DNA of 64,000 nt from the NCBI GenBank assembly GCA_038884755.1, contig JAWABJ010000001.1:493947-557946 (forward strand), read 5' to 3'. The position numbers were made by a program, and so were the translations under genes. The stretch is from Candidatus Norongarragalinales archaeon. Lineage in GTDB: Archaea; Micrarchaeota; Micrarchaeia; Norongarragalinales; Norongarragalinaceae. Numbering within the stretch: the stretch's first letter is position 1; every line of letters begins with the position of its first letter. The notes under the pieces were generated by a model, which had not been told where the DNA came from, made no database searches, and worked only from the letters and a program-made list of their open reading frames with translations. Of the stretch, positions 1 through 64,000 are shown in pieces.

Positions 1-2
1 TC

Positions 3-110
3 AAAAACTGCAGCACCGAATTCTACGAGAAAAACGTCGAGGATGAGGCTGGCATCAGAATCATAGAAGTGGGGGAGTTCAAGCAGGCGTTCGCCCTGAT
101 GACAGAGTGA
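3..110 (+). CDS. Possible 3' end of a gene whose start lies upstream of the window (partial)
   Basis: Open frame from the window edge to TGA at 108-110; peptide ...EFYEKNVEDEAGIRIIEVGEFKQAFALMTE. No recognisable family; not in the ORF track because it is truncated. Confidence 0.2.
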   Translation, partial: KNCSTEFYEKNVEDEAGIRIIEVGEFKQAFALMTE

Positions 111-111
111 A

Positions 112-117
112 TTTAAA
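112..117 (+). promoter_or_regulatory. TATA-box-like element (TTTAAA) about 30 nt upstream of tRNA-Ser(GCU)
   Basis: TTTAAA at 112-117, spaced as expected for an archaeal box A upstream of the tRNA 5' end at 146. Confidence 0.35.
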
Positions 118-145
118 CACTCCCGCGCCTAAATTCTTTTCCAGT

Positions 146-265
146 GCGGAGGTCGCATAGTGGCTATTGCGGCAGCCTGCTATCTTTGCTTTTTTGCTGA
201 AGAAGTAAGGCGGCCAGCTGTTACTCCGATTTTGGGGTGCGCGGGTTCGAATCCCGCCCTCCGCG
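146..265 (+). tRNA. tRNA-Ser (anticodon GCU), type II with long variable arm, 33-nt intron at canonical 37/38 position (183-215)
   Basis: Acceptor GCGGAGG (146-152) pairs with CCTCCGC (258-264); T-arm GCGGG-TTCGAAT-CCCGC (241-257); anticodon stem GCAGC/GCTGT; loop C-T-GCT-A + intron + A; 19-nt variable arm (222-240); discriminator G265; no encoded CCA. Mature length about 87 nt. Confidence 0.75.
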
Positions 266-273
266 CTCTAGAA

Positions 274-293
274 GGAGAAACCAAGGTTTCTCC
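274..293. terminator. Perfect inverted repeat GGAGAAACC-AA-GGTTTCTCC just 3' of the tRNA, followed by a pyrimidine-rich tract
   Basis: 9-nt arms are exact reverse complements; lies between the tRNA 3' end and the 3' end of convergent truD. Candidate terminator or processing hairpin. Confidence 0.3.
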
Positions 294-390
294 GCTCTAT
301 TCCTCTTCCTTTACTGCATTCTTAGCCTACAACCTTTTTCCTTTTCCAAACCCTTTCCCCTACTGCAGTCTCAACCTGGCGCTCTTTCTT

Positions 391-1527
391 TTATTTAGAA
401 AGAAGGAAGCTCAACGCAACCGTGGCGTAGCAACCGCTTTCGAGCGAAAAACGCAGTTTGACGTCCCCACCGTTCGATTCGATAATTTTGAAGTCTGTCA
501 TTTCCGCAAAGAAATTCCTTTCGCCGCCCTTGGAACTCAAGAAAGGCATTTGTTTTATTTTGAAAGAGTCCTGCGAAAGCCCCTCGCGCTCGAGCAAAGC
601 CTTTTCCCTTTCGCCCAAAACCGAATCTCCGCCGACAAGCAAGCCTTTTTCCTGCAAATTCCAACCGCCTTCCCTCACGCGCTCTTCCAGCATTTCGTTG
701 AAGAGTCTCGATTGAAATGCGTGAATAAACATCAAAACGAAATGCCTAGGCATGCGTCCAAGCGCGCCCACGAAATCATTAGGGCTTTTTGCTAAATGTT
801 CTAGCATCATGTGTTCGTACTTCAAGTGCTTCGGGAAATGCGCCAGCGCGTCGGCAAAGTTTTTTTCTTCAGCAAGCGTCTTGCGCGCCGCAACGCTCTC
901 CGCGTCCTTCTCGCCCTCGCTGAAAGACAGGTAATTCAAAACCGCGCCTTGAAAATCGCCTTTCAGCAAAAACCCGCCGACTTCCGCCGTGTTCTTGCGC
1001 AGCGAACCGAAGCGCTGCAGCCCGAAAAAGTTGGGGAAAACAAAGCCGTGCGATTGCGCTTTAGCCAGGATTATTGCAGCATCGGGCTTCACCCCGCAAT
1101 TCTCTTCGTTGAGAGTTATGGTAAAACGGTTGCCCTGCAAATCTCCCAAACGCACTTTCTTGCTTGAAACCCAAGCGCCGTTTATGCGTAAATCCTTTAT
1201 CCTGCCGTTGGCTTGCATTATGCGGTCTGGGGGGATTGCGAAAGCGCTGCACAATTGCGTTGTTATGGCATTCCGGTCTTTGGTGCCCGCGTAGTTGAAG
1301 CGTGACGGTTTGGCGTGCAGGAACGACGCTAGTGAATGCAGTGCCTGTTCGGTATTCCACGCCTTCTTTTGCAAAACAAAGCGCGTGAAAAAGTTTTTTT
1401 GCAAAAGCTCGCTTTGCTTTTGAACTGGCTTGTCTACTTCAAAGATACTGCCGTCTGCCGCTATCTCCTCTACGACAAATTCTTCAGGCTTGAAGCTGAA
1501 CTCGATGAATCTGAAAGAACCGTTCAT
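391..1527 (-). CDS. truD: tRNA pseudouridine synthase TruD/Pus7 family
   Basis: 378 aa; contains the TruD-type motif FNYAGTKDRNAITTQ and overall TruD-like layout. Confidence 0.8.
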   Translation of the reverse strand: MNGSFRFIEFSFKPEEFVVEEIAADGSIFEVDKPVQKQSELLQKNFFTRFVLQKKAWNTEQALHSLASFLHAKPSRFNYAGTKDRNAITTQLCSAFAIPPDRIMQANGRIKDLRINGAWVSSKKVRLGDLQGNRFTITLNEENCGVKPDAAIILAKAQSHGFVFPNFFGLQRFGSLRKNTAEVGGFLLKGDFQGAVLNYLSFSEGEKDAESVAARKTLAEEKNFADALAHFPKHLKYEHMMLEHLAKSPNDFVGALGRMPRHFVLMFIHAFQSRLFNEMLEERVREGGWNLQEKGLLVGGDSVLGEREKALLEREGLSQDSFKIKQMPFLSSKGGERNFFAEMTDFKIIESNGGDVKLRFSLESGCYATVALSFLLSK

Positions 1528-1558
1528 ACGCTCTGAAATAATTGTCCCCGGCGGATAT

Positions 1559-4500
1559 TTAAGACTGGGATGCTGTGAACGTGGTGGTGGAGGTTTTCGC
1601 GCCTGCCGGCTCGTCTGAGGGAATGCGCCAGTTTATCGCTATTTTGGCGGAATCCGCCGAATCGGAATAGCCTAGCTTGCACAAGGCGTAGGGAACGCCG
1701 CTCTGGCCTGTTTCGTTTACGTTATACCATGAATTGTAGTTGTTGAAGGGCGCCGGGCAGGCTGACGCGAGGCTTCCCGGTTCGTAGTCAGACGCGTTAA
1801 ACCGATACCAAGTGTCGGGCATGGGAGTGGTGTTGCGGGAAAACGGTGCGGAGCCCGTAATGGTGATGTTCATTTGCACGTTCCCGTCGTTCTGCAGGAT
1901 GAAATACCGGTACCCCAAGCCGCTGGCGTTGTCAGAGTAGTAATCGTTACCCACACTCACGTCGGAAAAGTTGACGGTGTGGTTCAAAAGAGAAAGGTCC
2001 AACACTGCGACTACGTTTAGGCACAAGGCTTGCGTGGTGTTGGTGCTCAAATAAACGGTTTGCGTGTCGTTCACGTACCCGCTGGCGTTGGCGTAAAACT
2101 TGTGGGGAGTGTAGTTTACAGTCACTTCCAAATCGCCTCCAGCATCATAGTATTCTGCGAACGAAGAGACGTTCCTGAAGCCCGTAAGCCCATCTGAACC
2201 GCTGAGCGTGCTGTCGAGGTAGTTCGCCTGCGTGCTGTAGAAGGAAACGTTGGCTCCGTTGAATGCCGTGCTGTTCTCGCAATAGGTCACGTTGCCTCGG
2301 GCGTAATAGGCGACAGTGTAGTTTGCCGTAACGAGTGAGGTGCGCGAGGGACTCACGTTCGCGCTAAGGAAATAATTGTCGAGCGAGTTTGTCAACAACA
2401 AGTGGGGATTCGTTCCAGTCAAAGCCAACAGCAATTCTACGAAAGTGAGGTTGTTCGAGTCGGTTGCTTTGATTGCGGTCGAGGCGTTGGTTATGGTGGT
2501 GTTGAAGAACGTGTTGTTGTGCGCATTCGAAGAAAACGTTATGGCGTTGGATACCGAACTTAAGGTATTGACTATAAACCGGCTGGTGTTCAAGCCACTC
2601 AAGGTGATGCCGTAGCTCATGTTTTCCAAAGTGGTGGTCGTGCCGTTGAAAGAACCTTGTGCAGGCTGGTTGTAAGTGAAGTTCAACCCGCTTATTCCGC
2701 CCCTGGCGAAAGTTGAGGACATGGTTCCCGTGGAATTCACTAGGTAAGCTGCAGTGGTGAAGTTCATCATGCTGCACTCGACGATGGAAAGCGAATTTCT
2801 GCCTATTGCTCGCAGTCCTATTCCGCTGTTGCCCGAACCGTCTATCACGTAGTAAAAGTTGCTTTTGGAGGGCGCGCAGTCGAGAGTGGCACTCCCGCCT
2901 ATGAAGTCGTAGCATGCAGTTCTTCCCGACGAAGAATCGAAAGTCACGTTCTGGCTCATGGTAAAGCTTTCACCCGCGTGAATGTCTCTGCACGAGCGGG
3001 AAACGTTGTTTATGCCCGTGAAGTTGAAGGCGAAGTCGAAGTTAGTGGCGTTTGGGTAAACGCTGTTAGTGTTTTCAAACAACGTTACCGGGCTCCACGT
3101 GTCTCTGGAAGAGTTGTAGTGCTGGCCGCAAATCGGCTCGTTCGAGTGGTTTGTGTTGTAGATGAGCATCGTGTCGTTGGAAAACGCGTCGGGAACAAGT
3201 CGCACGAGCATAGAATCGGTTTGCTCGCTGCCGCTGTTTCCAGTTCCGCAAATGTCGGAAGTAGTGTTTCTTGCGGAAGTCCAAGTGCCGGCAAAGCAGT
3301 TGCTTGCGGTCGTACAACGCCGTTCCAACGGCGAGTTTTGATACCTTCCCGCGTAAACAACCATTGCCCCGCCGCTTCCTCCCAAGTAAGCGACGTCGGC
3401 AGTCTTCCGGTCTTGAAAAGTCACGGCAGGAGCGCCGTTGGAAACCAACGTCGTTTGCGTGCCCCACGCCGAACCGTTCCATTCTATAGCGTCTAACTGA
3501 TGCGAAGAAGTTCTGTAGCTTATCGCAGCCATCACCCTGTTCGAAGCAGGTCTGCTCGTGCAATCCAGCCAGTTGATTCCCACAAGCGAACCCGATCCCA
3601 CGCTAGTTGCCGAAGACCAAGTGTCGTTGTTGACGTAGTGAATCCGAAAAGTGAGCACCCCGGCGAGAGTTTCGAACAAAACCAGCGCATTGCCTGTTTG
3701 CTGTTCGTAAGCGGTGCACATGGTCTTGCGCGTCACGGCGTTTGTTATAGCAGTATGCGTCACGGGAGTTCCGAATTGCGAGCCGTTCCAAAAGTAAGTG
3801 CAAACGTCGTTGGCGCTGTCTTGGTATGTCACTACAATCTCGTCTGACAGCGGCTTTGCCCGCGCTTCAACCCAAAGGGGAATGCCGGCGCAAGAGTCGT
3901 TCACCTGGAATTTTTCAGTCCCGCTCCAAGTGTTGTTTTCGGGATACCAAATTCGGTAGTAAGGCGTGTCGGTGTTGTTTGCCGTTATTACGAGCCCCCA
4001 GCCGCGTATTTTTTCAAACGCAATGTCGAAACCGCGGTAGTTGTCGTTCGTGGTTCCGATATTCGCTACCACCCTCTGGTCCGAACCCCACGTGTAATTG
4101 CGCCAAAGTTGAGCGTGAACCACGCCCGTATCGTCTAAAAATCCGCCAATGCAAGCATTTTCCAAAGGATTGCACTCCACGCGCGTCCATTCTATATCCT
4201 CGCCTAATCCAAAGAAAGAAGTTCCCGAACCTTCAGCAGACCAACCCGCAGTCCAATTACGGTATTTCGGACCATTGTTAAAAAATTGATAGTATGCTAC
4301 AATCCCGATGGAACTGTTGGAATAAAGAAGCATTTCAAAATCGCTACTGCTGTTCGCGGTATTGCCGTCGTGCGCGGTGTAATTCAAGCGGAAAGTGCCG
4401 GCGAGGAGGTTCGAGGAAATGTTGTAGTTCCAAACTCCGTTTTTGTTCGAGCCGTTGTACAAGCTCATGGTGTAGTTCGTAATGCTCCCATTCACGTGAT

Positions 4501-7021
4501 CAAAAGTAAGGTTGACTTCGCTTGTGCCATTGTCGTCGGAAAAATTCGCAAAGAAAACTATGGTATCCTGGCTGTACGCACTTGCGTTCGTGATGTTGAA
4601 AGACTGCCATTTGAATGCAGGCTCTTGGCTTGAGACCGTGAAAGAGTAAAGCCCGGTGTTGTTGACGTTCCCGGAATCGTCTATCGCCCAGGCTTTAGCG
4701 GTATAAGTTCCTGCGCTCAAGCCCGTAAAGTTGTTGTAGTACTGGTACGACTCGGCGTTGTAGGAAGCGTTTATTTCCTGCGCCGTAAGCGTACGGTTGT
4801 AGATTTGAATGCTGTCGAGAGTGCCGTTGAAGTAGCCCGTGCTTCCCGCAAGCTTGCCTATTTCGAAAGCGTCCGAACCTGACGGGAGTGAGCCGAAATT
4901 CAAGGTAGTGGTATAACTTCTGTTGACGCCGTTTATGTAAAGGTTGTAAGTGCCGTTGTCGAAGAACAAGAGGGCGAAGTGGAACCAAGTGTCGCCTTTC
5001 ACGGGAATGTTTGAGGCGGAAAAGTTGAATTCCGTCCCGTCTTTCATCATGTACATTTGCAGGAATCCTGGCGCGGTGTTGCTCAGCAAAAGCATGTACT
5101 TGTTCGTGGAGTTTTGAAAACGAGACAGGACTCTGTTTCCGCCTCCTTTAATCCAACCAACCCAAGTCATGTTGCTGGTAAGGTTGAACCTTCCAGGGTT
5201 GTTCACGGAAAGATAGTCGTTCACTCCGTCGAACGCTAGTCCCAACCCGCGGGTGCTTGCAGTGAGGTTGGAAGTTCCAAAGTCGGCGCCAGTAAACGTG
5301 GCGTTGTTGCCGTAAGACGAGTTGTCGAAAACTACGGTGGAATTGTAAAAGTCCATTTCCCACCACCCGACGAGGGCGTTGTTCCAGTCAAGGAAAGCAG
5401 AGTGGTTGTTGGAATCTCGGCTTGAAACGTTGGTGTAAATGTAAGTGTCCGTGGAAGAAGAGCCGTTGGAAGGCGTGGGGGAGACGAACGACACGAGCGG
5501 GGGTTTCGAGTCGTTGTAGAAAGTCGCTTCGAAAGGTCTCGCGTTGGAAAGAAAACGGTTGGAGTCTTCAAGCGTCGTAACGGCATGCCAATACCCCATA
5601 GTTGCGTTGTACAGTTGGTAGCATATCGGCTCGTTAGCATGCTGCGTGCTGTAAATAAGCATCGTGTCGTTATTCGCGGTGTTGGAAATAAGCCGTACTA
5701 GGTCAACGTTTCCGGCTGTCCCGCAAGCCGTTGCAGTCGTGGCTGAAGCGCTTCCCCAAGTTCCTGCCTGGCAGTTGGAAAGCGAAGTGCACGTGCGGTA
5801 GTTGGGAAAGTTCGTTCCATCCGGAGAATAGACTACCATCGCGTGCCCGCTTCCGCCTAAGTACGCGACGTCTGCCAATTGCCTGTCTGCAAAATCGCCT
5901 TCGACGGCGCCGGTGAAAGTTGCCGGAGTTCCAAACCCTTGGTTCCACTCGCGAACAGCCAAGTCTGCCGCAACATATCGCAAGCGCGGGGTTTTTATTT
6001 TAGAGGTTATTTTGCTCACGAAATCCGACCATCGTCTTACGGCTTCGGAAATGGAAGCGAAAGACAAAACCTCATTGCCGGCCGTATCACCGCCGCCCAT
6101 TCCCGAAGTTTGCACGGGTGAAGCCCACATTATGCGGTTGGTTCCAGGCATTGAAGCGCAGGAAAACCAAACGTAATTGGAGCCTGCCACACATGAGGGG
6201 TTGCAAAGCAAGGAACCCACTTCCCAAGCGCTTCCCGTCCAATTTGCGTGGTTCAGCTGGGCGCTCTTGGCTTCCTCCCAAAACACTACGCCCCTTCCGC
6301 TGGATTGTTCGTAAGCAACACAAAAAGTCTTTTGGGTGCTGTTGAATGTCGTGTTGTAAATGCTTTTGCTGTTTCCCCACGCGCTTCCATTCCAAACGTA
6401 GGCGCAAAACCTCCCGCCGCTGTCCATGTACGCCATGAGAATTTCTTTCGAATTTGGCTTGCTTGCGGCTTCAACCCAAGCGGGAGTGTTGCTCGTCCCG
6501 CAAGCGCTGTTTGGAAACTGTTCCACCCCGCTCCAGGTGTTGTTTTCGGGATACCAAATTCGGTAGTACGGGCGAGCGGTGTTATTTCCAGCAATGACCA
6601 AGCCCCAACCTCGAGAGTATTCGAACGCAACGTCAAAGCCGCGCGATTCGTCGTTCGTAGTCCCGATGTTTGGGGCAACGTCTACAACCGAACCCCAAAC
6701 TCCGTCAACCCTCGCTTGCGCTTGCACTTCCCCCTCGTCGTCAAGCGTAGCCATGATGCAGTTAGTCTGGTTGCGGTCGCACTTCAACGCCATCCATTCT
6801 ATGTCGCTTCCGGTGTCGAGCGTCGTCGCGCTTAATTCAGATTGGGCAGTGTAATTGAAGTACGACGGGGCGATTCTGTAGCGGGGTATCACCTGCGCGT
6901 TTTCGTAGTAACCGAACATCGTGTGCGGGAGCACGGGAGAGGCGGAAAAGGCGAACGGAGCGAGCGAAACAAAAGCCAGCATAGCGAATAAAACTACAAA
7001 CCGGCTTTTCCACCTCTGCAA
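1559..7021 (-). CDS. Giant secreted surface protein (1820 aa), N-x-S/T sequon-rich; two copies of a ~430-aa Cys-containing module plus a LamG/ConA-like lectin domain
   Basis: TTG start with Sec-type signal peptide (MQRWKSRFVVLFAMLAFVSLAPFAFSA); very high Asn/Thr/Ser content with many N-x-S/T sequons; module copies at about aa 60-503 and 925-1370 (IMATLDDEGEVQAQA, RGFDVAFE, RGWGLVIAGNN, PYYRIWYPENNTW, CNPSCVAG, CASMPGTNRIMWAS); LamG-like stretch at about aa 575-750 (GLAFDGVNDYLSV...WFHFALLFFDNGTYNLYINGV...FNGTLDSIQIYNRTLTAQEI). Confidence 0.85.
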   Translation of the reverse strand: MQRWKSRFVVLFAMLAFVSLAPFAFSASPVLPHTMFGYYENAQVIPRYRIAPSYFNYTAQSELSATTLDTGSDIEWMALKCDRNQTNCIMATLDDEGEVQAQARVDGVWGSVVDVAPNIGTTNDESRGFDVAFEYSRGWGLVIAGNNTARPYYRIWYPENNTWSGVEQFPNSACGTSNTPAWVEAASKPNSKEILMAYMDSGGRFCAYVWNGSAWGNSKSIYNTTFNSTQKTFCVAYEQSSGRGVVFWEEAKSAQLNHANWTGSAWEVGSLLCNPSCVAGSNYVWFSCASMPGTNRIMWASPVQTSGMGGGDTAGNEVLSFASISEAVRRWSDFVSKITSKIKTPRLRYVAADLAVREWNQGFGTPATFTGAVEGDFADRQLADVAYLGGSGHAMVVYSPDGTNFPNYRTCTSLSNCQAGTWGSASATTATACGTAGNVDLVRLISNTANNDTMLIYSTQHANEPICYQLYNATMGYWHAVTTLEDSNRFLSNARPFEATFYNDSKPPLVSFVSPTPSNGSSSTDTYIYTNVSSRDSNNHSAFLDWNNALVGWWEMDFYNSTVVFDNSSYGNNATFTGADFGTSNLTASTRGLGLAFDGVNDYLSVNNPGRFNLTSNMTWVGWIKGGGNRVLSRFQNSTNKYMLLLSNTAPGFLQMYMMKDGTEFNFSASNIPVKGDTWFHFALLFFDNGTYNLYINGVNRSYTTTLNFGSLPSGSDAFEIGKLAGSTGYFNGTLDSIQIYNRTLTAQEINASYNAESYQYYNNFTGLSAGTYTAKAWAIDDSGNVNNTGLYSFTVSSQEPAFKWQSFNITNASAYSQDTIVFFANFSDDNGTSEVNLTFDHVNGSITNYTMSLYNGSNKNGVWNYNISSNLLAGTFRLNYTAHDGNTANSSSDFEMLLYSNSSIGIVAYYQFFNNGPKYRNWTAGWSAEGSGTSFFGLGEDIEWTRVECNPLENACIGGFLDDTGVVHAQLWRNYTWGSDQRVVANIGTTNDNYRGFDIAFEKIRGWGLVITANNTDTPYYRIWYPENNTWSGTEKFQVNDSCAGIPLWVEARAKPLSDEIVVTYQDSANDVCTYFWNGSQFGTPVTHTAITNAVTRKTMCTAYEQQTGNALVLFETLAGVLTFRIHYVNNDTWSSATSVGSGSLVGINWLDCTSRPASNRVMAAISYRTSSHQLDAIEWNGSAWGTQTTLVSNGAPAVTFQDRKTADVAYLGGSGGAMVVYAGRYQNSPLERRCTTASNCFAGTWTSARNTTSDICGTGNSGSEQTDSMLVRLVPDAFSNDTMLIYNTNHSNEPICGQHYNSSRDTWSPVTLFENTNSVYPNATNFDFAFNFTGINNVSRSCRDIHAGESFTMSQNVTFDSSSGRTACYDFIGGSATLDCAPSKSNFYYVIDGSGNSGIGLRAIGRNSLSIVECSMMNFTTAAYLVNSTGTMSSTFARGGISGLNFTYNQPAQGSFNGTTTTLENMSYGITLSGLNTSRFIVNTLSSVSNAITFSSNAHNNTFFNTTITNASTAIKATDSNNLTFVELLLALTGTNPHLLLTNSLDNYFLSANVSPSRTSLVTANYTVAYYARGNVTYCENSTAFNGANVSFYSTQANYLDSTLSGSDGLTGFRNVSSFAEYYDAGGDLEVTVNYTPHKFYANASGYVNDTQTVYLSTNTTQALCLNVVAVLDLSLLNHTVNFSDVSVGNDYYSDNASGLGYRYFILQNDGNVQMNITITGSAPFSRNTTPMPDTWYRFNASDYEPGSLASACPAPFNNYNSWYNVNETGQSGVPYALCKLGYSDSADSAKIAINWRIPSDEPAGAKTSTTTFTASQS

Positions 7022-7029
7022 GCAACTGC

Positions 7030-7059
7030 ACCCTTGTCAAGAATAAAAGATTCAAGGGT
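7030..7059. promoter_or_regulatory. Inverted repeat ACCCTTG...CAAGGGT bracketing an A/T-rich TATA-like core immediately upstream of the giant surface-protein gene
   Basis: 7-bp perfect arms (7030-7036 / 7053-7059) flank TCAAGAATAAAAGATT; located in the 50-bp spacer between the HTH regulator stop (7072) and the TTG start at 7021. Candidate operator/promoter. Confidence 0.3.
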
Positions 7060-7071
7060 TTTATTGCTTTT

Positions 7072-7773
7072 CTAGGCGGCGGTGAATTCCTTCAGCGCTT
7101 TTTTTATCTCTTCTTGCGACAGTTTCGTGACGAGCATGGGAATTCCCTCGCTCTCCGCGATTTTGATTGCAAGCTTGTCCACCCTGTCCGCCGGAAGCTC
7201 GTGCAAAACCACCAGCGCGGGTTTTATGGGTGCGACTCGAACAGCAACCATGGGGCTCCTGCCTGTGGTCGTTCCCGTGAACAGCAACGCCCTCTGCGAG
7301 GTGGTTGAGTAAATTTTTACGAAACTCTCGTAAGGCAATTCCAGGATTACTTTAATCGAGTCGATTATTGTGCAGCCGAACAACTGCGTCTTGTCAAGGC
7401 TTTCCTCGCACGCGACGCAAGCCGCTTTTATCGCTTTGGCGAAGTCCTCGCCGGTAATCGCGGTCTTGAAGTCTATGGAGTCGAAAAACTTCTGTTCGGG
7501 CTCTGCTTCCTTCAAGCGTTTTACGAACTCGCCTCCCTTTTGCACGTCGATTTCGAACAACGCGTCCACGAAACGCTTTATCACGCTTATGCCCGGGCTT
7601 TTGCGCCTGTTGCTTTCGTAATCGCTTATGGTTGAAGGGGAAATTTTCAGGAACGCGCTGAGCTCGCTTTGGCTCACGCCGAAAACCTCGCGCCATTTTT
7701 TCATGGCTCCGCCTGGGTCTTGAGACAAGGCGATTTCCCCGGCTATTTTCACTTTCAACTGTTCAGTAGCCAT
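7072..7773 (-). CDS. Archaeal HTH-domain transcriptional regulator (XRE-like HTH with C-terminal domain, COG1395-like)
   Basis: 233 aa; N-terminal HTH-like segment (FGVSQSELSAFLKISPSTISDYESNRRKSPGISVIKRF); sits directly upstream of, and co-oriented with, the giant surface-protein gene. Confidence 0.65.
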   Translation of the reverse strand: MATEQLKVKIAGEIALSQDPGGAMKKWREVFGVSQSELSAFLKISPSTISDYESNRRKSPGISVIKRFVDALFEIDVQKGGEFVKRLKEAEPEQKFFDSIDFKTAITGEDFAKAIKAACVACEESLDKTQLFGCTIIDSIKVILELPYESFVKIYSTTSQRALLFTGTTTGRSPMVAVRVAPIKPALVVLHELPADRVDKLAIKIAESEGIPMLVTKLSQEEIKKALKEFTAA

Positions 7774-7916
7774 TCAAACACAATCCACCAAAATAATCGA
7801 CGATAACCAAACTAGCCTACGCCAATTAAAAACCCTTTCGATAACGCCGAAACGAGTTTCGGCGATTGGCTAAGCCAATCGCAGGGATTTTAGTTTTCGC
7901 GGGCAAAGAAACAGTT

Positions 7917-8474
7917 ATGCAGCCTGCGGTTTACGAGCCTAGGGAAGACTCTTGGCTTTTGGAAAAAGCTATTGCAGCGTATGCGTTCGGCAGGGTTTTG
8001 GACTTGGGCACGGGAAGCGGCATTCAGGCAATAGCGGCTGCGAGGAAGAAAGAAGTCGGAAGTGTTGTTGCAACCGACATCAACCCAAATGCACTCAAGC
8101 AAGCGAAAGCCAACGCTGCTACCTCGGGCGTGGCGGAAAAAATAGTTTTCATCAAAAGCGACTTGTTTGAAAACATTCAAGGAAAGTTCGACACGATTGC
8201 GTTCAACCCGCCGTACTTGCCTGAAGATGAAGAGAAGGTGGGTGACGTTGCGCTGGAGTCGGGCGAAAGCGGCAGGAAGCTTACGGAAAAATTTCTCAAC
8301 GAGTTCGAAAGGCACTTGAATCCTAAAGGCGTAGTGCTTTTGCTTCAAAGCAGCGCAAGCGGATGGAAAGAAACCAAGCAAGCGTTGGAAGAGAAAAGTT
8401 TTGCCGTTGAAACCGTTGGAAGGGATAAATTCTTCTTCGAGGAAATCGTCGTTTTGAAAGCACAACGCAAGTGA
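7917..8474 (+). CDS. HemK/Mtq2-like class I SAM-dependent (N5-glutamine) methyltransferase
   Basis: SAM-binding motif LDLGTGSG and catalytic NPPY motif; start placed at internal ATG (MQPAVYEPREDSWLL); the track ORF begins at TTG 7866. Confidence 0.7.
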   Translation: MQPAVYEPREDSWLLEKAIAAYAFGRVLDLGTGSGIQAIAAARKKEVGSVVATDINPNALKQAKANAATSGVAEKIVFIKSDLFENIQGKFDTIAFNPPYLPEDEEKVGDVALESGESGRKLTEKFLNEFERHLNPKGVVLLLQSSASGWKETKQALEEKSFAVETVGRDKFFFEEIVVLKAQRK

Positions 8475-8481
8475 AAAAAAA

Positions 8482-9309
8482 ATGGTTGAAATAATTCTGG
8501 TTGCAGCGATGCTTTCCGCCGCTTTGCTCTACTCAGCGAAAGACGTGCTGTCGAAAAAGCCCATCGACTCTTTCGGCGCGACGGTCGCGTCGTTCTACAC
8601 AATGGTTTTCTGCTGCCTTCCGCTTGCGGCCTACCTCCTGGCAACAGGCTTCCCGTCTTTTTCAGCAAACGACTTTTACCTCGCAGCCATAGTCGGAGCT
8701 GGGCTTTCGATAGGCAATTTGCTTTTCTACAAGGGAATTGATGCGGGGTTAGTTTCGCTCACGGGGTTCATAGGCTCGCTGTGGGTCGTTTTCACGGTGA
8801 TAGCCGCATTTTTTTTCTTCGGGGAAACGCTTTCGGCAATGCAAATGGCAGGCGTGGCGCTGGGATTCGCCGGCATTTTCGTAATGTCGTGGAAAGGCAA
8901 GGTGGGAAAGGAAGGCGTGCTCTACGCGTTTCTCGCCGCCGCAGTCTGGGGCTTGACCTGGTTCAACGTAAAACCGCTGGTTCAATCGGTGGGATTCGTA
9001 AGCGCGTTGTTCTTGTACACTCTCTTCGCGGCAATAGTGGGGTTGGCTACGGTGGCAGTGAAAAAACAAAAGGTTTTGCCTGAAAAAAGCCTCGTGCTCC
9101 CAGGCGTTTTATTGTGCGCGGCTTACCTCGCCGACTTGTGGGTCGTTTCCGTATCCACGCTGTCTTTCGCCTCCGCGCTGTTCGCGCCCAGCTACTTTCT
9201 CATGCTCTTCGTTTTCACTTACACGGTCTTGGGCGAAAGGCTAGAGAAAATCCATTTCTTCGGCACGGCGCTCGTGCTGGTGTCGATAACGCTGATTTCA
9301 ATAGGCTGA
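8482..9309 (+). CDS. EamA/DMT-superfamily membrane transporter
   Basis: 275 aa, about 10 predicted hydrophobic helices in two repeated halves; typical EamA-like composition. Confidence 0.6.
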   Translation: MVEIILVAAMLSAALLYSAKDVLSKKPIDSFGATVASFYTMVFCCLPLAAYLLATGFPSFSANDFYLAAIVGAGLSIGNLLFYKGIDAGLVSLTGFIGSLWVVFTVIAAFFFFGETLSAMQMAGVALGFAGIFVMSWKGKVGKEGVLYAFLAAAVWGLTWFNVKPLVQSVGFVSALFLYTLFAAIVGLATVAVKKQKVLPEKSLVLPGVLLCAAYLADLWVVSVSTLSFASALFAPSYFLMLFVFTYTVLGERLEKIHFFGTALVLVSITLISIG

Positions 9310-9346
9310 GCCTGGCAATCCCCAGGGTCTCCGAATATTGAGGATC

Positions 9347-10432
9347 TTATTTTTTGTGTATCAACACCACGTCCCCATCCTGCAGCTTGTGCGTAAGCCC
9401 GACTTTCTGGCCCGGGTGTTTTGCCGATTTCCCCCAAACTTCCGCGAATTTGAACAGCGAGCGCAAGTCCCTGTGCACCAAATCGCACAAATCGGAGACT
9501 GTCGAACCTGAACGCATCATGAGGGGCGCTTCCAAATCCGCTTTCTCGAACTTGCTGCGAGTGTAGATTCGGATTAGATTGAGTTTTCGGTAAATCTTTT
9601 CCTTCAATTCTTCAATCCCGAGCTTTTTTTCCGCCGAAACTTTCACGAAAGAATCATCGATTTTTTTTGCCTCTCCCTTTCCAAGCAAATCCACCTTGTT
9701 TACTACCGCAAGCGAGGGAACGAACTTCCTGTTTCCGAGAATCGCGTCGATCAGGCGGTCGACTGTCGCGTCTTCCTTGATTATTACTGTTGCACTGAAA
9801 ATGCCGTATTCGCCGAGCACTGCTGCAACAGTCTTGTCGTTCAAGTGGGTGGGCTTTACCAAATAGTGCACCTCAATTCCGCCTTTCTCCGTTTTTTCTA
9901 TTGAAATGTTTGGTGGCTCTTGGTCCAAGCGGATGCCGATATCATGCAACTCTTGCTTGAGCTTCGAGGCGTAGTTAACGTCCTTCACGTCCAGGATTAA
10001 AAGGACCAAATCTGCATTGCGCGCGACTGCAAGCACTTCTTTCCCCCGCCCCTTGCCTTTGCTTGCGCCAGAAATGATTCCCGGCAAGTCTAAAAGCTGT
10101 ATCCTGGCGCCTTTGTAGTGCATTATTCCCGGAATGACTGTAAGAGTAGTGAAAGCATACGCGGCGGTCTTGGACTCCGCGCCCGTAAGCGCGTTGAGCA
10201 GAGTTGATTTTCCCACGGACGGCAGTCCGATGAAAACTACGGTGGCGTTTCCCGATTTCTTTACGTCGAAGCCCTTTCCCGCGCCAGTTCCTCCCCTGCT
10301 TCCGGACTCCGCTTGCTCACGCAATTTCGCAAGCTTCGCCTTGAGCATTCCCAAGTGGTGTTCCGTCCCCTTGTGCTTCTGGGTTTTTTCCATCTGCTGC
10401 TCGATTTCAGCGATTTTCTCGGTAATGCCCAT
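9347..10432 (-). CDS. Obg/DRG-family GTPase with C-terminal TGS domain
   Basis: P-loop GLPSVGKSTLLNALTG, G-domain motifs (DLPG, NKVD), C-terminal TGS-like segment (GDVVLIHKK). Confidence 0.8.
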   Translation of the reverse strand: MGITEKIAEIEQQMEKTQKHKGTEHHLGMLKAKLAKLREQAESGSRGGTGAGKGFDVKKSGNATVVFIGLPSVGKSTLLNALTGAESKTAAYAFTTLTVIPGIMHYKGARIQLLDLPGIISGASKGKGRGKEVLAVARNADLVLLILDVKDVNYASKLKQELHDIGIRLDQEPPNISIEKTEKGGIEVHYLVKPTHLNDKTVAAVLGEYGIFSATVIIKEDATVDRLIDAILGNRKFVPSLAVVNKVDLLGKGEAKKIDDSFVKVSAEKKLGIEELKEKIYRKLNLIRIYTRSKFEKADLEAPLMMRSGSTVSDLCDLVHRDLRSLFKFAEVWGKSAKHPGQKVGLTHKLQDGDVVLIHKK

Positions 10433-10563
10433 TTCGCGTTTAAACCCCGTTTTGAAACAGCGCGGCTAACAGCGCAATTCGCAATAATATTGCAGAAGGA
10501 GATTTTTCAAGGCTTGGTTGCCTGAAAAGAAAAAAATAAAAAAAAAGAGAAGAAGGGAGAGAA

Positions 10564-10716
10564 TTACTTCTTCATCAAGCCCTTGCGCTTTACGTACGCC
10601 CAGAGCTTCTTGGTCATTTCGCTGGGAGCGATGCTTCCAGAGCCGAAAACGTCTTCGAGAGAGTCGTCGCAGCCCCTGAATGACACGGTCATTCCACCAA
10701 ATGCCTTTCTTGCCAT
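10564..10716 (-). CDS. Small ORF (50 aa) with SWIB/MDM2-like motif; not in the ORF track (below size cut-off)
   Basis: ATG...TAA, MARKAFGGMTVSFRGCDDSLEDVFGSGSIAPSEMTKKLWAYVKRKGLMKK; the segment PSEMTKKLWAYVKRKGL resembles the conserved SWIB helix (PRTEVVKKLWxYIKxxNL); A/T-rich TATA-like tract about 20-30 nt upstream on the coding strand. Confidence 0.35.
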   Translation of the reverse strand: MARKAFGGMTVSFRGCDDSLEDVFGSGSIAPSEMTKKLWAYVKRKGLMKK

Positions 10717-10845
10717 AGTCACTTCACCTCGTTTTCAAAAAAATACCCTCTCCCACCCTTGTTTTCTAGAGGTAGAATCGAGTTAAACTATTAAGACATT
10801 CGATTTAAAAACCTATTTTTACGAGGGAGAAAATCGTTTTTTCCT

Positions 10846-12087
10846 CTAGGAATAGGTTTCCTCCTGGCTTTGCTTGTAACGCCAGAAGAGGTACCCGCCG
10901 GCTATCACCACGAAGAAAACTATCCAAGGCAGGTAGTTCGACTGGCCGCCGGCAGGTTCGGAAAGGATTTCCTGCTGCGGGCGCGTGCAAGATTCGTATT
11001 TGCGCTTGAGCTCGTCGTACTGTATTTTGAGGGCGTCGAGCATTGCGGGCAGCTTTTCGAACGCCTTGGCGCTGCCCCCCGCCATGAGCGTCTGCACGTC
11101 GCTCCACCTGCTTTTTATCGAATCCGCCTCTTCCGACAGGCCGCACAAATCCAAGTTCGATTCGGAAAGGAAAACGGTTTCGATTTCCGGCTCGAGCAAA
11201 TCGTACTTCGCCCGGACGTCGACCGTGATTTTCTTGTAGTTGAACGACGCTATGGAATCGTTCACCCACTTGTCGCGCGAGGCTTCCAGTTTTTCAATGC
11301 TCTCGTTCGGCTTCAGGAAGCGCAGTTGCTCGAACAAGTCCACCTTCAACCGCATGTTCTCCAAATTCTTAACTATGTTCTCGTTGTCCGGCGCGGGAAT
11401 GTTCGACTTGAATATTTCCGCCTGTTTCTTGGAAATCTCTTCGTTGTAAGCGTCGTACGCCGCGATGAATTCCGCGGATTTCGAAAACGCGCTTTTGTAG
11501 TAGTCCAGCAGTCCGGAAAGCGCGAAGTCGCTCAAGTCGCTGTCCACCTGCTGTTCCAGGCTCGTGCCGTCGCTCACCATGCCGTCCAGCTCCAGGGCAA
11601 AACGCTGGAGTTCGGAAGACTTAGCGTCTATTGCGTCGAAGTTAGTGTTCGGATAGGACTGCTGGGTTTTGGAAGCCAAAGCCGCAAGGGAATTCGCGTT
11701 GCGGTCTATCGCCAAAAGCGTCTGCCTCACGGTGGTTTCCATGTCGGAAAAGGAAATCTTGTTGCGGCCCACGTACTCGTCGATTATGCCGTAGTTGTAA
11801 ACGCTCTTTCCGACCGCGTCAAGCCTCGACAAGTCAGTTTCCACTTCCCCCGCCTCTTCGGAAACCGCAATGAAGATTTTTTTTGCGGAGTAGATTGAAG
11901 GCGCGAAAACGTAGTAGTATTCGGAAAGGACGAAGAACGGGCGGGGCAAGAGTCCCACTCCAGAGTCCAAGTACGGCTTCGCCTTCACCGCCGCCTCTTC
12001 CGAAGAAATGCCGGAAACAGGCGTGAAAAGGGAAAGCAAAACGAGAAGCAAAGCGATTGCTTTTCCGAACTCGCGCATGCTTTGCAT
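10846..12087 (-). CDS. Secreted or membrane-anchored protein of unknown function (signal peptide, acidic coiled region, C-terminal TM anchor)
   Basis: 413 aa; N-terminal signal peptide (AIALLLVLLSLFTPVSG), C-terminal hydrophobic helix (WIVFFVVIAGGYLFW); no recognised catalytic motif. Confidence 0.55.
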   Translation of the reverse strand: MQSMREFGKAIALLLVLLSLFTPVSGISSEEAAVKAKPYLDSGVGLLPRPFFVLSEYYYVFAPSIYSAKKIFIAVSEEAGEVETDLSRLDAVGKSVYNYGIIDEYVGRNKISFSDMETTVRQTLLAIDRNANSLAALASKTQQSYPNTNFDAIDAKSSELQRFALELDGMVSDGTSLEQQVDSDLSDFALSGLLDYYKSAFSKSAEFIAAYDAYNEEISKKQAEIFKSNIPAPDNENIVKNLENMRLKVDLFEQLRFLKPNESIEKLEASRDKWVNDSIASFNYKKITVDVRAKYDLLEPEIETVFLSESNLDLCGLSEEADSIKSRWSDVQTLMAGGSAKAFEKLPAMLDALKIQYDELKRKYESCTRPQQEILSEPAGGQSNYLPWIVFFVVIAGGYLFWRYKQSQEETYS

Positions 12088-12128
12088 TAACCCTTCACAT
12101 GATTTAAAACCATCGCGCGGCTATAATC

Positions 12129-12806
12129 ATGGTTATGCAATTGCGGGTGGTTTTGGTCGAACCCAAGTGGGACGTGAACGTGGGAAGCATATGCCGGGCG
12201 ATGAAAAACTTCGGCGCCAGCGAGCTTTACCTTGTCAAGCCAAAGGCAGAGCTCGGAGTGGAGGCAATAAAATTCGCGAAACACGCGAGGGAAATACTGG
12301 AAAAAGCCACGAAAGTCAAAACGATGCGCCAAGCGTTTGAAGGTTGCACGCTTGTAGTCGGAACGACTGGAATACTCAGGCGTTTCAGAAAGAAAATGCT
12401 GAAAAAATGCGTTTCGGCTCGAGAGGTGAAAAAGTTTTTCGGAAAAAACGATAAGGTAGCACTGGTTTTCGGGAACGAAGAGCACGGACTTAGCGACAAG
12501 TTTTTGGGCGAATGCGACGTCGTAGCGTTCATCCCTTCCAACCCGCGCTATCCCGTGCTCAACCTTTCGCACGCGGTCGCAGTAATGCTTTACGAGCTTT
12601 ACGCTGCGAAGGGGGAAAAGCAGTTGAAGGAAATTCCGGCTGCGCCGCGCCACAAGCTCGAAAGGCTCGAAAAGCTTTTTTTCGAATTCGCTTTGCGCAA
12701 CAAAACCATTCGCGACCCGAAGAAAGTGGCGACGGCGTTCAAGCGAGTTCTCCGCAGGGCGAGGCCTTCCGAAAAAGAAATCCAAGCGCTTTTCCCGGCG
12801 TTTTGA
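12129..12806 (+). CDS. SPOUT-class RNA 2'-O-methyltransferase (TrmJ/TrmH-like)
   Basis: 225 aa; SpoU-type layout (VVLVEPKWDVNVGSICRAMKNFG ... ALVFGNEEHGLS ... NLSHAVAVMLYE). Confidence 0.7.
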   Translation: MVMQLRVVLVEPKWDVNVGSICRAMKNFGASELYLVKPKAELGVEAIKFAKHAREILEKATKVKTMRQAFEGCTLVVGTTGILRRFRKKMLKKCVSAREVKKFFGKNDKVALVFGNEEHGLSDKFLGECDVVAFIPSNPRYPVLNLSHAVAVMLYELYAAKGEKQLKEIPAAPRHKLERLEKLFFEFALRNKTIRDPKKVATAFKRVLRRARPSEKEIQALFPAF

Positions 12807-12807
12807 C

Positions 12808-13890
12808 TCACTTGCAGTTTTCAATCCTGCAATAGTCGAACAAGTATCTCTTGCTTCGCGACCCTTCCCAGATTATTTCGAAAGTCTTTTGCGTCTGGCT
12901 GCTGCCGGTGGGCGCAAGCAAGCCCACGAAAGAACTGTTTTGCGCTACAGTCGAGCCAGCCGCGTCGTTGATTTTCACCAAAGCGATTATCGAAGGAATG
13001 TCTTCCTTGCCTGGGTTGGAGAAAAAGCACTGGCCTTCCACGCGCAGTTTTCCCTTCTCGTTTACCGAAGGGCGGATAGTCTTCGCGCCGAAAAGCCCGA
13101 ACCACTCGGGCGGGTTGTAATAACGGTCGAAGAGCGAGCACGAAACGCTCCCTTGCGTCGAAGTACGGAAGAAAACGAAGTACGCCAGCGCCAGCACGAC
13201 GAGCGCCAAAAGCAGGTAGCGCACCCAAGGAGTTTGCAGGGCTTGCGGGCCTGAACCGCCTTTTCCAGCCGCGGCTCCAGAAACCGCGCCCACTGTTTTT
13301 CCTAAAAGTTCCGCCCAGCCAGAAGGCGTCTTCATCTTTTGCACCGTCTCGCCCGCAGCTTCGCCCAATCCCTTGGCCCGCTGCGGAATGGCTTCGGCTC
13401 CCTGCGGATTGCCCAGCACGGCGTCGATGTCTATCTTGAAGGAATCGTTGGCAACGTCGACCCAAACTTGGTATGAAGGAATGTAGTATTTCGTAGCAGC
13501 GGATATTGAAACCATTTCCCGCTTCAGTCCCGCGTGGGCGGCGACTTTGGTCGCGGCGACTTCGTTCAACTCGCTTTTAGAAATTGCGGTTGGCAGGACT
13601 TCAACCTCGGCGCCCGGCTCGGTCTGAGTCGCTTTTTTTGTCGGGCGTTCGAGCAAATAAGGAATGTAGTCGTTCAATTCCCCCGTGTAGGCGTTCAACG
13701 CAGTTTTGCCTGTCGGCGACGCTTCGCCGGCTAGCACGTCGAAGCTGAAAACCCAGTAAGGGGTGTAGACGAGTTTTACGTCGGAAATGTCGAATTGCTT
13801 CCAGCCGCGCTGGGCGACCGCTTTCTGCACCATTCCCAACGCCGCTTCGGGCGTGAGCACGGTTTTGAAAGACTGCGCGTCGAGAATCAT
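12808..13890 (-). CDS. Membrane protein of unknown function (cytoplasmic N-domain, one TM helix, extracytoplasmic C-domain)
   Basis: 360 aa; central hydrophobic helix (WVRYLLLALVVLALAYFVFF); no recognisable family. Confidence 0.5.
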   Translation of the reverse strand: MILDAQSFKTVLTPEAALGMVQKAVAQRGWKQFDISDVKLVYTPYWVFSFDVLAGEASPTGKTALNAYTGELNDYIPYLLERPTKKATQTEPGAEVEVLPTAISKSELNEVAATKVAAHAGLKREMVSISAATKYYIPSYQVWVDVANDSFKIDIDAVLGNPQGAEAIPQRAKGLGEAAGETVQKMKTPSGWAELLGKTVGAVSGAAAGKGGSGPQALQTPWVRYLLLALVVLALAYFVFFRTSTQGSVSCSLFDRYYNPPEWFGLFGAKTIRPSVNEKGKLRVEGQCFFSNPGKEDIPSIIALVKINDAAGSTVAQNSSFVGLLAPTGSSQTQKTFEIIWEGSRSKRYLFDYCRIENCK

Positions 13891-13983
13891 TTTTGCAATC
13901 GAGATTATTTCCGCAAGGCGGTTTTTAACGGTTTTCAGAATAGTGGGAAAACGAGAAAAAGTAAAAAGGGCAACAAAAAAGTT

Positions 13984-14346
13984 TTAGTGCCTTCTCTTGA
14001 CGATTTTCACGTTGTGCGGCGTGAGCAGAATCTTGTCTTCGTCAATGCGCGCGATGTCGCCGTTTATCTCGACGGCAAAGCCCTTGAGCCTCGAAACGAC
14101 GTCCTTAAGCTTCTGCGGGTTACGCGCTATGGGCGTAATGTTGAGCAAAACGAGATTCCTGCTTTTCAATTCTTCCTCGACGATAGACACGTCTGTCTCG
14201 CGTTGCAACGCAATGGGCTTCACGTAAAAGTCGGCTTCCTTGTGGAGAATGTCCACTTCTTCCGCCTCGGCGGCGGTCATGAACTCGTCCAAGTTCATTT
14301 CCCTCTTTATTCCCAACGCTTTAGTAAGTCCGTCGAAAACGCCCAT
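13984..14346 (-). CDS. sepF: Cell-division protein SepF-like
   Basis: 120 aa; SepF/DUF552-like C-terminal core (LVLLNITPI...LKDVVSRLKGFAVEINGDIARIDEDKILLTP); divergent from orc1/cdc6. Confidence 0.65.
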   Translation of the reverse strand: MGVFDGLTKALGIKREMNLDEFMTAAEAEEVDILHKEADFYVKPIALQRETDVSIVEEELKSRNLVLLNITPIARNPQKLKDVVSRLKGFAVEINGDIARIDEDKILLTPHNVKIVKRRH

Positions 14347-14476
14347 GTTGTTTCACCTTCGATAAGCAAATGCATTATTCGGCTTTTATAGCTTTAAGAG
14401 AATACTCGCACACTTTTTAAAAGCCTTTGCTTCCCGCGAGCGAGAGTAAAAACGTTTTGGACAGCAAAACAAATAA

Positions 14477-15721
14477 ATGCCGTTCAAGGCAATATTCTAC
14501 CTGGTTGAAGCGGATAGCGGTGGGCTTGTGGTGGATTTCGCCGAAATACTGGAAGAAGGCAACTCTGTTTTCAAAGACAAGGGCGCGTTGAGTCCCCACT
14601 ACGTTCCAGAAACGCTGTTGTACCGGGATGAGGAAATAAAAAAGATAATGATCTGCCTTGCGCCCGCGCTGAAAGGCCAGAAGGCGAAAAACCTGTTCAT
14701 TTACGGCAAGACTGGAACGGGAAAAACCGTTTCCACGAAACACGTGTTGGACAAGCTCTTGCAGCAGGGCAACCCGCACGTTTTCGGGCTTTACATGAAC
14801 TGCCGCGTTTACGACTCCCGCTACAAGATTTTGCAGAAGACCATCACCGAATTTCACCCCGACATCGCCAAAACGGGCTATTCATTCGCAGTCCTGTACG
14901 AAAAGTTTCTCGACTGGCTGGAAGAAAACGGAAAGCACGTGGTTTTACTTTTGGACGAAATCGATTTGGTAAAGGATTTGGACCAGATGATTTATACGCT
15001 GACGAGAGTCAACGATGACTTGCGCGCGGGCAGCTTGACGCTAGTCGGGGTAAGCAACAAAGTAGGCTTCACGAAAAAGCTCGATGCGCGCTCGCGCTCT
15101 TCCCTCTGCGAAGAGGAACTGGTTTTCCAGTCTTACAACGCAAACCAGCTTTCTGGAATATTGAAGCAAAGGTGCGAGAAAGCGTTCCAAGACGGGCTGG
15201 TGGAAGATTCTGCCATAAACGTCGCAGCGGCAATCGCGGCCGCAGACAACGGGGACGCGCGTTATGCCCTGATGCTTTTGCTCCGCGCCGGCGAGCTCGC
15301 GGAAAAAAGCAATTTGCAGAAAATCACCGACAAGCAAGTCGAAGAAAGCCGCAAGGCGGCCGAGGAAGACAAGGCTTTCGAACTCATTTCCTCGCTGCCG
15401 GAACACCAGCAGCTCGTGCTTTACGGCCTCGCAAAACTGGGGAGCGACACGAAATACAAGAGGCTTGTGGAAGAATCGGGGGACAAGCTTTACTTCAGCG
15501 GGGAAGTGTATGAAGCGTACGTTGAGAGTGCGAAGAAGTTCAACCGCGAACCGCGCACCTCGCGCTGGTACAGGGAGTATTTGCACGAGCTGGACATGCT
15601 CGGGTTGATTTCGACGGTCCAAAGCGGGAAAGGCATAAGGGGGCAGACTACGCTCATCCGCTCGTCTTACGAAGCGCCGAAAATGAAGAAAACCATTGAA
15701 AAAACCCTCTCGGGCGAATAG
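14477..15721 (+). CDS. cdc6: ORC1-type DNA replication initiator Orc1/Cdc6
   Basis: AAA+ Walker A GKTGTGKT, Walker B LLLDEID, typical N-terminal FKDK...YVPE segment and C-terminal winged-helix region. Confidence 0.85.
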   Translation: MPFKAIFYLVEADSGGLVVDFAEILEEGNSVFKDKGALSPHYVPETLLYRDEEIKKIMICLAPALKGQKAKNLFIYGKTGTGKTVSTKHVLDKLLQQGNPHVFGLYMNCRVYDSRYKILQKTITEFHPDIAKTGYSFAVLYEKFLDWLEENGKHVVLLLDEIDLVKDLDQMIYTLTRVNDDLRAGSLTLVGVSNKVGFTKKLDARSRSSLCEEELVFQSYNANQLSGILKQRCEKAFQDGLVEDSAINVAAAIAAADNGDARYALMLLLRAGELAEKSNLQKITDKQVEESRKAAEEDKAFELISSLPEHQQLVLYGLAKLGSDTKYKRLVEESGDKLYFSGEVYEAYVESAKKFNREPRTSRWYREYLHELDMLGLISTVQSGKGIRGQTTLIRSSYEAPKMKKTIEKTLSGE

Positions 15722-15823
15722 CAATCAGGGCGTCGGGTGCACGCGCTCTACTTTTTGGAAAGTAATTAAACCCGCGAGAGCGTTGTGTATTATTGCATCA
15801 CAAGAAACAAAAAGTGGAAAAAA

Positions 15824-16921
15824 ATGACTTCAGACAGCAAAGCGTTGTACGAATTCAGAAAGCAGCTGGAAGCGCTGAAGAAATTCCAGGGCCGCGGCAC
15901 GGAATTGATAAGCGTTTACATCACCCCAGGGTACAACATTTCCGAAATCGTCAACAAGCTCAAAGAGGAATACGGGCAGGCGTCCAATATCAAAAGCGCG
16001 ACCACGAAAAAAAACGTGCAAGCCGCTTTGGAGAAGATAATGCATTTCTTGAAGGGGGCCAATAAGCCGCCGGAAAACGGCATGGCCGTTTTTTGCGGAA
16101 ACGTTTCCGAGAGCGAAGGCAAGGTGGACATAGAAATTTACTCCATAGTCCCGCCCATGCCCGTTCCCGTGCAATTCTACCGCTGCGAATCGAAATTCGT
16201 CCTCGAACCTCTGGAAGAATTGCTGGACGTGGCGGGAACTTATGGGCTGGTGGTTATGGACGGCAAGGAATGCACGGTCGCAGTGCTGCGCGGCAAGACT
16301 ATCAAGGTATTGAAGAAACTCGAATCCACTGCACACCAAAAGGTGCACAAGGGAGGGCAGAGCGCCCAGCGGTTCCAGCGCTTGGCAGAAGAAGGCATCG
16401 AATTTTACTACAAGCGCATCGGCGAGGCGATGGACGCGTTCTTGTCGCAGAAAAACTTCAAGGGCGCGATTGTCGGAGGGCCGGGGCCTGCGAAAGAAAA
16501 CTTCATGAAAATGAAGCCGTTCAACTACCAAATCAAAGTCCTAGGCGTCGTCGATACGGGGTATACGGACGAATACGGGCTGCGCGAGTTGCTGGAAAAA
16601 GCGAGCGACTTGATTGCGGAGCAGGAAGCCATCGTTGAAAAAAAGCTGTTGAACGAATTCCTTATTGAAGCGGCGAAAGGCGGGCTTGTGGCGTGGGGGT
16701 TGGAGGGCGTCAGGAAGGCGCTGGACAAGAGACAGGCGAACAAGTTTATAGTAACCGAAGGCCTGGAAATAATCGAGGACGGAGTTAACGTTGTTTCTCA
16801 CTTGATAAGCCAAGCTGAAGAGCAGGGCATTGAAGTGATTTTCGTTTCGGAGGAAACGCCCGAAGGCCAGCAGTTCAAAGGAACGTTCGGCGGCTTGGGC
16901 GCTTTCTTGCGGTACCGCTGA
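15824..16921 (+). CDS. prf1: Peptide chain release factor aRF1
   Basis: NIKS motif (NIKSATTKKNV) and GGQ motif (HKGGQSAQRF); start placed at internal ATG (MTSDSKALYEF). Confidence 0.85.
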   Translation: MTSDSKALYEFRKQLEALKKFQGRGTELISVYITPGYNISEIVNKLKEEYGQASNIKSATTKKNVQAALEKIMHFLKGANKPPENGMAVFCGNVSESEGKVDIEIYSIVPPMPVPVQFYRCESKFVLEPLEELLDVAGTYGLVVMDGKECTVAVLRGKTIKVLKKLESTAHQKVHKGGQSAQRFQRLAEEGIEFYYKRIGEAMDAFLSQKNFKGAIVGGPGPAKENFMKMKPFNYQIKVLGVVDTGYTDEYGLRELLEKASDLIAEQEAIVEKKLLNEFLIEAAKGGLVAWGLEGVRKALDKRQANKFIVTEGLEIIEDGVNVVSHLISQAEEQGIEVIFVSEETPEGQQFKGTFGGLGAFLRYR

Positions 16922-16947
16922 GCAAGGAGGGCGGGAGAAGGGGAAAG

Positions 16948-18417
16948 TCAAAACTCTATTTTCTTGACTTTCATCTTGTCCATCAGCTCGTCAGACTTTT
17001 TCTTGATCGTATGGAATTCTTTCTCCAGCTCGAAAGCCTTGCTCAACCCCCTGCGAAGCCCAGATTGGATTTCGTACATCGCGCTTTGGGCAGGGTAAAC
17101 GGTTATGGTTTTGAACAAAAACGCCTTGCTTTCGAAACTCTTGCTTTCCGAATCTTCAATCCGCTTCGCGAGCAGGAAGACGGCGGTGAAGCGCAGCAAA
17201 GCTGACGCTACGAACAACGAGGGCAACACGCCCAGACCGAAAAACAGCAGCGAAGGGTTGTTTTGCAACAGCCCTGCAAGCAAGGCGCCCGCCATTCCGC
17301 CCGCGAAAATAGCCGCGCCTTGGAAAACGTTGTAATACGCGACGAATTTCGACTTGTTTTTTTCCGGCGTGGTCTTGAGGATTAGGTTGAACGAGGCGAT
17401 GCGCTGTCCCGCCCACCCCAGTCCCGAAAACAATTCGCTGAAAAACAACAGCCAAGAGTCGCGGAACAAAACCCACTGGAGCGGAATCAGTGCCACGAGC
17501 AGCCCGCTGGCGTAAAGCACGCTCTTGTTACCCAGCGAAGCCGAAGTCTCGCCCCAGTACACCATGGTCAGGAAAATCGAGATTTGCGACACGCTGAAAA
17601 TCAACGCGTAAGTGTAGTAGTCGAACTCCAGCACGTTGAGGGCGTAGACGGAAAAGTAAGGCGCTGCAATGAAAACCGCAAACATCAAAAGCGTGTTGTA
17701 TAACACCAGAGCGCCGAAAGGCGTTTGCCTCAGCGTTTTCACGAAAGACCGGAAAGTGGCTTCGTCGGTCTGCTCTTCCAACCGCGGCTCGAACTTTCTG
17801 CTGAGATAGTAGAGCGATATTATCCTTCCGGCGAACGCAATCGCGAAAATCACGGTGAAGCCCAAAGCGGCCTTGTCCCAAGACTGGAACAGCCCCAGCA
17901 CCCAGCCCGCAGCAAGGCTTGAAACGAACGCGGCAAAACCCGTAATTTCGTTGCGCTTTCCGAAATACTGCGCCCGGTCCTTTTCTTTCACTATGTCGCC
18001 CATCCAGCTGGTCCAAGCCGGATTTGCAAAGGACTCGGCGAGAATTGAAACGCTGTAAAAAAGTATTATCCACGAGATTATGCCGTCGCCGCTCAAGAGC
18101 GTTAGGGAAAGCAAGCCAAGCCAGGCCAAGACTTGCAGGGAAACCAGCTTGAGCACCAGTTCTTTCCTGCTTTTCACTATGCGCGAGGTGCGCGAGTAGA
18201 ACAATTGCGCCAGGCTACCCAACAGTTGGGGGAAAGTCTGGAGAAACCCTATGTCGGCGACAGTAGCGCCCGCGCGCAGGGCGAAAGGCGTCAGGTAGTT
18301 CACGCCGAAGCCCACCATGAGCGAGTAGAAAGACCCGTCCTTGACGGAATACTCTTTCGATTTTTCAAGTTTTTCCTCGAGTTCCTTTTCGTCCATGGGT
18401 GCAAAACCTTTTTTCAA
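16948..18417 (-). CDS. MFS-type membrane transporter
   Basis: 489 aa with about 12 hydrophobic helices in two halves. Confidence 0.6.
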   Translation of the reverse strand: MKKGFAPMDEKELEEKLEKSKEYSVKDGSFYSLMVGFGVNYLTPFALRAGATVADIGFLQTFPQLLGSLAQLFYSRTSRIVKSRKELVLKLVSLQVLAWLGLLSLTLLSGDGIISWIILFYSVSILAESFANPAWTSWMGDIVKEKDRAQYFGKRNEITGFAAFVSSLAAGWVLGLFQSWDKAALGFTVIFAIAFAGRIISLYYLSRKFEPRLEEQTDEATFRSFVKTLRQTPFGALVLYNTLLMFAVFIAAPYFSVYALNVLEFDYYTYALIFSVSQISIFLTMVYWGETSASLGNKSVLYASGLLVALIPLQWVLFRDSWLLFFSELFSGLGWAGQRIASFNLILKTTPEKNKSKFVAYYNVFQGAAIFAGGMAGALLAGLLQNNPSLLFFGLGVLPSLFVASALLRFTAVFLLAKRIEDSESKSFESKAFLFKTITVYPAQSAMYEIQSGLRRGLSKAFELEKEFHTIKKKSDELMDKMKVKKIEF

Positions 18418-18424
18418 ACGAGAA

Positions 18425-19081
18425 TCAGGCGTCTATCAGTATTGTGACCAAAAAAACCTTTTTGCCGTTGCGCACGCCAGTAAGCTTGTGCGACAGCGAA
18501 AAGGGTTTTTTCAACGAACGCACGGCATCCAGCACCGCGTTCTTGCTTCCCGCCACCAAGTCCGCGCCGCCGGTTTTCTTTAACTCCGTCTTCCAAAACG
18601 TTTTTCCTTCGATCGCTTTTTCCAGCTTTTGCAAAACCCGTTCTACCCTTCGTTCATCCCCCCGTATTTGCACTATAGCTTCCTTGTACCCGCCCGCCTG
18701 GCGCGAGCAGTCGAGGCAAAGCGTTTTCGAAAAAGGGATTTCGAAATGCTTTTCCTGCTTTACGTCGTGCCCGTCGACTTTCAAATGGAATTTAGCGTGA
18801 ACGCCAACAAAACGCTTTCCTTGCGTGAAGGACACTTGGGTGGAAAGAGGAAAGCGCGACTTGCTCTTGTGCGCCACCATTTCTTCGACGACTTTCGGGG
18901 TGAATTCCACCCACGCGCTTCCGCTTTTCACGCGGAGGCAGCGGGGGCACAGCGTGAGCGAAAGGTTTTTCCCGGCAACTTCGACAAGCTGTTGCTTGGA
19001 AAAACAGTCTATGCAGAAAGAGCCTACGAACTGCTTTTCGCTCTTTCCGCACGAAGGGCATATTTTCAAGTTCAACACCAT
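18425..19081 (-). CDS. NMD3-family zinc-ribbon protein (ribosomal large-subunit export/biogenesis factor homologue)
   Basis: Paired Cys clusters CPSCG...CIDCF, CPRC, CLDCS typical of the Nmd3 N-terminal Zn-binding domain; shorter than eukaryotic Nmd3. Confidence 0.5.
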   Translation of the reverse strand: MVLNLKICPSCGKSEKQFVGSFCIDCFSKQQLVEVAGKNLSLTLCPRCLRVKSGSAWVEFTPKVVEEMVAHKSKSRFPLSTQVSFTQGKRFVGVHAKFHLKVDGHDVKQEKHFEIPFSKTLCLDCSRQAGGYKEAIVQIRGDERRVERVLQKLEKAIEGKTFWKTELKKTGGADLVAGSKNAVLDAVRSLKKPFSLSHKLTGVRNGKKVFLVTILIDA

Positions 19082-19153
19082 TATTGCTCTTGCGGAAACC
19101 GCAAAAGTATTATTTTTAACCGCAATCGCGTTTTAAAGTTTGTTTAATTCATT

Positions 19154-20953
19154 TTGAGAGCGTGGTTTAAAGTGGCTGTCGACCAGAGGGAAAAAGCGCT
19201 GAGCGCCAGCAAGCTGTTTTTCCGAGTGCCTCCTTCGAAGAGGACGCTGGTCGCGCTGCTTTTGGCGACCAGCTTGTTGGGCTTTGCCTTCAGGATTTAC
19301 GCAGGCAACGGAGTCTCAAACGCGCTAGTGTACGGAGTGGCGGAAGGCGTTTTGCTGCTGGGCCTGCCGGCTTTGCTCGCCGCAGCCCTTTCCTCGCTTT
19401 ACTACAAAGAGCCGTTCAAGTACAATATTTTCATAGGAGCGACTGCCGCAGTAATCGCAGGCACGGTTTACTTAGTGGGATTCGCAGGGGGACAGCTGGT
19501 CAATTCAATAATACTCGCGAACGCATTATGCATCCTCCTGTGGTTCAGCGCGTCTTTCGTCGGGCTCAACCAGGGCGTGAAATCCATTCCCGCAAGCTTT
19601 CTGCAGGCGTTTTTCAACGCGTCTTTCTTGTGGTTCTGGCAGCGCTTCGGGTTCATAGAATCCTCGTTCGCAATAGGCTCGCTTCCCTTAGCCGCAATCA
19701 AGATACTCGTTTCATCCGGAATCCTTCTCTTGGGATTGTGGGCTGTTTTCTACGTGGTCAACGCGCCTGCCAAGCGCAATTTCGGCATTTCCACAATCCA
19801 GGCAGTCGCGCTGTTCTTCTCGCAGTGGACCACAGGAAAGAAAGAATTCGAGGAAATACTGGCTGAAATGGGCGAGCCCGTCGAAACCACGGTCGAAGGC
19901 GTGGTTTTCAAGAACGTGCGGGGAAAAACCAAAGCGGTGTTCTTTTCCCCGCAAGTGCACTTCGGGCCGTTCGGAAACGTTGGCGGAAGCGAATTCCCGT
20001 TCTTGCTTTCACAAAAAATTTCTTTTGAAACAAAAGCGCCTTGCTTCGTTTTCCACTCCACGGTCAACCACGACTTCAACCCAGTCTACTCCTCCACTCA
20101 CGCGCTTATCTCAAAAAAAGCGTTGCAAGCCATTGCCGCCTCGTCCAAAAACTTTTCTTCCCAAGCGTGCTTCGTGCACTCGCGCGAAGGTAGTGCGAGC
20201 GTGGCGGGCTTCGCCTTCGGCAAAAACGCGTTTCTAACGCTCTCCCGCGCTCCCGAAAGCACTGAAGACATCGAGCTTTCGCTCGGGCTTGCCTTGAAAA
20301 ATTCTGCAAGAAGAAAATTCGGCGAAGCTATAATAGTGGACAGGCACAATTCTTTGACGGACGGCAGCATTTTCCGCGTGGGAAGCAGGGAGTTTCTCGA
20401 GTTCGAAAAAGCGGTTTCGGGCGTTGAAAACGGAAAGCAAAACTCGTTCAGGCTGGGCGTGAGCGAGCGAAGCCTCGATTCGTTCACCCTCGACAACGGA
20501 GTCGGAAAAGCGGGGTTGAAAACCGCTGTGTTCGAAATCCGGGGAAAGAAATACTGCATCGCGCTTATCGACGGCAACAATATCCTGCCGTCGTTCCGCG
20601 CCAACGCGCTGCTGTCGCTGAGAAACTACGGGTTCGAGTGGGCCGACATTTTTTCCACCGACACGCACTCTGCGAACAAGATTGGCGGGGTGCACAACCC
20701 CGTGGGAAGAAACTTGAACCACGAAAAGCTCATTGAGGAAATAAGGAAAGGCGTTGACGAGGCGCTGGAAAACCGGGAAGAGTGCAAGGCGGCGTTCTTT
20801 TCCGACAGCGTGGGGGTCAGCGTCCTGGGAGGGAGGAAGCAAAGCGAACTCACGTCGACCATCAACTCGGTAGTTGCAATAACTCGCGTGCTTGCGCCAG
20901 CGATTTTCGCAGTCTGCGTTTTAGCCGTCCTCTTCCTCCTCTTGGCGTCGTAA
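19154..20953 (+). CDS. Large membrane protein of unknown function (multi-pass N-terminal domain plus soluble C-terminal domain; possibly DUF2070-like)
   Basis: 599 aa; about 8 hydrophobic helices in the first 250 aa, C-terminal TM anchor; family assignment is a guess. Confidence 0.5.
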   Translation: MRAWFKVAVDQREKALSASKLFFRVPPSKRTLVALLLATSLLGFAFRIYAGNGVSNALVYGVAEGVLLLGLPALLAAALSSLYYKEPFKYNIFIGATAAVIAGTVYLVGFAGGQLVNSIILANALCILLWFSASFVGLNQGVKSIPASFLQAFFNASFLWFWQRFGFIESSFAIGSLPLAAIKILVSSGILLLGLWAVFYVVNAPAKRNFGISTIQAVALFFSQWTTGKKEFEEILAEMGEPVETTVEGVVFKNVRGKTKAVFFSPQVHFGPFGNVGGSEFPFLLSQKISFETKAPCFVFHSTVNHDFNPVYSSTHALISKKALQAIAASSKNFSSQACFVHSREGSASVAGFAFGKNAFLTLSRAPESTEDIELSLGLALKNSARRKFGEAIIVDRHNSLTDGSIFRVGSREFLEFEKAVSGVENGKQNSFRLGVSERSLDSFTLDNGVGKAGLKTAVFEIRGKKYCIALIDGNNILPSFRANALLSLRNYGFEWADIFSTDTHSANKIGGVHNPVGRNLNHEKLIEEIRKGVDEALENREECKAAFFSDSVGVSVLGGRKQSELTSTINSVVAITRVLAPAIFAVCVLAVLFLLLAS

Positions 20954-20982
20954 GCGTATTTGAAGAGTGTGAGCATTCAAAA

Positions 20983-22119
20983 ATGAAAATAGCTTTTTTC
21001 ACCGACACGTTCTACCCCAACGTCGACGGGGTGGTCACGACGCTAGTCAACTACAGGAATGAAATGCAGCGCAAGGGCGAGAAAGTTTTCGTGTTCACTT
21101 CGGGAGACAGGAAAACGCGCGAGGAAAACAAGGACAACCGCGTTTTCGTTTTCCACTCGGTCCGCTTTCCCCCCTACCCGCAGTACAAAATCGCATTGTA
21201 CCCTTTCAACTCCAGCGAAATAGCGCGCGAAAAGAAGATAGAAATCGTGCATTGCCACGCGCTCGCGTCCATGGGACTCGCGGCAATAAAAACCTCGCGC
21301 GACTTGCAAGTCCCGCTTTTGGGAACGTTCCACACGATGGTTCCGCTGGCTGCGAAAAAAATGGTGGGGAAAACTGCCGAGAAAATCTTGTGGAAGGCGG
21401 TCAAGGTTTTCTACGACCGCTTCGACCTCGTCACGTGCCCCACTGAAACCATACGGGGGATACTGCGGGAAAAAGGCGTCGAGAGCGTCGTAGTCCCCAA
21501 CGGCGTCGATACCGAAAAGTACAACCCGCGCGTGAAGGCTAACGTTGTCAGGAACTTGATTGCAGCAGACAAGATCGTGCTCGTAGCTGGCAGGATAAGC
21601 CAGGAAAAAAACGTGGACGTCATCGTGCGCGCGGCTTCGGAAGTCTTGAAGCAAACGAACGGGTTGAACGTCAAGTTCGTAATAACCGGAGACGGGCCGG
21701 ACCGCAAGCGAATCGAAGAAATGGCGAAAAGCGAGGGGCTGTGGAAAAACTTCGTTTTCACAGGTTTCGTCAAGCAAGAGCACTTGCCTTCGTACTACGC
21801 AGCAAGCGATTGTTTCGCGACGGCGTCGACGTTCGAAACGCAAGGTCTCGCCTTGCTTGAAGCAATGGCCTGCGGAAAGCCGGTTGTCGGGGCGAAAGCT
21901 ATGGCAATTCCAGAAGCAGTGCGCAACGGCAAGAACGGGTTTCTCTTTCCACCAGGCGATGAAGGCGCGTGCGCGGAGAAAATATTGAAAATTTTGGGCA
22001 TGAACAAGGCAGGCTACGCCCGGATGTCGAAAAACGCCCGTGCGACCGCGGAAAAGTTTTCCGTGCCGAAAAGCACGTCGAAAATGCTGGACATTTACGC
22101 CGAGCTTTTACACCGATGA
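20983..22119 (+). CDS. Glycosyltransferase family 4 (GT-B fold)
   Basis: GT4 C-terminal signature (FETQGLALLEAMACGKPVVGAKAMAIPEAV); start at ATG 20983 (MKIAFFTDTFYPNVDGV). Confidence 0.8.
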   Translation: MKIAFFTDTFYPNVDGVVTTLVNYRNEMQRKGEKVFVFTSGDRKTREENKDNRVFVFHSVRFPPYPQYKIALYPFNSSEIAREKKIEIVHCHALASMGLAAIKTSRDLQVPLLGTFHTMVPLAAKKMVGKTAEKILWKAVKVFYDRFDLVTCPTETIRGILREKGVESVVVPNGVDTEKYNPRVKANVVRNLIAADKIVLVAGRISQEKNVDVIVRAASEVLKQTNGLNVKFVITGDGPDRKRIEEMAKSEGLWKNFVFTGFVKQEHLPSYYAASDCFATASTFETQGLALLEAMACGKPVVGAKAMAIPEAVRNGKNGFLFPPGDEGACAEKILKILGMNKAGYARMSKNARATAEKFSVPKSTSKMLDIYAELLHR

Positions 22120-22177
22120 TTTAAATAGGGAAAAAACGGTAGTAAAAAGAAAAGCAAAAAAAAACGAGGGGTTTCGA

Positions 22178-22603
22178 ATGGCTGTGCCTTTGGTAAGCGT
22201 TGATTTCGTCGCAGTCGTCCTGGCGGCGATAGCGAGTTTCGTAATCGGGATGGTTTGGTATTCGCCTATGCTATTCGGTAAAATGTGGATGAAGGAAATG
22301 AAAACGAGCGAAAAGGAAATGAAGAAGGGCAAGAAGAACATGACTCAAAGCTTCGCCTTCGCTTTCGTAGGTGCGCTGGTGATGGCTTACGTTCTCGCCC
22401 ACTTTATCGCTTACGCAACTGGCGGCTATCCGACGCTCATGGACGGAATTACTACCGCATTCTGGGCGTGGCTCGGGTTCGTAGCGACTGTAAGCGCGGG
22501 AATGGTTTTGTGGGGCGGAAAATCCTGGAACCTGTACGCCTTGACTGCTGGCAACGATTTGGTGTCCATGCTCGCCATGGGCGCGATTATAGCGCTTTGG
22601 TAA
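22178..22603 (+). CDS. Small multi-pass membrane protein (DUF1761-like)
   Basis: About 140 aa, four hydrophobic helices; start at internal ATG (MAVPLVSVDF). Confidence 0.45.
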   Translation: MAVPLVSVDFVAVVLAAIASFVIGMVWYSPMLFGKMWMKEMKTSEKEMKKGKKNMTQSFAFAFVGALVMAYVLAHFIAYATGGYPTLMDGITTAFWAWLGFVATVSAGMVLWGGKSWNLYALTAGNDLVSMLAMGAIIALW

Positions 22604-22607
22604 TCCG

Positions 22608-23252
22608 CTAGGCAGAGCATTCCACTTGCGCCAGAATCGATTCCTTTGGAATTATCCCGGCGTAAGCCTTTTCTTTAATCACTATCGAAGGCGTTTGCGT
22701 TATAGCGTAACGGCTTTTTATCGCGTTCACAACGCCTATGTCCAAGTCAGTGGGAAAAGCAAAAACGCGCACGTTCTTGCACTCGTCCCTCACGCTGTTG
22801 AGAATCTGCGCTTGAGCGCGGCATTCCACGCAATCCTGCGTGTCCGGATAGAAATACATTATAGGAATCGTGCCGGAAGAGCCGCACACGTTTTGCAGCT
22901 GTTGCAGGTAAAGCCACAATTCTGAATTCGCCAGGATAAACCTCCGCTTGGTGCGCGAAGTGTCCGCGAGGACGGCCGAAGACTCCGTCGCCTGCAATTG
23001 GTTGAACAAATCGTAAAGTTTGTTTATTTGCGAGCGGGCGGTTTCCTCGAGCGCGGGACACGCTTCGAGCGAGTTGTTGTAAGTTTGGGTGTAAAGCAAG
23101 AGCGTGCGCGCGGACTGCATTTCCTCCTCCAAGTCGGCGACACGCGCTTGCAAGTCTTGCGCCCGCGAGTCGTCCAAATACTTCACGAAAAAGTAGTTGC
23201 CCGTGAACAGCACGAGCGTGATCACCAAAGCCTTCACGTAAACGCTTACCAT
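22608..23252 (-). CDS. Membrane-anchored protein with C-x-x-C motif (possible thiol-disulfide oxidoreductase fold)
   Basis: 214 aa; N-terminal TM helix; DCVEC motif and further Cys residues; weak call. Confidence 0.4.
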   Translation of the reverse strand: MVSVYVKALVITLVLFTGNYFFVKYLDDSRAQDLQARVADLEEEMQSARTLLLYTQTYNNSLEACPALEETARSQINKLYDLFNQLQATESSAVLADTSRTKRRFILANSELWLYLQQLQNVCGSSGTIPIMYFYPDTQDCVECRAQAQILNSVRDECKNVRVFAFPTDLDIGVVNAIKSRYAITQTPSIVIKEKAYAGIIPKESILAQVECSA

Positions 23253-23253
23253 G

Positions 23254-24594
23254 CTAAGCTTTCACCTGCAATTTATTCTCCCATCTTCTTTCCGTGCCGA
23301 CTATCTCGTGCACCATTCCAGAGAAATACACGAAGGAAATGAACATCGAGTACAAAGTCATGAAAACCACCATCGGCGGGATATGCAAAAGCTTGATTTT
23401 TTGCTTCGCAATTCCGAAGCTTATCCACACTATGTAAAGCCACACCATTATCGTAAAGAGGAAGAAGAACACGGAGGAGTTGATTATGGCGCCGGAGTAT
23501 ATGCCGAGGTTGGTGACGAGCGAAGCATCAACGCGCGCTACGCCTATTGCCCCCAAAAAGTCGTTGACGAAATTCCCGCCGTGAAGGAAAAGAATGCGCG
23601 ATACCACTATCACGCCCAAAAGCTCGACTGCAAACGAAATCGGGTATACAAACCTCCCGAAATCGCCGTACTTCGAGTTGAAGAGCATATGGCGGTATTT
23701 CCGTCCGTTGAATATCTTTCCCCTCAACCAACGCAATCTTTGTTTGAAAAGCTTCCCCCAAGAATCTGGAACGTCCGTATGAACGACTGCGTCGGTGGTC
23801 AAGCGGATTTTGTAGCCTGCGGACTGCAAGTGCAAAGCTACCTCCATGTCTTCCGTGATGTTGCCCTCGTCGAAACCCCCTATTTTCTTTAGCGCATTAA
23901 CGGAGTATACCGACATCGGGCCGGGGGTTACGATGAGCCCGTCGAGTTCTGCGAGGGCGGTGTGCCAAAAGCCGAAAGCAACGTAATATTCGATTTCCTG
24001 AATTTTCTGCACGAAATTCTTGGGTTTTTCGACGCACACCAACGCGGTTACGGCGCCAACGCCCTTGCCGTCGAACAAACGCACCATTTTCTTCAACGCA
24101 TCGCGCGCGGGGTAAGTGTCTGAATCGATGCACGCGACTATTTCGCCCTTCGCCTTTCCTAACGCGAGGTTGAGCGAACGCGCTTTTCCCTGGTTGCTCG
24201 CGTGACGTATTATTTCGAGCGAAGGAAAGCGTTTTTTGAGGTCGTAAAGGATTTTCGCAGTCCCGTCCGTACTGGCGTCGTCCACTACCACGACCTGCAG
24301 TTTTTTCGGGTATTCCAGCGAGAACACGCTTTCAACGCAGCGCTCTATTGTTTTCGCGCTGTTGTAGCACGGGATTATCACGCTCGCCGCGGGGAATTTG
24401 TTCGAAAGCTTTTGCTCGCTTTTCTCCCAGAATTTTAATAGGTATACTACGGCAACGTATACGAAGAGGAAGTTGGCAGTAAGGAAAATCACAAGGTACG
24501 GCACTACGGCGAAGAGCGCGTAGAAAAACGCGGCGAACAAGCTTACGACTAGCAGCGCGGAAAACCAAAAGCTGTTGCGCAACCCTTCGAGCAT
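23254..24594 (-). CDS. Processive family-2 glycosyltransferase (cellulose/chitin-synthase-like) with flanking TM helices
   Basis: D,D,D,QxxRW signature: VVDDASTDGT, CIDSDT, QRLRWLRG; N- and C-terminal hydrophobic helices; start set at ATG (MLEGLRNSFWF), track ORF extends to 24735. Confidence 0.75.
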   Translation of the reverse strand: MLEGLRNSFWFSALLVVSLFAAFFYALFAVVPYLVIFLTANFLFVYVAVVYLLKFWEKSEQKLSNKFPAASVIIPCYNSAKTIERCVESVFSLEYPKKLQVVVVDDASTDGTAKILYDLKKRFPSLEIIRHASNQGKARSLNLALGKAKGEIVACIDSDTYPARDALKKMVRLFDGKGVGAVTALVCVEKPKNFVQKIQEIEYYVAFGFWHTALAELDGLIVTPGPMSVYSVNALKKIGGFDEGNITEDMEVALHLQSAGYKIRLTTDAVVHTDVPDSWGKLFKQRLRWLRGKIFNGRKYRHMLFNSKYGDFGRFVYPISFAVELLGVIVVSRILFLHGGNFVNDFLGAIGVARVDASLVTNLGIYSGAIINSSVFFFLFTIMVWLYIVWISFGIAKQKIKLLHIPPMVVFMTLYSMFISFVYFSGMVHEIVGTERRWENKLQVKA

Positions 24595-24656
24595 TTCACA
24601 CCACACAAGCTGAAAACTAAGGCTTTGATTAAAACATATTATGGAAAAGCGGGGTT

Positions 24657-25385
24657 TTAAATTTCCCTTATTATCGCGTAGCGCTTGGTTTTGATGCCCA
24701 AAAGAAAGTTGAGAGTAGTTTTCCCCCAGTCCCACAACAAACCCGCCAGCCCGAATTTCTTGAGACGGCGGTTGGAAGTATACGTGACGACGTTCTTGTC
24801 GTAAACCACTTTTCCCCTCTTAGCTATGCGCATGCACAAGTCTTGGTCTTCGCTCGCTTCCATTTCCTCGTCGAAACCGCCGACCGCGTCGAAGTCTTTC
24901 TTCTTGTAGGCGGCGGCGTTGCCTGCAATCACGGGCCGCCCTAAAAGCGTCGCTACTTCCACAATCAAATTGAATATTTCGAAAACCCAGTTTTGCAGGA
25001 AAGTAGCGTCTTTCGGCATTACTTTCCCGCCGAACCCGACTACTGAGGGTTTGGAAAACTCCTGCTTCATGCGGTCGAAAAACGCCTTTGGTGGGATGTT
25101 GTCGGCGTCGCAAAATACAATCCACGGGTGTTTAGCGTGGCGCGCGCCGGCGTTGCGCCCGGCGCCTATCGAAGGACGGATTTTCTTGCGCCCGTTCTCG
25201 AGGCAAACCTTGTCCGCGAGTTTTTTCGCTATCGCGACGGTCTTGTCCGAACTCCCTCCATCCGCGACTATCACTTGAGAGTAAGGAAGGGTTTTGCGCA
25301 ACGCGCGAAGGGTGTTCCCGATGTTTTTTTCTTCATTCAGGGTGGGAATCACTACGGAAATTCCAGCGGGACGGTGGTTTTTCAT
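24657..25385 (-). CDS. Family-2 glycosyltransferase (dolichyl-phosphate sugar transferase-like)
   Basis: VVIPTLNEEKNI...ADGGSSDKT...CDADN motifs typical of GT2 (DPM/DPG-synthase-like). Confidence 0.75.
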   Translation of the reverse strand: MKNHRPAGISVVIPTLNEEKNIGNTLRALRKTLPYSQVIVADGGSSDKTVAIAKKLADKVCLENGRKKIRPSIGAGRNAGARHAKHPWIVFCDADNIPPKAFFDRMKQEFSKPSVVGFGGKVMPKDATFLQNWVFEIFNLIVEVATLLGRPVIAGNAAAYKKKDFDAVGGFDEEMEASEDQDLCMRIAKRGKVVYDKNVVTYTSNRRLKKFGLAGLLWDWGKTTLNFLLGIKTKRYAIIREI

Positions 25386-25500
25386 TGGAAATGCAAAGTT
25401 TAGAAAGCGGAGCGGAAAGAAAAGCTTTTTGCATCGGAAAAAGGTCGTTCAAAGGAAAAAAATAAATTCCCCTTTTCTCTGCGTTATTCGCGGGATTGGC

Positions 25501-25698
25501 ATGCTTGATTGGCGGGTGGTACTGGTTTTCGGGGCCGTGATAATAATGTGCGGAGCCATTTCCATGGCGTATTACTTTGTGATGACGAGCACCACGCCTT
25601 TCTCCGCGACCCCGCTTTCGGGTTCACTCGCGCCCCAGCCGCAGGCCGAACGCGGACCTTCAAAGGCGATAGGCTACGTTACCCTGACGGTCACCTGA
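25501..25698 (+). CDS. Possible small membrane protein (65 aa)
   Basis: ATG at 25501, one hydrophobic helix (VVLVFGAVIIMCGAISMAYYFV); lies in an otherwise non-coding 390-bp gap; weak. Confidence 0.2.
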   Translation: MLDWRVVLVFGAVIIMCGAISMAYYFVMTSTTPFSATPLSGSLAPQPQAERGPSKAIGYVTLTVT

Positions 25699-25778
25699 GT
25701 TTCCACCGCTTTCTTTTCAACAGCTTTTTAAAAGCAGAGTGAGTTGTCTTACTATCAAGAGTGAGAGGCTAGAGTAAA

Positions 25779-27047
25779 GTGGAAACCGCCAGAAAGGCAC
25801 TGCTTTTACTGTTATTGCTGGTCGTGCTTTCAAACAGTGTTTTTTCAGTGGGCATAAGGCCCGCGCGCCTCGTTTACCCCTTCCAGGAAGGAAGAGAATT
25901 GGGCATGGACTATACGATAATAAACCGCGGTCCCGTCGGCGCGCGTTTTGCGGTTTACACTTGCGGCACGTTTTTCGACAAAATCGAAATTTCAAGCGTT
26001 TCTTCAACGGTTTTTTCCGACAGGGATTGCACTGCAGCGCAGAGGAAGGTCATAGCCCAGCTTGAGAACGGCGACATTACGCTGGACGAGGCGGGCGTGT
26101 TCTTGAATCCGCGCGAGGAGAAAATGATCCAGGCGAAAATAAAACTTCCTTCGGTCGGGGGCTTCGAGCCGGGAATAGTCGAAACGAGGATAGGCGCGGT
26201 TGACTTGCCGTTGACGTTCAAGCCGGGCGAAACGGTCGTGGGCGGCATCGCAGCCGTTGAAGCGCAGTTGTGGCTGAAAGTGCCTTATCCCGGAAAGCGT
26301 TTCGTGATTTCGCCCGCCACTGAAGACGTGGAGTGGGGCAAGAAAGCGAAAGTGAGGGTTTCCGTTACGAGCGAAGGAAGCGAAGATGTGAAAAACGCTG
26401 TTTTAACCGTGGACATTCTCGACTCGCAGGGAGTGCGCAAGGACAGGATTGTTTTCGACGCCAAGGACATCGCTTCCGGAGAAAGCGTGGAGTACTCCAC
26501 GTTGTGGGACACCAAGCAAGTGGAGCCGGGCACTTACACGCTGTTGTTCAGGCTTTCTTTCGAGGGGCAGGCGGTCACCCAGGAAGCCCAGTTCAGGATA
26601 GGCGGGCTTGACGTGCGGGTTTCAAGCGTGGAAGCGCAGGCTGTGGCGAAAGGCGGGATTGCGAAGATAATAGTTTCGGCGGAAAGCAAGTGGGGAGACG
26701 CTATTCCCGGCATTTACGCCGACATTCTCGTGAACGACGCGGCCGGGAAAAGCCTGGTTTCGCTGAAAACCAGGTCGGAGGAAATAGGGCCGTTCGGAAG
26801 GTCGGTTTTGGAAGCGTTTTGGGAAACCGGAGACGCGCCTTCGGGAAAATACGACTTGCTCGTCACGCTGCATTATTCCAACAAGACTTCGGAAGGCAAG
26901 GGCGCGGTTGAAATCATGGAAAGCGTTTCGCAGCAAACGCCGGTAGAATACGTCGCTCTCGCGGTAGTAGTCATCCTGTTGATTGTAGGCGCGTGGTTTT
27001 TGAGGGGCAGGGTAAAAATCGAGCCCGAGCAGAAGAAACAGCGTTAG
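25779..27047 (+). CDS. Secreted surface protein with C-terminal TM anchor (beta-sandwich/CARDB-like repeats likely)
   Basis: GTG start, signal peptide (ALLLLLLLVVLSNSVFS), C-terminal helix (YVALAVVVILLIVGAWFL) followed by basic tail. Confidence 0.6.
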   Translation: METARKALLLLLLLVVLSNSVFSVGIRPARLVYPFQEGRELGMDYTIINRGPVGARFAVYTCGTFFDKIEISSVSSTVFSDRDCTAAQRKVIAQLENGDITLDEAGVFLNPREEKMIQAKIKLPSVGGFEPGIVETRIGAVDLPLTFKPGETVVGGIAAVEAQLWLKVPYPGKRFVISPATEDVEWGKKAKVRVSVTSEGSEDVKNAVLTVDILDSQGVRKDRIVFDAKDIASGESVEYSTLWDTKQVEPGTYTLLFRLSFEGQAVTQEAQFRIGGLDVRVSSVEAQAVAKGGIAKIIVSAESKWGDAIPGIYADILVNDAAGKSLVSLKTRSEEIGPFGRSVLEAFWETGDAPSGKYDLLVTLHYSNKTSEGKGAVEIMESVSQQTPVEYVALAVVVILLIVGAWFLRGRVKIEPEQKKQR

Positions 27048-27100
27048 GCGAGCTGGCAAAGCAAAACCGTATTTAAGGCGCGGAAGCTATTTTTCAAATC

Positions 27101-27517
27101 ATGGACAAGGCGCAAACTCAGTTTTACTCCGCGGCGCTGATTGCAATTTCCTTCGCTATCCTGGCGCTCGGCATGGGCTTGCTGTCGCAAAAAAACTTTT
27201 TCAAAACCACGCTGCCCATGCACTTGAGCGTGAGCGAACCGGGAGTGCTGGGCTTCAACGTTTCCGAATCCCTCGAGTTCGGCGCAATTCCGCCCGGAGC
27301 TGGAGGAAGGAAAGTGGTTTTCATCACTAACAACTTTAACTCCGAAAAGACAATGTTCCTGCGCGCTTACGGCGGGATTGCAAGTTGGATTTCGGTTTCC
27401 CAAAACGGCGTTTCCGTACGCCCAGGCCAGACTTTGAACGTTAGCGTGGTAGCGCTCGTCCCGCCTTACGCTGCAAAAGGCGATTACTACGGCATTCTGG
27501 AAATAACGCTAGGCTGA
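27101..27517 (+). CDS. Small membrane-anchored protein of unknown function
   Basis: 138 aa; N-terminal hydrophobic helix (FYSAALIAISFAILALGMGLL), several N-x-S/T sequons. Confidence 0.45.
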   Translation: MDKAQTQFYSAALIAISFAILALGMGLLSQKNFFKTTLPMHLSVSEPGVLGFNVSESLEFGAIPPGAGGRKVVFITNNFNSEKTMFLRAYGGIASWISVSQNGVSVRPGQTLNVSVVALVPPYAAKGDYYGILEITLG

Positions 27518-27542
27518 AAAAAACAAACGAAGCAAAGGGGAT

Positions 27543-28703
27543 TCAGAATTTCCTGTAAAACTTTTCGTAGCTTTTCGCGGTCTCGTCCCAAGTGAATTTC
27601 TTGACGGCTATTTTCCGCCCTTCCGCGCCCATTTTCCTCGCGGTCTTCTTGTTTTGCAGGAGGAAGGTTATGCGCTGGGCCAGCGCCCTCGCGTCGCGCG
27701 GCTGCACGAGAAAACCGTTTTTCCCGTGCTCGATTATTTCGGGAATCCCGCCGATGTCCGTTCCAACCACGGGCTTTCCGGTCGCCATTGCTTCGACCAC
27801 GACTATTCCGAACGGCTCCCACAGTGAAGGCAGCACAAAGCAGTCGCAAGCGGCGTACAGCGCGGCCAAGTCTTTCTCGGAAAACCGTTCGGCTAGGAAA
27901 GAAATTTTTTCTTCCACGCCGAGCTTTTTCGCCTTCGCCTGCAAGTGTTCCAGCAAAGGCCCCCTCCCCAAAAGAACGAAGTGGGCTTTCCCGCCGAGCT
28001 CCTTATCCACTAGCGGAATCGCGTCAAGCAAATAATCCAGCCCCTTTTGCTCAACCAGGCGGCACACGGTCAAAACTATTTCCTTTCCTTCTGCACCCAC
28101 CAAGTCCTTCAAAATCCTCTGCCCGGAATTGCGGGGGTTGAACGCGCCCGTGTCCACGCCGTTGTAAACCACTTGCATGGGCACGCGGGTTCCTTCCGGC
28201 ACGGTGATGTCGAGCGTGTTCTTGCTCACGCCCGCAATGGCGTCGCAATTCTGCATTATCTTCCGCCCGTAAACGTCGTCGTACAACCCGCCCACCAAGT
28301 CCGTCGGCAGGTCTATGCCCTGCGGGCGGGCGTTGTGCAAGGTGAGCGCCAGTTTTTTCTTCAGGATTTTTTTGACCGTGAAGATTTCGAACATGCTGTA
28401 GACGAAGCGGTTGTGAATGTGCACTACGTCCGCTTGCTTCGCTTCTTCCACCAAGTCTGGCCATGGAAGCAGGTATAGGGGGACTGGCGGGGGAAGCGGA
28501 TGGGGAAGCCACGTCAGGACCGCTGCAGGCATCCTCACTATTCGCACGCCTTGGAATTCTTCCTCGCGCTTGGTGTGCGGCAGCATCGACGTGAGCACGG
28601 TGACCTCGTGCTTTCGCGCGAGCCGCCTGCACGCTTCGAACAAGTGCTTTTCAGTTCCGCCTGAGTAAGGGTAGTAGAAAGGGTTGAGCATCAGCAAGCG
28701 CAC
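27543..28703 (-). CDS. Glycosyltransferase family 4
   Basis: GT4 signature (LPSLWEPFGIVVVEAMATGKPVVGTDIGGIPEII). Confidence 0.8.
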   Translation of the reverse strand: MRLLMLNPFYYPYSGGTEKHLFEACRRLARKHEVTVLTSMLPHTKREEEFQGVRIVRMPAAVLTWLPHPLPPPVPLYLLPWPDLVEEAKQADVVHIHNRFVYSMFEIFTVKKILKKKLALTLHNARPQGIDLPTDLVGGLYDDVYGRKIMQNCDAIAGVSKNTLDITVPEGTRVPMQVVYNGVDTGAFNPRNSGQRILKDLVGAEGKEIVLTVCRLVEQKGLDYLLDAIPLVDKELGGKAHFVLLGRGPLLEHLQAKAKKLGVEEKISFLAERFSEKDLAALYAACDCFVLPSLWEPFGIVVVEAMATGKPVVGTDIGGIPEIIEHGKNGFLVQPRDARALAQRITFLLQNKKTARKMGAEGRKIAVKKFTWDETAKSYEKFYRKF

Positions 28704-28756
28704 TGCAATTCACCGCGTCCGCAAGCGGACAGAATTAGTAAAGTGGAAGGCTCGTT

Positions 28757-30037
28757 TTAAACTTCGTGCTTTTCGCCTAACGCCGGGGCGAAAGCCTCGA
28801 AACCGTCCTTTTCGCGCAAGTCTTTCGCAAAAGCCTCGCAAGAATCTCCGTGCACGCAATACACTTTCTCCGGATTCATTTTTTTAATCGCCTCGCGCAG
28901 TTGCTTTGCGCTCGCGTGGGCGGAAAAATCGAAGTGCTCGAAAGGCATTTGCACGTTGATTTCTCCGCCGTCTACCAAAAGCTTTTGCCCGTCCAAAAGC
29001 CTGCGTCCGTTGGTTCCTTCCACTTGGAATCCAGTGAGGAAAATCTTTCCCTTCCCGCTCTTGTTCAAAAAACTCAAGTAATTCAGTATAGGCCCTCCCT
29101 CGAGCATTCCGCTCGTGGTAAGAATTACGCACGGTTTTTCTGCTATGCGCTTTCTCATCGAACGGCCGCTGACGAATGAAGTACCTTGAAGCGCTTGGGA
29201 AAAAGCCTTGTAGTTTTTCACGTAGGAAGGATAGTCGGCGAGAAGGGTGCACACTTTCTGCGACATGCCATCCAAATACACTTTCACTCCCGAGCGCAAC
29301 AGCGCTTTTAGAACGAGCAGAATTTCCTGGCTTCGACCTACTGCGAATGATGAAATGAGTGCGACGTGCCCGTCTGCAACACAATCTTCAACCTTGCCGA
29401 TAAACCTTTTTTCCAGCGCCTTGCGTTCGGTGTGCTCTTTGAACGCGTAAGTGCTTTCCAAAACCAACGCATCTACGTTCTCGTCGGGAAACCGGGCTTT
29501 GGAAAGCAGGCGCGTTTCGGAAGAATTGAAATCGCCCGTGTAAAAAACGCGTTTTTTCTTTCCGCTTTTCTTGGATTCGAAGAATATTCCCGCGCTGCCG
29601 GGAATGTGTCCCGCATCGTAAAACTCGAATTTCGAAGAATCGAAAAACTCGTACGGCGTGTTGTAGGAAATGGGAGTGAACTTTCGGTAGAGCTTGATGG
29701 TGTCGGCGCGCTTGTAAGGCAATTGGTGGCCGTTGATTTGCGCCAGTTTTTCCGAATCCTCGAGCAAGAGCGTGGTCATGGGGATTGTAGGGAAAGTGCA
29801 GAAAGTCGGGAGGCTCGCGTGCTTGTACAAAACCGGCAGCCCGCCGGAATGGTCCAAGTGCGCGTGGGAAAGGATGCAAGCGTCGAAACGCTCACGCCCG
29901 AGTGCAGGCGGTTCGTTGTGGTCGTGCACTTTCATGCCGCAGTCGAGCGCAACCCGCAATTCGCCTGTTTCCACCGCAATACAGCTTTTGCCCACTTCGC
30001 GCGCGGCGCCCAAAAAACGCAGTTCCAAAAAAATCAA
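28757..30037 (-). CDS. Metallo-beta-lactamase/beta-CASP family ribonuclease (aCPSF-like, no KH domains)
   Basis: HxHxDH motif (SHAHLDHSGG), beta-CASP-like C-terminal half, terminal VHGD motif. Confidence 0.75.
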   Translation of the reverse strand: MIFLELRFLGAAREVGKSCIAVETGELRVALDCGMKVHDHNEPPALGRERFDACILSHAHLDHSGGLPVLYKHASLPTFCTFPTIPMTTLLLEDSEKLAQINGHQLPYKRADTIKLYRKFTPISYNTPYEFFDSSKFEFYDAGHIPGSAGIFFESKKSGKKKRVFYTGDFNSSETRLLSKARFPDENVDALVLESTYAFKEHTERKALEKRFIGKVEDCVADGHVALISSFAVGRSQEILLVLKALLRSGVKVYLDGMSQKVCTLLADYPSYVKNYKAFSQALQGTSFVSGRSMRKRIAEKPCVILTTSGMLEGGPILNYLSFLNKSGKGKIFLTGFQVEGTNGRRLLDGQKLLVDGGEINVQMPFEHFDFSAHASAKQLREAIKKMNPEKVYCVHGDSCEAFAKDLREKDGFEAFAPALGEKHEV

Positions 30038-30112
30038 TTCCTCGAGCGGGTTGAATATGCGAGCATTACTGGCGTGAAAGGTATAAAACTTTTGCCGGGG
30101 CGGAAAAACCCG

Positions 30113-30424
30113 TTAAATCTCGAATCTCTTGGGCTTTTTTTCTTTTTCCTCTTCCTGCGAAGTCTGTTTTGGAGCGTGACGGGCAACCAACTCTGCAATA
30201 ACTGCGTTATAGCCTCCCGCTCGGGGGAAAAGGGCGGGATGCTCTTGCTCGAACTTCCGGATTGCCTGGCGTATGGAGGCGACCATGGGCATCGGAGGTT
30301 CGCTGGCGTTCAACTGCTGCATTGCGCTAGCCGCCTGGCGGGCAGAATGTCGTATGTCGGCATTTTCGCTCAGATGGTCGGCAAGCTCAGATGGAGTGAA
30401 GCGCGGTCCCGTCGCCTCACGCAT
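30113..30424 (-). CDS. Hypothetical protein (about 104 aa)
   Basis: Start set at internal ATG (MREATGPRFTPSELADHL...); divergent from the ATP-grasp gene; no motif recognised; could be spurious. Confidence 0.3.
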   Translation of the reverse strand: MREATGPRFTPSELADHLSENADIRHSARQAASAMQQLNASEPPMPMVASIRQAIRKFEQEHPALFPRAGGYNAVIAELVARHAPKQTSQEEEKEKKPKRFEI

Positions 30425-30545
30425 TCTCAAACGATTTTCTTCCAAAACAACGCACCTAAAAAAAAACAAAGTTGAAACGCGTATAAAACCTTCGCTTACG
30501 CACATAACACCGAACGCTTTTATTTGCGGGAAAGTTATTGTAGTC

Positions 30546-31199
30546 ATGCGGCTGTTGGACTATTCGCAAACGCGCGCGCTGTTGCAAAAGCACGGCATCG
30601 CTTGCGCAAAAGGAGTTTACTGCGCCGGCGCGGACGAGGTTTTGAAGGAAAGCAAAACCGTGCCCAAACCGTGGGTTTTGAAAGTCATGGGAAAAAACGT
30701 CCTCCACAAGACGGAAAAAAGCCTTATTGCACTTGATCTGCACGATTTCGAGCACTTGTACCACGCGGCGCAAAGGCTTGAGGCAAACGCTCGTTCCGCG
30801 GGGTTAGGCAAAGGCGAGTGGGGGTTCCTGCTTCAAAGCAAAATCAACGGCGTGGAACTCATAATAGGAGGCAAGCGCGATGCGGCTTTCGGAAAGACGG
30901 TTTTGTTCGGAAGCGGGGGTGTTGCCGTGGAGTTGTTCAAAGATTTTTCCACGCGCGTGTGCCCCATTGCGGAGAGCGACGCGCTGGAAATGATTGAGGA
31001 AACCAAAGCCTCAGCGTATTTCACGAGAGAAGGGTTCAGGGGAAGGAAGGCGAGCAGGCAAAAGATAGTGGAATTGCTTTTGAAAACGAGCGGATTGCTC
31101 GAAAGCGAAAAGCAAATAGAAAGCCTGGACTTCAACCCAGTGATTGCCGACGCGCAAAACGCGTGGGTTGTCGACGCCAAGATAACGGTGGGAGAATGA
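30546..31199 (+). CDS. ATP-grasp domain protein, acyl-CoA synthetase (NDP-forming) beta-subunit-like
   Basis: 217 aa from ATG 30546 (MRLLDYSQTRALLQKHGI...); ATP-grasp-like layout typical of ACD beta. Confidence 0.6.
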   Translation: MRLLDYSQTRALLQKHGIACAKGVYCAGADEVLKESKTVPKPWVLKVMGKNVLHKTEKSLIALDLHDFEHLYHAAQRLEANARSAGLGKGEWGFLLQSKINGVELIIGGKRDAAFGKTVLFGSGGVAVELFKDFSTRVCPIAESDALEMIEETKASAYFTREGFRGRKASRQKIVELLLKTSGLLESEKQIESLDFNPVIADAQNAWVVDAKITVGE

Positions 31200-32209
31200 A
31201 AACGAGCATAGGGTTTTTTGACACTACGCCCGAAGACGAGGCTTACTTCAAGAAAACGCTGAAGCAATTCAAGCTGGTATTCTGCGGCGAGTTGAACGAG
31301 CGGAACATAGCCAAAGCCGCGTCGTGCAAGGTAATCTCGTGCTTTGCGCTTGCGAAAACGCGGCTCGACGGGAAAGTGCTTCCGAAAATGCCTTTTCTCA
31401 AGCTCATAGCCACGCGCTCGACCGGATTCGACCACATCGACTTGCAAGAATGCAGGAAGCGCGGGATAACGGTTGAAACCGTTCCTTCGTACGGCGACAA
31501 CACTGTCGCCGAACACGCGTTCGCGCTTACGCTGGCGTTGTCGCGGAAGATAATCGAGGCGAACGAGCGCGTGAGGAAAGGCGATTTCAGCGTGGAAGGG
31601 CTTACTGGATTCGACTTGGAAGGAAAGACCATCGGCATAATAGGAACGGGAAGGATAGGAGCGAACGTCGCGCGCATAGCGCACGGCTTCGGAATGAAAA
31701 TCCTCGCTTTCGACATGCGAAAAAACTCGGAACTGGAAAGGAAATACGGGGTCAAGTACGTCCCGCTCGCGGCAGTGCTTAAAAACGCAGACGTGATAAC
31801 CCTGCACGTTCCCTTGAACGACAAGACGCACCACTTGGTGAACAAGCGCAACATCCGCCTTGTGAAAAAAGGCGCGATTCTCGTCAACACTTCGAGGGGC
31901 GCGGTGGTGGAAACCAAAGCGCTGCTGGAAGGGCTGAGCAAAGGCATTCTTTCAGGCGCGGCGTTGGACGTTTTGGAAGAGGAAGGCACGCTACGCGACG
32001 AAGACGAGGTTTTGAAGGCGATTCAAGGCAACCACCAAGAGGTTTTGAAAACCATGCTGGAAAACCACATTTTACTCAAGTGGAACAACGTCTTGATTAC
32101 GCCGCACATCGCATTCAATTCGAGGGAAGCTTTGCACAGGATAAGGCAGACTACCGCCGAAAACATCAAGGCGTTCGTGAAAGGAAAGAAACAGAATGCG
32201 GTGTGCTGA
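31196..32209 (+). CDS. D-isomer-specific 2-hydroxyacid dehydrogenase (NAD-binding)
   Basis: Rossmann motif GIIGTGRIGANVA, catalytic-domain motifs (LVNTSRG, ITPHIA); start overlaps the ATP-grasp stop (ATGA). Confidence 0.8.
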   Translation: MKTSIGFFDTTPEDEAYFKKTLKQFKLVFCGELNERNIAKAASCKVISCFALAKTRLDGKVLPKMPFLKLIATRSTGFDHIDLQECRKRGITVETVPSYGDNTVAEHAFALTLALSRKIIEANERVRKGDFSVEGLTGFDLEGKTIGIIGTGRIGANVARIAHGFGMKILAFDMRKNSELERKYGVKYVPLAAVLKNADVITLHVPLNDKTHHLVNKRNIRLVKKGAILVNTSRGAVVETKALLEGLSKGILSGAALDVLEEEGTLRDEDEVLKAIQGNHQEVLKTMLENHILLKWNNVLITPHIAFNSREALHRIRQTTAENIKAFVKGKKQNAVC

Positions 32210-33572
32210 AGTGAATTTGGATTGTTTGCTCGAGCCGAAGAGCATCGCGGTGGTTGGCGCTTCCGACGAGAAGGACAGCGTGGGCTACGGAATCATGGCT
32301 TCGCTCTTGAAAGGGAGCGTTTTCCCGTCTAAATACGCCAAGCCCTTTAAAGGAAAAGTGTTTGCGGTCAACCCGCACCACACGAAAATAATGGGACTGA
32401 AGGCGTATGCCAGCGTTTTGGGCGTAAAGGAAAAAATCGGCTTGGCGGTAATCGCCGTTCCCGCGCAAATCGTGCCGCAGGTTTTGCGCGAGTGCGGGGA
32501 AAAAAAAATCCCGGCCGCCATCGTGATTTCTTCAGGATTCGGCGAAACCGGAAACAAAAGCCTTGAAACGCAAGTTGAAAGAACGGCGAGGGAAAACGAC
32601 ATCGCACTGCTCGGCCCGAACACGGTTGGCTTGATGGTTCCAGGCGTTTTCAACGCTTCTTTCGCGCTGAGCGTGCCTAAAGCCGGGAACGTGGCTTTCG
32701 TTTCGCAAAGCGGGGCGCTGGCCGACAGCGTGATAGATTGGGCGCTCGAAGACTTGTTCCCTTTCAGGGCGATAGTCGGGTTGGGCAACAAGACCGTTTT
32801 GGACGAAAGCGATTTCACCAGGCATTTTGCCGACGACGATAAAACCAAGGTAATTGCATTGTACTTGGAGGGAGTGAAAGACGGGAGGAAGTTTTTGCAG
32901 TCGCTGCGCTACGCGCGTGCCAAGGGAAAGACAGTCGTGGTTTTGAAAGGCGGGGTGGGAAGGAAAGGCGTCGAGGCGGCGCAAACGCACACCGCCAGCC
33001 TGGCGGGCGACGATTCGGTTTTCGAAGGCGCGTTGAAGCAGGCGAAAGCCAAAAGGGCGTACTCCCTGGAAGAGCTTTTCGAACTTTCGAAGGCGTTGAG
33101 CATGCAACCTCGCGCAAAGAAAAACGCCATCGCAATAATAACCAACGGAGGAGGGGCGGGCGTGTTGTGCGCCGACGCGTGCGAAAAGCACGGTGTGAAG
33201 CTCGCCGAGCTCGACCCGCTAACAATCTCCAAGCTCAACCCGTTCATGCACAAAGCCTGGTCGCGCGCGAACCCCGTTGATTTAATCGGGGACGCTTTGC
33301 CCCAGCGTTACGAAAAAGCTTTGGAAGTCTTGCTTTCCGACCGGAATGTCGGCGGGGCGATAGTGATACAAACGCTGCAAACCATGACCAAGCCAGAGGA
33401 AGACGCGCGGGTTGTCGTGCGCATGGCAAGAAAATTCGAAAAGCCAGTCGTAAGCGTGTTCATGGGCGGGCTTTACACGAAAAAAAGCATCCGCATCCTG
33501 CACGAAAACTCTATTCCCAACTACAACGACCCGGTAAAAGCCGCGAAAGCCATGTCCCGCCTAGTGGAATAG
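32196..33572 (+). CDS. Acyl-CoA synthetase (NDP-forming) alpha subunit (CoA-binding plus ligase-CoA domains)
   Basis: 458 aa; N-terminal CoA-binding fold (SIAVVGASDEKDSVGYGI), succinyl-CoA-synthetase-like alpha domain (AFVSQSGAL...IITNGGGAGVL). Confidence 0.8.
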   Translation: MRCAEVNLDCLLEPKSIAVVGASDEKDSVGYGIMASLLKGSVFPSKYAKPFKGKVFAVNPHHTKIMGLKAYASVLGVKEKIGLAVIAVPAQIVPQVLRECGEKKIPAAIVISSGFGETGNKSLETQVERTARENDIALLGPNTVGLMVPGVFNASFALSVPKAGNVAFVSQSGALADSVIDWALEDLFPFRAIVGLGNKTVLDESDFTRHFADDDKTKVIALYLEGVKDGRKFLQSLRYARAKGKTVVVLKGGVGRKGVEAAQTHTASLAGDDSVFEGALKQAKAKRAYSLEELFELSKALSMQPRAKKNAIAIITNGGGAGVLCADACEKHGVKLAELDPLTISKLNPFMHKAWSRANPVDLIGDALPQRYEKALEVLLSDRNVGGAIVIQTLQTMTKPEEDARVVVRMARKFEKPVVSVFMGGLYTKKSIRILHENSIPNYNDPVKAAKAMSRLVE

Positions 33573-33662
33573 CCGCGCGAATAAAAAGCGAAATCAATTT
33601 AAAGCCTTGGTGAGAGTTCTTAATGCGTTCAAAAAGCGCTTTGCAAAGGAGGGGGGGAATTA

Positions 33663-34262
33663 ATGAAAATCGAAGAAAAAATAATGCTGCTTTTAGTTCC
33701 GATTGCTTTTGTTGCTATAATGTCCGCCGCGGTTTCGGCAGACTACGCGCAAACCACGGTGTTCTTCAACGTTCCTACTTCAACCGCATTTACCGTTACG
33801 CTTCCGGGCCAAGGTGCGGTAAGCTCCAACAGCACTCAAAACCCCAACTCTCCGCCGACCGCAAACATTGAGTTTAACGCAAGCAGTTCCACTGTCAACA
33901 ACGTAGTCCCTTGCGTTACGGGCGGCTCGTGCCAGTCCGGCGAAGGGCCGTCAGGAACGCCCATATTCCAGTATGACAACACGGGCAACGTCAACATTTC
34001 AATCCAATTGATTTTCAACTCCACGCTTCCATCGGGAGTAACCGTTCGCGCTAACAGCAGCTGGGACAACGGCGGGGTAAGCAACGGAACTGCATTCGCC
34101 GGCGACAGGCCGGTCAACGCGACTGAAAACACTACGTTGGGAACCAACATCGACTGGAACGCGGCGAGTTTTCTCAACGTTTACATGTACGCCAACTTCA
34201 GCGCGGTCGTGGGTGGAACCAGGACGACCAGGCTGCTCAACCACACGAGCGTCTCAAGCTGA
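33663..34262 (+). CDS. Small secreted N-x-S/T sequon-rich protein (199 aa)
   Basis: Signal peptide (IMLLLVPIAFVAIMSAAVSA), many N-x-S/T sequons; followed by an accessory gene, like the 1599-aa gene. Confidence 0.6.
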   Translation: MKIEEKIMLLLVPIAFVAIMSAAVSADYAQTTVFFNVPTSTAFTVTLPGQGAVSSNSTQNPNSPPTANIEFNASSSTVNNVVPCVTGGSCQSGEGPSGTPIFQYDNTGNVNISIQLIFNSTLPSGVTVRANSSWDNGGVSNGTAFAGDRPVNATENTTLGTNIDWNAASFLNVYMYANFSAVVGGTRTTRLLNHTSVSS

Positions 34263-34381
34263 GGCGCGAACACAGGGCGGGAACTTTGCTTTTTCGAAAA
34301 GCAGCCGCCCTTTCCTTGGTTTATTGTTTTTTTTGAAAAGCTAGGAATTTTCGAATTTACGGTTTTCGGTGGGTTTTAGCA

Positions 34382-35287
34382 TTGGAAGGCTTCAAGAAAA
34401 TAACGGCATTCGCGGGAATCTTTTTCTTGGGAGTGCTTCTTTTGGGCTGCGTGCAAGGCGGAGAAGCCAACTCGGCAAACGAAACGCAAAGCATACCTAC
34501 ACCAGAGCTTACAAGCGCAGAGCAAGAGCTCGTCAAATACCCTGAACTTGCGGGTTTCATCAAATCATACCAGCAGGTGGGCGCACCCGCGCAACGCCCC
34601 GACTACTTGCCCAGCATAGTCTTCTCCAAACTCCCCCCGTTTCCCAGAGACTTTTACTCTGTTGATTTGCTGGTTGAAAACGGCATTTTCAGCGACATGA
34701 AGCTCATCGAGGAAGCGTATTGGAAGCAACCCGAATTCTATCCTGAATTCGAAAGGCAGGCCGTGCTGGCGTACCAAAAGCCGCCCACCGACCGCTGGGC
34801 TGCGTTCGGAATAGGCTCGTACCCTTCGGAAGTTGGAATCTTGAGCCCGCGAAACAACGTTTTCGAAGTCAACTTTTTCATCCACACTAGCTGGCTGGTG
34901 CAAACCTACCAGGGAACTCGATTCAACTACGGCTTTCCAGCCAAAGGCGAGTTACTCAAGTCAGACTTTCCCGACGGGACGAGAAACGTGACGCAAGACC
35001 CTGAAGTGGTGGCAAAGTATTTCGACGTTGAAATAACGCCTAGGGAAATCCTTTTGGAACCGGCGTTCCCGGTTTTCGAGCCCAACTGGGTGCAGAAAAT
35101 AACGGTTAGGGTGAAAGTGAAAGACGCGCCGCCCGGAAGGTATTACATAGCAATCGGCAGCCAAAGCCCGTCCAAGGAAAAGGCGGACGAGTGGCTTTGG
35201 AAGTATAAAACGCGTTATACTGACGCTGCAAACTCTTTCGGCGGCGTGATACAGCCGTGGCTCGGCATTTTCATCGACATAACGTGA
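34382..35287 (+). CDS. Conserved accessory protein A (lipoprotein-like signal), paralogue of 44098-44850
   Basis: Signal with lipobox-like LLLGC; shares with the paralogue FPRDF, EAYW(K/R)QPE, RWAA.G.GSYP, SWLV.(S/T)YQG, EP/GPA.PVF..NWV.KI and PPG.Y blocks. Confidence 0.6.
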   Translation: MEGFKKITAFAGIFFLGVLLLGCVQGGEANSANETQSIPTPELTSAEQELVKYPELAGFIKSYQQVGAPAQRPDYLPSIVFSKLPPFPRDFYSVDLLVENGIFSDMKLIEEAYWKQPEFYPEFERQAVLAYQKPPTDRWAAFGIGSYPSEVGILSPRNNVFEVNFFIHTSWLVQTYQGTRFNYGFPAKGELLKSDFPDGTRNVTQDPEVVAKYFDVEITPREILLEPAFPVFEPNWVQKITVRVKVKDAPPGRYYIAIGSQSPSKEKADEWLWKYKTRYTDAANSFGGVIQPWLGIFIDIT

Positions 35288-35346
35288 AAACCCGATTCGC
35301 TTGTTTACCCACAAGCACTTTTAAACAACCGGGCAGTAGGGATAGT

Positions 35347-37044
35347 ATGCTAAAAGGGAGAAAGCACTCGTCAGCGGAAATCCTCCTGGTTTTGACGGCA
35401 GTTTTAGCCGGAATCGCACATTCTGAATTCGGGCAAGGGGGAATTTTCTTCGGGGTTACGGAAACCAATCCCATAGTAAACATAACCAACATCGTGTTTT
35501 CCCCAAGCCAAATAGTGCAAGGCTCGACCACAGACGTTTCAGTGTATTTGGAGAATACTGGAGGGACTGCCGCGAACACTACCGTCAACATAACGATTTT
35601 CTATTCCAACGGCAGCGTTGCAGACGTGATTCAATACGACCCGACGGTCGTCGCGTCCGGGGGAACGCTGCAGATAATCAAGAGTTATAACACAGACTCT
35701 CGGCCGCTGGGCACGTACACGGCGAATGGCACGGGCTACTACTCGTTCAACTCAAGCAATTTTGAAACCAACACGTTCAGCACCACGTTCCAAATAATCG
35801 CCGCCCCGCCTGAAGGCGGTGGGGGCGGAGGAGGGACGGGCGGAGACGTTCGCATTCCCGCTCCGACCACGATTCCGCCGGAATTGAAGCCCGCGCCTGG
35901 AGGAGGGCTGGAGTTCACGAGGACAACGGTTTTGAAGGAAGTTACTCCAGGGACGAATGCGATTGAAAGCATTGGACTTAAAAACAACGAGGAAAACGAG
36001 CAGCTGGTGAGGGTGAATTTCGACAAGGCGCCTTGGGTGAGGGCGAGGAGAAGCGAATTCATCATGCTTGCGAAAGAAGAACAAACAGTCAATTTGCTCA
36101 TAGACATTCCCGAAAACGCTAAGCCTGGAGACTATCTCGCGCAAATGAGCTTGGAAACCGACTCGGGAGTCGCCAGCGAATTCATGGCCATACGCGTGAA
36201 GCCCAAAATCCAAAGCCCAATAGCAACAAAAACCATTTTCCTCGACCGCAACCAGCGTTTCACCCTCGTCAAAATACAAGTTGAAAACCCGTCAGACCAA
36301 CTGATTCCAAAGGTTTTGGTTGAAGAAGAGATTCCCCGCGCGCTCGCGACCGAAGAAAGCAAGCTTCGCTTTCTGGACAAGCCGGGGGTCGTCACGAACG
36401 ACGCGCCGTTATCCGTAGCGTGGACTTTCAGCGACATTCTCCCGCAAGAGACTGACACCATCTCCTACCAGATAAACACTTTGCTCGGGGAGTATTCCAC
36501 TTACGCCTACTGGCCGATAAAACAAGTGGTCATTCCCGACGAGGTGAGTTTCGAAAGCTTGGTGAGGCTGGTCGAACTGCACTCGCCCACGTTCGCGCCT
36601 GGCGAGGAGAAGGAAGTCACGGCAAGAATTTACTACACGGGCTTGGACCCGCTTCCGATAAGCGCTTCGCTTAGCCTTCCCGAGTCATTCCAAGTCACTC
36701 CTTCTGCTATAGAACGCACGCTCCAGCCCGCGTCGTTCCAAAACTTCGTTTTCAAAGTGAAAGCCCCGCAGGAAAAACCCGGCACGTACATAGCCACGTT
36801 TTACCTCAACTCGCAGGCGGGAAGAATGCAGAGGACTACCACGCTCATCCTGGCCGCGCCCGAGGCAGGCAGCGAAGGAATACTGTATTTGGCAGGGGGG
36901 CTGGCGATAGTAATCCTGCTGGTTATAGTGTTCACTCTGCGCAACAAGGGGGACGGCGTGCAGAAGGAAGAGATTGAAGACATCATAGACCGGGAGACCT
37001 ACTTGCGCGAAGTCAAGGGAATACTCAAGAAAGGAAGGCCTTGA
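35347..37044 (+). CDS. Secreted surface protein with CARDB-like N-terminal domain, Gly-rich linker and C-terminal TM anchor
   Basis: Signal peptide (ILLVLTAVLAGIAHS), N-glycosylation sequons, poly-Gly linker (EGGGGGGGTGG), C-terminal helix (GILYLAGGLAIVILLVIVFTL). Confidence 0.65.
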   Translation: MLKGRKHSSAEILLVLTAVLAGIAHSEFGQGGIFFGVTETNPIVNITNIVFSPSQIVQGSTTDVSVYLENTGGTAANTTVNITIFYSNGSVADVIQYDPTVVASGGTLQIIKSYNTDSRPLGTYTANGTGYYSFNSSNFETNTFSTTFQIIAAPPEGGGGGGGTGGDVRIPAPTTIPPELKPAPGGGLEFTRTTVLKEVTPGTNAIESIGLKNNEENEQLVRVNFDKAPWVRARRSEFIMLAKEEQTVNLLIDIPENAKPGDYLAQMSLETDSGVASEFMAIRVKPKIQSPIATKTIFLDRNQRFTLVKIQVENPSDQLIPKVLVEEEIPRALATEESKLRFLDKPGVVTNDAPLSVAWTFSDILPQETDTISYQINTLLGEYSTYAYWPIKQVVIPDEVSFESLVRLVELHSPTFAPGEEKEVTARIYYTGLDPLPISASLSLPESFQVTPSAIERTLQPASFQNFVFKVKAPQEKPGTYIATFYLNSQAGRMQRTTTLILAAPEAGSEGILYLAGGLAIVILLVIVFTLRNKGDGVQKEEIEDIIDRETYLREVKGILKKGRP

Positions 37045-37063
37045 AAGCAACGCCATTTTTAAA

Positions 37064-37102
37064 CTCGCTTTGCGTTCCTATTTTTATAAAAAGCGAAGCG
37101 AG
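37064..37102. promoter_or_regulatory. Inverted repeat CTCGCTT...AAGCGAG enclosing a palindromic TATA-like core (TTTTTATAAAAA), upstream of the MinD-like gene
   Basis: 7-bp perfect arms at 37064-37070 and 37096-37102; followed by an A-run rather than a T-run, so more operator/promoter-like than terminator-like. Confidence 0.25.
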
Positions 37103-37149
37103 AAAAAAGGCCTGCAACTCCCACGGTTGAGAGGGGAGACGAAAAGGGT

Positions 37150-37959
37150 TTGTTATTCATGGCTTTGGGAGATTCGAAAAAAGGAACCCGCGTGATAGGG
37201 GTTTTGAGCGGTAAAGGCGGCGTCGGGAAAAGCGTCACTTCCGTCAACATTTCCGCTTTGCTCAACCGAATGGGAAAACAGACTGTTTTGGTGGACGGCG
37301 ATTTAAGCAACCCAAGCGTTGGGTTGCATTTGGGACTTGCGTACAATGCGATTGGATTGAACGACTGCCTGCTGGGAAAACACAAGGTTTCAGACGCTAT
37401 AGTCATACAGCCGCAAACGGGAATGCGCGTTTTGCCCGCTTCGTTGCGTTACAAGCGCGATTTTTCTCTCAAGCAATTGAGCAGGGTCATGGGCGAATTG
37501 GAAGGATACGATTTCGTGATTATAGACTCTCCGCCGGGGTTGACTGAAGACGCTTGGCAGATAATGAGCGTTTGCGACCAGGTTTTGCTCATCACCACGC
37601 CCGACGTGCCTTCCACTACAGCCGCAGCAAAAACCCTCGAGTTGTGCAAAGAACGCGGGACCGAAGCGATTGGCGTGATAATCAACCGAGTCACGAAAGC
37701 CAAGTACGAGCTTACGCCCCGCGAAATTTCGTCCATGATTGAAGCGCCGGTCATCGGCGAGATTCCCGAGGATTACGCCGTTCCCGCGAGCATAGCCGCG
37801 AGAAACCCGTTAGTGCTGTACAAGCCGGACGCGCCTGCGGCGAGAAGCTTCGGCAGGCTTACAAAACGCATTGTTGGGGACGAGGGTTCTTTCGAAACGC
37901 CTTCCGAAGGCTTTATCGCCAAAATCATTGCCGCAATCAAGCGCCTTTTCGGAAGGTAA
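37150..37959 (+). CDS. MinD/ParA-family P-loop ATPase
   Basis: Deviant Walker A GKGGVGKS, Walker B-like VIIDSPPG; embedded between surface-protein genes. Confidence 0.8.
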   Translation: MLFMALGDSKKGTRVIGVLSGKGGVGKSVTSVNISALLNRMGKQTVLVDGDLSNPSVGLHLGLAYNAIGLNDCLLGKHKVSDAIVIQPQTGMRVLPASLRYKRDFSLKQLSRVMGELEGYDFVIIDSPPGLTEDAWQIMSVCDQVLLITTPDVPSTTAAAKTLELCKERGTEAIGVIINRVTKAKYELTPREISSMIEAPVIGEIPEDYAVPASIAARNPLVLYKPDAPAARSFGRLTKRIVGDEGSFETPSEGFIAKIIAAIKRLFGR

Positions 37960-38034
37960 GCTTCAAATTCGGCTTGTTTCGAAAAAACAAAACGGTTTTT
38001 ATATTTTCAGAAGGTTAAAACATAGGGGTTTCTG

Positions 38035-39291
38035 TTGGGTTTGTTGAGGGGGCAAGCCAAGGCGTTTATCGTCTTGCTTTTCGCGGTAGCCGGAGTTTTG
38101 CTTTTCGCGTTCAACGCCAGCGGGCCGTCTAGCCTTGGGCAGAGCGACGGGATAGAAAACTGGACGGTAACGCTTTCCGCCAGCGAGCAAGGCGAAAGCT
38201 CGTTCAACTATACTTCCCTGCCGGAAAACCGAATGGGCGTGTTGCGCGTAATCAAAGACTCGACTAACGAAGACGTCCTGGACTTCGAAAGCGGGCAAAC
38301 GTGGGTTTATTGCGCTTCGTGCAACCTAAGCGAAAGCACTTACACTATTTTCTACCAAACTCCCGCGCCTGCGCCTTCCCCAAGTCCCTTACCGTCACCC
38401 AGTCCAACGCCAAAATCCAGTCCTTCACCAGAACCTAGCCCAACGCCATTCCCAAGCCCGGAAATTTCTCCGGAACCATCGCCTTCTCCGAGTCCCTCGC
38501 TTGAACCAACGCCAATTCCAACCAAACCGCCTTCAGGCCAGTGCGGAGTCATAACTCAAAACACTGTTTTAGACTCCGACGTTTTTTTCAACTCTGACGG
38601 CGGAGTTTGCTTCGACATTCGCGGCAACAACGTGCAATTGGACTGCAACGGGCATTCCATAATGGGGAACGGCAAGGGAATCGCCGTTTACGCCACTCAA
38701 GCCGAAAACATCGCGGTTAAAAATTGCAGGATAACCAATTTCGGGTACGGCATTCTTGTTGAAGGCAACGCGGGTACGCCGGCGTTCAGCGGGTTTGCGG
38801 TAGAAAACAACTTTTTGTCCGGCATTAAGAGCGTGGGCATTGGTTTTAGGGGCGCTTTCAACTCCGTTTCCGTGTCTAACAACACGCTCGAATCCACGGG
38901 GGAGCGGGGAATTTGGATTGACGGCTTGAACGGCTTTGAATCAAAAGGCGTTTTAGTCTCTTCAAACCGCATCTCCGCCTGCGAAAACGCGCTTTTGCTG
39001 GATGCGATAGGCGGGGTTGTCGCATCTGGAAACTTTGTCGAAAAATGCAGCAACGGCGTCACGCTTTCGTCGGCGTTCAAAAACACCGTTTCGAAAAACA
39101 CCATAGGCGTTTCGAACGCGGCTTTTTGGATTGAAAGCGAAGACGCGAACGAAAACGTTTTCTCGGAAAACTCCGGCGCGGCTGCGGTGGCGGTCAAGCG
39201 CCACCCGCGTTCTCAAAACCAATTCAACCAAAACTCTGTCGCTGCGCAGTTCAACGAGCAGGAGTTTGAAGAAACGCAGATAGAGGGCTGA
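38035..39291 (+). CDS. Secreted protein with Pro/Ser-rich linker and right-handed parallel beta-helix repeats
   Basis: TTG start, signal anchor (AFIVLLFAVAGVLLFAF), PAPAPSPSPLPSPSPTPKSSPSPEPSPTPFPSPEISPEPSPSPSPS linker, then repeated N-x-[IV]-x-x-N/G beta-helix-like units. Confidence 0.65.
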   Translation: MGLLRGQAKAFIVLLFAVAGVLLFAFNASGPSSLGQSDGIENWTVTLSASEQGESSFNYTSLPENRMGVLRVIKDSTNEDVLDFESGQTWVYCASCNLSESTYTIFYQTPAPAPSPSPLPSPSPTPKSSPSPEPSPTPFPSPEISPEPSPSPSPSLEPTPIPTKPPSGQCGVITQNTVLDSDVFFNSDGGVCFDIRGNNVQLDCNGHSIMGNGKGIAVYATQAENIAVKNCRITNFGYGILVEGNAGTPAFSGFAVENNFLSGIKSVGIGFRGAFNSVSVSNNTLESTGERGIWIDGLNGFESKGVLVSSNRISACENALLLDAIGGVVASGNFVEKCSNGVTLSSAFKNTVSKNTIGVSNAAFWIESEDANENVFSENSGAAAVAVKRHPRSQNQFNQNSVAAQFNEQEFEETQIEG

Positions 39292-39293
39292 AA

Positions 39294-42200
39294 ATGAAGA
39301 AAACGCTTCTTTTAGCAATCGCTTTTTTCCTTCTAGCCCAAAACGCTTATGCGGTCATAAACGAGTACAACGCCGATTACGCCAACAGCGGGTATTTGAA
39401 CGTCACGGGTTACAATCACACTAACGGCGTTAATTCGGCAACCAACTTTTCCGACGACATTTACTTCGGGCTCAACGACTCGAATGCGCACGTTTACGCA
39501 AACAAATCGCCTTTCTTGACGGTGTGCGGCGTTGACAACGCCGACGCGACGATACCGTTCTGCAGGATTTTCAATTACACTGGCGAAAGCGTTACAAACA
39601 GGACGGCGACGGACATAGGAAGTAGTGCGGCAGAGTGGTACGTCTTGAAAGGAAACCCGTTTACCAACGAGTTGTTCTTGTGCATAAGCGATGCTGCCGA
39701 CGATTTGAAGTGCCAGAATTTCAACGGCAGCACCTGGACTTCAACCTTCACCATGACCACGAACGACACTACGGTCGACGCGCGCAGTTTCGACATCAAC
39801 TTCGAAAGCAAGAGCGGAAGGGCGGTAATTGTTTACAGCGTGAACGTCGCAGACACTCTCGCGTACAGGTATTGGAACCAAAGCAGTTGGAGCAAGGAAT
39901 ACTGGCTCACCATGACGAGCGCGGCTACTCTATCGTGGGTAAGGCTGGTGGCAGACCCGAACTCGAACAACATGACGGTCGTAGCGCAAAACTCTAGGAC
40001 CGACGGACAGATTTTCACCGCAAGGTGGAACGGCACGTCTTCCACCTGGTCTGCCAGCCAAAACGTTACCGCAGGCACTGCAGCCGGTTCCGACTCTTCG
40101 GCAGTGGGCATACAGGCATTCGACGCGGCGTACAACAACGAAAGCGCCGCGCTCATAGTGTACAGCAACAATGCCACGGTTGGAGCGGTATTCGCGAAAA
40201 TGTTTTGGCCCAACCAAACGCTCGACGCGCAAGCGCTCGTGGGGTACGGAGGAGCAGACCAAGTGAAGTACGTTTCAGCCGCGTCAATGCCCGGCTCTTC
40301 GAGAATAGGGTATTGTTGGATTGACAACGGAGGAGGCACGACTACGGATGATTTGTTGTGCAACGAGTGGGAGTATTCCAGAAACTTCACGCAAGCAGAA
40401 CCAGACTCCACCATAGACGACGACACTTCAACCCAAGGGCGGCAGATGGACGTGGTTGCGATAGAAGAAATCGGCGGCTGGGCCGTTCCCTACGCCGACA
40501 ACGGCGTCGACATGCCTACGATAGCAAGGTGTTTGAGCAAATCCGACTGCCAAGCAGGCACTTGGGGAACCAACACTATGTTCACTGGACCTAGCCCTGC
40601 CGCAGACATGAGGCACGTCCGCGCGGACACGAGCGTCATGAACAAAAGCCAGGCTATAGTAGGATGGAAGAACATCGATACGACCGCGCCTTCGGAAACG
40701 TTCTGGGGAATGTTTTACTGTCATTCCGGCGGCTGCGCCTTGAAACACGACACTGATTCGATTCAACCGGCAACCGCTTCCGCAGCGTTGTTCGCAACTT
40801 TCGACGTCGCGAAAGACGAGTACAGCAATTACACGCTCGAAACTTGGTTCAACTCCACGCCCACCACCGACGTTCCCGCCGGCGCAACGATAGAAAGCGT
40901 GAACGCCACGGTGGAATTCAAATCGGCGTTTCCTGGCAATTTTTCCACGTACATCTACAACTGGAGCAACTCGCAGTGGAACTTCTGCCAGTCGCAAGTG
41001 GTAACTGCGAATACTGAATTGTTCTTGAACTGCAGCGTTTGCTCGAGCGGGTGCTTGGTTACCGGCGACCCGGTAAACTTTACGGACAGCGTGGGCAACG
41101 CACCCAAGGTGATACGCATTTCATTGAACGAAACCATTCACAATCTCGCCATCAATGAATCCAACGTTAGCATTGATTACGTGAATTTCAACGTTACTTA
41201 CAGCAATCCACAAGCCAACGCAGCACTGCGTCTAGCCCAATTCCGCTTGTGGGAAAGCTCTTCGACAACCATCGGCCAAGGCGCTCTCACCGATTTGAAG
41301 TGCAATACTACTAGCTCGTTCGGAGCCAACATCCTCATCACACCAGGAGGAATTTCCTGCAACAACACCGCCCCTTCGAAAAGTTATAGGGCGGAAATCC
41401 GCGTGTGCAACGACGGCGCGAGCGGCGCGAACCAAACGACTTTCGACTACATCAACCACAGGTTTCTTTCAACGCAATACTTGGGCGCTTTGACTGCAAA
41501 CGACTGCGGGCACGGAGACAACGGAAGCGCTTGGAACGGCACGCTATGCAATTCTTACAGCGAAAGCTCTTTGCTCACAGTGCAAATCGCGAACGAAAGC
41601 GCTGGAGACAAGCATTACCTCCCGAGCGGAGACGGTTCCACGCGCGACGATAATACTTGCGAGTATTACGCGTATCGCTTTACTACCGGCGCGCCCGACT
41701 GGGTTATCACAGACAACAGCAGGATTAACACCACCGGCGCGTCCAACGGCTCCAATCCCGCGCCAACAGAAAACGCGAACCTAAACGTTACGTACAGCGA
41801 AACCGCGTTCTCGTTGTACTACCCGTCGACCGGCTGCACTTCAGGAAAAGGGTCTGACGGAAGGCTTAGGGCGAGATACTACAACGAAACTTGCGTCTTG
41901 TCCGGAAGCCACGGGTGCGACGTTCAAAACGCCACGTTCCAAAACTTCAACGACACCACCACCAAAGCCAACGTTACCATAACCGCGGCAAGCACTGACA
42001 CGTTGTACTACAATTTCACGGGAATAAACGGAATGCAAGGAAACATCTATTGGACCAACAACGTTACAAACGGCGGCCAGGACACGTTTTTAGTGCATTT
42101 CTGGGATTGGGTTGACGGAAGGTGGGAGCAAGTCGACAGCAGGACTAACGTCGCCCCGACTACCAACTTGATAAACCTTTCAAGCTTGAGCACCAACTAC

Positions 42201-44093
42201 CTTTCCGGAGGGTTTCTCAACGTTTCCTTAAACGGAACTACAGAAGGGGTTGACACAACGACGTTCTTGTACGACATTTACTACCACGGCGACCACTCCG
42301 ACAAGTGCGCCCGGTGTTACTTCCAACCCGCGACCGCGAATTCGGTGAACGTAGCATGCGAAGGGCAGACTTCCTCAACTTCGTTTTTGGACTTGCAAAA
42401 CTTGGGAAGCGTAATAGAAGCCTGGAAAGTGTACTTGTCCAGCGCTCTGCCCGAGCAGACGCCCGGCGGACCTCGGGCCCTTGCGGGCTACTACCACGGC
42501 GCAAGTTCGACTGCGCCATACTTAAACCCGGCGTACAGGGTTTGGAGCAGCGCGGGCTGGGGTTCGGAAACCAACGCGACTACCCTCGACGCTGGAAGCG
42601 ACATAGAATGGCTCGTAAATAAATGCGACGTCGCCAACGCGAATTGCATCATGGCGACGCTTGACGACGAGGGGGAAGTGCAAGCGCAGGCGTATACTGC
42701 TGGAGCGTGGGGGAGCGTCGTTGACGTTGCCCCGAACATTGGAACCACGAACGACCAGTCTCGCGGCTTTGACGTGGCGTTCGAGCAAACGCGCGGGTGG
42801 GGTTTGGTCATTGCAGGAAACAACTCGGCCCGCCCGTACTACCGCATCTGGTACCCCGAAAACAATACTTGGACTGGAGTGGAGCAGTTTCCCAACAGCG
42901 CTTGCGGGGCAAGCGGAACGCCGATTTGGCTTGACGCGGTTTCCAAGCCGGGCTCGAACGAGATTCTGACAGCGTACAGGGACGATGCCGGGAGAGTGTG
43001 CGGCTACGTTTGGGACGGGAGCAGCTGGGGCAACAGCCGAAGCATAAACAACGGTTCTGCAGAAACGACGCAAAAAACGGTTTGCGCGGCTTACGAAGAG
43101 TCGAGCGGAAAGGGAATAGTGTTTTACGAAGAGCAATCGTCGGCCAACTTGAACTACGCAAACTGGACCGGAAGCGCGTGGGAAGTGCCTGCAGCAATAT
43201 GCAACCCCGCTTGCGTTGCCGGAAGCGAATTCGTTTGGTTCGCTTGCGCGTCAATGCCTGGGACCAACCGCATAATGTGGGCTTCTCAAGAGCATAGCGT
43301 CGGCGCGGAAAAGGGAGATTTGCTGAAAACCCTTTCCTACTCCTCCGGAGAGCCGGTTTCGAAAACCGTTATCGACTGGAGCGAATACGTTTCTAAAATC
43401 AACTCAAGAATGAAAACTCCGAAGTTGAGCTACGTCACCGGCACGCTGGTCGCTCGCCAGTGGGACAGGGGCTTCGGCACTGAAGCCAATTTCCCGAGCA
43501 CGATTGAAGACGATTTGAGCGACAGGCCCATGGTTGACGTTGCGTATATAGGCGGAAGCGGGCACGCAATGATGGTTTACGCTGCCGACACCAACTTCCC
43601 CAACTACAGGACTTGCACTAGTTCTGCGAATTGCCAAGCGGGCACGTGGGGAAGCGCGAGCGCAACGACGGCAAGCGCCTGCGCAACGGGCGCGCAAGTG
43701 GATTTGGTGCGGCTTTACGCTGATTCGGCGACCAACGACACCATGCTGTTGTACTCTACGCAGCACGCGAACGAGCCGATTTGCGCGCAGTTGTACAACG
43801 GAACGACCGCGACGTGGGGAAGCGTCACCAACCTTGAAGACACCAACCGTTTTCTCGCGAACGCGAGGCCTTTCGACGTTTTCTTCTACAACGCCAGCGC
43901 AAGCGGCGGGTCGCTCGCCATGTTCATGAACGACAGCAGCGCCACGCACCTGACGCTGAGCACGACGCAGCAAACTTGGAACGCAAGCGTAGAGCAGTAC
44001 GAGCATTCTTACGCGTGGCTGTGGGCGAACTACACCAGCTACGACTCTTCAACCCACGAAAACTATTTGGTGAGCAACACTTCGACGAGCTGA
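39294..44093 (+). CDS. Giant secreted surface protein (1599 aa), N-x-S/T sequon-rich, paralogue of 1559-7021; conserved module in C-terminal third plus a degenerate N-terminal copy
   Basis: Signal peptide (MKKTLLLAIAFFLLAQNAYA); C-terminal module about aa 1090-1533 near-identical in blocks to the 1820-aa protein (IMATLDDEGEVQAQA, GSVVDVAPNIGTTND, RGWGLVIAGNN, PYYRIWYPENNTW, CASMPGTNRIMWAS, NCQAGTWGSASATTA). Confidence 0.85.
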   Translation: MKKTLLLAIAFFLLAQNAYAVINEYNADYANSGYLNVTGYNHTNGVNSATNFSDDIYFGLNDSNAHVYANKSPFLTVCGVDNADATIPFCRIFNYTGESVTNRTATDIGSSAAEWYVLKGNPFTNELFLCISDAADDLKCQNFNGSTWTSTFTMTTNDTTVDARSFDINFESKSGRAVIVYSVNVADTLAYRYWNQSSWSKEYWLTMTSAATLSWVRLVADPNSNNMTVVAQNSRTDGQIFTARWNGTSSTWSASQNVTAGTAAGSDSSAVGIQAFDAAYNNESAALIVYSNNATVGAVFAKMFWPNQTLDAQALVGYGGADQVKYVSAASMPGSSRIGYCWIDNGGGTTTDDLLCNEWEYSRNFTQAEPDSTIDDDTSTQGRQMDVVAIEEIGGWAVPYADNGVDMPTIARCLSKSDCQAGTWGTNTMFTGPSPAADMRHVRADTSVMNKSQAIVGWKNIDTTAPSETFWGMFYCHSGGCALKHDTDSIQPATASAALFATFDVAKDEYSNYTLETWFNSTPTTDVPAGATIESVNATVEFKSAFPGNFSTYIYNWSNSQWNFCQSQVVTANTELFLNCSVCSSGCLVTGDPVNFTDSVGNAPKVIRISLNETIHNLAINESNVSIDYVNFNVTYSNPQANAALRLAQFRLWESSSTTIGQGALTDLKCNTTSSFGANILITPGGISCNNTAPSKSYRAEIRVCNDGASGANQTTFDYINHRFLSTQYLGALTANDCGHGDNGSAWNGTLCNSYSESSLLTVQIANESAGDKHYLPSGDGSTRDDNTCEYYAYRFTTGAPDWVITDNSRINTTGASNGSNPAPTENANLNVTYSETAFSLYYPSTGCTSGKGSDGRLRARYYNETCVLSGSHGCDVQNATFQNFNDTTTKANVTITAASTDTLYYNFTGINGMQGNIYWTNNVTNGGQDTFLVHFWDWVDGRWEQVDSRTNVAPTTNLINLSSLSTNYLSGGFLNVSLNGTTEGVDTTTFLYDIYYHGDHSDKCARCYFQPATANSVNVACEGQTSSTSFLDLQNLGSVIEAWKVYLSSALPEQTPGGPRALAGYYHGASSTAPYLNPAYRVWSSAGWGSETNATTLDAGSDIEWLVNKCDVANANCIMATLDDEGEVQAQAYTAGAWGSVVDVAPNIGTTNDQSRGFDVAFEQTRGWGLVIAGNNSARPYYRIWYPENNTWTGVEQFPNSACGASGTPIWLDAVSKPGSNEILTAYRDDAGRVCGYVWDGSSWGNSRSINNGSAETTQKTVCAAYEESSGKGIVFYEEQSSANLNYANWTGSAWEVPAAICNPACVAGSEFVWFACASMPGTNRIMWASQEHSVGAEKGDLLKTLSYSSGEPVSKTVIDWSEYVSKINSRMKTPKLSYVTGTLVARQWDRGFGTEANFPSTIEDDLSDRPMVDVAYIGGSGHAMMVYAADTNFPNYRTCTSSANCQAGTWGSASATTASACATGAQVDLVRLYADSATNDTMLLYSTQHANEPICAQLYNGTTATWGSVTNLEDTNRFLANARPFDVFFYNASASGGSLAMFMNDSSATHLTLSTTQQTWNASVEQYEHSYAWLWANYTSYDSSTHENYLVSNTSTS

Positions 44094-44097
44094 GGAA

Positions 44098-44850
44098 ATG
44101 AATGCGAAACTCATTTTCCTGGCGTTGGGAGCGGTTGCGATAGCTGCTGGAGTGTTTTTGCTTACGCAAACGCCTGGCCAGGCGCCGGCGTCCTGCGACG
44201 CTTCGGCCCGTAACTCCCTTCCCCCGAATACGTTCGACAACCTTCCCGACTTCCCGCGGGATTTTTGCGAGAAGGTTGGCGATTTGAGAAGCAGGAAAAT
44301 CACGCTGCAAGGGTTTTCTGAGCTGGGAGAAGCGTACTGGCGCCAGCCGGAATTGCAGCCTAATTTCGAAAGCTATGCAATCCAAGCCATGCTCAACCCG
44401 CCGGAAGGGCGTTGGGCGGCTAACGGCTACGGCTCTTACCCTGCCGACTTCGTGGTGGAATTGAAGCACGGACAGTCTTGGGAAGGAGTGTTTTTCTTCA
44501 AAAGCTCTTGGCTGGTCGAATCTTATCAGGGAATAGCGTTAAACCACATTATCCTTCACGCGAACGAAAGCGTTTTCAAAGGAAAGCAAAGCATTCGCGT
44601 AAGCTATTCGCCCGACGAGTTCCTGCTCGGGCCCGCTTACCCGGTGTTTGACGAAAACTGGGTTGAAAAAATAAGCTTGGGAATCAAATTGGATGAAGGC
44701 ACGCCTCCCGGCGAGTATTTGGTTTTGCTGAACGTGAAAAGCCCGAAAAGAAACGGCGAGTGGGCCGGCGCATATCCTCATTATTTCGACGCTTCGTCGT
44801 TCGGGTTGCAGAAGCCGTTCTTGAGAATAAGGCTGTTTGTAAAGAGTTAA
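44098..44850 (+). CDS. Conserved accessory protein A' (signal anchor), paralogue of 34382-35287
   Basis: 250 aa; starts 5 nt after the giant gene stop; shares conserved blocks with 34382-35287. Confidence 0.6.
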   Translation: MNAKLIFLALGAVAIAAGVFLLTQTPGQAPASCDASARNSLPPNTFDNLPDFPRDFCEKVGDLRSRKITLQGFSELGEAYWRQPELQPNFESYAIQAMLNPPEGRWAANGYGSYPADFVVELKHGQSWEGVFFFKSSWLVESYQGIALNHIILHANESVFKGKQSIRVSYSPDEFLLGPAYPVFDENWVEKISLGIKLDEGTPPGEYLVLLNVKSPKRNGEWAGAYPHYFDASSFGLQKPFLRIRLFVKS

Positions 44851-44898
44851 AAAACTCTGCTGCCGAAATAAGGTTTAGCAGACAGGGGTTGCGGAAAC

Positions 44899-45747
44899 AT
44901 GATTGAGACTTTTACCGACTTTGCCCAGTTCAAGAAAAAAGCGCAAGAGATAGGCGTGGGCGTGAACCTGGACGAGCTTCTGGCCGTCGATATAGTCTTC
45001 CTCGAATCTTACGAAGACTATTTGATAATAAGCGTGAAAGACTATTCCCAAGGCCCTTCCAACGGGCTTTCCAGCAACATTCTCATCCTCAGCGAAAAAA
45101 ACGTGCTGTTGTATTCGGAAAAAACTTTCGGGGAAAAGGATTACAAGATGTTTCGCTTTACTTTGCAAAAGCAGTTCGGCGAATCGACCGTCTTAACCCT
45201 CCTGACGCTGAGGGACATTTTCAACAACTACCAGAACGCGTTCAAAACAATCGACGAGAAGATAGACGCGTTGGAAATAGGTTACGATTTGGAAGAGGCG
45301 GAGTCGACCACTATAAGGCTGAGGAAAGTGGCGAACCGGATAGAAGACCTGGTGAACCTTTTGGTTAGCCTGGAGGAAAGAAAAATAAGGCAGGTGGACA
45401 CGAGTCTCGTTGCGTACGACTACAGGCTTTTGCTCACGAAAGCAAGACACCTGCTCGACCGGTGCCGCAATCACTTGAACCAGCTTCGCGACATCCAGCG
45501 CGAGGCGGACATGCGGCAGACTCGCGAAACGAACAAGCGCATTGAAGATTTGACGAACGTCATGAAAAAACTCACTTCCATAACGGTAATCCTCATGCTT
45601 CCCACGCTCGTGGCAAGCCACTACGGAATGAACTTCAGCAACATGCCCGAACTGCAGCTCACGTGGGCGTACCCCGCGGTGATAGGGGTTGAAATAGCGC
45701 TGGCCGTTCTAGCCGCGGTATACTTCAGAAAGAGAGGATGGATTTGA
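44899..45747 (+). CDS. corA: CorA-family Mg2+/Co2+ transporter
   Basis: Signature YGMNF motif before two C-terminal TM helices; cytoplasmic N-terminal domain with coiled region. Confidence 0.75.
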   Translation: MIETFTDFAQFKKKAQEIGVGVNLDELLAVDIVFLESYEDYLIISVKDYSQGPSNGLSSNILILSEKNVLLYSEKTFGEKDYKMFRFTLQKQFGESTVLTLLTLRDIFNNYQNAFKTIDEKIDALEIGYDLEEAESTTIRLRKVANRIEDLVNLLVSLEERKIRQVDTSLVAYDYRLLLTKARHLLDRCRNHLNQLRDIQREADMRQTRETNKRIEDLTNVMKKLTSITVILMLPTLVASHYGMNFSNMPELQLTWAYPAVIGVEIALAVLAAVYFRKRGWI

Positions 45748-46163
45748 GGATGGACTGGCTTGCTTTCGCAGTCGCTAGCATGGTTTTCCTTTCCATATCC
45801 AACCTATTCGTGAAAATGATTGTCTCCAACCCTTCTTTCGAAAAGCTGGATTTCAACGCTTTCCTTCTCCCTGGAGTTTTGGTTGCATCAGGAGTTTTGC
45901 TTGCTCTTTATTTCTTCCTGCAAAACGCTAAGCCGCCTTTGGCTTACTACCCCATTGCAATAGCGGTTTTCGCAACCCTCGGCGTGCTGGCGATGATTCT
46001 GGCTCTTAAAACGGGGAAAGTGGCGATTGTAACGGCGGTGCTGGGTTTGTCGACCGTGCTCGTGGCAATCCTTTCAGTCGTTTTTCTGGGCGACAGGTTC
46101 AGCGGAAGGGAAATTGCGGCTATGGTTCTGGCAATCCTCAGCATTTTCATGCTGATAGTTTAG
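45738..46163 (+). CDS. Small 4-TM membrane protein (EamA/SMR-like)
   Basis: 141 aa, four hydrophobic helices. Confidence 0.5.
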   Translation: MDLRMDWLAFAVASMVFLSISNLFVKMIVSNPSFEKLDFNAFLLPGVLVASGVLLALYFFLQNAKPPLAYYPIAIAVFATLGVLAMILALKTGKVAIVTAVLGLSTVLVAILSVVFLGDRFSGREIAAMVLAILSIFMLIV

Positions 46164-46534
46164 TAGGAAGCGCTCGCGCTTTCACCAAGCTGTGGAAAGC
46201 TTTTCTCTAGCTTCTTGCGCAACTCTTCAAAACGCTCCCTCAACTTTTTTTCCTGCTTGGCTAAAGCATTAAGCCTTACTTCCACGCTTTCCTTTTCTTC
46301 CTTCAACTCGCTTTCGAGAACGCTTTTTTCCTTTGGGATCATGATTCCACCCGCAAACCGGTACAGTTGCCCGCCAGTTGCTTTCCCTATTTCTTCCGAC
46401 GCCTTGTCCAGCTCGCCCTGCTGCACCAAAAGCTGCTGTTTTTGCATCACGAGAAGCTGCATCTGCTGTTGTATCGACTGCAGTTCTATCAAGTCTTTCT
46501 TCTGGTCTTCATTCAATTCCATAATTCGTTTCAC
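46160..46534 (-). CDS. pfdB: Prefoldin beta subunit
   Basis: 124 aa coiled-coil-hairpin-coiled-coil layout typical of prefoldin beta (QQQMQLLVMQKQQLLVQQGELD ... VEVRLNALAKQEKKLRERFEEL). Confidence 0.7.
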   Translation of the reverse strand: MKRIMELNEDQKKDLIELQSIQQQMQLLVMQKQQLLVQQGELDKASEEIGKATGGQLYRFAGGIMIPKEKSVLESELKEEKESVEVRLNALAKQEKKLRERFEELRKKLEKSFPQLGESASASY

Positions 46535-46770
46535 CTTTTTTTCGGCACGAGAGAAATCGCGTCGAAAACAACTTTCAAGTCGCGCAAGAGTGAAGTCGTC
46601 CTCGCCCTCAACGCCGAGAAAGTCTTCGCATCTACACGCGCGGTCAGCGTCGCGCCTTTCGCAGAAAGCCTTACGCTCGCCTTGTCAGAAAACTCTTTGG
46701 TTTTTATTATTCCAACGGCTTTTTTAGCGTGCGCCGGGCTCGCGAAGATTATTTCGACTTCAGCCTTCAA
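46531..46770 (-). CDS. KEOPS subunit Pcc1-like protein
   Basis: 79 aa; Pcc1-like pattern including the SALRA-type segment (FSALRARTTSLLRDLKVVFDAISL); sits in the Brix/prefoldin neighbourhood. Confidence 0.5.
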   Translation of the reverse strand: MKAEVEIIFASPAHAKKAVGIIKTKEFSDKASVRLSAKGATLTARVDAKTFSALRARTTSLLRDLKVVFDAISLVPKKR

Positions 46771-47269
46771 CCTTTCCCGCCCTCTCTTTAAAACCGTTTA
46801 TTTTTACGTAAAACACTGCGTTCCCGCGCTCGTCATTAAAACTAACGCCTTTCGAGCTTAAAACCATTTTCAGCCCTATGCCCTTGCCCCGGCCGCTTTC
46901 GAAACCCGACAGTTCGAGAATCTTTTCCCCCTGCGGGTCTTGCGCCTCCGCTTGCGCGACTGCGCCTACGCGTTCGTTTTCCCCCTTCAAAACCTGAAAC
47001 CCGCCCAAAAGCACTTCGGGGTAAAGCCACCCTCCCTCGACGTCCAGGAAATTAAGCGAGTAGGGGCTGCCGTGCTTTTCGTAAACGAAAACCGCCCGCG
47101 AAAAGCCTTTTTCCTGCATGCGCGACGCTATCTCGACAACGCTGCGTTTTCCGCGGTTTTCGTACTCCCCGCCGAACAAGCGGGCGAGCCACTTCGCCAG
47201 AGTACGCGTCTGCTGCGTGGGCTTTCGGGATGTGGAAACGTACAACATTTGGTGAATCAGCTCTTTCAC
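46760..47269 (-). CDS. Brix-domain ribosome-biogenesis protein (archaeal Imp4/Brix family)
   Basis: Characteristic N-terminus LYVSTSRKPTQQTRTLAKWLARL; true start may be the internal Met (about 47248). Confidence 0.65.
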   Translation of the reverse strand: MKELIHQMLYVSTSRKPTQQTRTLAKWLARLFGGEYENRGKRSVVEIASRMQEKGFSRAVFVYEKHGSPYSLNFLDVEGGWLYPEVLLGGFQVLKGENERVGAVAQAEAQDPQGEKILELSGFESGRGKGIGLKMVLSSKGVSFNDERGNAVFYVKINGFKERAGKVEG

Positions 47270-48141
47270 TTTTTTCTAGGTTTTTTCTTTCTCAAGCCTA
47301 AAAAACATTCAAGGTCTTCCCTGACTTTCTTTATTTTAAGGTAGTTTTCAAGCCTTATGGTTTGAGTGCGGTATTTCACGAACTTTGGGAATTTCAGCAG
47401 CTCGGCTCCCGAAACAGGGTGTGTGGCAAACTCTTGCTTGTCAACCAAACCTTTCGTCTTCAGCCAGTCGTGCAAACGCCAGGCCGTAGTCCTAGGAATT
47501 ATCGTTGGGTCGTCCAATTCTTCAAAAAAAACGTGGTTTGCATGCCCAAGGTGTGAAAGCCACTTTTCGAACGCGGGCTTGTCCAAGGGCATTTCACTTC
47601 CCTCAGGCCCAACGACAGTCTTAGGCACGTAATTGTGCACTTTCGAACCCGCTTGCACTAATACTGAAGGAAAGCCCTTGTCAAAATGCGCGTCGAGAGC
47701 CTGTTTGAAATTCAAGCCGAAAATCCGTTCGGCTTCGCCGCGGGTGTAAAAGTTTTCCTTCAAGAACTCTTCCAACTCCCTTCGCGCTTTTATTTTTTCT
47801 ACTATGCTTTCGTGCACGAACTTGTTTTTCTTCGAGCGAACTATAGCAACTTTAGCGGCTTTTCTTTGAGACTCAGTCATGTCTCGCGCGGGATCTTGAA
47901 AGTCGGTTCCTGAACGCCTTTCAAACTCAGGATAAATTCCCTTTTCAAGCTGGCTTGAAAGCATTTTCATTCCACCTTGCAAGCCCGCCCTTTGGGCTGC
48001 TTCGCTTAGGGTAATCCATTCGTCGTCCGGTTTTTCACGAAGTTCGGCTCTTATCTTTGCAGCCTTTTCTTCTGCAGGTGCTTTAGCCCGCGCGTGCAAT
48101 ACTGCGAACTTCCTGCCTAAACGCAAAGGAATTGAAAACAC
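47266..48141 (-). CDS. Hypothetical protein (291 aa), basic C-terminal tail
   Basis: No recognisable motif; lies between the Brix gene and tRNA-Ser(UGA); co-oriented with the pfdB-pcc1-brix string. Confidence 0.5.
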   Translation of the reverse strand: MFSIPLRLGRKFAVLHARAKAPAEEKAAKIRAELREKPDDEWITLSEAAQRAGLQGGMKMLSSQLEKGIYPEFERRSGTDFQDPARDMTESQRKAAKVAIVRSKKNKFVHESIVEKIKARRELEEFLKENFYTRGEAERIFGLNFKQALDAHFDKGFPSVLVQAGSKVHNYVPKTVVGPEGSEMPLDKPAFEKWLSHLGHANHVFFEELDDPTIIPRTTAWRLHDWLKTKGLVDKQEFATHPVSGAELLKFPKFVKYRTQTIRLENYLKIKKVREDLECFLGLRKKKPRKK

Positions 48142-48174
48142 TGCAAAAACACCGTACGATTGAATTTTTCAAAG

Positions 48175-48372
48175 CGCCGGAGGAGAGATTCGAACTCCCG
48201 AGTCCTTGCGGACACTGGTTACCTTTCCCTGCCTTGCCTTTCTTTTTGTAAAAAGAAAGGCGGAGGCACCGCGAAAGAAAAACACTAGGTTTCTTTTCGG
48301 TCGCCTGCATTTTCTTTGCCAAAGAAAAGGCGGGCTTCAAGACCAGCGCGATAACCACTCTGCCACTCCGGC
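48175..48372 (-). tRNA. tRNA-Ser (anticodon UGA), type II, with an unusually long ~115-nt intron at 37/38 (plus-strand coordinates 48221-48335)
   Basis: On the minus strand: acceptor GCCGGAG/CTCCGGC, D-arm GCA-GAGTGGTTAT-CGC (one A.C mismatch), anticodon stem CTGGT/ACCAG, loop C-T-TGA-A + intron + A, 15-nt variable hairpin TGTCCGCAAGGACTC, T-arm GGGAG-TTCGAAT-CTCTC, discriminator G. Mature length about 83 nt. Confidence 0.7.
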
Positions 48373-48420
48373 TTTGCAACAAAATAATGCCAGAGGGAAT
48401 TAATAGGCGTTTTCGAAAGC

Positions 48421-50085
48421 TCAAAACTCGCGCGAAGCGAAAATGCGCCCTACGAGAACCAGCCCGAACAAAACGGCTATTGACAGTCCGGCAAGCCCTA
48501 ACGCTGAGTAGCCCCAAAGCAATGGCGGGATTTGCGCGGCGACCAGCAGCGAGCTTGCGACTATGAGCGCGGCAACGATGAGCGAAAGCGAAACTTTGTT
48601 TATCGTCCGGTCCAGCTCGGAGATAGGCTCGTGCAAGCCGTAGTGCTGGATGTTCAGGCTTAGGTTTCCCTGTTCAGCCCTTCCCAACACGCCGGAAAAC
48701 TGTACGGGAATCTTGGAGGCTGCTTCGGCAATCTCGTTCAAGCTCGACCACGATTTTTTCAGCACGGTCAAAGGCTTTTTCCGCTCTTCAACCAGCCCTT
48801 TCACGACGGGCTTCGCCACCTCGATGGTGTTGAACTGGGGGTAGAGCTTGCGTCCTATGCCTTCGAGCGTCACGAGCATGCGCATCAAAAGCATGCTCTT
48901 GGGATGCATGCGCACTTTGTACTCGCGCACGATGTCAGTCAAATCGCGTATGACCTCATCCAAGTGCATTTGCGAAATGGGGACGTTGTAATATTGTTCT
49001 ATGACTTCGCCCAAGTCTTCCCTGAACGCGGAAACGTCGGCGTCTTTGGGTAACGCACCTACTCCCATGAAATAATCAACAAGTTTTTCAGTGTCTTTCT
49101 CGATGAGGGAAATGAAAAAGTCGGTGGTGGTCTCGCGCGTTTTCGAGTCGATGAAGCCCATCATGCCGAAATCGACTACGCCTATCCCGTCGTTTTTCAT
49201 CACTATTATGTTGCCGTAGTGCGGGTCGGCTTGGAAAAACCCGTGCACCAAAACCTGCTTTACGAGCGAGCGCGCTCCCGCCTCCACGATTTTTTTCCTC
49301 CTCTGCAGGGGGTAAGGCTGGATTTGCAGGAGCTTGACGCCCTCGATGTGCTCTTCAACCAAAACACGGCGGGTGCAGTATTCCGGGTAAACCAAGGGGG
49401 CGTAAACTTCACCGTCTCCCTCGAAATTCTTCCGGAATTTTATCGCGTTGCGCATTTCGTGGAGGAAGTCAAGCTCGCGGCGCAGGTTTTTGGCGAAGTC
49501 CTGTACTATTTCGGTTGGGGTGTAAAAGCGGGATTCGGGAAAGTTGCTTTCCAGGAATCCGGCCAAGTCAAGCAGGACTTGCAAGTCGGACTCTATTTTC
49601 ACGGTTATGTTGGGGCGCTGGACTTTGATTACCACGCGCTTGCCGTTGTGCAACGTGGCTTTATGCACTTGGGCTATGCTTGCGGAAGCAAGAGGTTTTT
49701 CTTCAATGTGCTTGAAGATTTTCGAGTAATCGCCGTACTCTTCGCGCAGAACGCTTTTCACGGTTGCAAAAGAAACCGGATTTACCTCGTCCACGAGCTT
49801 TTCCAGCTCGCGAATGACGTCCGGAGGGAAAAAGTCGGTGCGAGTTGCAAGCAACTGCCCCAGCTTTACGAAAGTAGGGCCCAAGTCTTCCAAAGCCCGT
49901 CTCAAGCGTATTCCAACAGGCGTTTTCTGCCTCGGGGGGAAAAAGCGAAGCGCCAATTCCCGCAACGGGCCTTTTTGTTGGGCTGAGGCGATGAACTCGT
50001 CAAAACCGTGGGAGGCGAAAACACCCGCGATTTCCCTTACTCTCCGAAAGTTCTTGTACTCCCTGGAAAACGGAATTTCGACCAT
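48421..50085 (-). CDS. ABC1/UbiB-family atypical protein kinase with C-terminal TM helices
   Basis: ABC1/ADCK signature region (VIKVQRPN...FFQADPHYGNI...DFGMMG) and C-terminal hydrophobic segment. Confidence 0.8.
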   Translation of the reverse strand: MVEIPFSREYKNFRRVREIAGVFASHGFDEFIASAQQKGPLRELALRFFPPRQKTPVGIRLRRALEDLGPTFVKLGQLLATRTDFFPPDVIRELEKLVDEVNPVSFATVKSVLREEYGDYSKIFKHIEEKPLASASIAQVHKATLHNGKRVVIKVQRPNITVKIESDLQVLLDLAGFLESNFPESRFYTPTEIVQDFAKNLRRELDFLHEMRNAIKFRKNFEGDGEVYAPLVYPEYCTRRVLVEEHIEGVKLLQIQPYPLQRRKKIVEAGARSLVKQVLVHGFFQADPHYGNIIVMKNDGIGVVDFGMMGFIDSKTRETTTDFFISLIEKDTEKLVDYFMGVGALPKDADVSAFREDLGEVIEQYYNVPISQMHLDEVIRDLTDIVREYKVRMHPKSMLLMRMLVTLEGIGRKLYPQFNTIEVAKPVVKGLVEERKKPLTVLKKSWSSLNEIAEAASKIPVQFSGVLGRAEQGNLSLNIQHYGLHEPISELDRTINKVSLSLIVAALIVASSLLVAAQIPPLLWGYSALGLAGLSIAVLFGLVLVGRIFASREF

Positions 50086-50133
50086 AAGGCAGGAATAAGG
50101 AAAAAGGCATAGTTAAAGATTATTGAACTCGCA

Positions 50134-50625
50134 CTATTGGTTTGGGTAGTCTTCGGTTTCGTCGTGCAGGACTTCAAGCAAAACTCCCGCTTTTGCGAAG
50201 TACTCGCGAGTGAGCGCGGCCGCGTGGTATTTCTTTTCGGCGACAACGCGCTTTATTCCCGCGTTGATTATCATTTTCGCGCAGTCCAAGCAAGGCTCCA
50301 TCTTGCAGTACAACGTAGCTCCTTCTATTGACACGCCGTGGCGAGCCGCCTGCACTATGGCGTTTTGTTCGGCGTGAGTAGTGCGAACGCAGTGCTGCTT
50401 GGCATGCCCGTCTTCATCATAAACCGTCTTCATCAAGTGCCCTGATTCATTGCAATGCGGCAAACCCATCGGAGCGCCAACGTATCCTGTTGAAAGGATG
50501 AACTTGTCTTTAACCAAAACAGCAGCTGCTTTTCCCCGGTCGCACGTCGCGCGCGCAGCTGCAGCGTGCGCTATTTGCATGAAGTACTCATCCCAAGACG
50601 GCCTCAAATGTTGAGCTTCAGGCAT
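50134..50625 (-). CDS. dCMP/cytidine deaminase-family zinc enzyme (deoxycytidylate deaminase-like)
   Basis: Zinc motifs HAEQNAI and PCLDCAKMI. Confidence 0.8.
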   Translation of the reverse strand: MPEAQHLRPSWDEYFMQIAHAAAARATCDRGKAAAVLVKDKFILSTGYVGAPMGLPHCNESGHLMKTVYDEDGHAKQHCVRTTHAEQNAIVQAARHGVSIEGATLYCKMEPCLDCAKMIINAGIKRVVAEKKYHAAALTREYFAKAGVLLEVLHDETEDYPNQ

Positions 50626-51182
50626 AGTTTTTCCACCTCTTTTTCTTCTTCTTCAATAGAACCGGACGCGTCTATGGTGTAATCTGCAAGCCGCATGGTT
50701 TCGTTCACGCTGAGCTTTTCGCCGCCCGCATTTTCCTTGTTCTCCAACGCGAGAAACTCTTCGAAAGTCTGCGGGTCTTCTTCCCTGCCCCTCGCTTTCA
50801 TGCGCTCGAAGCGCACTCGCGCAGGCGCGTCTACAGCAACAAGCACAAAGTCCTTTCTTTTCAACAAGGCTTTTGCTTCGGCGGGATTGCGTATTGAAAC
50901 GACGACGTAATTCCTCCCTTCGGGCGTCATGTGCTCAAGCGCCTTTTCCCCCAAAAAACCCGGCCCTTTCTCGTGGCGCAGCTTGTTGCCCAGCTCAATG
51001 AGATTCTCGCGAGTGGGCTCTTTGCCTTGCTTTTCTAATTCCATCCGCAAATAGTCGGACAGGGAATACCTCTCGAAGCCTTTTGAAACTAAATATGCCG
51101 CGGCAGTGTCTTTGCCCGCGCAATTCTGCCCCACCAAGCCGATAATCACAAACCCGCACCTAAACCTTTTTTTGAAAAACAA
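50604..51182 (-). CDS. P-loop nucleotide kinase (dNMP kinase-like), translationally coupled to the deaminase
   Basis: Walker A-like GLVGQNCAGKDT; 22-nt overlap with the downstream deaminase gene. Confidence 0.55.
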   Translation of the reverse strand: MFFKKRFRCGFVIIGLVGQNCAGKDTAAAYLVSKGFERYSLSDYLRMELEKQGKEPTRENLIELGNKLRHEKGPGFLGEKALEHMTPEGRNYVVVSIRNPAEAKALLKRKDFVLVAVDAPARVRFERMKARGREEDPQTFEEFLALENKENAGGEKLSVNETMRLADYTIDASGSIEEEEKEVEKLCLKLNI

Positions 51183-51273
51183 GAAACCCTTTACCCAATC
51201 CGGCTTACAAAATAGGCACTAGGAGGTTTAAAGGCTTTTTTACAGAAAACGAAAAAACAGCAGGGGGGGAAAC

Positions 51274-51579
51274 TCAACCGAGGTTGAGTTCTATGTTGAC
51301 GGAAGGAGGAACGCGTATGCGCATGACTTCGCGCAACACCCTATCGTCGGCCTGGATTTCAATCAAGCGCTTGTGAATGCGCAACTCCCACTTTTCGTAC
51401 GTGTCGCTTCCATCACCACAGGGAGTCTTTCGGGTGGAAATCTTGAGTTTTTTCGTGGGCAAAGGAATCGGCCCGCGGAGTTCAACGCCCGCCTTCTGCG
51501 CAATGTCGCGTATTTGCGCAGACACTGCATCCAAGTCTTGAAACACTTGGCTTTCGAGTTTGATTCGGGCTTTGTTCAT
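51274..51579 (-). CDS. rps10: 30S ribosomal protein S10 (uS10)
   Basis: 101 aa, typical uS10 sequence (ARIKL...LDAV...RGPIPLPTK...TPCGDGSDTYEKWELRIHKRLIEI). Confidence 0.85.
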   Translation of the reverse strand: MNKARIKLESQVFQDLDAVSAQIRDIAQKAGVELRGPIPLPTKKLKISTRKTPCGDGSDTYEKWELRIHKRLIEIQADDRVLREVMRIRVPPSVNIELNLG

Positions 51580-51628
51580 GCGAAACCAACTTTTTTTCTA
51601 AATGCAAAAAAAAATGAGAACCAAAAAT

Positions 51629-51657
51629 CGGGTTCCGGAACGCAACTCAGGAACCCG
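51629..51657. terminator. Stem-loop (CGGGTTCC...GGAACCCG) with flanking oligo-T/A runs between tuf and rps10
   Basis: 8-bp perfect arms; on the gene (minus) strand it is followed by a T9 run (complement of A-run 51605-51613). Possible intrinsic terminator or attenuator inside the tuf-rps10 spacer. Confidence 0.25.
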
Positions 51658-51679
51658 GTTTTTTATTTTCAACGGAAAC

Positions 51680-52948
51680 TCATGCTTTTCTCGGAACCAC
51701 TTCGAGAATCACTCCTGCCGCCACGGTCTGCCCCATGTCGCGGATTGCAAAACGCCCCAGTGCTGGAAAGTCGGAATACTTCTCTGCACATACTGGGCGC
51801 GTGGGCTTGATTTTGACTATCGCGACGTCGCCGGTCTTGATAAAGTCGGGGTTCTTCTGCGCTGTTGCTCCAGTCTTCGGGTCTTTCTTCTCGACGATTT
51901 CAGTAATCGTGCAAGCCAACTGCGCCGTGTGCAAGTGAAACACTGGAGTGTAATTCTTGCCTATCGCAGTGGGGTGGTTCAAAACCACGATTTGAGCGGT
52001 GAATTCGTCCACCACGGTGGGCGGGTTGCTGGAAGGTCCAACGACGCTTCCCCTCTTGATGGCTTTCTTGTCAACGCCCTTCAAAGTAAAGCCTACGTTG
52101 TCGCCTGGAATCGCTTGCGCAATCGACTGGTGGTGCATTTCAATGCTCTTGACTTCGCCCGTAACATTCTCAGGCATGATTATCACGTTTCCGGGCTTGA
52201 GAATGCCTGCTTCAACGCGCCCCACGGGCACGGTTCCCTGGCCGGTGATGGTGAAGACTTCCTGGATGGGCAAGCGCAACGGCTTGTCCGTGGGTTTCTT
52301 GGGTTCGATCAAAGCGTCCAAAGCCTCGAGTATGGTCGGACCGGCGTACCAAGTCATCTTGTCGCTCTTTACTTTGATGTTATCCCCGTTGTAAGCAGAA
52401 TACGGAACAAACGGTATTTTGTCCACGGGATAGCCCATGGGTTTGAGCTTGGCGACTAAAGCCTGCTTAGTTTCCTCGTACTTGACGCGGTCGTAGTTGA
52501 CGGCATCCATCTTATTGATGCCGATTATGAACTGCTGCACCCCAAGCACTTTGAGAAGGAAAGCGTGTTCGATAGTCTGCGCTTGAATGCCTTCCTTCGC
52601 GGAGCATACGAGAACTGCAGCATCCGCCTGCGAAGCGCCGGTAATCATGTTTTTCACAAAGTCTTTGTGTCCAGGAGCGTCGATTATCGTAAAGTAATAC
52701 TTCTGGGTGTGAAAGTCCTTGTGCGCGATGTCAATCGTAACTCCACGCTCGCGCTCTTCCTTCAGCTGGTCCATTACGAAAGCAAACTCAAACGTTGGTT
52801 TGCCGGCTTTCGCAGCCTCTTCCTTAAGCTTGCGCAAGTCGTTTTCGCTGACCGCGCCGGTCTCGTAAAGCAAGCGCCCGACGGTGGTGGATTTTCCGTG
52901 GTCTACATGCCCCGTAAAAATCAAGTTCAAGTGCGGTTTTTCTGCCAT
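51680..52948 (-). CDS. tuf: Translation elongation factor aEF-1 alpha
   Basis: GHVDHGKST, DAPGH, NKMD motifs; start set at ATG (MAEKPHLNLIF), track ORF begins 15 nt upstream at TTG. Confidence 0.9.
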   Translation of the reverse strand: MAEKPHLNLIFTGHVDHGKSTTVGRLLYETGAVSENDLRKLKEEAAKAGKPTFEFAFVMDQLKEERERGVTIDIAHKDFHTQKYYFTIIDAPGHKDFVKNMITGASQADAAVLVCSAKEGIQAQTIEHAFLLKVLGVQQFIIGINKMDAVNYDRVKYEETKQALVAKLKPMGYPVDKIPFVPYSAYNGDNIKVKSDKMTWYAGPTILEALDALIEPKKPTDKPLRLPIQEVFTITGQGTVPVGRVEAGILKPGNVIIMPENVTGEVKSIEMHHQSIAQAIPGDNVGFTLKGVDKKAIKRGSVVGPSSNPPTVVDEFTAQIVVLNHPTAIGKNYTPVFHLHTAQLACTITEIVEKKDPKTGATAQKNPDFIKTGDVAIVKIKPTRPVCAEKYSDFPALGRFAIRDMGQTVAAGVILEVVPRKA

Positions 52949-53135
52949 TATACATCCCTCCAACTAACAAAACTTTTGAACGCTTTTTTTCTTCCCTAAC
53001 CCACATTTCGAATTGAATAAAGGCGTTTAACGCCTGAAAATCCAACGCTCAGAATCAGCCATGTTGAGCCTATCGGCCAATGAAGAATTAATGCCGGGGG
53101 TATTTAAAAAACCTTTCGTCTGGAAACCAGGAGAT

Positions 53136-53624
53136 TCAAGCGACTTCAGTGCCGAAATAGTCGTTCAAAAACTTCGCGCTGCCCTCCCGGTCCTTGAGGT
53201 TTTTCCTCGGGTATTTCACCACCCAAGGCTGGGCTGAAATGTCTTCCAACTGATAGGAAACGGTTTGAACTTTCGCCGGGTCCAAGACCGTATGCTGCTG
53301 TCTTTTTATGAACTCCCTGAATTCGCTAGCGTCGACAAGCAAAAGGTGGGTTTTCGTAACTATCAACAGGTGGTGGGCGGCAGCATTATGCCAAACGCCA
53401 GTCCCCGCTTTCCAAGGGTATTTAGACTTTATTTTAAACGTGATTTGCCCGCTTTCGCCGTAATGCGCCTTGACTTCCAAGCGCTTTTGGTTGGGAAGCA
53501 GGAAGTCGTACCCCATCCCGTCCACGTGCTTGGCTTTCGGAAGAATTCTAGAAACTAACTTCTCCCCGCGCTCGCCAGTAGAACTGATCCTGTTCCTTCG
53601 CTCAAAAACCATGAAAACCCCCAA
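53136..53624 (-). CDS. PD-(D/E)xK nuclease-fold protein (Hjc/Mrr-like motif arrangement)
   Basis: 162 aa; GERGEKLVSRIL ... GYDFLLPNQKRLEVKAH gives E ... D-x(10)-E-x-K spacing like archaeal Hjc-type resolvases/restriction-endonuclease-like enzymes; assignment by motif only. Confidence 0.4.
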   Translation of the reverse strand: MGVFMVFERRNRISSTGERGEKLVSRILPKAKHVDGMGYDFLLPNQKRLEVKAHYGESGQITFKIKSKYPWKAGTGVWHNAAAHHLLIVTKTHLLLVDASEFREFIKRQQHTVLDPAKVQTVSYQLEDISAQPWVVKYPRKNLKDREGSAKFLNDYFGTEVA

Positions 53625-53688
53625 AAGAAATTATGATGGCTAGATTTTAAAAGCAACGAAGAGAAAAATAGTTCTTGGCAAAAAAGCT

Positions 53689-54603
53689 ATGGTGGGCTGT
53701 TTGAAGCAACTGCTCTATTCGTTGGACCCCGAGAATTTCGGCGGACTGCAAGAAAAATACTCAGACTACAAGACAAGCAAAATCGTGGTCGTGCCCATTC
53801 CCTTCGATTCCACAGCCTGCTCTTCGCCAGGCCAGCGCTTCGGGCCCGAATCGATAATAAGCGCCAGCGCCGGACTCGAGCTTTACGACGAAGAAATCGA
53901 CTTTGAAGTTTACAAGGAAGGCATTTGCACTACCGAGCATATGGAGCCGGTGCGCGGAAACGTGGAAGAAAACAACCTGCGCATCAAGAAATCGCTCGAG
54001 GAATTACTGAACGACGGGAAGTTTGTCGTAGCGTTGGGCGGAGACCACAGCATCACGTACGGCGTTTTGAGTGCGTTTAACGAAAAACAAAGCCTCAAGC
54101 CTTTTTCCGTACTGCAGTTGGACGCGCACGCGGATGTTGCTACGGATGCCGAAGGCTCGAAATACACGCACGCTTGCGTAATGCGCCGAGCGAGAGAAGA
54201 GTTTACCGACAACATAGTACAAGTGGGATTGAGAAGCGTTTCAAAGGAAGAAATAGAGTACAACAAGGGAAACGTTTTCCTTGCAATCGATTTGCGCAAG
54301 AACTTCGAAGCAAAAATCCCGGAAATCGTTTCGCGCATCAAATACGACAACGTTTATGTCACGTTTGATGTTGACGCGCTAGACCCTAGCGAAATGCCTT
54401 CGACAGGAACGCCCGAGCCGGGGGGACTGCATTACTACGACGTTCTCGCGCTCTTGCGTGCCGTGTGCGAAAAAAAGAACGTGATAGGGTTCGACTGCGT
54501 GGAATTAATGCCCATTCCGGGCAACGACGCGCCGAACGCCGTTGCGGCAAAAATAGTCTACAAGCTCTTGGGCTACAAGTTCAAATTCATGCGTCAACGA
54601 TAA
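53689..54603 (+). CDS. speB: Agmatinase/arginase (ureohydrolase) family enzyme
   Basis: Metal-binding motifs GGDHSIT, DAHAD, DVDALDP. Confidence 0.8.
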   Translation: MVGCLKQLLYSLDPENFGGLQEKYSDYKTSKIVVVPIPFDSTACSSPGQRFGPESIISASAGLELYDEEIDFEVYKEGICTTEHMEPVRGNVEENNLRIKKSLEELLNDGKFVVALGGDHSITYGVLSAFNEKQSLKPFSVLQLDAHADVATDAEGSKYTHACVMRRAREEFTDNIVQVGLRSVSKEEIEYNKGNVFLAIDLRKNFEAKIPEIVSRIKYDNVYVTFDVDALDPSEMPSTGTPEPGGLHYYDVLALLRAVCEKKNVIGFDCVELMPIPGNDAPNAVAAKIVYKLLGYKFKFMRQR

Positions 54604-54964
54604 CCTTGAAACCGCCGTAAACCATTCGCTTCATATCAAAAGGCATTTCCATATCCTTGTTCTTCGGGTCGTTCATCGCCGGGTCTTTCATTACCTTTGC
54701 ATTGACGGCATCCCGATGGGCGCGGGATTTGTAAACTATGAAAGAAAAAACAACGGTCTCGTTGGGTTTGGCTTTAACCGTGTTTGGAAAACGAATCGAA
54801 GGGTGAAACCCTTTCATTTTTGGGAACAAATCGTCTGCCACGCATTCCTTGTAGTCCAGCGCTCCGTGCTTCCTCCACATTTTTGCGCCCATGCGGGCCA
54901 TCGCCTTGTAAGCTTTAATTTTTTTCTTTGGAACTGGAAGGACATACCCGTCAACGTACACCAT
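54587..54964 (-). CDS. DUF1428-like small protein
   Basis: 125 aa; convergent with and overlapping the 3' end of the agmatinase gene by 17 nt. Confidence 0.45.
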   Translation of the reverse strand: MVYVDGYVLPVPKKKIKAYKAMARMGAKMWRKHGALDYKECVADDLFPKMKGFHPSIRFPNTVKAKPNETVVFSFIVYKSRAHRDAVNAKVMKDPAMNDPKNKDMEMPFDMKRMVYGGFKVIVDA

Positions 54965-55027
54965 TCAAACCCACCTCTAGAGGTTGATTAAACCGAAATT
55001 CATAAGATTGAGCAAGCGTGCGCCTTC

Positions 55028-57214
55028 TCAATCCAAAAAGTCTTTCGCAGTAGGAGCAACTTCAGGCTCGCCCTTGCGCTTGCGAATGCTTGCGATGGTG
55101 GAAGCTTGCAACCCAGAAGGCACGGGCTCGTAGCCTGCGTACTCGTAATACCAAGACGCGCGTCCTTGCGAAGCGCCGCGGATTTCGTTGGCGAACCCGA
55201 ACATGCTCGAAACCGGAACTTTTGCTTCTATGCTCACGAGTTCGCCTTCCTGCTTTATTTCTGAAACCTGTCCCCTGCGGGACTGGATTTGCGAGATTAT
55301 TCCGCTCATGTAATCCGTCGGCGAGGACACGAACAGCTTTTGCTTTGGTTCGAGAAGGACTGCTTTAGCGTAAAGCATTCCCGCGTAAATCGGGCGCTTG
55401 ACTGCGGGGATTATTTGCGACGGGCCGCGGTGGGCGGGGTCCACGTGGATTGCCGCGTCGGTGAGGAGTACTTTCACTCCAGTACATTTTTCCTTCGCCA
55501 AAGGCCCCTGGTTCATCGCTTCTTCGAAAGCGTCTATCAAAAGCTCTTTGATGTCCTGCAAATACTGGACTCCTTTCGTTACGTCGATGAAAATGTTGTC
55601 TTCGTGCAAGGCCATCACGTTTTTCGCCTCGTCTCGGGCTAGGCCGGCTTTGATCAACCGTTCCACAAGGTCTTTTCCTTTCATCTTGTCGTTGATTTCG
55701 CCTTCGTGCATCGCTTTCACGACGCTTTCTTCCAAAGGCTCTACTATGAGCTTGAACTTGTTGTGCTTGTTCGGGCTTTTGCCTTCTAGCTCGGGCCCTT
55801 TGCCCTGGATTGTCTCGTGGTATACGACTATGGGCGGGGAAGTCTGGATTTCCACCTTGCGTTCGTTCTGGATTTTGTATTCCACGATTTCCAAATGCAG
55901 TTCTCCCATTCCCGAAATCAAGTGTTCGCCCGTCTCCTGGTTGATCTCGACTTTCAAAGTCGGGTCTTCCTTGCCTATCTTGCGCAACGCTTCAATCAAG
56001 CGCACCAAGTCGCGCGGGTTCTTTGCCTCGACGCTCTTCGTTACGACAGGCTCGGAGTGGTGCTTGATTTGTTCGAACGGCACCATTTCTCCTTCGCTTA
56101 GAGTTTCGCCGGCGTACATTTCCTTCAAACCGATGAGCGCGACTATGTTGCCGGGCGTGGCTTCGTCCACGAGCACGCGGTCTGGACCCATGTAGACTGC
56201 GACGCTCTGCACTTTTTCTTTCTTGAATTGCGAGGCAGAGTACAGTTCCGTGCCTTTCCTGACAGTTCCAGAATACAAACGGCCGACAGCCACGTCGCCA
56301 GCATGCTCGTCAACCGCTATTGCAGTAACCATGAACGACACTCTGCCGGTCGGGTCGCAGTTCAACATGGACTTGCCGTGTTCGGTGTTTTGGTCGCCCT
56401 TCCATATTACTGGAATGCGGTAAGCTTGCGCTTTCTTTGGTGAAGGCAATTGGTTGACTGCCATTTCGAGGATGACTTCGTCCAACGGCGCCTTCTGCTG
56501 CAGCCACGCGTGGTCTTCCTTCGCGCAATACTCGTAAATCTGCTGGAAGTTAATGCCGAAGTTTTTCATGGTCGTATAAGAAATCGCCCACTTGTTGAAA
56601 CCCGTGCCGAAAGCCACGTTTCCCTTGTCCACCGCAATCGTCCAGTCTTTCTTGAACTCTTCAGGCCCGTACATTTCAATGAGCTTGTTGACTGCCGCGA
56701 TTATTTTCACGAACCGTTCCTGCATCTGCTGGGCGTTCATTTTCAATTCGTTGATAAGCCGGTCTATCTTGTTTACGAACAAAACCGGGCGAACTTTCTC
56801 CTTCAACGCTTGCCTCAGCACGGTTTCAGTCTGCGGCATCACGCCTTCAACGCTGTCCACCACGAGCACCACTCCGTCAACCGCACGCATCGCGCGGGTC
56901 ACGTGCCCTCCGAAGTCAACGTGACCCGGAGTGTCTATCAAGTTAATGAGGTACTCGTCTCCTTTGTAGGTGAATCCGAGGGAAATGTTGGCTGCCTTGA
57001 TGGTGATTCCCCGCGCCTGCTCTTGCGGGTCGTAGTCTAACACGCGCTGCTCTCCGGCAAGCTCTTTCGAAATCAAACCCGCCCTCGCCACCAGAGAGTC
57101 GGACAGCGTGGTCTTGCCGTGGTCTACGTGCGCAACTATGCCCATGTTGCGAATGCGCTCTGGGTTTTTCATGAGGCGCACTACGTCTTCGACAACGACT
57201 TCTTTTCTTGCCAT
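55028..57214 (-). CDS. fusA: Translation elongation factor aEF-2
   Basis: 728 aa; G-domain AHVDHGKTTL, DTPGHVDF, NKIDR; length and domains as in archaeal EF-2. Confidence 0.9.
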   Translation of the reverse strand: MARKEVVVEDVVRLMKNPERIRNMGIVAHVDHGKTTLSDSLVARAGLISKELAGEQRVLDYDPQEQARGITIKAANISLGFTYKGDEYLINLIDTPGHVDFGGHVTRAMRAVDGVVLVVDSVEGVMPQTETVLRQALKEKVRPVLFVNKIDRLINELKMNAQQMQERFVKIIAAVNKLIEMYGPEEFKKDWTIAVDKGNVAFGTGFNKWAISYTTMKNFGINFQQIYEYCAKEDHAWLQQKAPLDEVILEMAVNQLPSPKKAQAYRIPVIWKGDQNTEHGKSMLNCDPTGRVSFMVTAIAVDEHAGDVAVGRLYSGTVRKGTELYSASQFKKEKVQSVAVYMGPDRVLVDEATPGNIVALIGLKEMYAGETLSEGEMVPFEQIKHHSEPVVTKSVEAKNPRDLVRLIEALRKIGKEDPTLKVEINQETGEHLISGMGELHLEIVEYKIQNERKVEIQTSPPIVVYHETIQGKGPELEGKSPNKHNKFKLIVEPLEESVVKAMHEGEINDKMKGKDLVERLIKAGLARDEAKNVMALHEDNIFIDVTKGVQYLQDIKELLIDAFEEAMNQGPLAKEKCTGVKVLLTDAAIHVDPAHRGPSQIIPAVKRPIYAGMLYAKAVLLEPKQKLFVSSPTDYMSGIISQIQSRRGQVSEIKQEGELVSIEAKVPVSSMFGFANEIRGASQGRASWYYEYAGYEPVPSGLQASTIASIRKRKGEPEVAPTAKDFLD

Positions 57215-57259
57215 AAGTCAATCAAATCCTTTAGCGGCACAAATATTGAGAAGGCGGAT

Positions 57260-57880
57260 TTACCTCGCGCTTCTCGCTACGCGCTCCATTTCGTTCTTTC
57301 TTTTCACGGAATACGAATTGGCGTCGTTTTGCGAAGCGAGAATCAATTCGTTTGCCAGCGCGTCGGCCATGGTGGTCTTGTTGTTGAACGCGCTCATTAT
57401 GGTTGCGAGCGCGAGGTTCCTCAACGCCAGGTCGAGCCTCCGTTGTGGGGAGAGGTCGACTGCAATCTGGTATGAAACCCCTCCGAAGCGCACGCGCGTC
57501 ACTTCTTCGCGGGGAGCCGAATGCTCTACGGCATCAACCAACGCTTGAATGGGATTTTTCTTCGTCCTTAATTCCACGGCTGCGAAAGCCGTCTCCACGA
57601 ACTTCAAAACAGTTGTTTTCTTTCCTTGCAGTTTGCCGTGCGTGCGGATTATCCTTCCGCCGAGCTTTTCGCCTGTGCCGCCGCGCATGAGCTTGTTCAC
57701 CAACCGCTCTACCAGGTTGACCTGAGCTTTCGCGAACTGCTTGTTTGCGTGGCGCGCGAAACTGTGCGGGACGACCATGGGCTTGAGCGAAATGTACTTC
57801 GCCAGGCCGGGGTCGTGAACCGCAACGCCTTCGTAATCGTATTTCCCAAAAAGCTTTTGCTGCATAAGTCCATCACACAC
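57260..57880 (-). CDS. rps7: 30S ribosomal protein S7 (uS7)
   Basis: 206 aa, typical archaeal S7 sequence. Confidence 0.9.
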   Translation of the reverse strand: MCDGLMQQKLFGKYDYEGVAVHDPGLAKYISLKPMVVPHSFARHANKQFAKAQVNLVERLVNKLMRGGTGEKLGGRIIRTHGKLQGKKTTVLKFVETAFAAVELRTKKNPIQALVDAVEHSAPREEVTRVRFGGVSYQIAVDLSPQRRLDLALRNLALATIMSAFNNKTTMADALANELILASQNDANSYSVKRKNEMERVARSAR

Positions 57881-57882
57881 CC

Positions 57883-58311
57883 TTATCTCTTAGGCTTCTC
57901 CTTCTTTCCGGTGCGCAATTCGCTTAGCGCAACGCCGTTCACCGCGACGACGCGGTAGCGGACTCCCGGAATAGAGCCCATCTGCCCGCGTTGCGAGCCT
58001 CCGAGCCCCTCTATCGTCACTTCATCGTGCTCGTCTATGAACGTTATCGCCTTGTCGCGCGGAGCGTGCGCGGAAACCTTCTTGCCGTTCTTGGTCAACT
58101 GCACTTTCACGCACTTGATGATTCCAGAGTGCGGCTGTTTTTGCTCTTTCCCTTCCTTCTTCAGCACTATGCCCGTCGCCTGCGGCGCGCCTTCAAGAGG
58201 GTCGTACTTGAACTTCAGCCCCAAAGCTTTCCTCTTCCAGGTTTTCTTGAGCCAACGGTGTTTTTTCCTCTTTCTTTCCAAAATCCTTCCAGCGAATTCT
58301 CCCCTTGCCAT
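57883..58311 (-). CDS. rps12: 30S ribosomal protein S12 (uS12)
   Basis: Conserved uS12 core ([20 protein letters not shown]...GVRYRVV); start set at internal ATG (MARGEFAGR), track ORF extends to 58347. Confidence 0.85.
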
Positions 58312-58343
58312 AAACATATCACCATGCTGCATGAACGCAAAAA

Positions 58344-58814
58344 TCACGTTACTTTCAATTCAACTACTCCGAAATGCCTTTTCGCCAATTCCCTCGCGCG
58401 GTTGATTCTGCTTCCACCCCTTCCTATCGCCAGCCCCTTGTTCTGCGCTTCAACGCGCAGCAGCACGCTCTGCCCCGCGTTGTTCACCTGCACGTGCTCG
58501 AGCTTCGCGGGCTTGAAGAGGTTTCTCAAAAAACCTTCGAGGTTGTCGGCGAATTCTACCAGCTCTACTCTCCTTCCCATCGCCCTTTCGAGGCGCGCGA
58601 GGGTCGAACCGTTTTTTCCAATCGCCTTTCCCAAATCACCGCTTTTTACTACAAACACGACCGAATCTTCGTTCAACAGCGCGTCGAACGCCTGCACCGA
58701 ACTCAGCTGTTCGAACAACGAAATCAGCTGTAGTTGTTCGCTTGAAATCTTCACGTTGCACCCTCGCTCATTTTCCGGGATTGAACTTGAGAATGTCCGA
58801 ATTCCCCTCTTCAA
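58344..58814 (-). CDS. nusA: Archaeal transcription termination/antitermination factor NusA (KH-domain protein)
   Basis: Two KH-like GxxG segments ([28 protein letters not shown]); real start probably downstream of the L30e stop (58768), so the 5' end is uncertain. Confidence 0.7.
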
Positions 58815-59064
58815 TCACGCTCAAGGCGCTTACGGAAAAAGGCTTTCCGCAAACCGCGCCCAACTCTACGCCGTTCCCTTCGAAATCAACGACGGCCACT
58901 TTCGAGGCTCTGGCATACTGCCTTATTTCCCCTGCAGCAGGGCAGTTTTTGGCCAAAACGATTGCTTTCGCCCCTCCGGTGAGGGAAAGCTTCAACGCTT
59001 TTTGCAAGCCAATTTCCACTTTTCCCGAATCAACCGCAAGGCGGATTGACTGTCCAACGTCCAT
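58768..59064 (-). CDS. rpl30e: 50S ribosomal protein L30e (eL30)
   Basis: 98 aa, L30e-type motif (KAIVLAKNCP). Confidence 0.8.
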   Translation of the reverse strand: MDVGQSIRLAVDSGKVEIGLQKALKLSLTGGAKAIVLAKNCPAAGEIRQYARASKVAVVDFEGNGVELGAVCGKPFSVSALSVIEEGNSDILKFNPGK

Positions 59065-59218
59065 TCTGTAAAACCCTTTTTTTCTTCTTTTGACTAGCTA
59101 TTAAAACCGGCTAATTCGTCAAAGCGACTAAGCGGTTCTCAATCCTTTGCAGGATTACTCCCCGTATAAAAACGAGTTTTGCTGAGAATAATAAAATGCC
59201 GGGCGTTGTTTAAAAACC

Positions 59219-60667
59219 TTACATTCTTACTATGGTTTTCAACTGCGGGTACAAGTCGAACAATTGTTGTTTAGCCAAGTCTTCGTAAAAGCGGTAGAGA
59301 ATTCCCACGGTAAGCAATATGCCCGTTCCAGTTCCCAACGCGCCCGTAATGTCGGCAAACCACGCCAAAACCCCGACGAACAAACTGCCTAACACGGTTA
59401 TGATTGGAATGTACCTTTCAAGGATTTTTTCGGTGATGCGAGGGTCTTGCCTGAAACCGGGAATCTGGAGTCCAGCGCGCTGCAACTGCGCCGCCACGTT
59501 GGTCGCGCTCATTCCCGTGCTTTCAATCCAGAACCACCCGAACACTACGCACAAAAGCACGAGCGCGATGCCGTAAGCAAAAATGTGCATGATTTCCCGC
59601 GGTTGTGCTAAGAACTGTAGGTACGCGGGATAACCGCCTGGGAAAAGCAAAGGCGAAGGCAACGCGGTTATGAAGTACGCGAAGCCGTCTACAGGCTGGT
59701 TGTTCTGGAACGTTCCAAGCGGGCCTACTTTGATTCCGGGGGAATCCGCAATGGGCGTGGCAGTAAACGCGCCTATCAACTGGAAATTAAGTAAAATAGC
59801 GCTTGCCAGGATGACGGGAATATTGGAAACGTACATGAATTTTATGGGGTATTTTGCCCCCAAGCCGCGAGCACGGCCGTAAGCCAAAGGCAATTCTATT
59901 TTCATTCCCTCAACGTACACTACCACCACGAAAACCAAGGCAGTAAATAATATGGGAATCAACGCCCAGAACGAACTCAAAACCTCGCCTTTGAACAGGT
60001 AGTAAACCGCTTGCGGAATCAAGCCTCCAGGAATTCCGGTCGCGTCCGACGTGAAGTTGAACGCGCCGAGGAAAACCGCTTGCGAAACTCCCGCAGCTAT
60101 GAACAGCGATATTCCCGAGCCTATCCCGAACTTTTGCACGACTTCGTCTAGATAGAGGAGTATGATGGAGCCTACGGCCAACTGCAGTATCACTATTATT
60201 TGCGTCAGGAACAGGCTTCCCAACAGCGCGGGAAATTGCGATGCAGACGAGCCTACGGGAGTGATGTAATTGGATAAAACGTATATTGCGGCTTCGAAAA
60301 ACGCCAGGAGTATCGCGAGGAGCTTTTGCACGCCTTGAAAGCGCTTCTTTCCTTCAGTAGAGTTCAAGTCGAACGAAAGCAGTTTCGAGCCTACGGCCAA
60401 CTGCAGGAATATCGACGCCAAAACTATGGGTCCTATTCCGGTGGTGATGAGCGAGCCGGTCCTGCTTCCCAAAAGAATGTCCAAGCGCTCGAACTGCTGT
60501 ATGCGTGTCGGGTCTACGCCGATGGGGTATATCGTTCCCATTACGTAGAACAAAACGAGGACTACGCCGGTCCACAACAGTTTTTGCTTGAGTGAAAGCG
60601 GGCCTTCCGGCGGCTTCACTTCAGGAAGCACGGAAATTATCGAATCCAAAACGCCCATTTTCCTCAC
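59219..60667 (-). CDS. secY: Preprotein translocase subunit SecY
   Basis: 482 aa, 10-TM SecY layout. Confidence 0.9.
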   Translation of the reverse strand: MRKMGVLDSIISVLPEVKPPEGPLSLKQKLLWTGVVLVLFYVMGTIYPIGVDPTRIQQFERLDILLGSRTGSLITTGIGPIVLASIFLQLAVGSKLLSFDLNSTEGKKRFQGVQKLLAILLAFFEAAIYVLSNYITPVGSSASQFPALLGSLFLTQIIVILQLAVGSIILLYLDEVVQKFGIGSGISLFIAAGVSQAVFLGAFNFTSDATGIPGGLIPQAVYYLFKGEVLSSFWALIPILFTALVFVVVVYVEGMKIELPLAYGRARGLGAKYPIKFMYVSNIPVILASAILLNFQLIGAFTATPIADSPGIKVGPLGTFQNNQPVDGFAYFITALPSPLLFPGGYPAYLQFLAQPREIMHIFAYGIALVLLCVVFGWFWIESTGMSATNVAAQLQRAGLQIPGFRQDPRITEKILERYIPIITVLGSLFVGVLAWFADITGALGTGTGILLTVGILYRFYEDLAKQQLFDLYPQLKTIVRM

Positions 60668-60745
60668 AAGAGTTTTTTGCCGTATTTTTCAAGCAAGAAT
60701 TCAGGGAAAGAATATTAACCTTGTTTTTCGCTCGGCGTATTGGAA

Positions 60746-61171
60746 TTATTGCAGGACCGTGACCTTGCCGCCGGCAGCCTCGATTTTCTCTTTGGCTTTG
60801 GCGGAAAAAGCTTTCGCCTTGACGTCGAGCTTGTGCGCAAGCTTGCCGTTTGAAAGGATTTTCGCGCGCGGGAGCTCGAGGGGGTAAAACCCGTCGGCTT
60901 CCTTAATCTCGCCTTTAGCTATTTTCTGGGAAATCTGTTCGAGCGTGACTTCCTGCATAGCGCCTTGCGAATGGAAAAATCCTTGCTCTCCGCGCTCGCT
61001 CTTGTTCTTCTCGCCTTGCTTTATGGTTCGCAGCCAGTTGTGCTTGTGGAACCCTGCTCTTCCTACCCCGCCGCGGTTGCCCTTGCCCCTGCGGTTTTTG
61101 GCGTTGCCGCCGCCGAAACTGCGGTTGCCTGCGTACTTTCTTTTCTTCGCGCTTTTAACCCGTCTAGCCAT
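60746..61171 (-). CDS. rpl15: 50S ribosomal protein L15 (uL15)
   Basis: 141 aa, Gly/Arg-rich N-terminus typical of uL15. Confidence 0.85.
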   Translation of the reverse strand: MARRVKSAKKRKYAGNRSFGGGNAKNRRGKGNRGGVGRAGFHKHNWLRTIKQGEKNKSERGEQGFFHSQGAMQEVTLEQISQKIAKGEIKEADGFYPLELPRAKILSNGKLAHKLDVKAKAFSAKAKEKIEAAGGKVTVLQ

Positions 61172-61180
61172 AAAATCAAC

Positions 61181-61522
61181 TTAGTGAAGCATTTTTTTGA
61201 TTAGTTCGTTTATTTTTTCTCCCCTTGCGCCCAAATCCCCTCGGGGATAGTGGTTTCTAGTGTCTTTCCAGCCGCCAACGGGGTTGTTGAGCCTGTAGAC
61301 CGCGCTTTTCGAATCCCTTTTTTTCAAAGCTTCGACAGTTTCCTTGGAAGCTTCCCCCCAGGTTGCGTAATCCCTTATTTGCTGGAGCATCTTCGGGTCT
61401 GGTTTTTCCACGAGCACGCAGTGGTTCTTGCGCGTCAAGTGCATTTGGTCGAGCGCGTAGCGTATGCGGTGGGTTACGCCGTGCACTCCCCTTACTCTCA
61501 CGATTGCTATGACCATGTTCAA
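61181..61522 (-). CDS. rpl30: 50S ribosomal protein L30 (uL30)
   Basis: 113 aa, uL30-like (VIAIVRVRG...); position between uS5 and uL15 as in archaeal spc clusters. Confidence 0.8.
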   Translation of the reverse strand: MNMVIAIVRVRGVHGVTHRIRYALDQMHLTRKNHCVLVEKPDPKMLQQIRDYATWGEASKETVEALKKRDSKSAVYRLNNPVGGWKDTRNHYPRGDLGARGEKINELIKKMLH

Positions 61523-62133
61523 GCACCCTTAGCCTGCGTTCCCTTCTTGAGCTTGTTGAGCGAGTTCAGCGCGCCGATCGTCGCGAGGACGGTGTTGAGG
61601 ATGTTGCGCGTCCTTCCCTTGGAGAAAGTCCAGCAGTCCTTTATTCCAGCCATTTCCAAAACCTTGCGCGAATTCTCGCCTGCAACTATCCCCACGCCTC
61701 TCGGCGCGGGTTTTATCGTTATTTCGGTAGAACCGTTGAACCCGTGCACGGTAAGCGGAATCGAGTGTTCCGAACCGCAGCCGCACTCCCAGCTTCCGCA
61801 GCCAAGCGGAATTTTTATCAAGTTCATTTTCGCGTCGCGTATTGCCTTTGCAATCGCATCGCGCGTTTCCGCGCCCTTGCCGACGCCTATGCCTATGAAG
61901 CCCCTGCGGTTTCCGAGGATTACGACGGCGCGCATTTGCTGTTTCCTGCCGTAGGCGGTCATCCTCTGCGTGCTCGTGATTTGCAGAACTTCGTCCGACA
62001 GGTCTGGAACGAGAATGTCGATTATTTGCGGTTCCAGCACCTTCAGGTTATTCTCGAAAATCTGGTCGAACGAGGTTATTTCCCCGGCCAAGACTTTCTT
62101 TCCAAGAGTCGTTTTCGCAATCCAGTCAACCAT
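61519..62133 (-). CDS. rps5: 30S ribosomal protein S5 (uS5)
   Basis: 204 aa, uS5 motifs (RMTAYGRKQQ...VILGNRRGFIGIGVGK). Confidence 0.9.
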   Translation of the reverse strand: MVDWIAKTTLGKKVLAGEITSFDQIFENNLKVLEPQIIDILVPDLSDEVLQITSTQRMTAYGRKQQMRAVVILGNRRGFIGIGVGKGAETRDAIAKAIRDAKMNLIKIPLGCGSWECGCGSEHSIPLTVHGFNGSTEITIKPAPRGVGIVAGENSRKVLEMAGIKDCWTFSKGRTRNILNTVLATIGALNSLNKLKKGTQAKGA

Positions 62134-62151
62134 TTTGATTCACGCACCCTT

Positions 62152-62658
62152 TCAAGCTTTAACCCCAGCCAGTATTTTTTGTTTCGCCTGCGCGAACTGC
62201 GCGTCAGAACCCAAGTGTTTTCCGCTCAAGCGCTCTTCCGAAGGCATTTTTTCCTGCCCGAAGTTCGCCTTGAGCCCAGCGTCAACCGCGCCTTTGAGGA
62301 CCGCAAAGACGACCGAACCTTTAGTGGGGGAATGCAATCCCACGTCGAGCACTATTTCTCCCACGCCCTTCGCTTTTGCCTTGACTCCGCACAACAATCC
62401 CGTCAAGTAAGCGGAAGGGGTGTTTGCTTTTCCGTTGAACCCGAAAGCGTTCAACGCTTTGGAAGTGACGCTCGCGAGCGTGGAGTCGCCTTTCTCCCCC
62501 CAGGAGGTTATTTGCGCGATGATAAAGCGGTTTGTTTTTCTGACCACAAGCCGGGGCTTTCCGCTTTTCACGAAAGCGAGGCGCTTTGCGTAGTCGGTCT
62601 TTCCCTCGCGCCTTCTCTTGAAATGCACGGAATACAAAGGTCCGGTTGCTCTAGCCAT
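62152..62658 (-). CDS. rpl18: 50S ribosomal protein L18 (uL18)
   Basis: Start set at internal ATG (MARATGPLYSVHFKRRREGKTDY), typical archaeal L18 N-terminus; track ORF extends to 62745. Confidence 0.85.
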   Translation of the reverse strand: MARATGPLYSVHFKRRREGKTDYAKRLAFVKSGKPRLVVRKTNRFIIAQITSWGEKGDSTLASVTSKALNAFGFNGKANTPSAYLTGLLCGVKAKAKGVGEIVLDVGLHSPTKGSVVFAVLKGAVDAGLKANFGQEKMPSEERLSGKHLGSDAQFAQAKQKILAGVKA

Positions 62659-62741
62659 TTTCAAACACTCTTCCAGTCTTTCTTCATTTTGGTTTTTTCG
62701 TACTGAATTTTCTTTTTTCCAAAAAAAAAAAAGAAAATTCT

Positions 62742-63197
62742 TCACTTGAGCAGCTTGTTTTCCCTAGCGTAGGAAAGCAGTTGCTTTTTCGTCTTGAACA
62801 AATTGCCTTTTATCATTGAATACAATTTCCTGTAAGCGCCTTGCGCCAGGCCACTCTTCATGCTTTTCAAAACCTTTCTTTGCGAGCGGACTTTCTCCAC
62901 CCACCGTTCTTTCCTGCTTTTGCCGGCGAAAGACGCGCCTTTCCTGCTTCCAGGCCCGCGCCTTCTTCCCGAGTGCACGCGCGATTGCTTGAACCTGGCC
63001 TTGTTTCGCCCTACGCCTTTCTTCTGTTCTATCACGACGGCGCCTTCCTTGATTAGCGAGCGCGCGTCGTCGCGGGTCAAGGCTTCCTTGGCCCTGGCCG
63101 CGTCGATTATCTTCACTCTCGACTCGCCTGCGTTGGCGATGCTTGCAACCAGCCTTCGAACGGTCTTCAAACCCATTTTGCAAAAACCTTTTTTCAC
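62742..63197 (-). CDS. rpl19e: 50S ribosomal protein L19e (eL19)
   Basis: 151 aa, basic, typical eL19 sequence. Confidence 0.85.
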   Translation of the reverse strand: MKKGFCKMGLKTVRRLVASIANAGESRVKIIDAARAKEALTRDDARSLIKEGAVVIEQKKGVGRNKARFKQSRVHSGRRRGPGSRKGASFAGKSRKERWVEKVRSQRKVLKSMKSGLAQGAYRKLYSMIKGNLFKTKKQLLSYARENKLLK

Positions 63198-63553
63198 TCG
63201 TTCAGAATTCTCAGCTTGAGCTTTTTCGCTTCGGCAACCAAAACTGCTTTTTTCTTTCTTCCCAGGGTTGCGGAAAAACGCACTGCAACGCCGCTCAGCC
63301 CCGCCAAGTCGCGCATCGAGCGCACGAGAATTTCCTTCAGCCCGTTCGGGTGCAGTCCCCTTTCGCTCTTGGCAGTCCTGAACCCGATTTTGGGGAGAAA
63401 CCCGTAACCGCCTTTCTTGATACGGAGTTTGTTGTCAATGCCTCGCGGTTTTCTCCACGCTTCCCCGACGCGCTTTTTCTGCGCGCGGTTTTGCCTGGCG
63501 AACTTAGGCAGTTTTCTTGCAACCTGTTTTTTCACTTGAGAATTTTCAGCCAT
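63194..63553 (-). CDS. rpl32e: 50S ribosomal protein L32e (eL32)
   Basis: 119 aa, eL32-like. Confidence 0.85.
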   Translation of the reverse strand: MAENSQVKKQVARKLPKFARQNRAQKKRVGEAWRKPRGIDNKLRIKKGGYGFLPKIGFRTAKSERGLHPNGLKEILVRSMRDLAGLSGVAVRFSATLGRKKKAVLVAEAKKLKLRILNE

Positions 63554-63567
63554 TCAAACCAACTTTT

Positions 63568-64000
63568 TCAAGAGTAGTAAATCCCGTCTTGGAACACGCG
63601 CGCGTCGCGCTTGGTGATGCGCGTCGCCTTGCGGATGTTCGACGCGGTTTGCCCGACGGCTTCGATGTCGGAACTCGAAACGATTATGTCCTGGCCTTTC
63701 ACTTCCACTTTCGCGTCCCCGATTACTTTCGCCTTCCTGGGCGTCTTTTCGCCAAGAAAGTTTTTGATGAAAATGTCCTTTCCCTTCACTTCCACGGTCA
63801 CGGGAAAGTGCGAGTACACCACCTGCATTTTCTTTTCGAACTTTTCCGAAACGCCGGCAAACAGGTTTTTCAAGTGCGCTTCCACGGTCTTGACCGCAGC
63901 GTGGGACTTGCGCGTTTGCTTCGCCTTCAGCGCGATTACGACTTCCCCGTTCTCCACTTTCGCGCTGACTACGCGCGAGTCGAAAGGCTTTTCCAGAGAA
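63568..64000 (-). CDS. rpl6: 50S ribosomal protein L6 (uL6), 5'-truncated by the window edge
   Basis: C-terminal two-thirds of uL6 (VYSHFPVTVEVKG...NFLGEKTPRKAKV...GQTASNIRKATRI...RVFQDGIYY); frame stays open to position 64000. Confidence 0.8.
   Translation of the reverse strand, partial: SLEKPFDSRVVSAKVENGEVVIALKAKQTRKSHAAVKTVEAHLKNLFAGVSEKFEKKMQVVYSHFPVTVEVKGKDIFIKNFLGEKTPRKAKVIGDAKVEVKGQDIIVSSSDIEAVGQTASNIRKATRITKRDARVFQDGIYYS

What the first reader, a model, noticed from the sequence alone, without database searches (positions are those of the whole stretch)
33663..44850. Candidate undescribed cell-surface module: glycoprotein-plus-accessory gene pairs flanking a MinD/ParA ATPase
Seven co-oriented plus-strand genes form a compact locus: small secreted glycoprotein (33663), accessory A (34382), CARDB-like anchored surface protein (35347), MinD/ParA ATPase (37150), beta-helix protein with PS-rich linker (38035), giant 1599-aa glycoprotein (39294) and accessory A' (44098). 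The glycoprotein-then-accessory pair occurs twice, and a cytoplasmic positioning ATPase sits among exported proteins. That combination suggests an assembled or spatially organised surface structure (adhesin/fibre/sheath-like). I do not recognise it as a described system.
Basis: partly seen in the sequence, partly recalled or inferred. Interest (0 to 1): 0.7.

Follow-up and report, generated by a model that had tools for sequence, protein, structure and literature searches.

The report
Conserved DPANN archaeal surface-adhesin display module
This is a real, conserved and so far undescribed gene set of tiny symbiotic (DPANN) archaea that most likely builds, anchors and positions a sugar-coated surface fibre or docking scaffold carrying giant, fast-changing adhesins, which would make it a candidate for how these cells hold on to other cells.

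Summary
The seven co-oriented genes exist as described. The window comes from a Candidatus Norongarragalinales (Micrarchaeota, DPANN) genome. The two "accessory" proteins are paralogs (37% identity, E 3e-38).

New findings:
- The small glycoprotein G1 is a stand-alone copy of a ~170-aa domain. In relatives this domain forms the extreme C-terminus of the giant proteins. In the window's 1599-aa protein it is present but split by a 485-aa insertion.
- Across 37 loci from Micrarchaeota and Iainarchaeota, 44 of 45 G1-domain genes are followed by an accessory gene, either directly or via the small G1 gene.
- A triad of G1, accessory and a bitopic multi-Ig protein (G3) occurs in 34 of 37 loci. In Micrarchaeota, MinD follows G3 in 16 of 17 loci.
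- G3's short cytoplasmic tail carries an invariant Arg motif. MinD keeps a membrane-targeting helix.
- In structure models, G1 weakly resembles donor-strand filament subunits (Csu, TasA, cannulae, threads). The accessory weakly resembles PapD-like chaperones and WxLIP.
- No family involved has a Pfam, NCBIfam or PDB sequence match, except MinD and the NEW3 Ig domains.

Best reading: a membrane-tethered, chaperone-assisted fibre or docking scaffold for variable adhesins, placed by MinD. The closest analogues are WxL clusters and chaperone-usher pili. It is a member of neither.

The parts
33663..34262 (+). G1: stand-alone 'G1 domain' protein. It has a signal peptide (aa 1-26), a conserved N-terminal extension (aa 27-38, nt 33741-33776) and a beta-sandwich domain. 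It is sequon-rich (5.0 per 100 aa). It is the candidate fibre or scaffold subunit.
34382..35287 (+). accA: membrane-tethered partner of G1. It has an N-terminal anchor with lipobox-like LLGC, a helical lobe (aa 45-132) and a PapD/MSP-like Ig sandwich (aa 140-300).
35347..37044 (+). G3: bitopic protein made of a signal peptide, about four Ig-like (NEW3/CARDB-type) domains, a TM helix (aa 507-535, nt 36865-36951) and a cytoplasmic tail (nt 36952-37041). The tail carries the conserved motif R-x-x-Y-L-x-x-[VI]-K-x-x-[IL]-K. It is the candidate stalk or base that links the outside structure to MinD.
   Evidence: All 17 orthologs hit NEW3. R549 in the tail is invariant across orthologs that are 26-35% identical. 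It follows accA in 20 loci, and the divergent class G3b follows accA in 14 more.
37150..37959 (+). G4: archaeal MinD-type ATPase. It has the deviant Walker A SGKGGVGKS (nt 37207-37233) and a C-terminal amphipathic helix resembling a membrane-targeting sequence (nt 37906-37956).
   Evidence: Walker A and the C-terminal helix are conserved in orthologs. MinD lies 25-212 nt downstream of G3 in 16 of 17 Micrarchaeota loci that have sequence room.
38035..39291 (+). G5: an N-terminal hydrophobic anchor or signal, a ~90-aa domain that forms the N-terminus of giant proteins in relatives, a Pro/Ser linker and a right-handed beta-helix. It has no G1 domain. It is an accessory, lineage-specific cargo-type protein. 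Its stop lies 2 nt before the G6 start.
   Evidence: (67% identity to the N-terminus of the L005 giant; beta-helix domains sit inside the L001 giant).
39294..44093 (+). G6: giant sequon-rich protein (59 sequons) with two ~450-aa repeat-like regions (about aa 50-500 and 1060-1535). Its G1-type C-terminal domain is split into nt 42294-42452 (aa 1001-1053) and nt 43908-44087 (aa 1539-1598) by a 485-aa insertion (nt 42453-43907). It is the candidate variable adhesin.
   Evidence: The terminal motif YAWLWANY...YLVSNTS matches the family. Colinear HMM fragments score E 2e-6 and 2e-9. The L005 giant, from a genome whose accA is 82% identical to the window's, has the same domain uninterrupted (E 8e-15).
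44098..44850 (+). accA': a shorter paralog of accA, dedicated to the giant protein. Its start lies 4 nt after the G6 stop.
   Evidence: Giant-associated copies form their own clades and have a median length of 249 aa against 310 aa for G1-associated copies. The nearest neighbour from another locus has the same partner type in 34 of 36 cases.

Best explanation
The locus encodes a cell-surface assembly built around one reusable ~170-aa beta-sandwich, the G1 domain.

Proposed mechanism:
1. G1 is exported by Sec, cleaved after Ala26 and N-glycosylated.
2. On the outer face of the membrane it is captured by accA, a membrane-tethered partner with a PapD/MSP-like Ig domain. Capture is probably by beta-strand complementation.
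3. G1 copies then link head-to-tail. Each inserts its conserved N-terminal extension (alternating T-V-F-V) into the neighbour's sandwich. The result is a short fibre or scaffold.
4. The giant proteins (here G6) carry the same domain at their extreme C-terminus but lack the conserved donor extension. They therefore join as terminal, variable adhesin subunits. Each is handled by its own accA' paralog.
5. G3, a stalk of about four Ig domains with one TM helix, forms the base.
6. G3's short conserved cytoplasmic tail is read by the membrane-binding MinD ATPase, which decides where on the cell the structure sits, for example at a contact site with another cell.

Shown here: the domain sharing, the pairing rule, the synteny, the conserved tail and the MinD features.

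Inferred: strand complementation or polymerisation, the accA-G1 and G3 tail-MinD contacts, glycosylation, and the adhesin role.
For: - Shared domain. G1 aligns to the C-terminal ~90-160 aa of giants in other loci (HMM E values 1e-9 to 1e-29). The common terminal motif is [VA]W[LC]WA[DN][FY]...L.H.S. The domain is split in G6 and contiguous in the L005 giant.
- Pairing rule. Of 45 G1-domain genes in 37 loci, 35 are followed directly by accA and 9 by small G1 then accA. Giant-linked and G1-linked accA copies form separate old clades.
- Triad. G1-accA-G3/G3b occurs in 34 of 37 loci. The other three loci end at a contig edge.
- MinD. It lies directly after G3 in 16 of 17 loci. Loci with the other tail type (G3b, tail ending LLGL) have no adjacent MinD.
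- G3 tail. R549 is invariant although the ectodomains are only 26-35% identical.
- MinD features. It keeps the deviant Walker A and a C-terminal amphipathic helix.
- Donor-like extension. T31 is present in 28 of 29 stand-alone G1 proteins, V33 in 23, F/W35 in 29 and V/I/L37 in 29. These positions are not conserved in the giants' copies, while the domain core is conserved in both.
- Sequon density per 100 aa. G1 4.7, giants 4.7, accA 0.6, cytoplasmic MinD 0.4. This fits exposed subunits and a non-exposed handler.
- Literature. Archaeal MinD homologues position non-division cargo in Haloferax (10.1101/2020.04.03.021790).
Against: - accA has one Ig domain plus a helical lobe, not the two-lobed PapD architecture.
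- There is no usher-like barrel.
- No complex could be modelled.
- Iainarchaeota keep the triad without an adjacent MinD, so MinD is not essential to the core.
- Some giants have N-terminal anchor-like sequences. This fits membrane-held proteins as well as fibre tips.
- There are no expression, proteomic or imaging data for any member.
Confidence: 0.4

Rival explanations
1. Non-polymeric docking system that works like a WxL cluster. The G1 domain is simply a cell-surface anchoring module. accA (and perhaps G3) is the membrane-held receptor that binds and stabilises it, so giant adhesins are displayed singly. The small G1 protein would be a filler, a regulator or a co-receptor. MinD-G3 would still organise placement.
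Against: It does not explain why the N-terminal extension is conserved only in stand-alone G1. It does not explain why G1's best structural neighbours are polymerising subunits. No member of the G1 or accA families matches the Pfam WxL or WxLIP models.
Confidence: 0.3
2. S-layer or canopy genes. G1 and/or the giants would form the outer glycoprotein lattice. G3 would be the membrane stalk (SlaB-like). accA would be an anchoring or assembly factor.
For: The predicted exported proteins are heavily sequon-rich. G3 is a multi-domain stalk with a C-terminal TM helix, like SlaB. Cryo-ET of a cultivated micrarchaeon shows envelope elements with three globular densities reaching toward the membrane (PMC11329633).
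Against: The identified micrarchaeal S-layer protein belongs to another family (PF05123; 10.1101/2021.04.28.441871), and nothing here matches it. The giants differ in domain content even between genomes whose accA is 82% identical. This fits adhesins better than a lattice. No known S-layer system needs a MinD.
Confidence: 0.1
3. accA is an enzyme, not a binder. It would process, cross-link or glycan-trim the free C-terminus or glycans of G1 domains, acting as a sortase-like or glycan-processing maturation factor.
For: The G1 domain is always at the extreme C-terminus and ends in a conserved motif. accA has invariant acidic, polar and aromatic residues (D90, Y113, Q116, E118, W236, Y279; R138 is nearly invariant) clustered in the helical lobe.
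Confidence: 0.08
4. There is no system. Unrelated surface-protein genes would merely sit next to the housekeeping MinD.
For: The intergenic regions contain TATA-like boxes, so several transcription units are possible. MinD is a common archaeal gene.
Against: The order is conserved in 37 loci with unrelated flanks, including ribosomal, mevalonate and ACD genes. The G3 tail type co-varies with MinD presence. The domain is shared between G1 and the giants.
Confidence: 0.04

Closest known systems
WxL surface-protein clusters of Firmicutes (small WxL, large WxL, WxLIP = DUF916-DUF3324-TM; PMC10599100)
   Different: There is no sequence relation to the WxL, WxLIP_PGBD or WxLIP_HBD models for G1 or accA. 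The organisms here are archaea without peptidoglycan. The partner is anchored by its N-terminus or a lipobox. A second bitopic protein and a MinD ATPase are part of the module.
Chaperone-usher pili, especially archaic Csu and the ECP system with two chaperones (EcpB, EcpE)
   Same: G1 resembles the subunit fold and accA resembles a PapD-like Ig partner fold. The adhesin consists of variable domains plus a C-terminal subunit-type domain. The alternating hydrophobic N-terminal extension is found only on the polymerising subunit. The gene order is subunit, then chaperone-like gene, then a large membrane protein. The adhesin has a dedicated second 'chaperone'.
   Different: There is no outer membrane and no usher barrel. 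accA has one Ig domain plus a helical lobe and is membrane-tethered. There are no PapD_N, PapD_C, Usher or Fimbrial Pfam hits. A cytoplasmic ATPase is attached, whereas chaperone-usher assembly needs no ATP.
Archaeal donor-strand filaments: Sulfolobus threads (Saci_0406), Pyrobaculum bundling pili, Pyrodictium cannulae (CanA/CanX), haloarchaeal Tafi
   Same: They are Sec- or Tat-exported, N-glycosylated beta-sandwich subunits of similar size. They appear among the best structural neighbours of G1.
   Different: Cannula assembly is described as chaperone-free (10.1101/2024.12.30.630787). No chaperone or usher could be assigned in the thread gene cluster (PMC9715654). None has a paired membrane-tethered Ig partner, giant proteins ending in the subunit domain, or a MinD. 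There is no sequence match to TasA/Peptidase_M73 or DUF1102.
ParA/MinD cargo positioning: archaeal MinD4 (motility machinery), bacterial TadZ/CpaE (pilus), FlhG, BcsQ
   Same: G4 is a bona fide archaeal MinD-type ATPase with a C-terminal membrane-targeting-like helix. It is genetically tied to a surface machine through a protein with a short conserved Arg-containing peptide. Such a peptide is the usual kind of partner motif for this family (family knowledge; motif).
   Different: The presumed cargo is a single-pass protein whose bulk is extracellular. No MinE/MinC-like or ParB-like partner is present. The interaction is inferred only.
SlaA/SlaB S-layer pair of Sulfolobales
   Same: A large glycosylated outer protein is encoded next to a smaller membrane-anchored stalk protein made of beta-sandwich domains.
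   Different: There is no sequence or family match. The giants are hypervariable. The shared C-terminal domain also exists as a stand-alone protein. An extra accA family and a MinD are present.

Membership tests
Chaperone-usher pilus systems | Periplasmic chaperone with two Ig-like lobes (Pfam PapD_N + PapD_C) | tested here: not met
Chaperone-usher pilus systems | Outer-membrane usher beta-barrel (Pfam Usher) | tested here: not met
   No Usher hit in any locus protein. G3 is a single-pass protein made of NEW3-type Ig domains.
Chaperone-usher pilus systems / donor-strand filaments in general | Subunit with an incomplete Ig-like fold that is completed by a neighbour's N-terminal donor strand | tested here: inconclusive
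WxL clusters | WxL domain (Pfam PF13731, dual Trp-x-Leu motif) at the C-terminus of small and large proteins | tested here: not met
   No WxL hit in 34 G1-family members at E <= 1. The terminal motif is W[LC]WA[DN][FY]...L.H.S, not dual W-x-L.
WxL clusters | WxLIP partner (DUF916/WxLIP_PGBD + DUF3324/WxLIP_HBD + TM helix) | tested here: not met
WxL clusters | Cluster logic: a small protein equal to the shared domain, a large protein with that domain at its C-terminus, and a membrane-anchored Ig partner | tested here: met
Archaeal MinD (TIGR01969) | Deviant Walker A with signature lysine, full-length match to the MinD model, C-terminal amphipathic membrane-targeting helix | tested here: met
   SGKGGVGKS is present. 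TIGR01969 scores E 1.5e-56 and 191.4 bits, just under the 201.75 cut-off. The best PDB matches are archaeal MinDs, E 2e-36. An amphipathic C-terminus is conserved in orthologs. Membrane binding itself was not tested.
TasA / bundling-pilus / cannula (CanA, DUF1102) filaments | Sequence membership (Peptidase_M73/TasA or DUF1102) and a SipW-type signal peptidase in the locus | tested here: not met
Archaeal S-layer proteins (PF05123 S_layer_N; SlaA/SlaB) | Match to S-layer family models | tested here: not met
   No hit for any of the seven proteins. The micrarchaeal S-layer protein described in 10.1101/2021.04.28.441871 carries PF05123.
Type IV pili / archaella | Class III signal peptide on the subunit and a PilB/PilC-type ATPase and platform in the locus | tested here: not met
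   G1 has a Sec/SPI-type signal ending A-x-A|D. No T2SSE or T2SSF gene lies in the window module. Some giants and G5 have RG[YSQ]F-type N-termini, which remain ambiguous.

The most novel reading that the evidence does not exclude
This is the first chaperone-assisted donor-strand-exchange fibre pathway in Archaea. A membrane-tethered PapD-fold chaperone (accA) hands pilin-like G1 subunits and giant tip adhesins to a single-pass Ig-stalk base (G3). The position of that base on the cell is set from the cytoplasm by a MinD ATPase reading its tail. In other words, it would be a MinD-positioned host-attachment organelle of DPANN symbionts.
Probability: 0.2. Interest if true: 0.9.

Novelty: new variant of a known kind. 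Interest (0 to 1): 0.68.

Why it matters
- **Host attachment in DPANN.** DPANN archaea are thought to live attached to other cells, yet the molecules that mediate attachment are almost unknown. This module gives a concrete, widespread candidate in Micrarchaeota and Iainarchaeota. It consists of a reusable docking or polymerising domain, giant shuffled adhesins that plug into it, a dedicated membrane-tethered handler, and a base wired to a positioning ATPase.
- **Three uncharacterised protein families.** The G1 domain, accA (430 cluster representatives) and G3/G3b have no annotation, so defining them would annotate hundreds of 'hypothetical' genes.
- **A testable MinD cargo.** G3 and its invariant-Arg tail peptide would be a rare, directly testable cargo for an archaeal MinD. 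The functions of archaeal MinDs are largely open.
- **A possible archaeal fibre chaperone.** If the fibre reading holds, it would challenge the view that archaeal donor-strand filaments assemble without chaperones.

Tried and rejected
- No interface could be tested.
- **AFDB library unavailable.** The afdb50 library could not be used. Fold comparison is therefore limited to the PDB.
- **Sequence and profile searches empty.** Searches of G1, accA and G6 against Pfam, NCBIfam and PDB gave nothing significant. The best accA profile hit was CfaE at E 0.06, which is not significant.
- **Not viral.** The accA family was not found on IMG/VR contigs. One locus (P0032) sits among many tiny ORFs and could lie on a mobile element.
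- **Attenuator not supported.** A hairpin plus T8 run after the G1 stop looked like an attenuator. The hairpin is no more stable than shuffled controls (z -0.35), so only the T-run is noted.
- **No direct G1-G6 alignment.** BLAST of G1 against G6 found nothing. The relation emerged only through other giants and a family HMM.
- **Rejected readings.** S-layer, type IV pilus and cell-division readings were considered and set aside (see the membership tests). Archaeal division-site placement in Haloferax is attributed to the unrelated Dip system (PMC13228585).
- **Bacterial promoter and terminator scan.** It found fewer sites than in shuffled sequence.
Full report
**1. Observation**

The window carries seven co-oriented plus-strand ORFs at the stated coordinates.

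| Gene | Coordinates | Main features |
|---|---|---|
| G1 | 33663-34262 | 199 aa, Sec-type signal peptide, 10 sequons |
| accA | 34382-35287 | 301 aa, N-terminal anchor ending in LLGC |
| G3 | 35347-37044 | 565 aa, NEW3/NPCBM_assoc domain, C-terminal TM helix aa 507-535, 30-aa tail |
| G4 | 37150-37959 | archaeal MinD |
| G5 | 38035-39291 | Beta_helix/NosD domains, Pro/Ser linker |
| G6 | 39294-44093 | 1599 aa, 59 sequons, no family or PDB match |
| accA' | 44098-44850 | 250 aa |

- For G4, TIGR01969 scores E 1.5e-56 and 191 bits against a cut-off of 201.75. Its nearest solved relatives are the archaeal MinDs 1hyq, 1ion and 1g3q.
- accA and accA' are paralogs (37% identity, E 3e-38).
- An exact match to NCBI proteins QXR53_02980 and QXR53_02985 places the window in a 714-kb contig of a Candidatus Norongarragalinales archaeon. 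This order belongs to the Micrarchaeia, DPANN.
- The flanks are ordinary: ADP-forming acetyl-CoA synthetase and a 2-hydroxyacid dehydrogenase upstream, CorA downstream.

**2. What the two 'glycoproteins' have in common**

- BLAST of G1 against G6 finds nothing.
- G1 does align to the extreme C-terminal ~90-160 residues of the giant proteins of related loci.
- A family alignment defines a ~170-aa 'G1 domain'. Its motifs are T.V.F..P...SFT...PG, FN, CQ, PIF.Y.NTGN, LP.GV.V and [VA]W[LC]WA[DN][FY]...L.H.S, the last within a few residues of the stop codon.
- G6 ends in YAWLWANYTSYDSSTHENYLVSNTSTS.
- A family HMM matches G6 in two colinear pieces. HMM positions 60-120 match aa 1001-1053 (E 2e-6). 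Positions 122-191 match aa 1539-1598 (E 2e-9).
- G6 therefore has the domain, split by a 485-aa insertion.
- L005 is the relative whose accA is 82% identical to the window's. Its giant has the domain uninterrupted (aa 1309-1454, E 8e-15).
- The giants differ greatly upstream of this domain. They carry propeller-like repeats, beta-helix, Laminin-G, FG-GAP or Gly-rich regions.
- G5's N-terminal domain and its beta-helix are pieces found inside giants elsewhere. The cargo part is therefore being shuffled quickly.

**3. Synteny**

I gathered 36 further loci by exact-protein look-ups and one genome scan. I scanned them with HMMs built here.

- **Pairing.** Of 45 G1-domain genes, 35 are directly followed by an accA-family gene. 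Nine (mostly giants) are followed by the small G1 gene and then accA.
- **Two layouts.** One is giant - G1 - accA - G3 - MinD. The other is giant - accA' plus G1 - accA - G3 - MinD, which is the window's type.
- **G3.** A G3-type protein follows accA in 34 of 37 loci, and the other three end at contig edges. Twenty loci carry G3 proper. Fourteen, mostly Iainarchaeota-type, carry a divergent class, G3b, of 619-782 aa. G3b also has a C-terminal TM helix, and its tail ends in LLGL.
- **MinD.** It lies 25-212 nt after G3 in 16 of 17 loci with room for it. Loci with G3b have no adjacent MinD.
- **Flanks differ between genomes.** They include ribosomal genes, mevalonate genes and ACD, so the order is maintained by selection.
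- **Family size.** accA has 430 cluster representatives at 50% identity, all single-domain proteins of 186-373 aa. G1 has 34 detectable stand-alone members, labelled Micrarchaeota, Norongarragalinales or Diapherotrites where named.
- **No viral contig carries accA**.

**4. Protein features bearing on mechanism**

*accA*
- It is always membrane-tethered, either by a positively charged N-terminus plus TM helix or by a lipobox-like [AGS]C (15 of 57 copies).
- Its AF2 model (pLDDT 86) has a helical lobe (aa 45-132) that carries most of the invariant residues, followed by an Ig sandwich (aa 140-300).

*G1*
- Its AF2 model also has pLDDT 86.
- Foldseek independently ranks CanX, CfaB and Csu first. 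However, its best E is 0.014 and TM-scores are 0.4 or less.
- These are leads, not proofs, because Ig-like sandwiches match at this level.

*The N-terminal extension of G1*
- Residues just after the signal-peptidase site form an alternating pattern that is nearly invariant in the 29 stand-alone G1 proteins. T31 is present in 28, V33 in 23, F/W35 in 29 and V/I/L37 in 29.
- This pattern is not conserved in the giants' copies, whereas the domain core from S42-F43 onward is conserved in both.
- In the monomer model this segment is not a strand.
- This is what a donor strand on polymerising subunits, absent from terminal adhesin subunits, would look like.

*Sequon density*

| Family | Median sequons per 100 aa |
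|---|---|
| G1 | 4.7 |
| Giants | 4.7 |
| G3 | 1.2 |
| accA | 0.6 |
| Cytoplasmic MinD | 0.4 |

accA is predicted to be outside the cell but does not look like an exposed glycoprotein. This fits a handler that sits under the canopy.

*accA paralogs*
- Giant-linked accA' copies (median 249 aa) form clades separate from G1-linked accA (median 310 aa).
- The nearest neighbour from another locus has the same partner type in 34 of 36 cases. This indicates long-standing cognate pairs.

**5. The MinD link**

- G3 orthologs share only 26-35% identity, yet their ~30-45-aa cytoplasmic tails keep the motif R-x-x-Y-L-x-x-[VI]-K-x-x-[IL]-K. The Arg (R549) is invariant in 17 sequences.
- All 17 have NEW3-type Ig domains outside the membrane.
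- The adjacent MinDs keep the deviant Walker A and an amphipathic C-terminal helix.
- Tail type and MinD adjacency co-vary. The G3 tail goes with MinD, and the G3b LLGL tail goes without it.
- Members of the ParA/MinD family are typically regulated by short basic peptides of their partners (family knowledge).
- In Haloferax, a MinD homologue positions the motility machinery rather than the divisome (10.1101/2020.04.03.021790). Divisome placement there is attributed to the unrelated Dip system (PMC13228585).
- I therefore infer that MinD reads the G3 tail and sets where the external structure sits. This contact is not shown.

**6. Most likely mechanism, and rivals**

*Best reading (confidence about 0.4)*
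- G1 subunits are captured by tethered accA through strand complementation.
- They link head-to-tail into a short fibre or scaffold.
- Giants join through their C-terminal G1 domain as variable terminal adhesins, each with its own accA'.
- G3 is the base, and MinD positions it.

*Rivals*
- **Non-polymeric docking, about 0.3.** The parts and contacts are the same but without polymerisation. This is a docking system like WxL clusters, whose published description matches the architecture here closely: a small protein made only of the shared domain, a large protein with that domain at its C-terminus, and an Ig-like TM-anchored partner predicted to insert a beta-hairpin (PMC10599100).
- **S-layer component, about 0.1.** The known micrarchaeal S-layer protein is a PF05123 protein (10.1101/2021.04.28.441871), and no protein here matches that model.
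- **accA as a maturation enzyme, about 0.08.**
- **Coincidental clustering, about 0.04.** This is contradicted by the synteny.

**7. Comparison with known systems, and novelty**

- By sequence, none of G1, accA or G3 belongs to WxL/WxLIP, PapD/usher/fimbrial, TasA/DUF1102 or S-layer families.
- The module works like a blend of WxL clusters and chaperone-usher pili.
- It differs in five ways. It is archaeal. Its handler is membrane-tethered. It has a single-pass Ig-stalk base instead of an usher. Giant shuffled cargos are present. A MinD ATPase is attached.
- Archaeal cannulae are described as chaperone-free (10.1101/2024.12.30.630787). No chaperone or usher could be assigned in the thread gene cluster (PMC9715654).
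- I found no paper describing this module.
- I rate it a new variant of a known kind: surface adhesin display or fibre systems, built from new families.

**8. Caveats**

- All functional statements rest on sequence, synteny and single-chain structure predictions.
- ORFs in the related loci were called mechanically. They agree with the database gene calls wherever both exist.
- Two loci are labelled Chloroflexi and Thaumarchaeota. These labels probably reflect binning errors.
- The complex-level prediction that would discriminate the two leading models could not be run.

Noticed in passing
window 1559-7021 (-): A second giant secreted-type protein (1820 aa) with a Laminin_G_3 domain (E 1.5e-18). 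It has no G1-type C-terminal domain and no accA gene next to it. The genome therefore carries giant surface proteins both inside and outside the module.
   Followed up: partly
window 25779-27047 (+) and 27101-27517 (+): Two adjacent ORFs (422 and 138 aa) give weak matches to the G3 HMM and sub-threshold hits to Ig-type models, including WxLIP_HBD (E 0.0024). The same pair sits at the equivalent place in the relative L005/L006. They may be further Ig-like envelope proteins.
   Followed up: partly
window 34275-34334: A GC-rich hairpin followed by a T-rich tract containing a T8 run lies right after the G1 stop. It would suit partial termination after a highly expressed subunit gene. The hairpin is no more stable than shuffled sequence (z -0.35).
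   Followed up: yes
window 38035-38120 (G5 N-terminus); giants in L001, L002, L013, L023: Several giants and G5 start with a basic stretch, R-G-[Y/S/Q]-F, and then about 20 hydrophobic residues. This could be a signal anchor or a class III (prepilin-like) signal. Which one it is would change how the giants are held on the cell.
   Followed up: no
L040 11995-13532 and L041 11897-13476 (Diapherotrites/Iainarchaeota loci): Downstream of G3b there is a conserved ~100-aa TM + coiled-coil protein. On the other strand lie four conserved small membrane proteins, one with an HExxH-like motif (HEIVH / HEITH). L041 also has KaiC/FlaH-like ATPases, a T2SSF gene and a typical archaeal type IV pilin (KGQSALEYLMTYGW) a few kb away. 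These may replace or complement MinD in that lineage.
   Followed up: partly
L033 9550-11154 (Candidatus Burarchaeum): Two tandem MinD paralogs follow G3 instead of one.
   Followed up: no
L007 8769-9747: A HEPN/nucleotidyltransferase toxin-antitoxin pair is inserted between the giant gene and its accA' partner. It is the only case where the pair is separated by more than 1 kb.
   Followed up: no
locus of P0032 (JGI 3300075153, no DNA held): An FG-GAP giant (1002 aa), a 208-aa gene and accA (316 aa) sit among dozens of ORFs of 45-150 aa, which resembles a virus or mobile element. A scan of IMG/VR contigs found no accA relative.
   Followed up: partly
L022 and L036: Contigs carrying the module are filed under a 'Chloroflexi bacterium' MAG and a 'Thaumarchaeota archaeon' MAG. 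Given the otherwise strictly DPANN distribution, these are probably mis-binned contigs.
   Followed up: no
window 39291-39294 and 44093-44098: The G5 stop and the G6 start are 2 nt apart. The G6 stop and the accA' start are 4 nt apart. This suggests that G5-G6-accA' form one translationally coupled unit, while TATA-like boxes precede G1, G3, G4 and G5.
   Followed up: partly

What the first reader, a model, noticed from the sequence alone, without database searches (positions are those of the whole stretch)
44098..44850. Paralogous accessory proteins, each immediately 3' of a secreted glycoprotein gene
The 250-aa protein here and the 301-aa protein at 34382-35287 share conserved blocks (FPRDF, EAYW[KR]QPE, RWAA.G.GSYP, SWLV.[ST]YQG, PA.PVF..NWV.KI, PPG.Y) and N-terminal signal/anchor sequences. 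Each starts within 5-120 nt of the stop of a glycoprotein gene. I cannot assign this family; its conserved position suggests a dedicated partner (chaperone, anchor or modification factor).
Basis: seen in the sequence. Interest (0 to 1): 0.6.

Follow-up and report, generated by a model that had tools for sequence, protein, structure and literature searches.

The report
Membrane-tethered partner of surface-protein tail domain
Two related, membrane-tethered proteins of a tiny symbiotic (DPANN) archaeon belong to an undescribed family whose genes almost always sit next to genes for secreted proteins ending in the same pilin-like tail domain, so they are probably the anchor or assembly partner that holds these adhesin-like giants on the cell.

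Summary
The 250-aa (44098-44850) and 301-aa (34382-35287) proteins are true paralogs (37% identity, E=3e-38). They define a family ("X") with no Pfam or NCBIfam match and 443 cluster representatives. All named sources are DPANN archaea, mostly Micrarchaeota and Iainarchaeota. The window is from a Ca. Norongarragalinales MAG.

The new result concerns the upstream genes. The 199-aa protein is a signal peptide plus a ~155-aa beta-sandwich domain. The same domain ("CTD") forms the extreme C-terminus of giant secreted proteins (383-2775 aa) with varied passenger domains. In 52 non-redundant loci, 66 of 70 assessable X genes lie within 600 nt of a CTD-ending gene. That rises to 68 with the window's 1599-aa protein and its ortholog, which keep only the last ~65 residues.

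AlphaFold models are confident:
- X has an N-terminal anchor, a helical collar and a PapD/MSP-like Ig sandwich.

X carries few glycosylation sequons. CTD proteins carry many and have no membrane anchor of their own.

Best reading: X is the membrane-tethered cognate receptor, either an anchor or an assembly factor, for this tail domain. Binding is inferred, not shown.

The parts
33663..34262 (+). 199-aa secreted protein: Sec-type signal peptide plus one ~155-aa beta-sandwich domain (the 'CTD' on its own). It has 10 N-X-S/T sequons and is the gene immediately 5' of the long X paralog.
34382..35287 (+). X, long paralog (301 aa, TTG start). It has a lipobox-like LLLGC anchor, a ~60-aa linker and the conserved X domain.
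   Evidence: (identical to NCBI QXR53_02985).
35347..37044 (+). ~565-aa type-I membrane protein (the ORF extends to GTG 35257). It has a signal peptide, CARDB/NEW3-like Ig domains, a Gly-rich linker, a C-terminal TM helix and a short charged cytoplasmic tail. It is the conserved third gene of the core module.
   Evidence: NPCBM_assoc, 2e-7. (30 of 38 long-type X genes are followed by a homolog).
37150..37959 (+). MinD/ParA-family ATPase, the fourth gene of the module in Micrarchaeota loci. It is not adjacent in most Iainarchaeota loci. Any functional link is unproven.
   Evidence: (TIGR01969 minD_arch, 191 bits against a cutoff of 201.75).
38035..39291 (+). 418-aa secreted beta-helix (NosD-like) protein with a Pro/Ser-rich linker. 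Its stop lies 2 nt before the giant gene, so it is probably in the same operon.
39294..44093 (+). 1599-aa secreted giant protein (59 sequons, 38 Cys) with no Pfam domain and no membrane anchor. It is the gene immediately 5' of the short X paralog.
43896..44090 (+). C-terminal ~65 residues of the giant protein (about aa 1535-1599). This is the retained distal part of the CTD (motif AWLWANY...LVSNTSTS).
   Evidence: In one search the last 70 aa score 18.2 bits (E=5.5e-5 among 538 gene tails), the L004 ortholog scores 16.9 bits, and tails of window proteins outside the family score 1.9 bits or less.
44098..44850 (+). X, short paralog (250 aa), the finding itself. It has an N-terminal signal-anchor helix, a helical collar (aa 35-99) and an Ig-like beta-sandwich (aa 111-249).
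   Evidence: identical to NCBI QXR53_03010; pLDDT 93.4, pTM 0.83.

Best explanation
X is a membrane-tethered extracytoplasmic protein. It specifically binds the pilin-like C-terminal beta-sandwich domain (CTD) of the secreted protein encoded beside it. In this way it holds the protein on the cell, or assembles it there, in an organism whose CTD proteins have no anchor of their own. The window carries two such pairs. (1) The core module is: small CTD-only protein, then long lipobox-type X, then an Ig-domain membrane protein, then MinD. Here the small protein may form a shaft or layer seated on X. (2) The second pair is a giant adhesin-like glycoprotein followed by the short X, 4 nt apart and probably translationally coupled. 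Here X would be a 1:1 membrane anchor.

Shown: the paralogy; the family; the shared C-terminal domain; the near-universal gene adjacency; the parallel split of X and CTD by partner type; the folds; and the anchor and sequon asymmetry.

Inferred: that X and the CTD touch each other, and that the complex persists (an anchor) rather than being transient.
For: - Homology and family: (443 representatives, all single-domain, 186-403 aa among those listed).
- CTD: an HMM built from small proteins hits giant proteins 0-6 residues from their C-terminus, E 1e-37 to 1e-7, with 0 hits in the reversed control.
- Adjacency: 55 of 75 X genes have a CTD gene directly upstream on the same strand. 66 of 70 assessable copies have one within 600 nt. 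The window's own pair and its L004 ortholog are rescued by the tail test.
- Negative control: the 1820-aa paralog has no CTD and no X beside it.
- Modular tail: it is attached to Laminin_G, beta-helix/NosD, fn3 and FG-GAP/Big_7 passengers.
- Co-divergence: in Iainarchaeota both X and CTD split by partner type. Same-genome S-versus-G distances are as large as cross-genome ones. Mantel r=0.68, 0 of 2000 permutations.
- Topology: 198 of 214 X representatives have an N-terminal anchor and 52 have a lipobox-like motif. None has a C-terminal TM, and the median is 2 sequons. Partners have 3.7-5 sequons per 100 aa and end without a TM.
- Folds: X combines an Ig sandwich of PapD/MSP/cohesin type with a helical collar, and no enzyme matches the whole protein.
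- Gene spacing: giant-to-X gaps are -56 to +34 nt with one exception (126 nt), against mostly +20 to +125 nt after small CTD genes.
Against: - No interaction was computed or measured. No multimer prediction was available.
- The fold matches are modest (Z no higher than 8.7) and cover only the generic beta-sandwich.
- The Mantel correlation does not remove shared species phylogeny.
- In several genomes one X follows two CTD genes (giant, then small, then X), and in some the order or orientation differs. Pairing is therefore not strictly one-to-one.
- The window's 1599-aa partner keeps only the distal ~65 aa of the CTD.
- X has invariant polar residues (Q83, E85, Q144) that could equally belong to an active site.
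- The loci were collected through X, so the reverse statistic (CTD genes that have an X) is biased.
Confidence: 0.55

Rival explanations
1. X is a transient, membrane-tethered chaperone, a functional analogue of PapD-type pilus chaperones. It would cap the open groove or C-terminal strands of the pilin-like CTD after Sec export. It would then hand the CTD over for donor-strand polymerisation, with the small CTD protein as shaft, the giant CTD proteins as tip adhesins and the 595-aa membrane protein as the platform.
For: - The X sandwich matches PapD-like/ASH/MSP domains and fimbrial chaperones: EcpB 7.8, CfaA 6.9, CsuC 6.4, FimC 6.3, DraB.
- Giant proteins with a C-terminal pilin-like domain mirror the FimH/PapG architecture.
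- The CTD always sits at the free C-terminus.
- Tandem small CTD genes occur before a single X (L011).
- The mature N-terminus of the small protein has the alternating-hydrophobic pattern TxVxFxV (consensus).
Against: - X has one Ig domain plus a helical collar, not the two-domain PapD boomerang.
- There is no PapD_N or PapD_C match.
- The known archaeal donor-strand filaments (cannulae, Tafi) are described as chaperone-free, and the thread assembly pathway is unknown (PMC12518558 title; PMC12337348; PMC9715654).
- A separate X for each CTD type, with tight translational coupling, suits a stoichiometric partner better than a recycling chaperone.
- Donor-strand exchange in the CTD is not demonstrated.
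Confidence: 0.2
2. X is an enzyme acting on the C-terminal domain. It might be a sorting, processing or attachment factor comparable in role to pilus-specific sortases, archaeosortase or the T9SS CTD peptidase. Alternatively it might be a glycan-modifying enzyme.
For: - X has invariant polar residues Q83, E85 and Q144, and near-invariant D55.
- The target domain is always at the extreme C-terminus, as sorting signals are.
- Pilus-specific sortases are likewise encoded beside their substrates (general knowledge).
Against: - X has no conserved Cys, His or Ser.
- Most conserved positions are aromatic, Pro or Gly.
- No enzyme fold matches the whole protein. Hits to GH123 enzymes and subtilases cover only their accessory beta-sandwich domains.
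- There is no family match in Pfam or NCBIfam.
Confidence: 0.1
3. X is a conserved cell-envelope protein of the same operon that does not contact the CTD. It might instead bind the 595-aa membrane protein, the S-layer or the host surface. The adjacency would then reflect co-regulation only.
For: - Long-type X genes are also tightly linked to the 595-aa gene (30 of 38).
- The module sits among housekeeping genes in some genomes (L001).
- No direct interaction evidence exists.
Against: - Short-type X genes keep the adjacency to CTD genes with no 595-aa gene nearby (0 of 17).
- X and CTD split in parallel by partner type.
- The CTD-less paralog of the giant protein has no X beside it.
Confidence: 0.15

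Closest known systems
Tafi (Tat-fimbriae) locus of haloarchaea: TafC tip, TafE/TafA shaft and TafF membrane anchor (PMC11821415, PMC12337348)
   Different: There is no sequence relationship. The proteins here carry Sec-type rather than Tat signal peptides. X is anchored at its N-terminus, whereas TafF is anchored at its C-terminus, and X is not pilin-like (hhalign X against CTD, probability 2%). No dedicated signal peptidase or DUF5305 gene is present. Here the pilin-like domain is fused to the C-terminus of giant proteins.
Bacterial chaperone-usher pili (PapD/FimC chaperones; FimH/PapG adhesins with a C-terminal pilin domain)
   Same: An Ig-fold accessory protein is encoded with pilin-fold subunits. 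The adhesins carry the pilin-like domain at the C-terminus. Fold-level hits go both ways.
   Different: X has a single Ig domain plus a helical collar and is membrane-tethered. There is no usher, no outer membrane and no Pfam match. Pairing is per subunit type rather than one chaperone for all subunits.
Sulfolobales S-layer pair SlaA/SlaB
   Same: A large glycosylated surface protein without an anchor is followed in the operon by a smaller membrane-anchored beta-sandwich protein that holds it on the cell (from general knowledge, not tested here).
   Different: SlaB is C-terminally anchored through a coiled-coil stalk. No homology was detected. The Micrarchaeota S-layer protein is a different MSTP-like/S_layer_N protein (10.1101/2021.04.28.441871; 10.1101/2024.05.28.596244).
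Cohesin-dockerin display, and TapA-TasA anchoring
   Different: The tag here is a ~155-aa beta-sandwich, not a Ca-binding dockerin. There is no sequence similarity, and both similarities are generic-fold level.

Membership tests
PapD-like pilus chaperones (PF00345 PapD_N + PF02753 PapD_C) | Sequence match to the PapD_N / PapD_C profiles | tested here: not met
   There are no Pfam hits for either paralog at E up to 10. Among 55 family members only one shows a noise-level PapD_N hit, E=0.14.
PapD-like pilus chaperones (PF00345 PapD_N + PF02753 PapD_C) | Two Ig-like domains in a boomerang arrangement | tested here: not met
   The AF2 model (pLDDT 93) shows one beta-sandwich (aa 111-249) preceded by a helical region (aa 35-99) and a TM helix.
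PapD-like pilus chaperones (PF00345 PapD_N + PF02753 PapD_C) | Fold of the N-terminal domain (s-type Ig, PapD/MSP-like) | tested here: inconclusive
PapD-like pilus chaperones (PF00345 PapD_N + PF02753 PapD_C) | Donor-strand complementation of a pilin groove; conserved Arg/Lys clamp for the pilin C-terminus | not testable with these tools
   No multimer prediction and no model coordinates were available. K/R82, R105 and K191 are commonly conserved, but their position in a cleft is unknown.
Donor-strand-complemented filament subunits (chaperone-usher pilins, TasA/AbpA, CanA/DUF1102, Tafi), considered for the CTD partner domain | Sequence membership in the corresponding families | tested here: not met
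   There is no Pfam match for 55 CTD-only proteins at E up to 1. The profile search against PDB sequences gave 0 hits.
Donor-strand-complemented filament subunits (chaperone-usher pilins, TasA/AbpA, CanA/DUF1102, Tafi), considered for the CTD partner domain | Pilin-type beta-sandwich fold | tested here: inconclusive
Donor-strand-complemented filament subunits (chaperone-usher pilins, TasA/AbpA, CanA/DUF1102, Tafi), considered for the CTD partner domain | N-terminal donor strand inserted into the neighbouring subunit | not testable with these tools
   The only indication is an alternating-hydrophobic mature N-terminus (TxVxFxV), left without regular secondary structure in the monomer model.
Tafi membrane anchor TafF | Pilin-like N-terminal domain plus C-terminal transmembrane helices | tested here: not met
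   X is anchored at its N-terminus, and none of 214 representatives has a C-terminal TM. X is unrelated to the CTD by profile-profile comparison.
Archaeal S-layer proteins (S_layer_N PF05123 / MSTP-like), considered for the upstream giant protein | S_layer_N or related Pfam domain | tested here: not met
   The 1599-aa protein has no Pfam domain at E up to 10. Other CTD giants carry beta-helix, Laminin_G_3 or fn3 domains.
Sortase / archaeosortase-type processing enzymes | Conserved catalytic Cys (with His/Arg) | tested here: not met
   There is no conserved Cys, His or Ser. The invariant residues are P, Q, P, E, P, Q, G and W.

The most novel reading that the evidence does not exclude
DPANN archaea (Micrarchaeota and Iainarchaeota) possess a previously unrecognised surface-fibre system that parallels the bacterial chaperone-usher logic but evolved independently. 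In it, a pilin-like domain polymerises by strand exchange and is also fused to the C-terminus of giant host-adhesins as a tip module. A dedicated membrane-tethered single-Ig protein (X) caps or anchors each pilin type. An Ig-rich membrane protein serves as the platform. If so, this would be the first archaeal donor-strand fibre system with a chaperone- or anchor-like assembly factor, and possibly the apparatus by which these episymbionts hold on to their hosts.
Probability: 0.2. Interest if true: 0.85.

Novelty: new variant of a known kind. Interest (0 to 1): 0.62.

Why it matters
How DPANN archaea display and retain their giant surface proteins is essentially unknown. These proteins are the presumed tools of host attachment. 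The assembly machinery of archaeal donor-strand filaments is also unknown (PMC9715654).

This finding supplies three things:
- two unannotated protein families (X and the C-terminal domain);
- a simple genomic rule linking them across two DPANN phyla;
- confident structural models.

Together they make a concrete hypothesis that can be tested directly by multimer prediction, pull-downs or cryo-ET. The tail domain also gives a practical marker for finding the surface or adhesin repertoire in DPANN genomes.

Tried and rejected
- Pfam, NCBIfam and PDB-sequence searches for X, the 199-aa protein and the 1599-aa giant gave nothing usable. The only sub-threshold item was CfaE at E=0.019 for the X profile, too weak to use.
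- The Foldseek afdb50 library was unavailable.
I therefore spent the last homolog search on building an allowed alignment.
- An iterated HMM of the 199-aa protein grew from 34 to 84 hits and looked like compositional drift. I rebuilt it conservatively and checked it against reversed sequences. The result was 0 false hits, so the C-terminal matches are real.
- X as a diverged pilin or CTD copy is rejected: hhalign probability 2%.
- X related to the 595-aa protein: only a weak NEW3-like resemblance, probability 23-32%, not used.
- The giant proteins as the S-layer protein is rejected. They have no S_layer_N domain, and the Micrarchaeota S-layer protein is a different family.
- Hairpin plus T8 run after the 199-aa gene as a terminator or attenuator: the folding energy is not distinguishable from shuffles (z=-0.71) and the scan did not pick it up. 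It is left as a remark.
- The 1820-aa paralog shows motif-level resemblance to the CTD (FILQNDGNVQMNITIT). It is not significant, so I treated the protein as CTD-less.
- Literature searches for DPANN with donor-strand or pilin terms found no prior description of this module.

Full report
**1. The observation**

The ORFs at 44098-44850 (250 aa, ATG) and 34382-35287 (301 aa, TTG) are present as described. BLASTP gives 37% identity over 230 residues, E=3e-38. tblastn finds only these two copies in the window. In a 55-sequence family alignment they coincide with the invariant or near-invariant columns: P50, Q83-P84-E85, P115, Q144-G145, W188, plus D55, F56, Y80, Y114, W222 and Y229.

Both proteins start with a hydrophobic anchor. 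The 301-aa protein has a lipobox-like LLLGC. The 250-aa protein has a plain signal-anchor, modelled as a helix. The gaps to the upstream stop codons are 4 nt and 119 nt. The upstream products have signal peptides and 3.7-5.0 N-X-S/T sequons per 100 residues, against 0.4-0.7 for the two paralogs. Glycosylation is therefore plausible but inferred.

**2. Organism and family**

Both proteins are identical to hypothetical proteins QXR53_03010 and QXR53_02985 on a 714-kb contig of a Candidatus Norongarragalinales archaeon. This order belongs to class Micrarchaeia in the DPANN group Nanobdellati. Neither protein matches any Pfam or NCBIfam model, even at permissive thresholds.

The word-indexed search found 77 relatives. 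The exhaustive profile search found 443 cluster representatives, 309 of them below 1e-30, and those listed are 186-403 aa with essentially one matched region. Named sources are Micrarchaeota, Gugararchaeum, Burarchaeum, Norongarragalinales and Iainarchaeum/Diapherotrites, plus one 'Aenigmatarchaeota' MAG. Two contigs are binned as Chloroflexi and Thaumarchaeota, which are probably mis-binned. I call the family X.

**3. What lies next to X**

Lookups of individual homologs showed a recurring module:
- a giant secreted protein of 870-1920 aa;
- a secreted protein of ~190-226 aa;
- long X of ~300-335 aa;
- a protein of ~575-650 aa with a NEW3/NPCBM_assoc hit (and, in the window's copy, a C-terminal TM helix);
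- a MinD/ParA ATPase.

Short X (~243-250 aa) sits directly 3' of a second giant protein a few kb away, exactly as in the window. I then pooled the window with 55 fetched loci (52 non-redundant sources), extracted ORFs and built family HMMs.

**4. The key result: a shared C-terminal domain**

The 199-aa protein (33663-34262) is a signal peptide plus one domain. A conservative HMM built from 22 small homologs hits giant secreted proteins at E 1e-37 to 1e-7. In nearly every case the match ends 0-6 residues from the C-terminus. There are no hits in a reversed-sequence control. The giants that carry this domain (the CTD) have unrelated passenger regions: beta-helix/NosD, Laminin_G_3, fn3, FG-GAP/Big_7, or nothing recognisable. 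The CTD is therefore a modular C-terminal unit.

Adjacency statistics:
- 55 of 75 X genes have a CTD-ending gene immediately upstream on the same strand.
- 66 of 70 copies not at a contig edge have one within 600 nt on either side.
- After small CTD-only genes, X is long (median 311 aa) and is followed by the 595-aa family in 30 of 38 cases.
- After large CTD genes, X is short (median 268 aa) and is never followed by the 595-aa family. The gaps there are -56 to +34 nt with one exception (126 nt).

There are variants. In some loci the order is giant, then small, then X. In others X precedes or faces the giant gene.

**5. The window's own second pair is an edge case**

The 1599-aa protein does not pass the whole-domain threshold. 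A targeted test compared the last 70 residues of all 538 genes with the CTD HMM. The 1599-aa protein scored 18.2 bits (E=5.5e-5) and its L004 ortholog scored 16.9 bits. Both rank directly below the bona fide CTDs, whereas tails of window proteins outside the family score 1.9 bits or less. The alignment shows the conserved terminal strands: AWLWANY...LVSNTSTS in the giant against VYMYANF...LLNHTSVSS in the 199-aa protein. The giant therefore keeps only the distal ~65 residues of the domain.

This hints that the C-terminal strands are the essential element. The window also supplies a negative control. The 1820-aa protein at 1559-7021 (-) is 60% identical to the 1599-aa protein over 540 residues. 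Its tail scores at noise level (-0.1 bits), and the next gene downstream of it is TruD, not X.

**6. Co-divergence**

In Iainarchaeota-like genomes both X and CTD separate by partner type, where S is small and G is giant:

| Protein | S-S | G-G | S-G |
|---|---|---|---|
| X | 0.60 | 0.72 | 0.77 |
| CTD | 0.66 | 0.59 | 0.87 |

Same-genome S-G distances are as large as cross-genome ones, which indicates an old duplication of the pair as a unit. Distances between X proteins and between their adjacent CTDs correlate (Mantel r=0.68, 0 of 2000 permutations). The result holds when permutations are restricted within clade and type. Shared species phylogeny is not removed, so this is supportive only.

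**7. Structures**

- the Hyper2/DUF1102 tube (6.6);
- TasA (6.4);
- Pyrobaculum AbpA (6.4);
- CS17, CooA and CfaB;
- the Natrinema Tafi pilin (6.0);
- CanX (5.9);
- CupE, FimG, FimA, and the pilin domains of PapG and FimH.

**8. Topology**

Of 214 X representatives, 198 have an N-terminal hydrophobic segment, 52 have a lipobox-like motif and none has a C-terminal TM. The conserved domain starts 42-134 residues after the anchor, and the median sequon count is 2. In the window, the CTD proteins have cleavable-type signal peptides, many sequons and no membrane anchor of any kind. X is thus the only membrane-tethered protein consistently co-encoded with them. It appears to sit close to the membrane rather than on the exposed surface.

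**9. Interpretation**

The best-supported reading is that X is the membrane-tethered cognate receptor of the CTD (confidence 0.55). It would hold giant adhesin-like proteins on the cell. In the core module it would seat the small CTD-only protein, perhaps a polymer, together with the Ig-rich 595-aa membrane protein.

The rivals are:
- a transient PapD-like chaperone role within a donor-strand fibre pathway (0.2);
- an enzymatic processing role (0.1), disfavoured because there is no conserved Cys, His or Ser and no enzyme fold;
- mere co-location (0.15), disfavoured by the short-type pairs, the co-divergence and the negative control.

Physical contact between X and the CTD is inferred and was not tested. 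No multimer prediction was available.

**10. Comparison with what is known**

The closest described systems, all at the level of logic rather than homology, are:
- the haloarchaeal Tafi locus, with a tip protein carrying a laminin-G-like domain, a pilin shaft and the membrane anchor TafF (PMC11821415, PMC12337348);
- bacterial chaperone-usher pili;
- SlaA/SlaB;
- cohesin-dockerin display;
- TapA-TasA.

Membership tests for PapD chaperones, TafF, sortases and S-layer proteins fail on at least one defining feature (see the membership table). Archaeal threads lack any known assembly machinery, and cannulae and Tafi are described as chaperone-free. An accessory factor dedicated to a pilin-like domain would therefore be new for archaea. 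Literature searches found no description of this module. The Micrarchaeota S-layer protein is a different family.

**11. Verdict**

- Both X and the CTD are unannotated families.
- Their genomic coupling across two DPANN phyla is a new, testable rule.
- Novelty: a new variant of a known kind, namely anchoring or assembly of surface proteins through a cognate membrane-bound partner.
- Interest: 0.62.

Noticed in passing
window 48175-48372 (-): Rfam finds a tRNA (34.3 bits) whose 71-position model spans 198 nt, implying an intron of roughly 125 nt. ARAGORN reported no tRNA anywhere in the window.
   Followed up: no
window 1559-7021 (-): This is a second giant secreted protein (1820 aa, 84 sequons, Laminin_G_3 at aa 598-751). 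It is 60% identical to the 1599-aa protein over a ~540-aa module, and that module is repeated inside it (aa 28-544 and 918-1332). It has no CTD tail and no X gene beside it (TruD follows). How it is retained on the cell is unexplained.
   Followed up: partly
window 34263-34345 (+): The 119-nt spacer between the 199-aa gene and the long X gene has a GGGCGG...CCGCCC hairpin enclosing a GCTTTTTCGAAAAGC palindrome, followed by a T8 run. It could be an attenuator giving excess small subunit. However, the folding energy is not different from shuffles (z=-0.71) and the terminator scan did not list it.
   Followed up: partly
window 35257-35347 (+): The 595-aa ORF begins at a GTG that overlaps the end of the X gene by 31 nt. 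The ATG at 35347 (MLKGRKHSSAEILLVLTAVLAGIA...) gives a normal signal peptide and is the more likely start.
   Followed up: no
P0284-P0289, P0294; L047 8511-9788, L050 8358-9683: Diapherotrites proteins of ~405-440 aa match the CTD profile, carry the precomputed Pfam accession PF27237 (absent from the local Pfam copy, so its name is unknown), and are also followed by an X gene.
   Followed up: no
L023 (JAFCCG010000026.1, 'Chloroflexi bacterium') and L038 (JAGVNS010000141.1, 'Thaumarchaeota archaeon'): Contigs assigned to non-DPANN MAGs carry the full CTD-X(-595) module typical of Iainarchaeota. They are probably mis-binned contigs.
   Followed up: no
L011 349-2660: Two small CTD-only genes (206 and 202 aa) lie in tandem ahead of a single long X gene, reminiscent of major and minor subunit pairs.
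   Followed up: no
window 37150-37959 (+) and Micrarchaeota loci: A MinD/ParA ATPase follows the 595-aa gene in about 24 Micrarchaeota-type loci but is not adjacent in most Iainarchaeota loci. In the window it has its own AT-rich 105-nt upstream spacer. The 595-aa protein has a short charged cytoplasmic tail that could be a contact point.
   Followed up: no
window 30273-33572 (+): Just upstream of the module lie an ATP-grasp_5 protein (30273-31199), a D-2-hydroxyacid dehydrogenase and an ADP-forming acetate-CoA ligase alpha subunit (32196-33572). Together these suggest a split acetyl-CoA synthetase (ADP-forming).
   Followed up: no

What the first reader, a model, noticed from the sequence alone, without database searches (positions are those of the whole stretch)
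48175..48372. tRNA-Ser(UGA) interrupted by a ~115-nt intron built from three U3CU3/A3GA3-type palindromic hairpins
Exons fold into a canonical type II tRNA-Ser, but the intervening sequence at 37/38 is about 115 nt, far longer than typical archaeal tRNA introns. It holds two perfect 9-bp palindromes (TTTTCTTTG-C-CAAAGAAAA at about 48310-48328 and TTTCTTTTT-GT-AAAAAGAAA at about 48239-48258) and a third imperfect one (about 48272-48299), all with the same arm motif. No box C/D motifs were seen. This could be a structured intronic RNA, a protein-binding array, or a remnant insertion.
Basis: seen in the sequence. Interest (0 to 1): 0.6.

Follow-up and report, generated by a model that had tools for sequence, protein, structure and literature searches.

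The report
Long hairpin-built intron in archaeal tRNA-Ser
This is a real serine tRNA gene of a tiny groundwater archaeon (Micrarchaeota) interrupted by a 115-base intron of the ordinary archaeal bulge-helix-bulge type; the length and the three look-alike hairpins are one variant of an intron that ranges from 0 to 159 bases in relatives, so it is a curiosity of intron evolution, not a new kind of RNA.

Summary
A tRNA-Ser(UGA) gene lies on the minus strand at 48372-48175, split at position 37/38 by a 115-nt intron (48335-48221). The intron holds three U3-5CU3-5/A3-5GA3-5 hairpins and a small GCGG/CCGC hairpin. Neighbouring proteins are identical to those of a 'Candidatus Norongarragalinales' (Micrarchaeota, DPANN) genome assembly.

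The exon-intron junctions can form a relaxed bulge-helix-bulge (BHB) splice motif. There are no box C/D motifs and no Rfam match. A TATA-like box is conserved upstream.

About 30 orthologous tRNA-Ser(UGA) loci carry introns of 0 to 159 nt at the same site.
- Relatives whose exons differ by at most 2 of 83 nt have 0, 47-48, 123, 134 or 159 nt; a 58-nt intron sits in exons a few substitutions further away.
- These introns are built from overlapping subsets of the same hairpin modules.
- Compensatory changes keep hairpin 1 paired.
- No module is universal, and intron-less alleles exist.
- One relative has no 37/38 intron. It carries a 144-nt T-loop intron whose core matches this intron best in inverted orientation.

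Verdict: an ordinary BHB tRNA intron belonging to a lineage-specific, modular and possibly mobile intron family. Splicing was not tested. It is a new member of a known kind, of modest interest.

The parts
48175..48372 (-). Complete tRNA-Ser(UGA) gene (pre-tRNA of 198 nt; mature tRNA of 83 nt plus CCA, which is not encoded)
   Evidence: Rfam RF00005 at 34.3 bits. ARAGORN with intron search calls tRNA-Ser(tga). Orthologs have the same exons.
48336..48372 (-). Exon 1, tRNA positions 1-37. The anticodon U34 G35 A36 lies at 48339-48337. The D stem carries an A12.C23 mismatch that several orthologs share.
48221..48335 (-). Intron of 115 nt at the canonical position 37/38
   Evidence: The self-match fixes the coordinates.
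48175..48220 (-). Exon 2, positions 38-73: long variable arm, T arm and discriminator G73
   Evidence: It is identical in L019, L022-L031 and L042.
48303..48335 (-). Hairpin 1 (intron nt 1-33): GCC-C-GC-C-UUUUCUUUG / CAAAGAAAA-U-GC-A-GGC. It starts at the first intron base. Its 5' bases CCCGCC can instead pair with the 3' tail to form helix h' of the splice motif.
   Evidence: the repeat finder pair I2. Homologous in L025-L030, with 4 compensatory pairs. Alternative pairing appears in the constrained fold.
48273..48298 (-). Hairpin 2 (intron nt 38-63): GAAAAGAAA-CCUAGUG-UUUUUCUUUC, imperfect with one bulged A
   Evidence: Homologous in L019 and L025-L030; in L025-L030 the loop carries an insertion.
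48260..48272 (-). Small GC hairpin (intron nt 64-76): GCGG-UGCCU-CCGC. It overlaps the base of hairpin 3 by two bases.
   Evidence: The stem is conserved and the loop varies in L019, L025-L030 and L017.
48236..48261 (-). Hairpin 3 (intron nt 75-100): perfect 12-bp palindrome GCCUUUCUUUUU-AC-AAAAAGAAAGGC
   Evidence: Conserved in L019 and L025-L030; L022 and L042 keep the same arm motif, with one 5' arm and two copies of the 3' arm.
48221..48235 (-). 3' tail AAGGCAGGGAAAGGU. GGCAGGG (48227-48233) pairs with the intron 5' CCCGCC to form helix h'. AAAG (48223-48226) pairs with C32 U33 U34 (G35 faces A) as the central helix H. G and U (48222-48221) plus A38 form the 3' bulge that holds the 3' splice site.
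   Evidence: Hand register plus the constrained fold. The tail contains about 10 nt (GCAGGGAAAG) that relatives lack; they end ...GGCAAG-NN. The tail resembles the 3' end of the L017 T-loop intron.
48399..48406 (-). TATA-like box CTATTAAT, 27-34 nt upstream of the mature 5' end. It is the putative archaeal promoter of the tRNA gene.
   Evidence: Read from the sequence. CCTATTAAT-like sequence sits at the same distance in L019, L022, L031, L037 and L042. Promoter function is inferred.

Best explanation
This is an intact tRNA-Ser(UGA) gene of a Norongarragalinales (Micrarchaeota, DPANN) archaeon. An ordinary protein-spliced archaeal intron of 115 nt interrupts it at the canonical position 37/38.

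Proposed mechanism:
1. The pre-tRNA is transcribed from a TATA-box promoter.
2. The intron folds on itself into three or four hairpins.
3. That folding brings its two ends next to the anticodon loop.
4. C32-U34 pair with AAAG near the intron 3' end to form the central helix. The intron's 5' CCCGCC pairs with GGCAGGG to form the outer helix.
5. The two splice sites then sit in bulges, giving a relaxed bulge-helix-bulge motif.
6. The tRNA splicing endonuclease cuts both bulges, a ligase joins the exons, and the intron is released, probably as a circle, and degraded.

The hairpins have no conserved job of their own. They are lineage-specific modules of an intron family that has gained, lost, duplicated and inverted such modules. 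Pairing is kept because a long insert must stay compact and must not interfere with tRNA folding.

Shown here: the gene, the intron position, the hairpins, the potential to form the motif, the intron family and the covariation. Inferred: transcription, cleavage, ligation and the fate of the intron.
For: - Two tRNA predictors agree on the gene.
- Host identity: the flanking UbiB-family and Brix-like proteins are 100% identical to proteins of an NCBI 'Candidatus Norongarragalinales archaeon' assembly, on a 714-kb contig.
- With the cloverleaf enforced, the minimum-energy fold pairs C32-U34 with the 3' tail and CCCGCC with GGCAGGG, which is BHB-like.
- The RNAalifold consensus of six family members recovers the anticodon stem, a 3-nt 3' bulge, a 4-bp helix (CUUG/CAAG), hairpin 1, the GC hairpin and hairpin 3.
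- 97.7% of cells are paired, and 6 pairs show double changes against 1.6 +/- 0.9 in shuffles (0 of 500 shuffles reach that) and 0 in the slid controls.
- Hairpin 1 shows C-G, A-U and G-C at one pair and a shifted C-G pair on both arms.
- The unusual central helix of 3 bp plus G.A recurs in an independent lineage, L037-L041. The L017 T-loop intron has 3 bp plus G.G.
- Orthologs carry introns of 0-159 nt at the same site. Exons that differ by 2 nt or fewer carry 0 (L031), 47-48 (L022-24, L042), 115, 123, 134 or 159 nt.
- An upstream TATA-like box is conserved.
- There are no C/D boxes and no Rfam family in the intron.
- Literature: the Micrarchaeota (ARMAN-2) epsilon2 endonuclease cleaves strict and relaxed BHB motifs at 37/38 and 59/60 (PMC3239211). 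Excised Haloferax tRNA introns are circularised (PMC7714728).
Against: - The central helix has only three Watson-Crick pairs; the fourth position is G35.A. It is therefore not a strict 3-4-3 motif.
- RNAfold prefers a register with a 2-nt rather than a 3-nt 3' bulge.
- The intron's 5' bases can instead extend hairpin 1, which competes with helix h'.
- In unconstrained folding, intron and exon sequences mispair.
- There are no RNA data, and no endonuclease gene was located, because only 64 kb of the genome is available.
- The 3' module is 70-87% identical between lineages whose flanks are about 45-65% identical. Together with the covariation, this hints at more constraint than pure filler would need.
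- T5 runs inside the intron could terminate archaeal transcription early.
Confidence: 0.78

Rival explanations
1. The intron, or its modules, is or derives from a mobile sequence. It spreads between splice-competent sites in tRNA genes, as proposed for the transposed introns of Thermoproteales, or it is a tiny palindromic DNA element that can sit in either orientation. This concerns the intron's origin and is compatible with ordinary BHB splicing.
For: - L017, a relative whose tRNA-Ser(UGA) exons differ at about 10 positions, has no 37/38 intron. It has a 144-nt intron in the T loop (between positions 57 and 60) with a well-formed motif and an 8-bp helix h'.
- The core of that intron matches window intron nt 54-106 in reverse complement: score 48 against 23 forward, with a shuffle maximum of 24; 63 against 32 when long gaps are allowed; z = 15 against 3.8.
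- Its 3' tail GCAAGGCAGGAAAA matches the window tail in the forward orientation.
- The two target sites are alike: CUUGAA|A and UUCGAA|U.
- Modules are shared in a mosaic pattern. L019 combines the 5' module of L037 with the 3' modules of L025-30 and the window.
- Precedent: intron transposition in Thermoproteales (Fujishima et al. 2010, as cited in PMC4090602 and PMC4033280).
Against: - There is only one case at a different position.
- The sequence is rich in palindromes, so part of the reverse-strand similarity is automatic. The non-palindromic flank decides the orientation.
- No further copies were found in the other 64 kb of the window or in about 270 kb of related loci.
- The two other intron-containing tRNAs seen, Ser(GCU) in the window and Arg(CCG) in L017, have unrelated introns.
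- There is no transposase and no clear target duplication.
- An ancestral long intron with differential loss, plus a local inversion between the inverted-repeat arms, could explain most of the mosaic.
Confidence: 0.3
2. The excised intron is a functional structured RNA. It could be, for example, a stable circular RNA or a scaffold that binds a protein through the repeated homopurine/homopyrimidine helices.
For: - Hairpin pairing is maintained by compensatory changes.
- A mismatch at pair 4 of hairpin 1 is conserved.
- The 3' module is better conserved than the flanking intergenic DNA.
- The intron folds better than shuffles (z = -2.9).
- A functional intron-borne RNA has precedent: the box C/D RNA in the Haloferax tRNA-Trp intron (PMC7714728).
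Against: - No module is present in all family members. The L037 intron shares only the AAAG splice helix with the window intron.
- Alleles of 0 and 47 nt sit on the same exons.
- There is no Rfam match and no C/D box.
- Covariation is equally expected if the only constraint is compact folding for splicing.
- Only 6 distinct sequences were compared, and 3 of them are close.
Confidence: 0.12
3. The gene is a disrupted or decaying copy (a pseudogene), and the insert is debris that is not spliced.
For: The Rfam score is modest (34.3 bits). The D stem has an A12.C23 mismatch. The central splice helix has a G.A mismatch. The window has a 10-nt insertion in the intron tail that relatives lack.
Against: - The cloverleaf, U33, the T loop GUUCGAAUC, the long variable arm and G73 are all intact.
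- A12.C23 is shared by L007, L009, L014, L016 and L020.
- The G.A-type helix recurs in L037-41.
- The 10-nt insertion supplies both a new helix H strand and helix h'.
- The promoter box is conserved.
- Exon 2 is identical to that of relatives whose neighbouring proteins are only 60-75% identical.
Confidence: 0.04

Closest known systems
Archaeal bulge-helix-bulge pre-tRNA introns at position 37/38, cut by the tRNA splicing endonuclease EndA. In Micrarchaeota this is the three-unit epsilon2 enzyme of ARMAN-2 (PMC3239211).
   Same: The host is a tRNA gene and the intron sits at the canonical position. The anticodon-loop bases pair with the intron 3' end, both splice sites lie in bulges, and the phylum is one known for heavily interrupted tRNA genes and relaxed motifs.
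   Different: The intron is 115 nt, and up to 159 nt in relatives, against 13-25 nt for the ARMAN-2 substrates that were tested. The central helix has 3 pairs plus G.A. The interior is built from repeated U-run/C/U-run hairpins.
The Haloferax volcanii tRNA-Trp intron: 103 nt, carries a box C/D guide RNA, and is circularised after excision (PMC7714728)
   Same: It is an archaeal tRNA intron longer than 100 nt at the anticodon loop.
   Different: Here there are no C or D boxes and no Rfam match. The content is not conserved among orthologs, whereas the Trp intron's guide function is defined by its boxes.
Transposed tRNA introns of Thermoproteales (Fujishima et al. 2010, as cited in PMC4090602 and PMC4033280)
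   Same: Related intron sequence is found at a canonical site in one tRNA gene and at a non-canonical site in another. Here these are 37/38 in the window and the T loop in L017.
   Different: Both hosts here are orthologs of the same tRNA in different organisms, not different tRNAs of one genome. Only one such case was seen, the shared core is inverted, and the phylum is different.
T-loop (59/60) introns of ARMAN-2 tRNAs (PMC3239211)
   Same: L017 and L007 carry T-loop introns with BHB motifs at about the same position.
   Different: This applies to relatives only. The window gene has a single intron, at 37/38.

Membership tests
Archaeal BHB pre-tRNA intron | Removing the insert leaves a complete tRNA cloverleaf | tested here: met
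   The spliced product is an 83-nt type II tRNA-Ser(UGA) with G73.
Archaeal BHB pre-tRNA intron | The splice sites lie in two bulges flanking a short helix formed between exon and intron (relaxed motif, as accepted by (alpha-beta)2 and epsilon2 endonucleases) | tested here: met
   Anticodon stem; bulge G,U|A38; C32-G, U33-A, U34-A; loop G35,A36,A37|G1 facing one A; CCC:GGG followed by GC:GC. The family consensus gives the same layout.
Archaeal BHB pre-tRNA intron | Strict 3-4-3 hBHBh' motif (required by alpha4 and alpha2 endonucleases) | tested here: not met
   The fourth pair of the central helix is G35.A. Most relatives do have the full CUUG/CAAG helix.
Archaeal BHB pre-tRNA intron | Orthologous genes with and without the intron share the same exon junction | tested here: met
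   L031 and L005 lack the intron, and about 25 other loci have one at 37/38.
Archaeal BHB pre-tRNA intron | The genome encodes a splicing endonuclease and a ligase | not testable with these tools
   Only 64 kb of the 714-kb contig is available, and no such gene was sought or seen in the stretch examined. Presence is inferred from the phylum (PMC3239211).
Archaeal BHB pre-tRNA intron | The intron is actually excised and the exons ligated | not testable with these tools
   No RNA data are available.
Intron-borne box C/D guide RNA (tRNA-Trp type) | C box RUGAUGA and D box CUGA with a guide sequence | tested here: not met
   No C box (up to 1 mismatch allowed) and no CUGA in this intron or in its relatives with an intron at 37/38; the L017 T-loop intron has one near-C-box (GTTATGA) but no D box. 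No snoRNA family appears in the Rfam scan.
Transposed or mobile BHB introns (Thermoproteales type) | Similar intron sequence at different positions or in different tRNA genes | tested here: inconclusive
   There is one case: the L017 T-loop intron, matching in reverse complement at z = 15. The two other intron-bearing tRNAs seen show no similarity. Whole genomes could not be scanned.
Self-splicing group I or group II intron | Catalytic core structure | tested here: not met
   No Rfam intron family was found at E <= 10 in the locus or at E <= 0.5 in the window. At 115 nt the insert is too short.
Miniature inverted-repeat element (MITE) | Multiple dispersed copies with terminal inverted repeats and a target duplication | tested here: not met
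   No other copy was found in the window or in about 270 kb of related loci, and there is no clear target duplication. L017 does have terminal inverted repeats, UGCCUUGC/GCAAGGCA, but these double as helix h'.

The most novel reading that the evidence does not exclude
The U-run/C/U-run hairpin modules may be a previously undescribed class of small, self-propagating intron building blocks in Micrarchaeota. On this reading they move, duplicate and invert at the DNA level between splice-competent sites of tRNA genes (the anticodon loop in this genome, the T loop in L017). Alternatively or in addition, the excised, probably circular, multi-hairpin intron may be a stable RNA with a function of its own.
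Probability: 0.15. Interest if true: 0.6.

Novelty: new member of a known kind. Interest (0 to 1): 0.36.

Why it matters
Annotation. Default ARAGORN finds no tRNA at all in this 64-kb window, and Rfam misses the second intron-bearing tRNA-Ser(GCU). tRNA counts, which are used as a quality criterion for genome assemblies of DPANN archaea, will therefore be too low unless intron-aware searches with generous length limits are used.

Evolution. Orthologous introns of 0 to 159 nt, built from shared hairpin modules, give an unusually clear series of how an archaeal tRNA intron grows, shrinks and perhaps relocates. One member lies in the T loop with its core inverted. The mechanism of intron gain in archaea is still open, as stated in PMC4090602. 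If the modules prove mobile, this lineage would be a second case, independent of Thermoproteales, in which to study it.

Otherwise the feature is an ordinary spliced intron.

Tried and rejected
- **Synteny through the upstream UbiB-family gene.** The relatives L001-L004 (76-87% identical protein) have other genes and no tRNA after UbiB, so this route failed. An exact look-up of the window's UbiB protein also found nothing.
- **Synteny through the downstream Brix-like gene.** This worked.
- **Box C/D guide RNA.** No boxes were found.
- **Any known RNA family in the intron.** Only chance-level microRNA matches appeared, and nothing else in the window.
- **A genome-wide palindromic repeat or terminator family.** Homopurine-arm hairpins are almost confined to the tRNA-Ser(UGA) introns in about 336 kb scanned. 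BLAST of three family introns found no dispersed copies, and no terminator-like site lies at the locus.
- **Viral contigs.** An exon pattern and a hairpin pattern hit only unrelated phage tRNA clusters without introns.
- **An alternative splice motif using the ancestral CAAG at 48233-48236.** I rejected it, because it would leave a 13-nt loop instead of a 3-nt bulge and would give a non-functional product (read from the sequence).
- **The 291-aa ORF next to the tRNA.** It has no Pfam or PHROG family above threshold, so there is no evidence for an integrase or mobile-element cargo.
- **A coding role for the intron.** The 144-aa ORF spanning the tRNA (48083-48517) is taken as spurious.
- **Literature.** Searches for tRNA introns in Micrarchaeota, DPANN or Norongarragalinales found no description of this intron family.

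Full report
**What is at the locus**

On the minus strand, 48372-48175 encodes a tRNA.
- Rfam's tRNA model matches end to end at 34.3 bits (gathering score 29), with a 117-nt insertion in the anticodon loop.
- ARAGORN with default settings finds no tRNA in the whole window. With intron search it calls tRNA-Ser(tga) at c[48174,48372] with a 115-nt intron at 37/38.
- Exon 1 is 48372-48336, the intron is 48335-48221 and exon 2 is 48220-48175.
- The spliced product is an 83-nt type II tRNA. It has U33, anticodon UGA, a 4-bp variable-arm stem, the T loop GUUCGAAUC and discriminator G73. CCA is not encoded.
- The one blemish is an A12.C23 mismatch in the D stem. L007, L009, L014, L016 and L020 share it, while other orthologs have A12-U23. 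It is a tolerated polymorphism, not a sign of decay.
- The intron boundaries cannot slide, because the flanking bases differ (read from the sequence).

**The hairpins**

In RNA sense the intron reads: GCCCGCC UUUUCUUUG G CAAAGAAAA UGCAGGC GACC GAAAAGAAA CCUAGUG UUUUUCUUUC GCGG UGCCU CCGC C UUUCUUUUU AC AAAAAGAAAGGC AAGGCAGGGAAAGGU.
Hairpin 1 spans 48303-48335 (16-nt arms, two mismatches). Hairpin 3 is a perfect 12-bp palindrome at 48236-48261. Hairpin 2 (48273-48298) needs one bulge.
- A fourth small hairpin, GCGG-N5-CCGC, lies at 48260-48272.
- The intron folds at -41.4 kcal/mol against -30.7 +/- 3.7 for shuffles.
- No C or D boxes are present. No Rfam family matches. No terminator-like site is found.

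**Host organism**

The neighbouring UbiB-family and Brix-like proteins are 100% identical to proteins of an NCBI assembly named 'Candidatus Norongarragalinales archaeon', on a 714-kb contig. The surrounding genes (aEF-1alpha, S10, prefoldin) are archaeal. Norongarragalinales is an order of Micrarchaeota (PMC8561730). That phylum contains ARMAN-2, whose tRNA genes are heavily interrupted and whose epsilon2 splicing endonuclease cuts both strict and relaxed BHB motifs at 37/38 and 59/60 (PMC3239211).

**Splice motif**

In the canonical register the junction reads as follows.
- The anticodon stem 27-31/39-43 comes first.
- It is followed by a 3-nt bulge, G114,U115|A38.
- The central helix is C32-G113, U33-A112, U34-A111, with G35 facing A110.
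- Then come A36,A37|G1.
- An outer helix follows: C2C3C4:G107-109 plus G5C6:G104C105, with A106 bulged.
- With the cloverleaf enforced, the minimum-energy fold forms both the central and the outer helix, shifted by one base to give a 2-nt bulge.

This is a relaxed motif, not a strict 3-4-3 one. The same 3-bp + G.A central helix (AAAG) occurs in an independent lineage, L037-L041, so it is evidently tolerated. The L017 T-loop intron has 3 bp + G.G. Cleavage itself is inferred, not shown.

**Relatives**

Three routes brought in about 30 orthologous tRNA-Ser(UGA) loci:
- a degenerate exon-1 pattern scanned against species-representative genomes;
- a narrower pattern scanned against JGI metagenomes;
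- contigs found through homologs of the downstream Brix-like protein.

| Intron length at 37/38 (nt) | Loci |
|---|---|
| 0 | L005, L031 |
| 22 | L014 |
| 32 | L006, L012 |
| 42-45 | L018, L015, L009 |
| 47-48 | L022-24, L042 |
| 54-55 | L011, L008 |
| 58 | L037-41 |
| 83 | L020 |
| 93 | L016 |
| 99 | L013 |
| 115 | window |
| 118 | L010 |
| 123 | L019 |
| 134 | L026-30 |
| 159 | L025 |

L007 has a second intron in the T loop. L017 has no 37/38 intron but has a 144-nt T-loop intron. The window intron is therefore long, but it is neither the longest nor unique.

**A modular intron family**

- L019, L022-L031 and L042 have an exon 2 identical to the window's. Their exon 1 differs at no more than two positions, while the adjacent Brix-like protein is only 60-75% identical.
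- Their introns are mosaics of shared modules.
  - Hairpin 1 occurs in the window and L025-30.
  - Hairpin 2, the GC hairpin and hairpin 3 occur in the window, L019 and L025-30.
  - A hairpin-3-like unit occurs in L022 and L042.
  - A GC-rich 5' hairpin occurs in L019 and L037-41, with a weaker match in L010.
  - L025 has an extra hairpin.
  - L025-30 have a roughly 20-nt insertion in the loop of hairpin 2.
- The window has about 10 extra bases (GCAGGGAAAG) after the ancestral CAAG. These supply its present central-helix strand and its outer helix.
- No module is present in every intron, and L031 carries none on the same exons. No intron-borne element can therefore be essential.

**Pairing is nevertheless kept**

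- In hairpin 1, four of 15 pairs show compensatory double changes among four distinct sequences. One pair is C-G, A-U or G-C. The single C-G pair moves by one step on both arms. The loop-closing pair is G-C or U-A.
- In hairpin 3, the U run and the A run shorten together.
- On the six-sequence alignment, RNAalifold recovers the anticodon stem, the 3-nt bulge, the central helix, hairpin 1, the GC hairpin and hairpin 3.
- 97.7% of cells pair. Six pairs have double changes, against 1.6 +/- 0.9 in shuffles (0 of 500) and none in the slid controls.
- The sample is small and three of the sequences are close, so this supports the hairpins but proves no function.
- The 3' module is 87% identical between L019 and L025/26, and 70-72% identical to the window. 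The flanks are about 45-65% identical, leaving aside the comparisons with L025, whose upstream flank is cut to 13 nt by the contig end.

**An inverted relative in the T loop**

- L017's T-loop intron has a clean motif: T stem; U54-A, U55-A, C56-G, G57.G; bulges AA|A and AA|U; and an 8-bp outer helix UGCCUUGC/GCAAGGCA (hand register).
- Its core matches window intron nt 54-106 in reverse complement. The score is 48 against 23 forward, with a shuffle maximum of 24. It is 63 against 32 when long gaps are allowed, and z = 15 against 3.8.
- The orientation is decided by the non-palindromic flank: the U5CU3 arm and the GC hairpin lie 5' of hairpin 3 in the window and 3' of it, complemented, in L017.
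- L017's 3' tail, GCAAGGCAGGAAAA, matches the window's tail in the forward orientation.
- The two insertion contexts are alike: CUUGAA|A and UUCGAA|U.
- This resembles the intron transposition inferred for Thermoproteales (cited in PMC4090602 and PMC4033280). It is, however, a single case in a palindrome-rich sequence. Inversion between the inverted-repeat arms plus relocation is one of several possible histories.
- No other copy of the modules was found in the window or in about 270 kb of related loci.

**Conclusion**

The feature is a genuine tRNA-Ser(UGA) gene with an ordinary protein-spliced archaeal intron at the canonical site. It is unusual only in its size and its repetitive hairpin make-up, and it belongs to a lineage-specific, fast-changing intron family. 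The most likely role of the hairpins is structural: they keep a long insert compact so that its ends can form the splice motif. A function of the excised RNA, or mobility of the modules, is not excluded, but neither is needed to explain the data.

Noticed in passing
window 146-266 (+): A second intron-bearing tRNA, tRNA-Ser(GCU), has a 33-nt intron at 37/38. Only ARAGORN with intron search calls it. Rfam's tRNA model does not report it, even in a local scan. Its intron is unrelated to the 115-nt one.
   Followed up: partly
window 62705-62740: A perfect 14-bp hairpin, GAATTTTCTTTTTT-8 nt-AAAAAAGAAAATTC, lies in the gap between two minus-strand ORFs. It has the same U-run/C/U-run flavour as the intron arms. 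Its function is unknown.
   Followed up: partly
window 47266-48141 (-); L022 2037-3004; L037 2746-3727; L031 1723-2970; L025 458-2848: The DNA just 3' of tRNA-Ser(UGA), before the conserved Brix-like/Pcc1/prefoldin block, holds different genes in each lineage. The window has a 291-aa ORF with no Pfam or PHROG family above threshold. L022-24 and L037-41 have a nucleotidyltransferase/HEPN pair. L031 has two ORFs and L025-30 have a 796-aa ORF. L019 and L042 have nothing there. It looks like an insertion hot spot next to a tRNA gene.
   Followed up: partly
L007 (JACRGC010000013.1), tRNA starting near 2159: This tRNA-Ser(UGA) has two introns: about 36 nt at 37/38 and about 42 nt in the T loop. The T-loop intron forms a canonical UUCG/CGAA helix and a 3-nt bulge in the constrained fold.
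   Followed up: partly
L017 160-308 (-): A tRNA-Arg(CCG) with a 72-nt anticodon-loop intron sits next to the tRNA-Ser that carries the T-loop intron. Long introns seem common in this lineage.
   Followed up: no
L013 5245-5265 and 5336-5356: Two identical hairpins, TTTTTCTTC-GGG-GAAGAAAAA, lie 91 nt apart just upstream of that genome's tRNA-Ser(UGA).
   Followed up: no
L031 about 1608-1626: The intron-less allele has a hairpin, GTCTTTCT-AAAA-AGAAAGC, about 25 nt downstream of the tRNA. It resembles hairpin 3 of the intron family. This could be coincidence.
   Followed up: no
window 48278-48282 and 48250-48254 (intron nt 54-58 and 82-86): The long introns of this family contain runs of 5-6 U. 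Archaeal RNA polymerase is known to terminate at oligo-T tracts (my own knowledge), so the intron might lower full-length pre-tRNA output. This was not tested.
   Followed up: no
L006 and L012: Contigs labelled Bathyarchaeota carry a tRNA-Ser(UGA) whose exon 1 differs from the window's by only about 3 nt. Their 32-nt intron has a perfect CUUG/CAAG helix. This may reflect strong conservation or a binning error.
   Followed up: no
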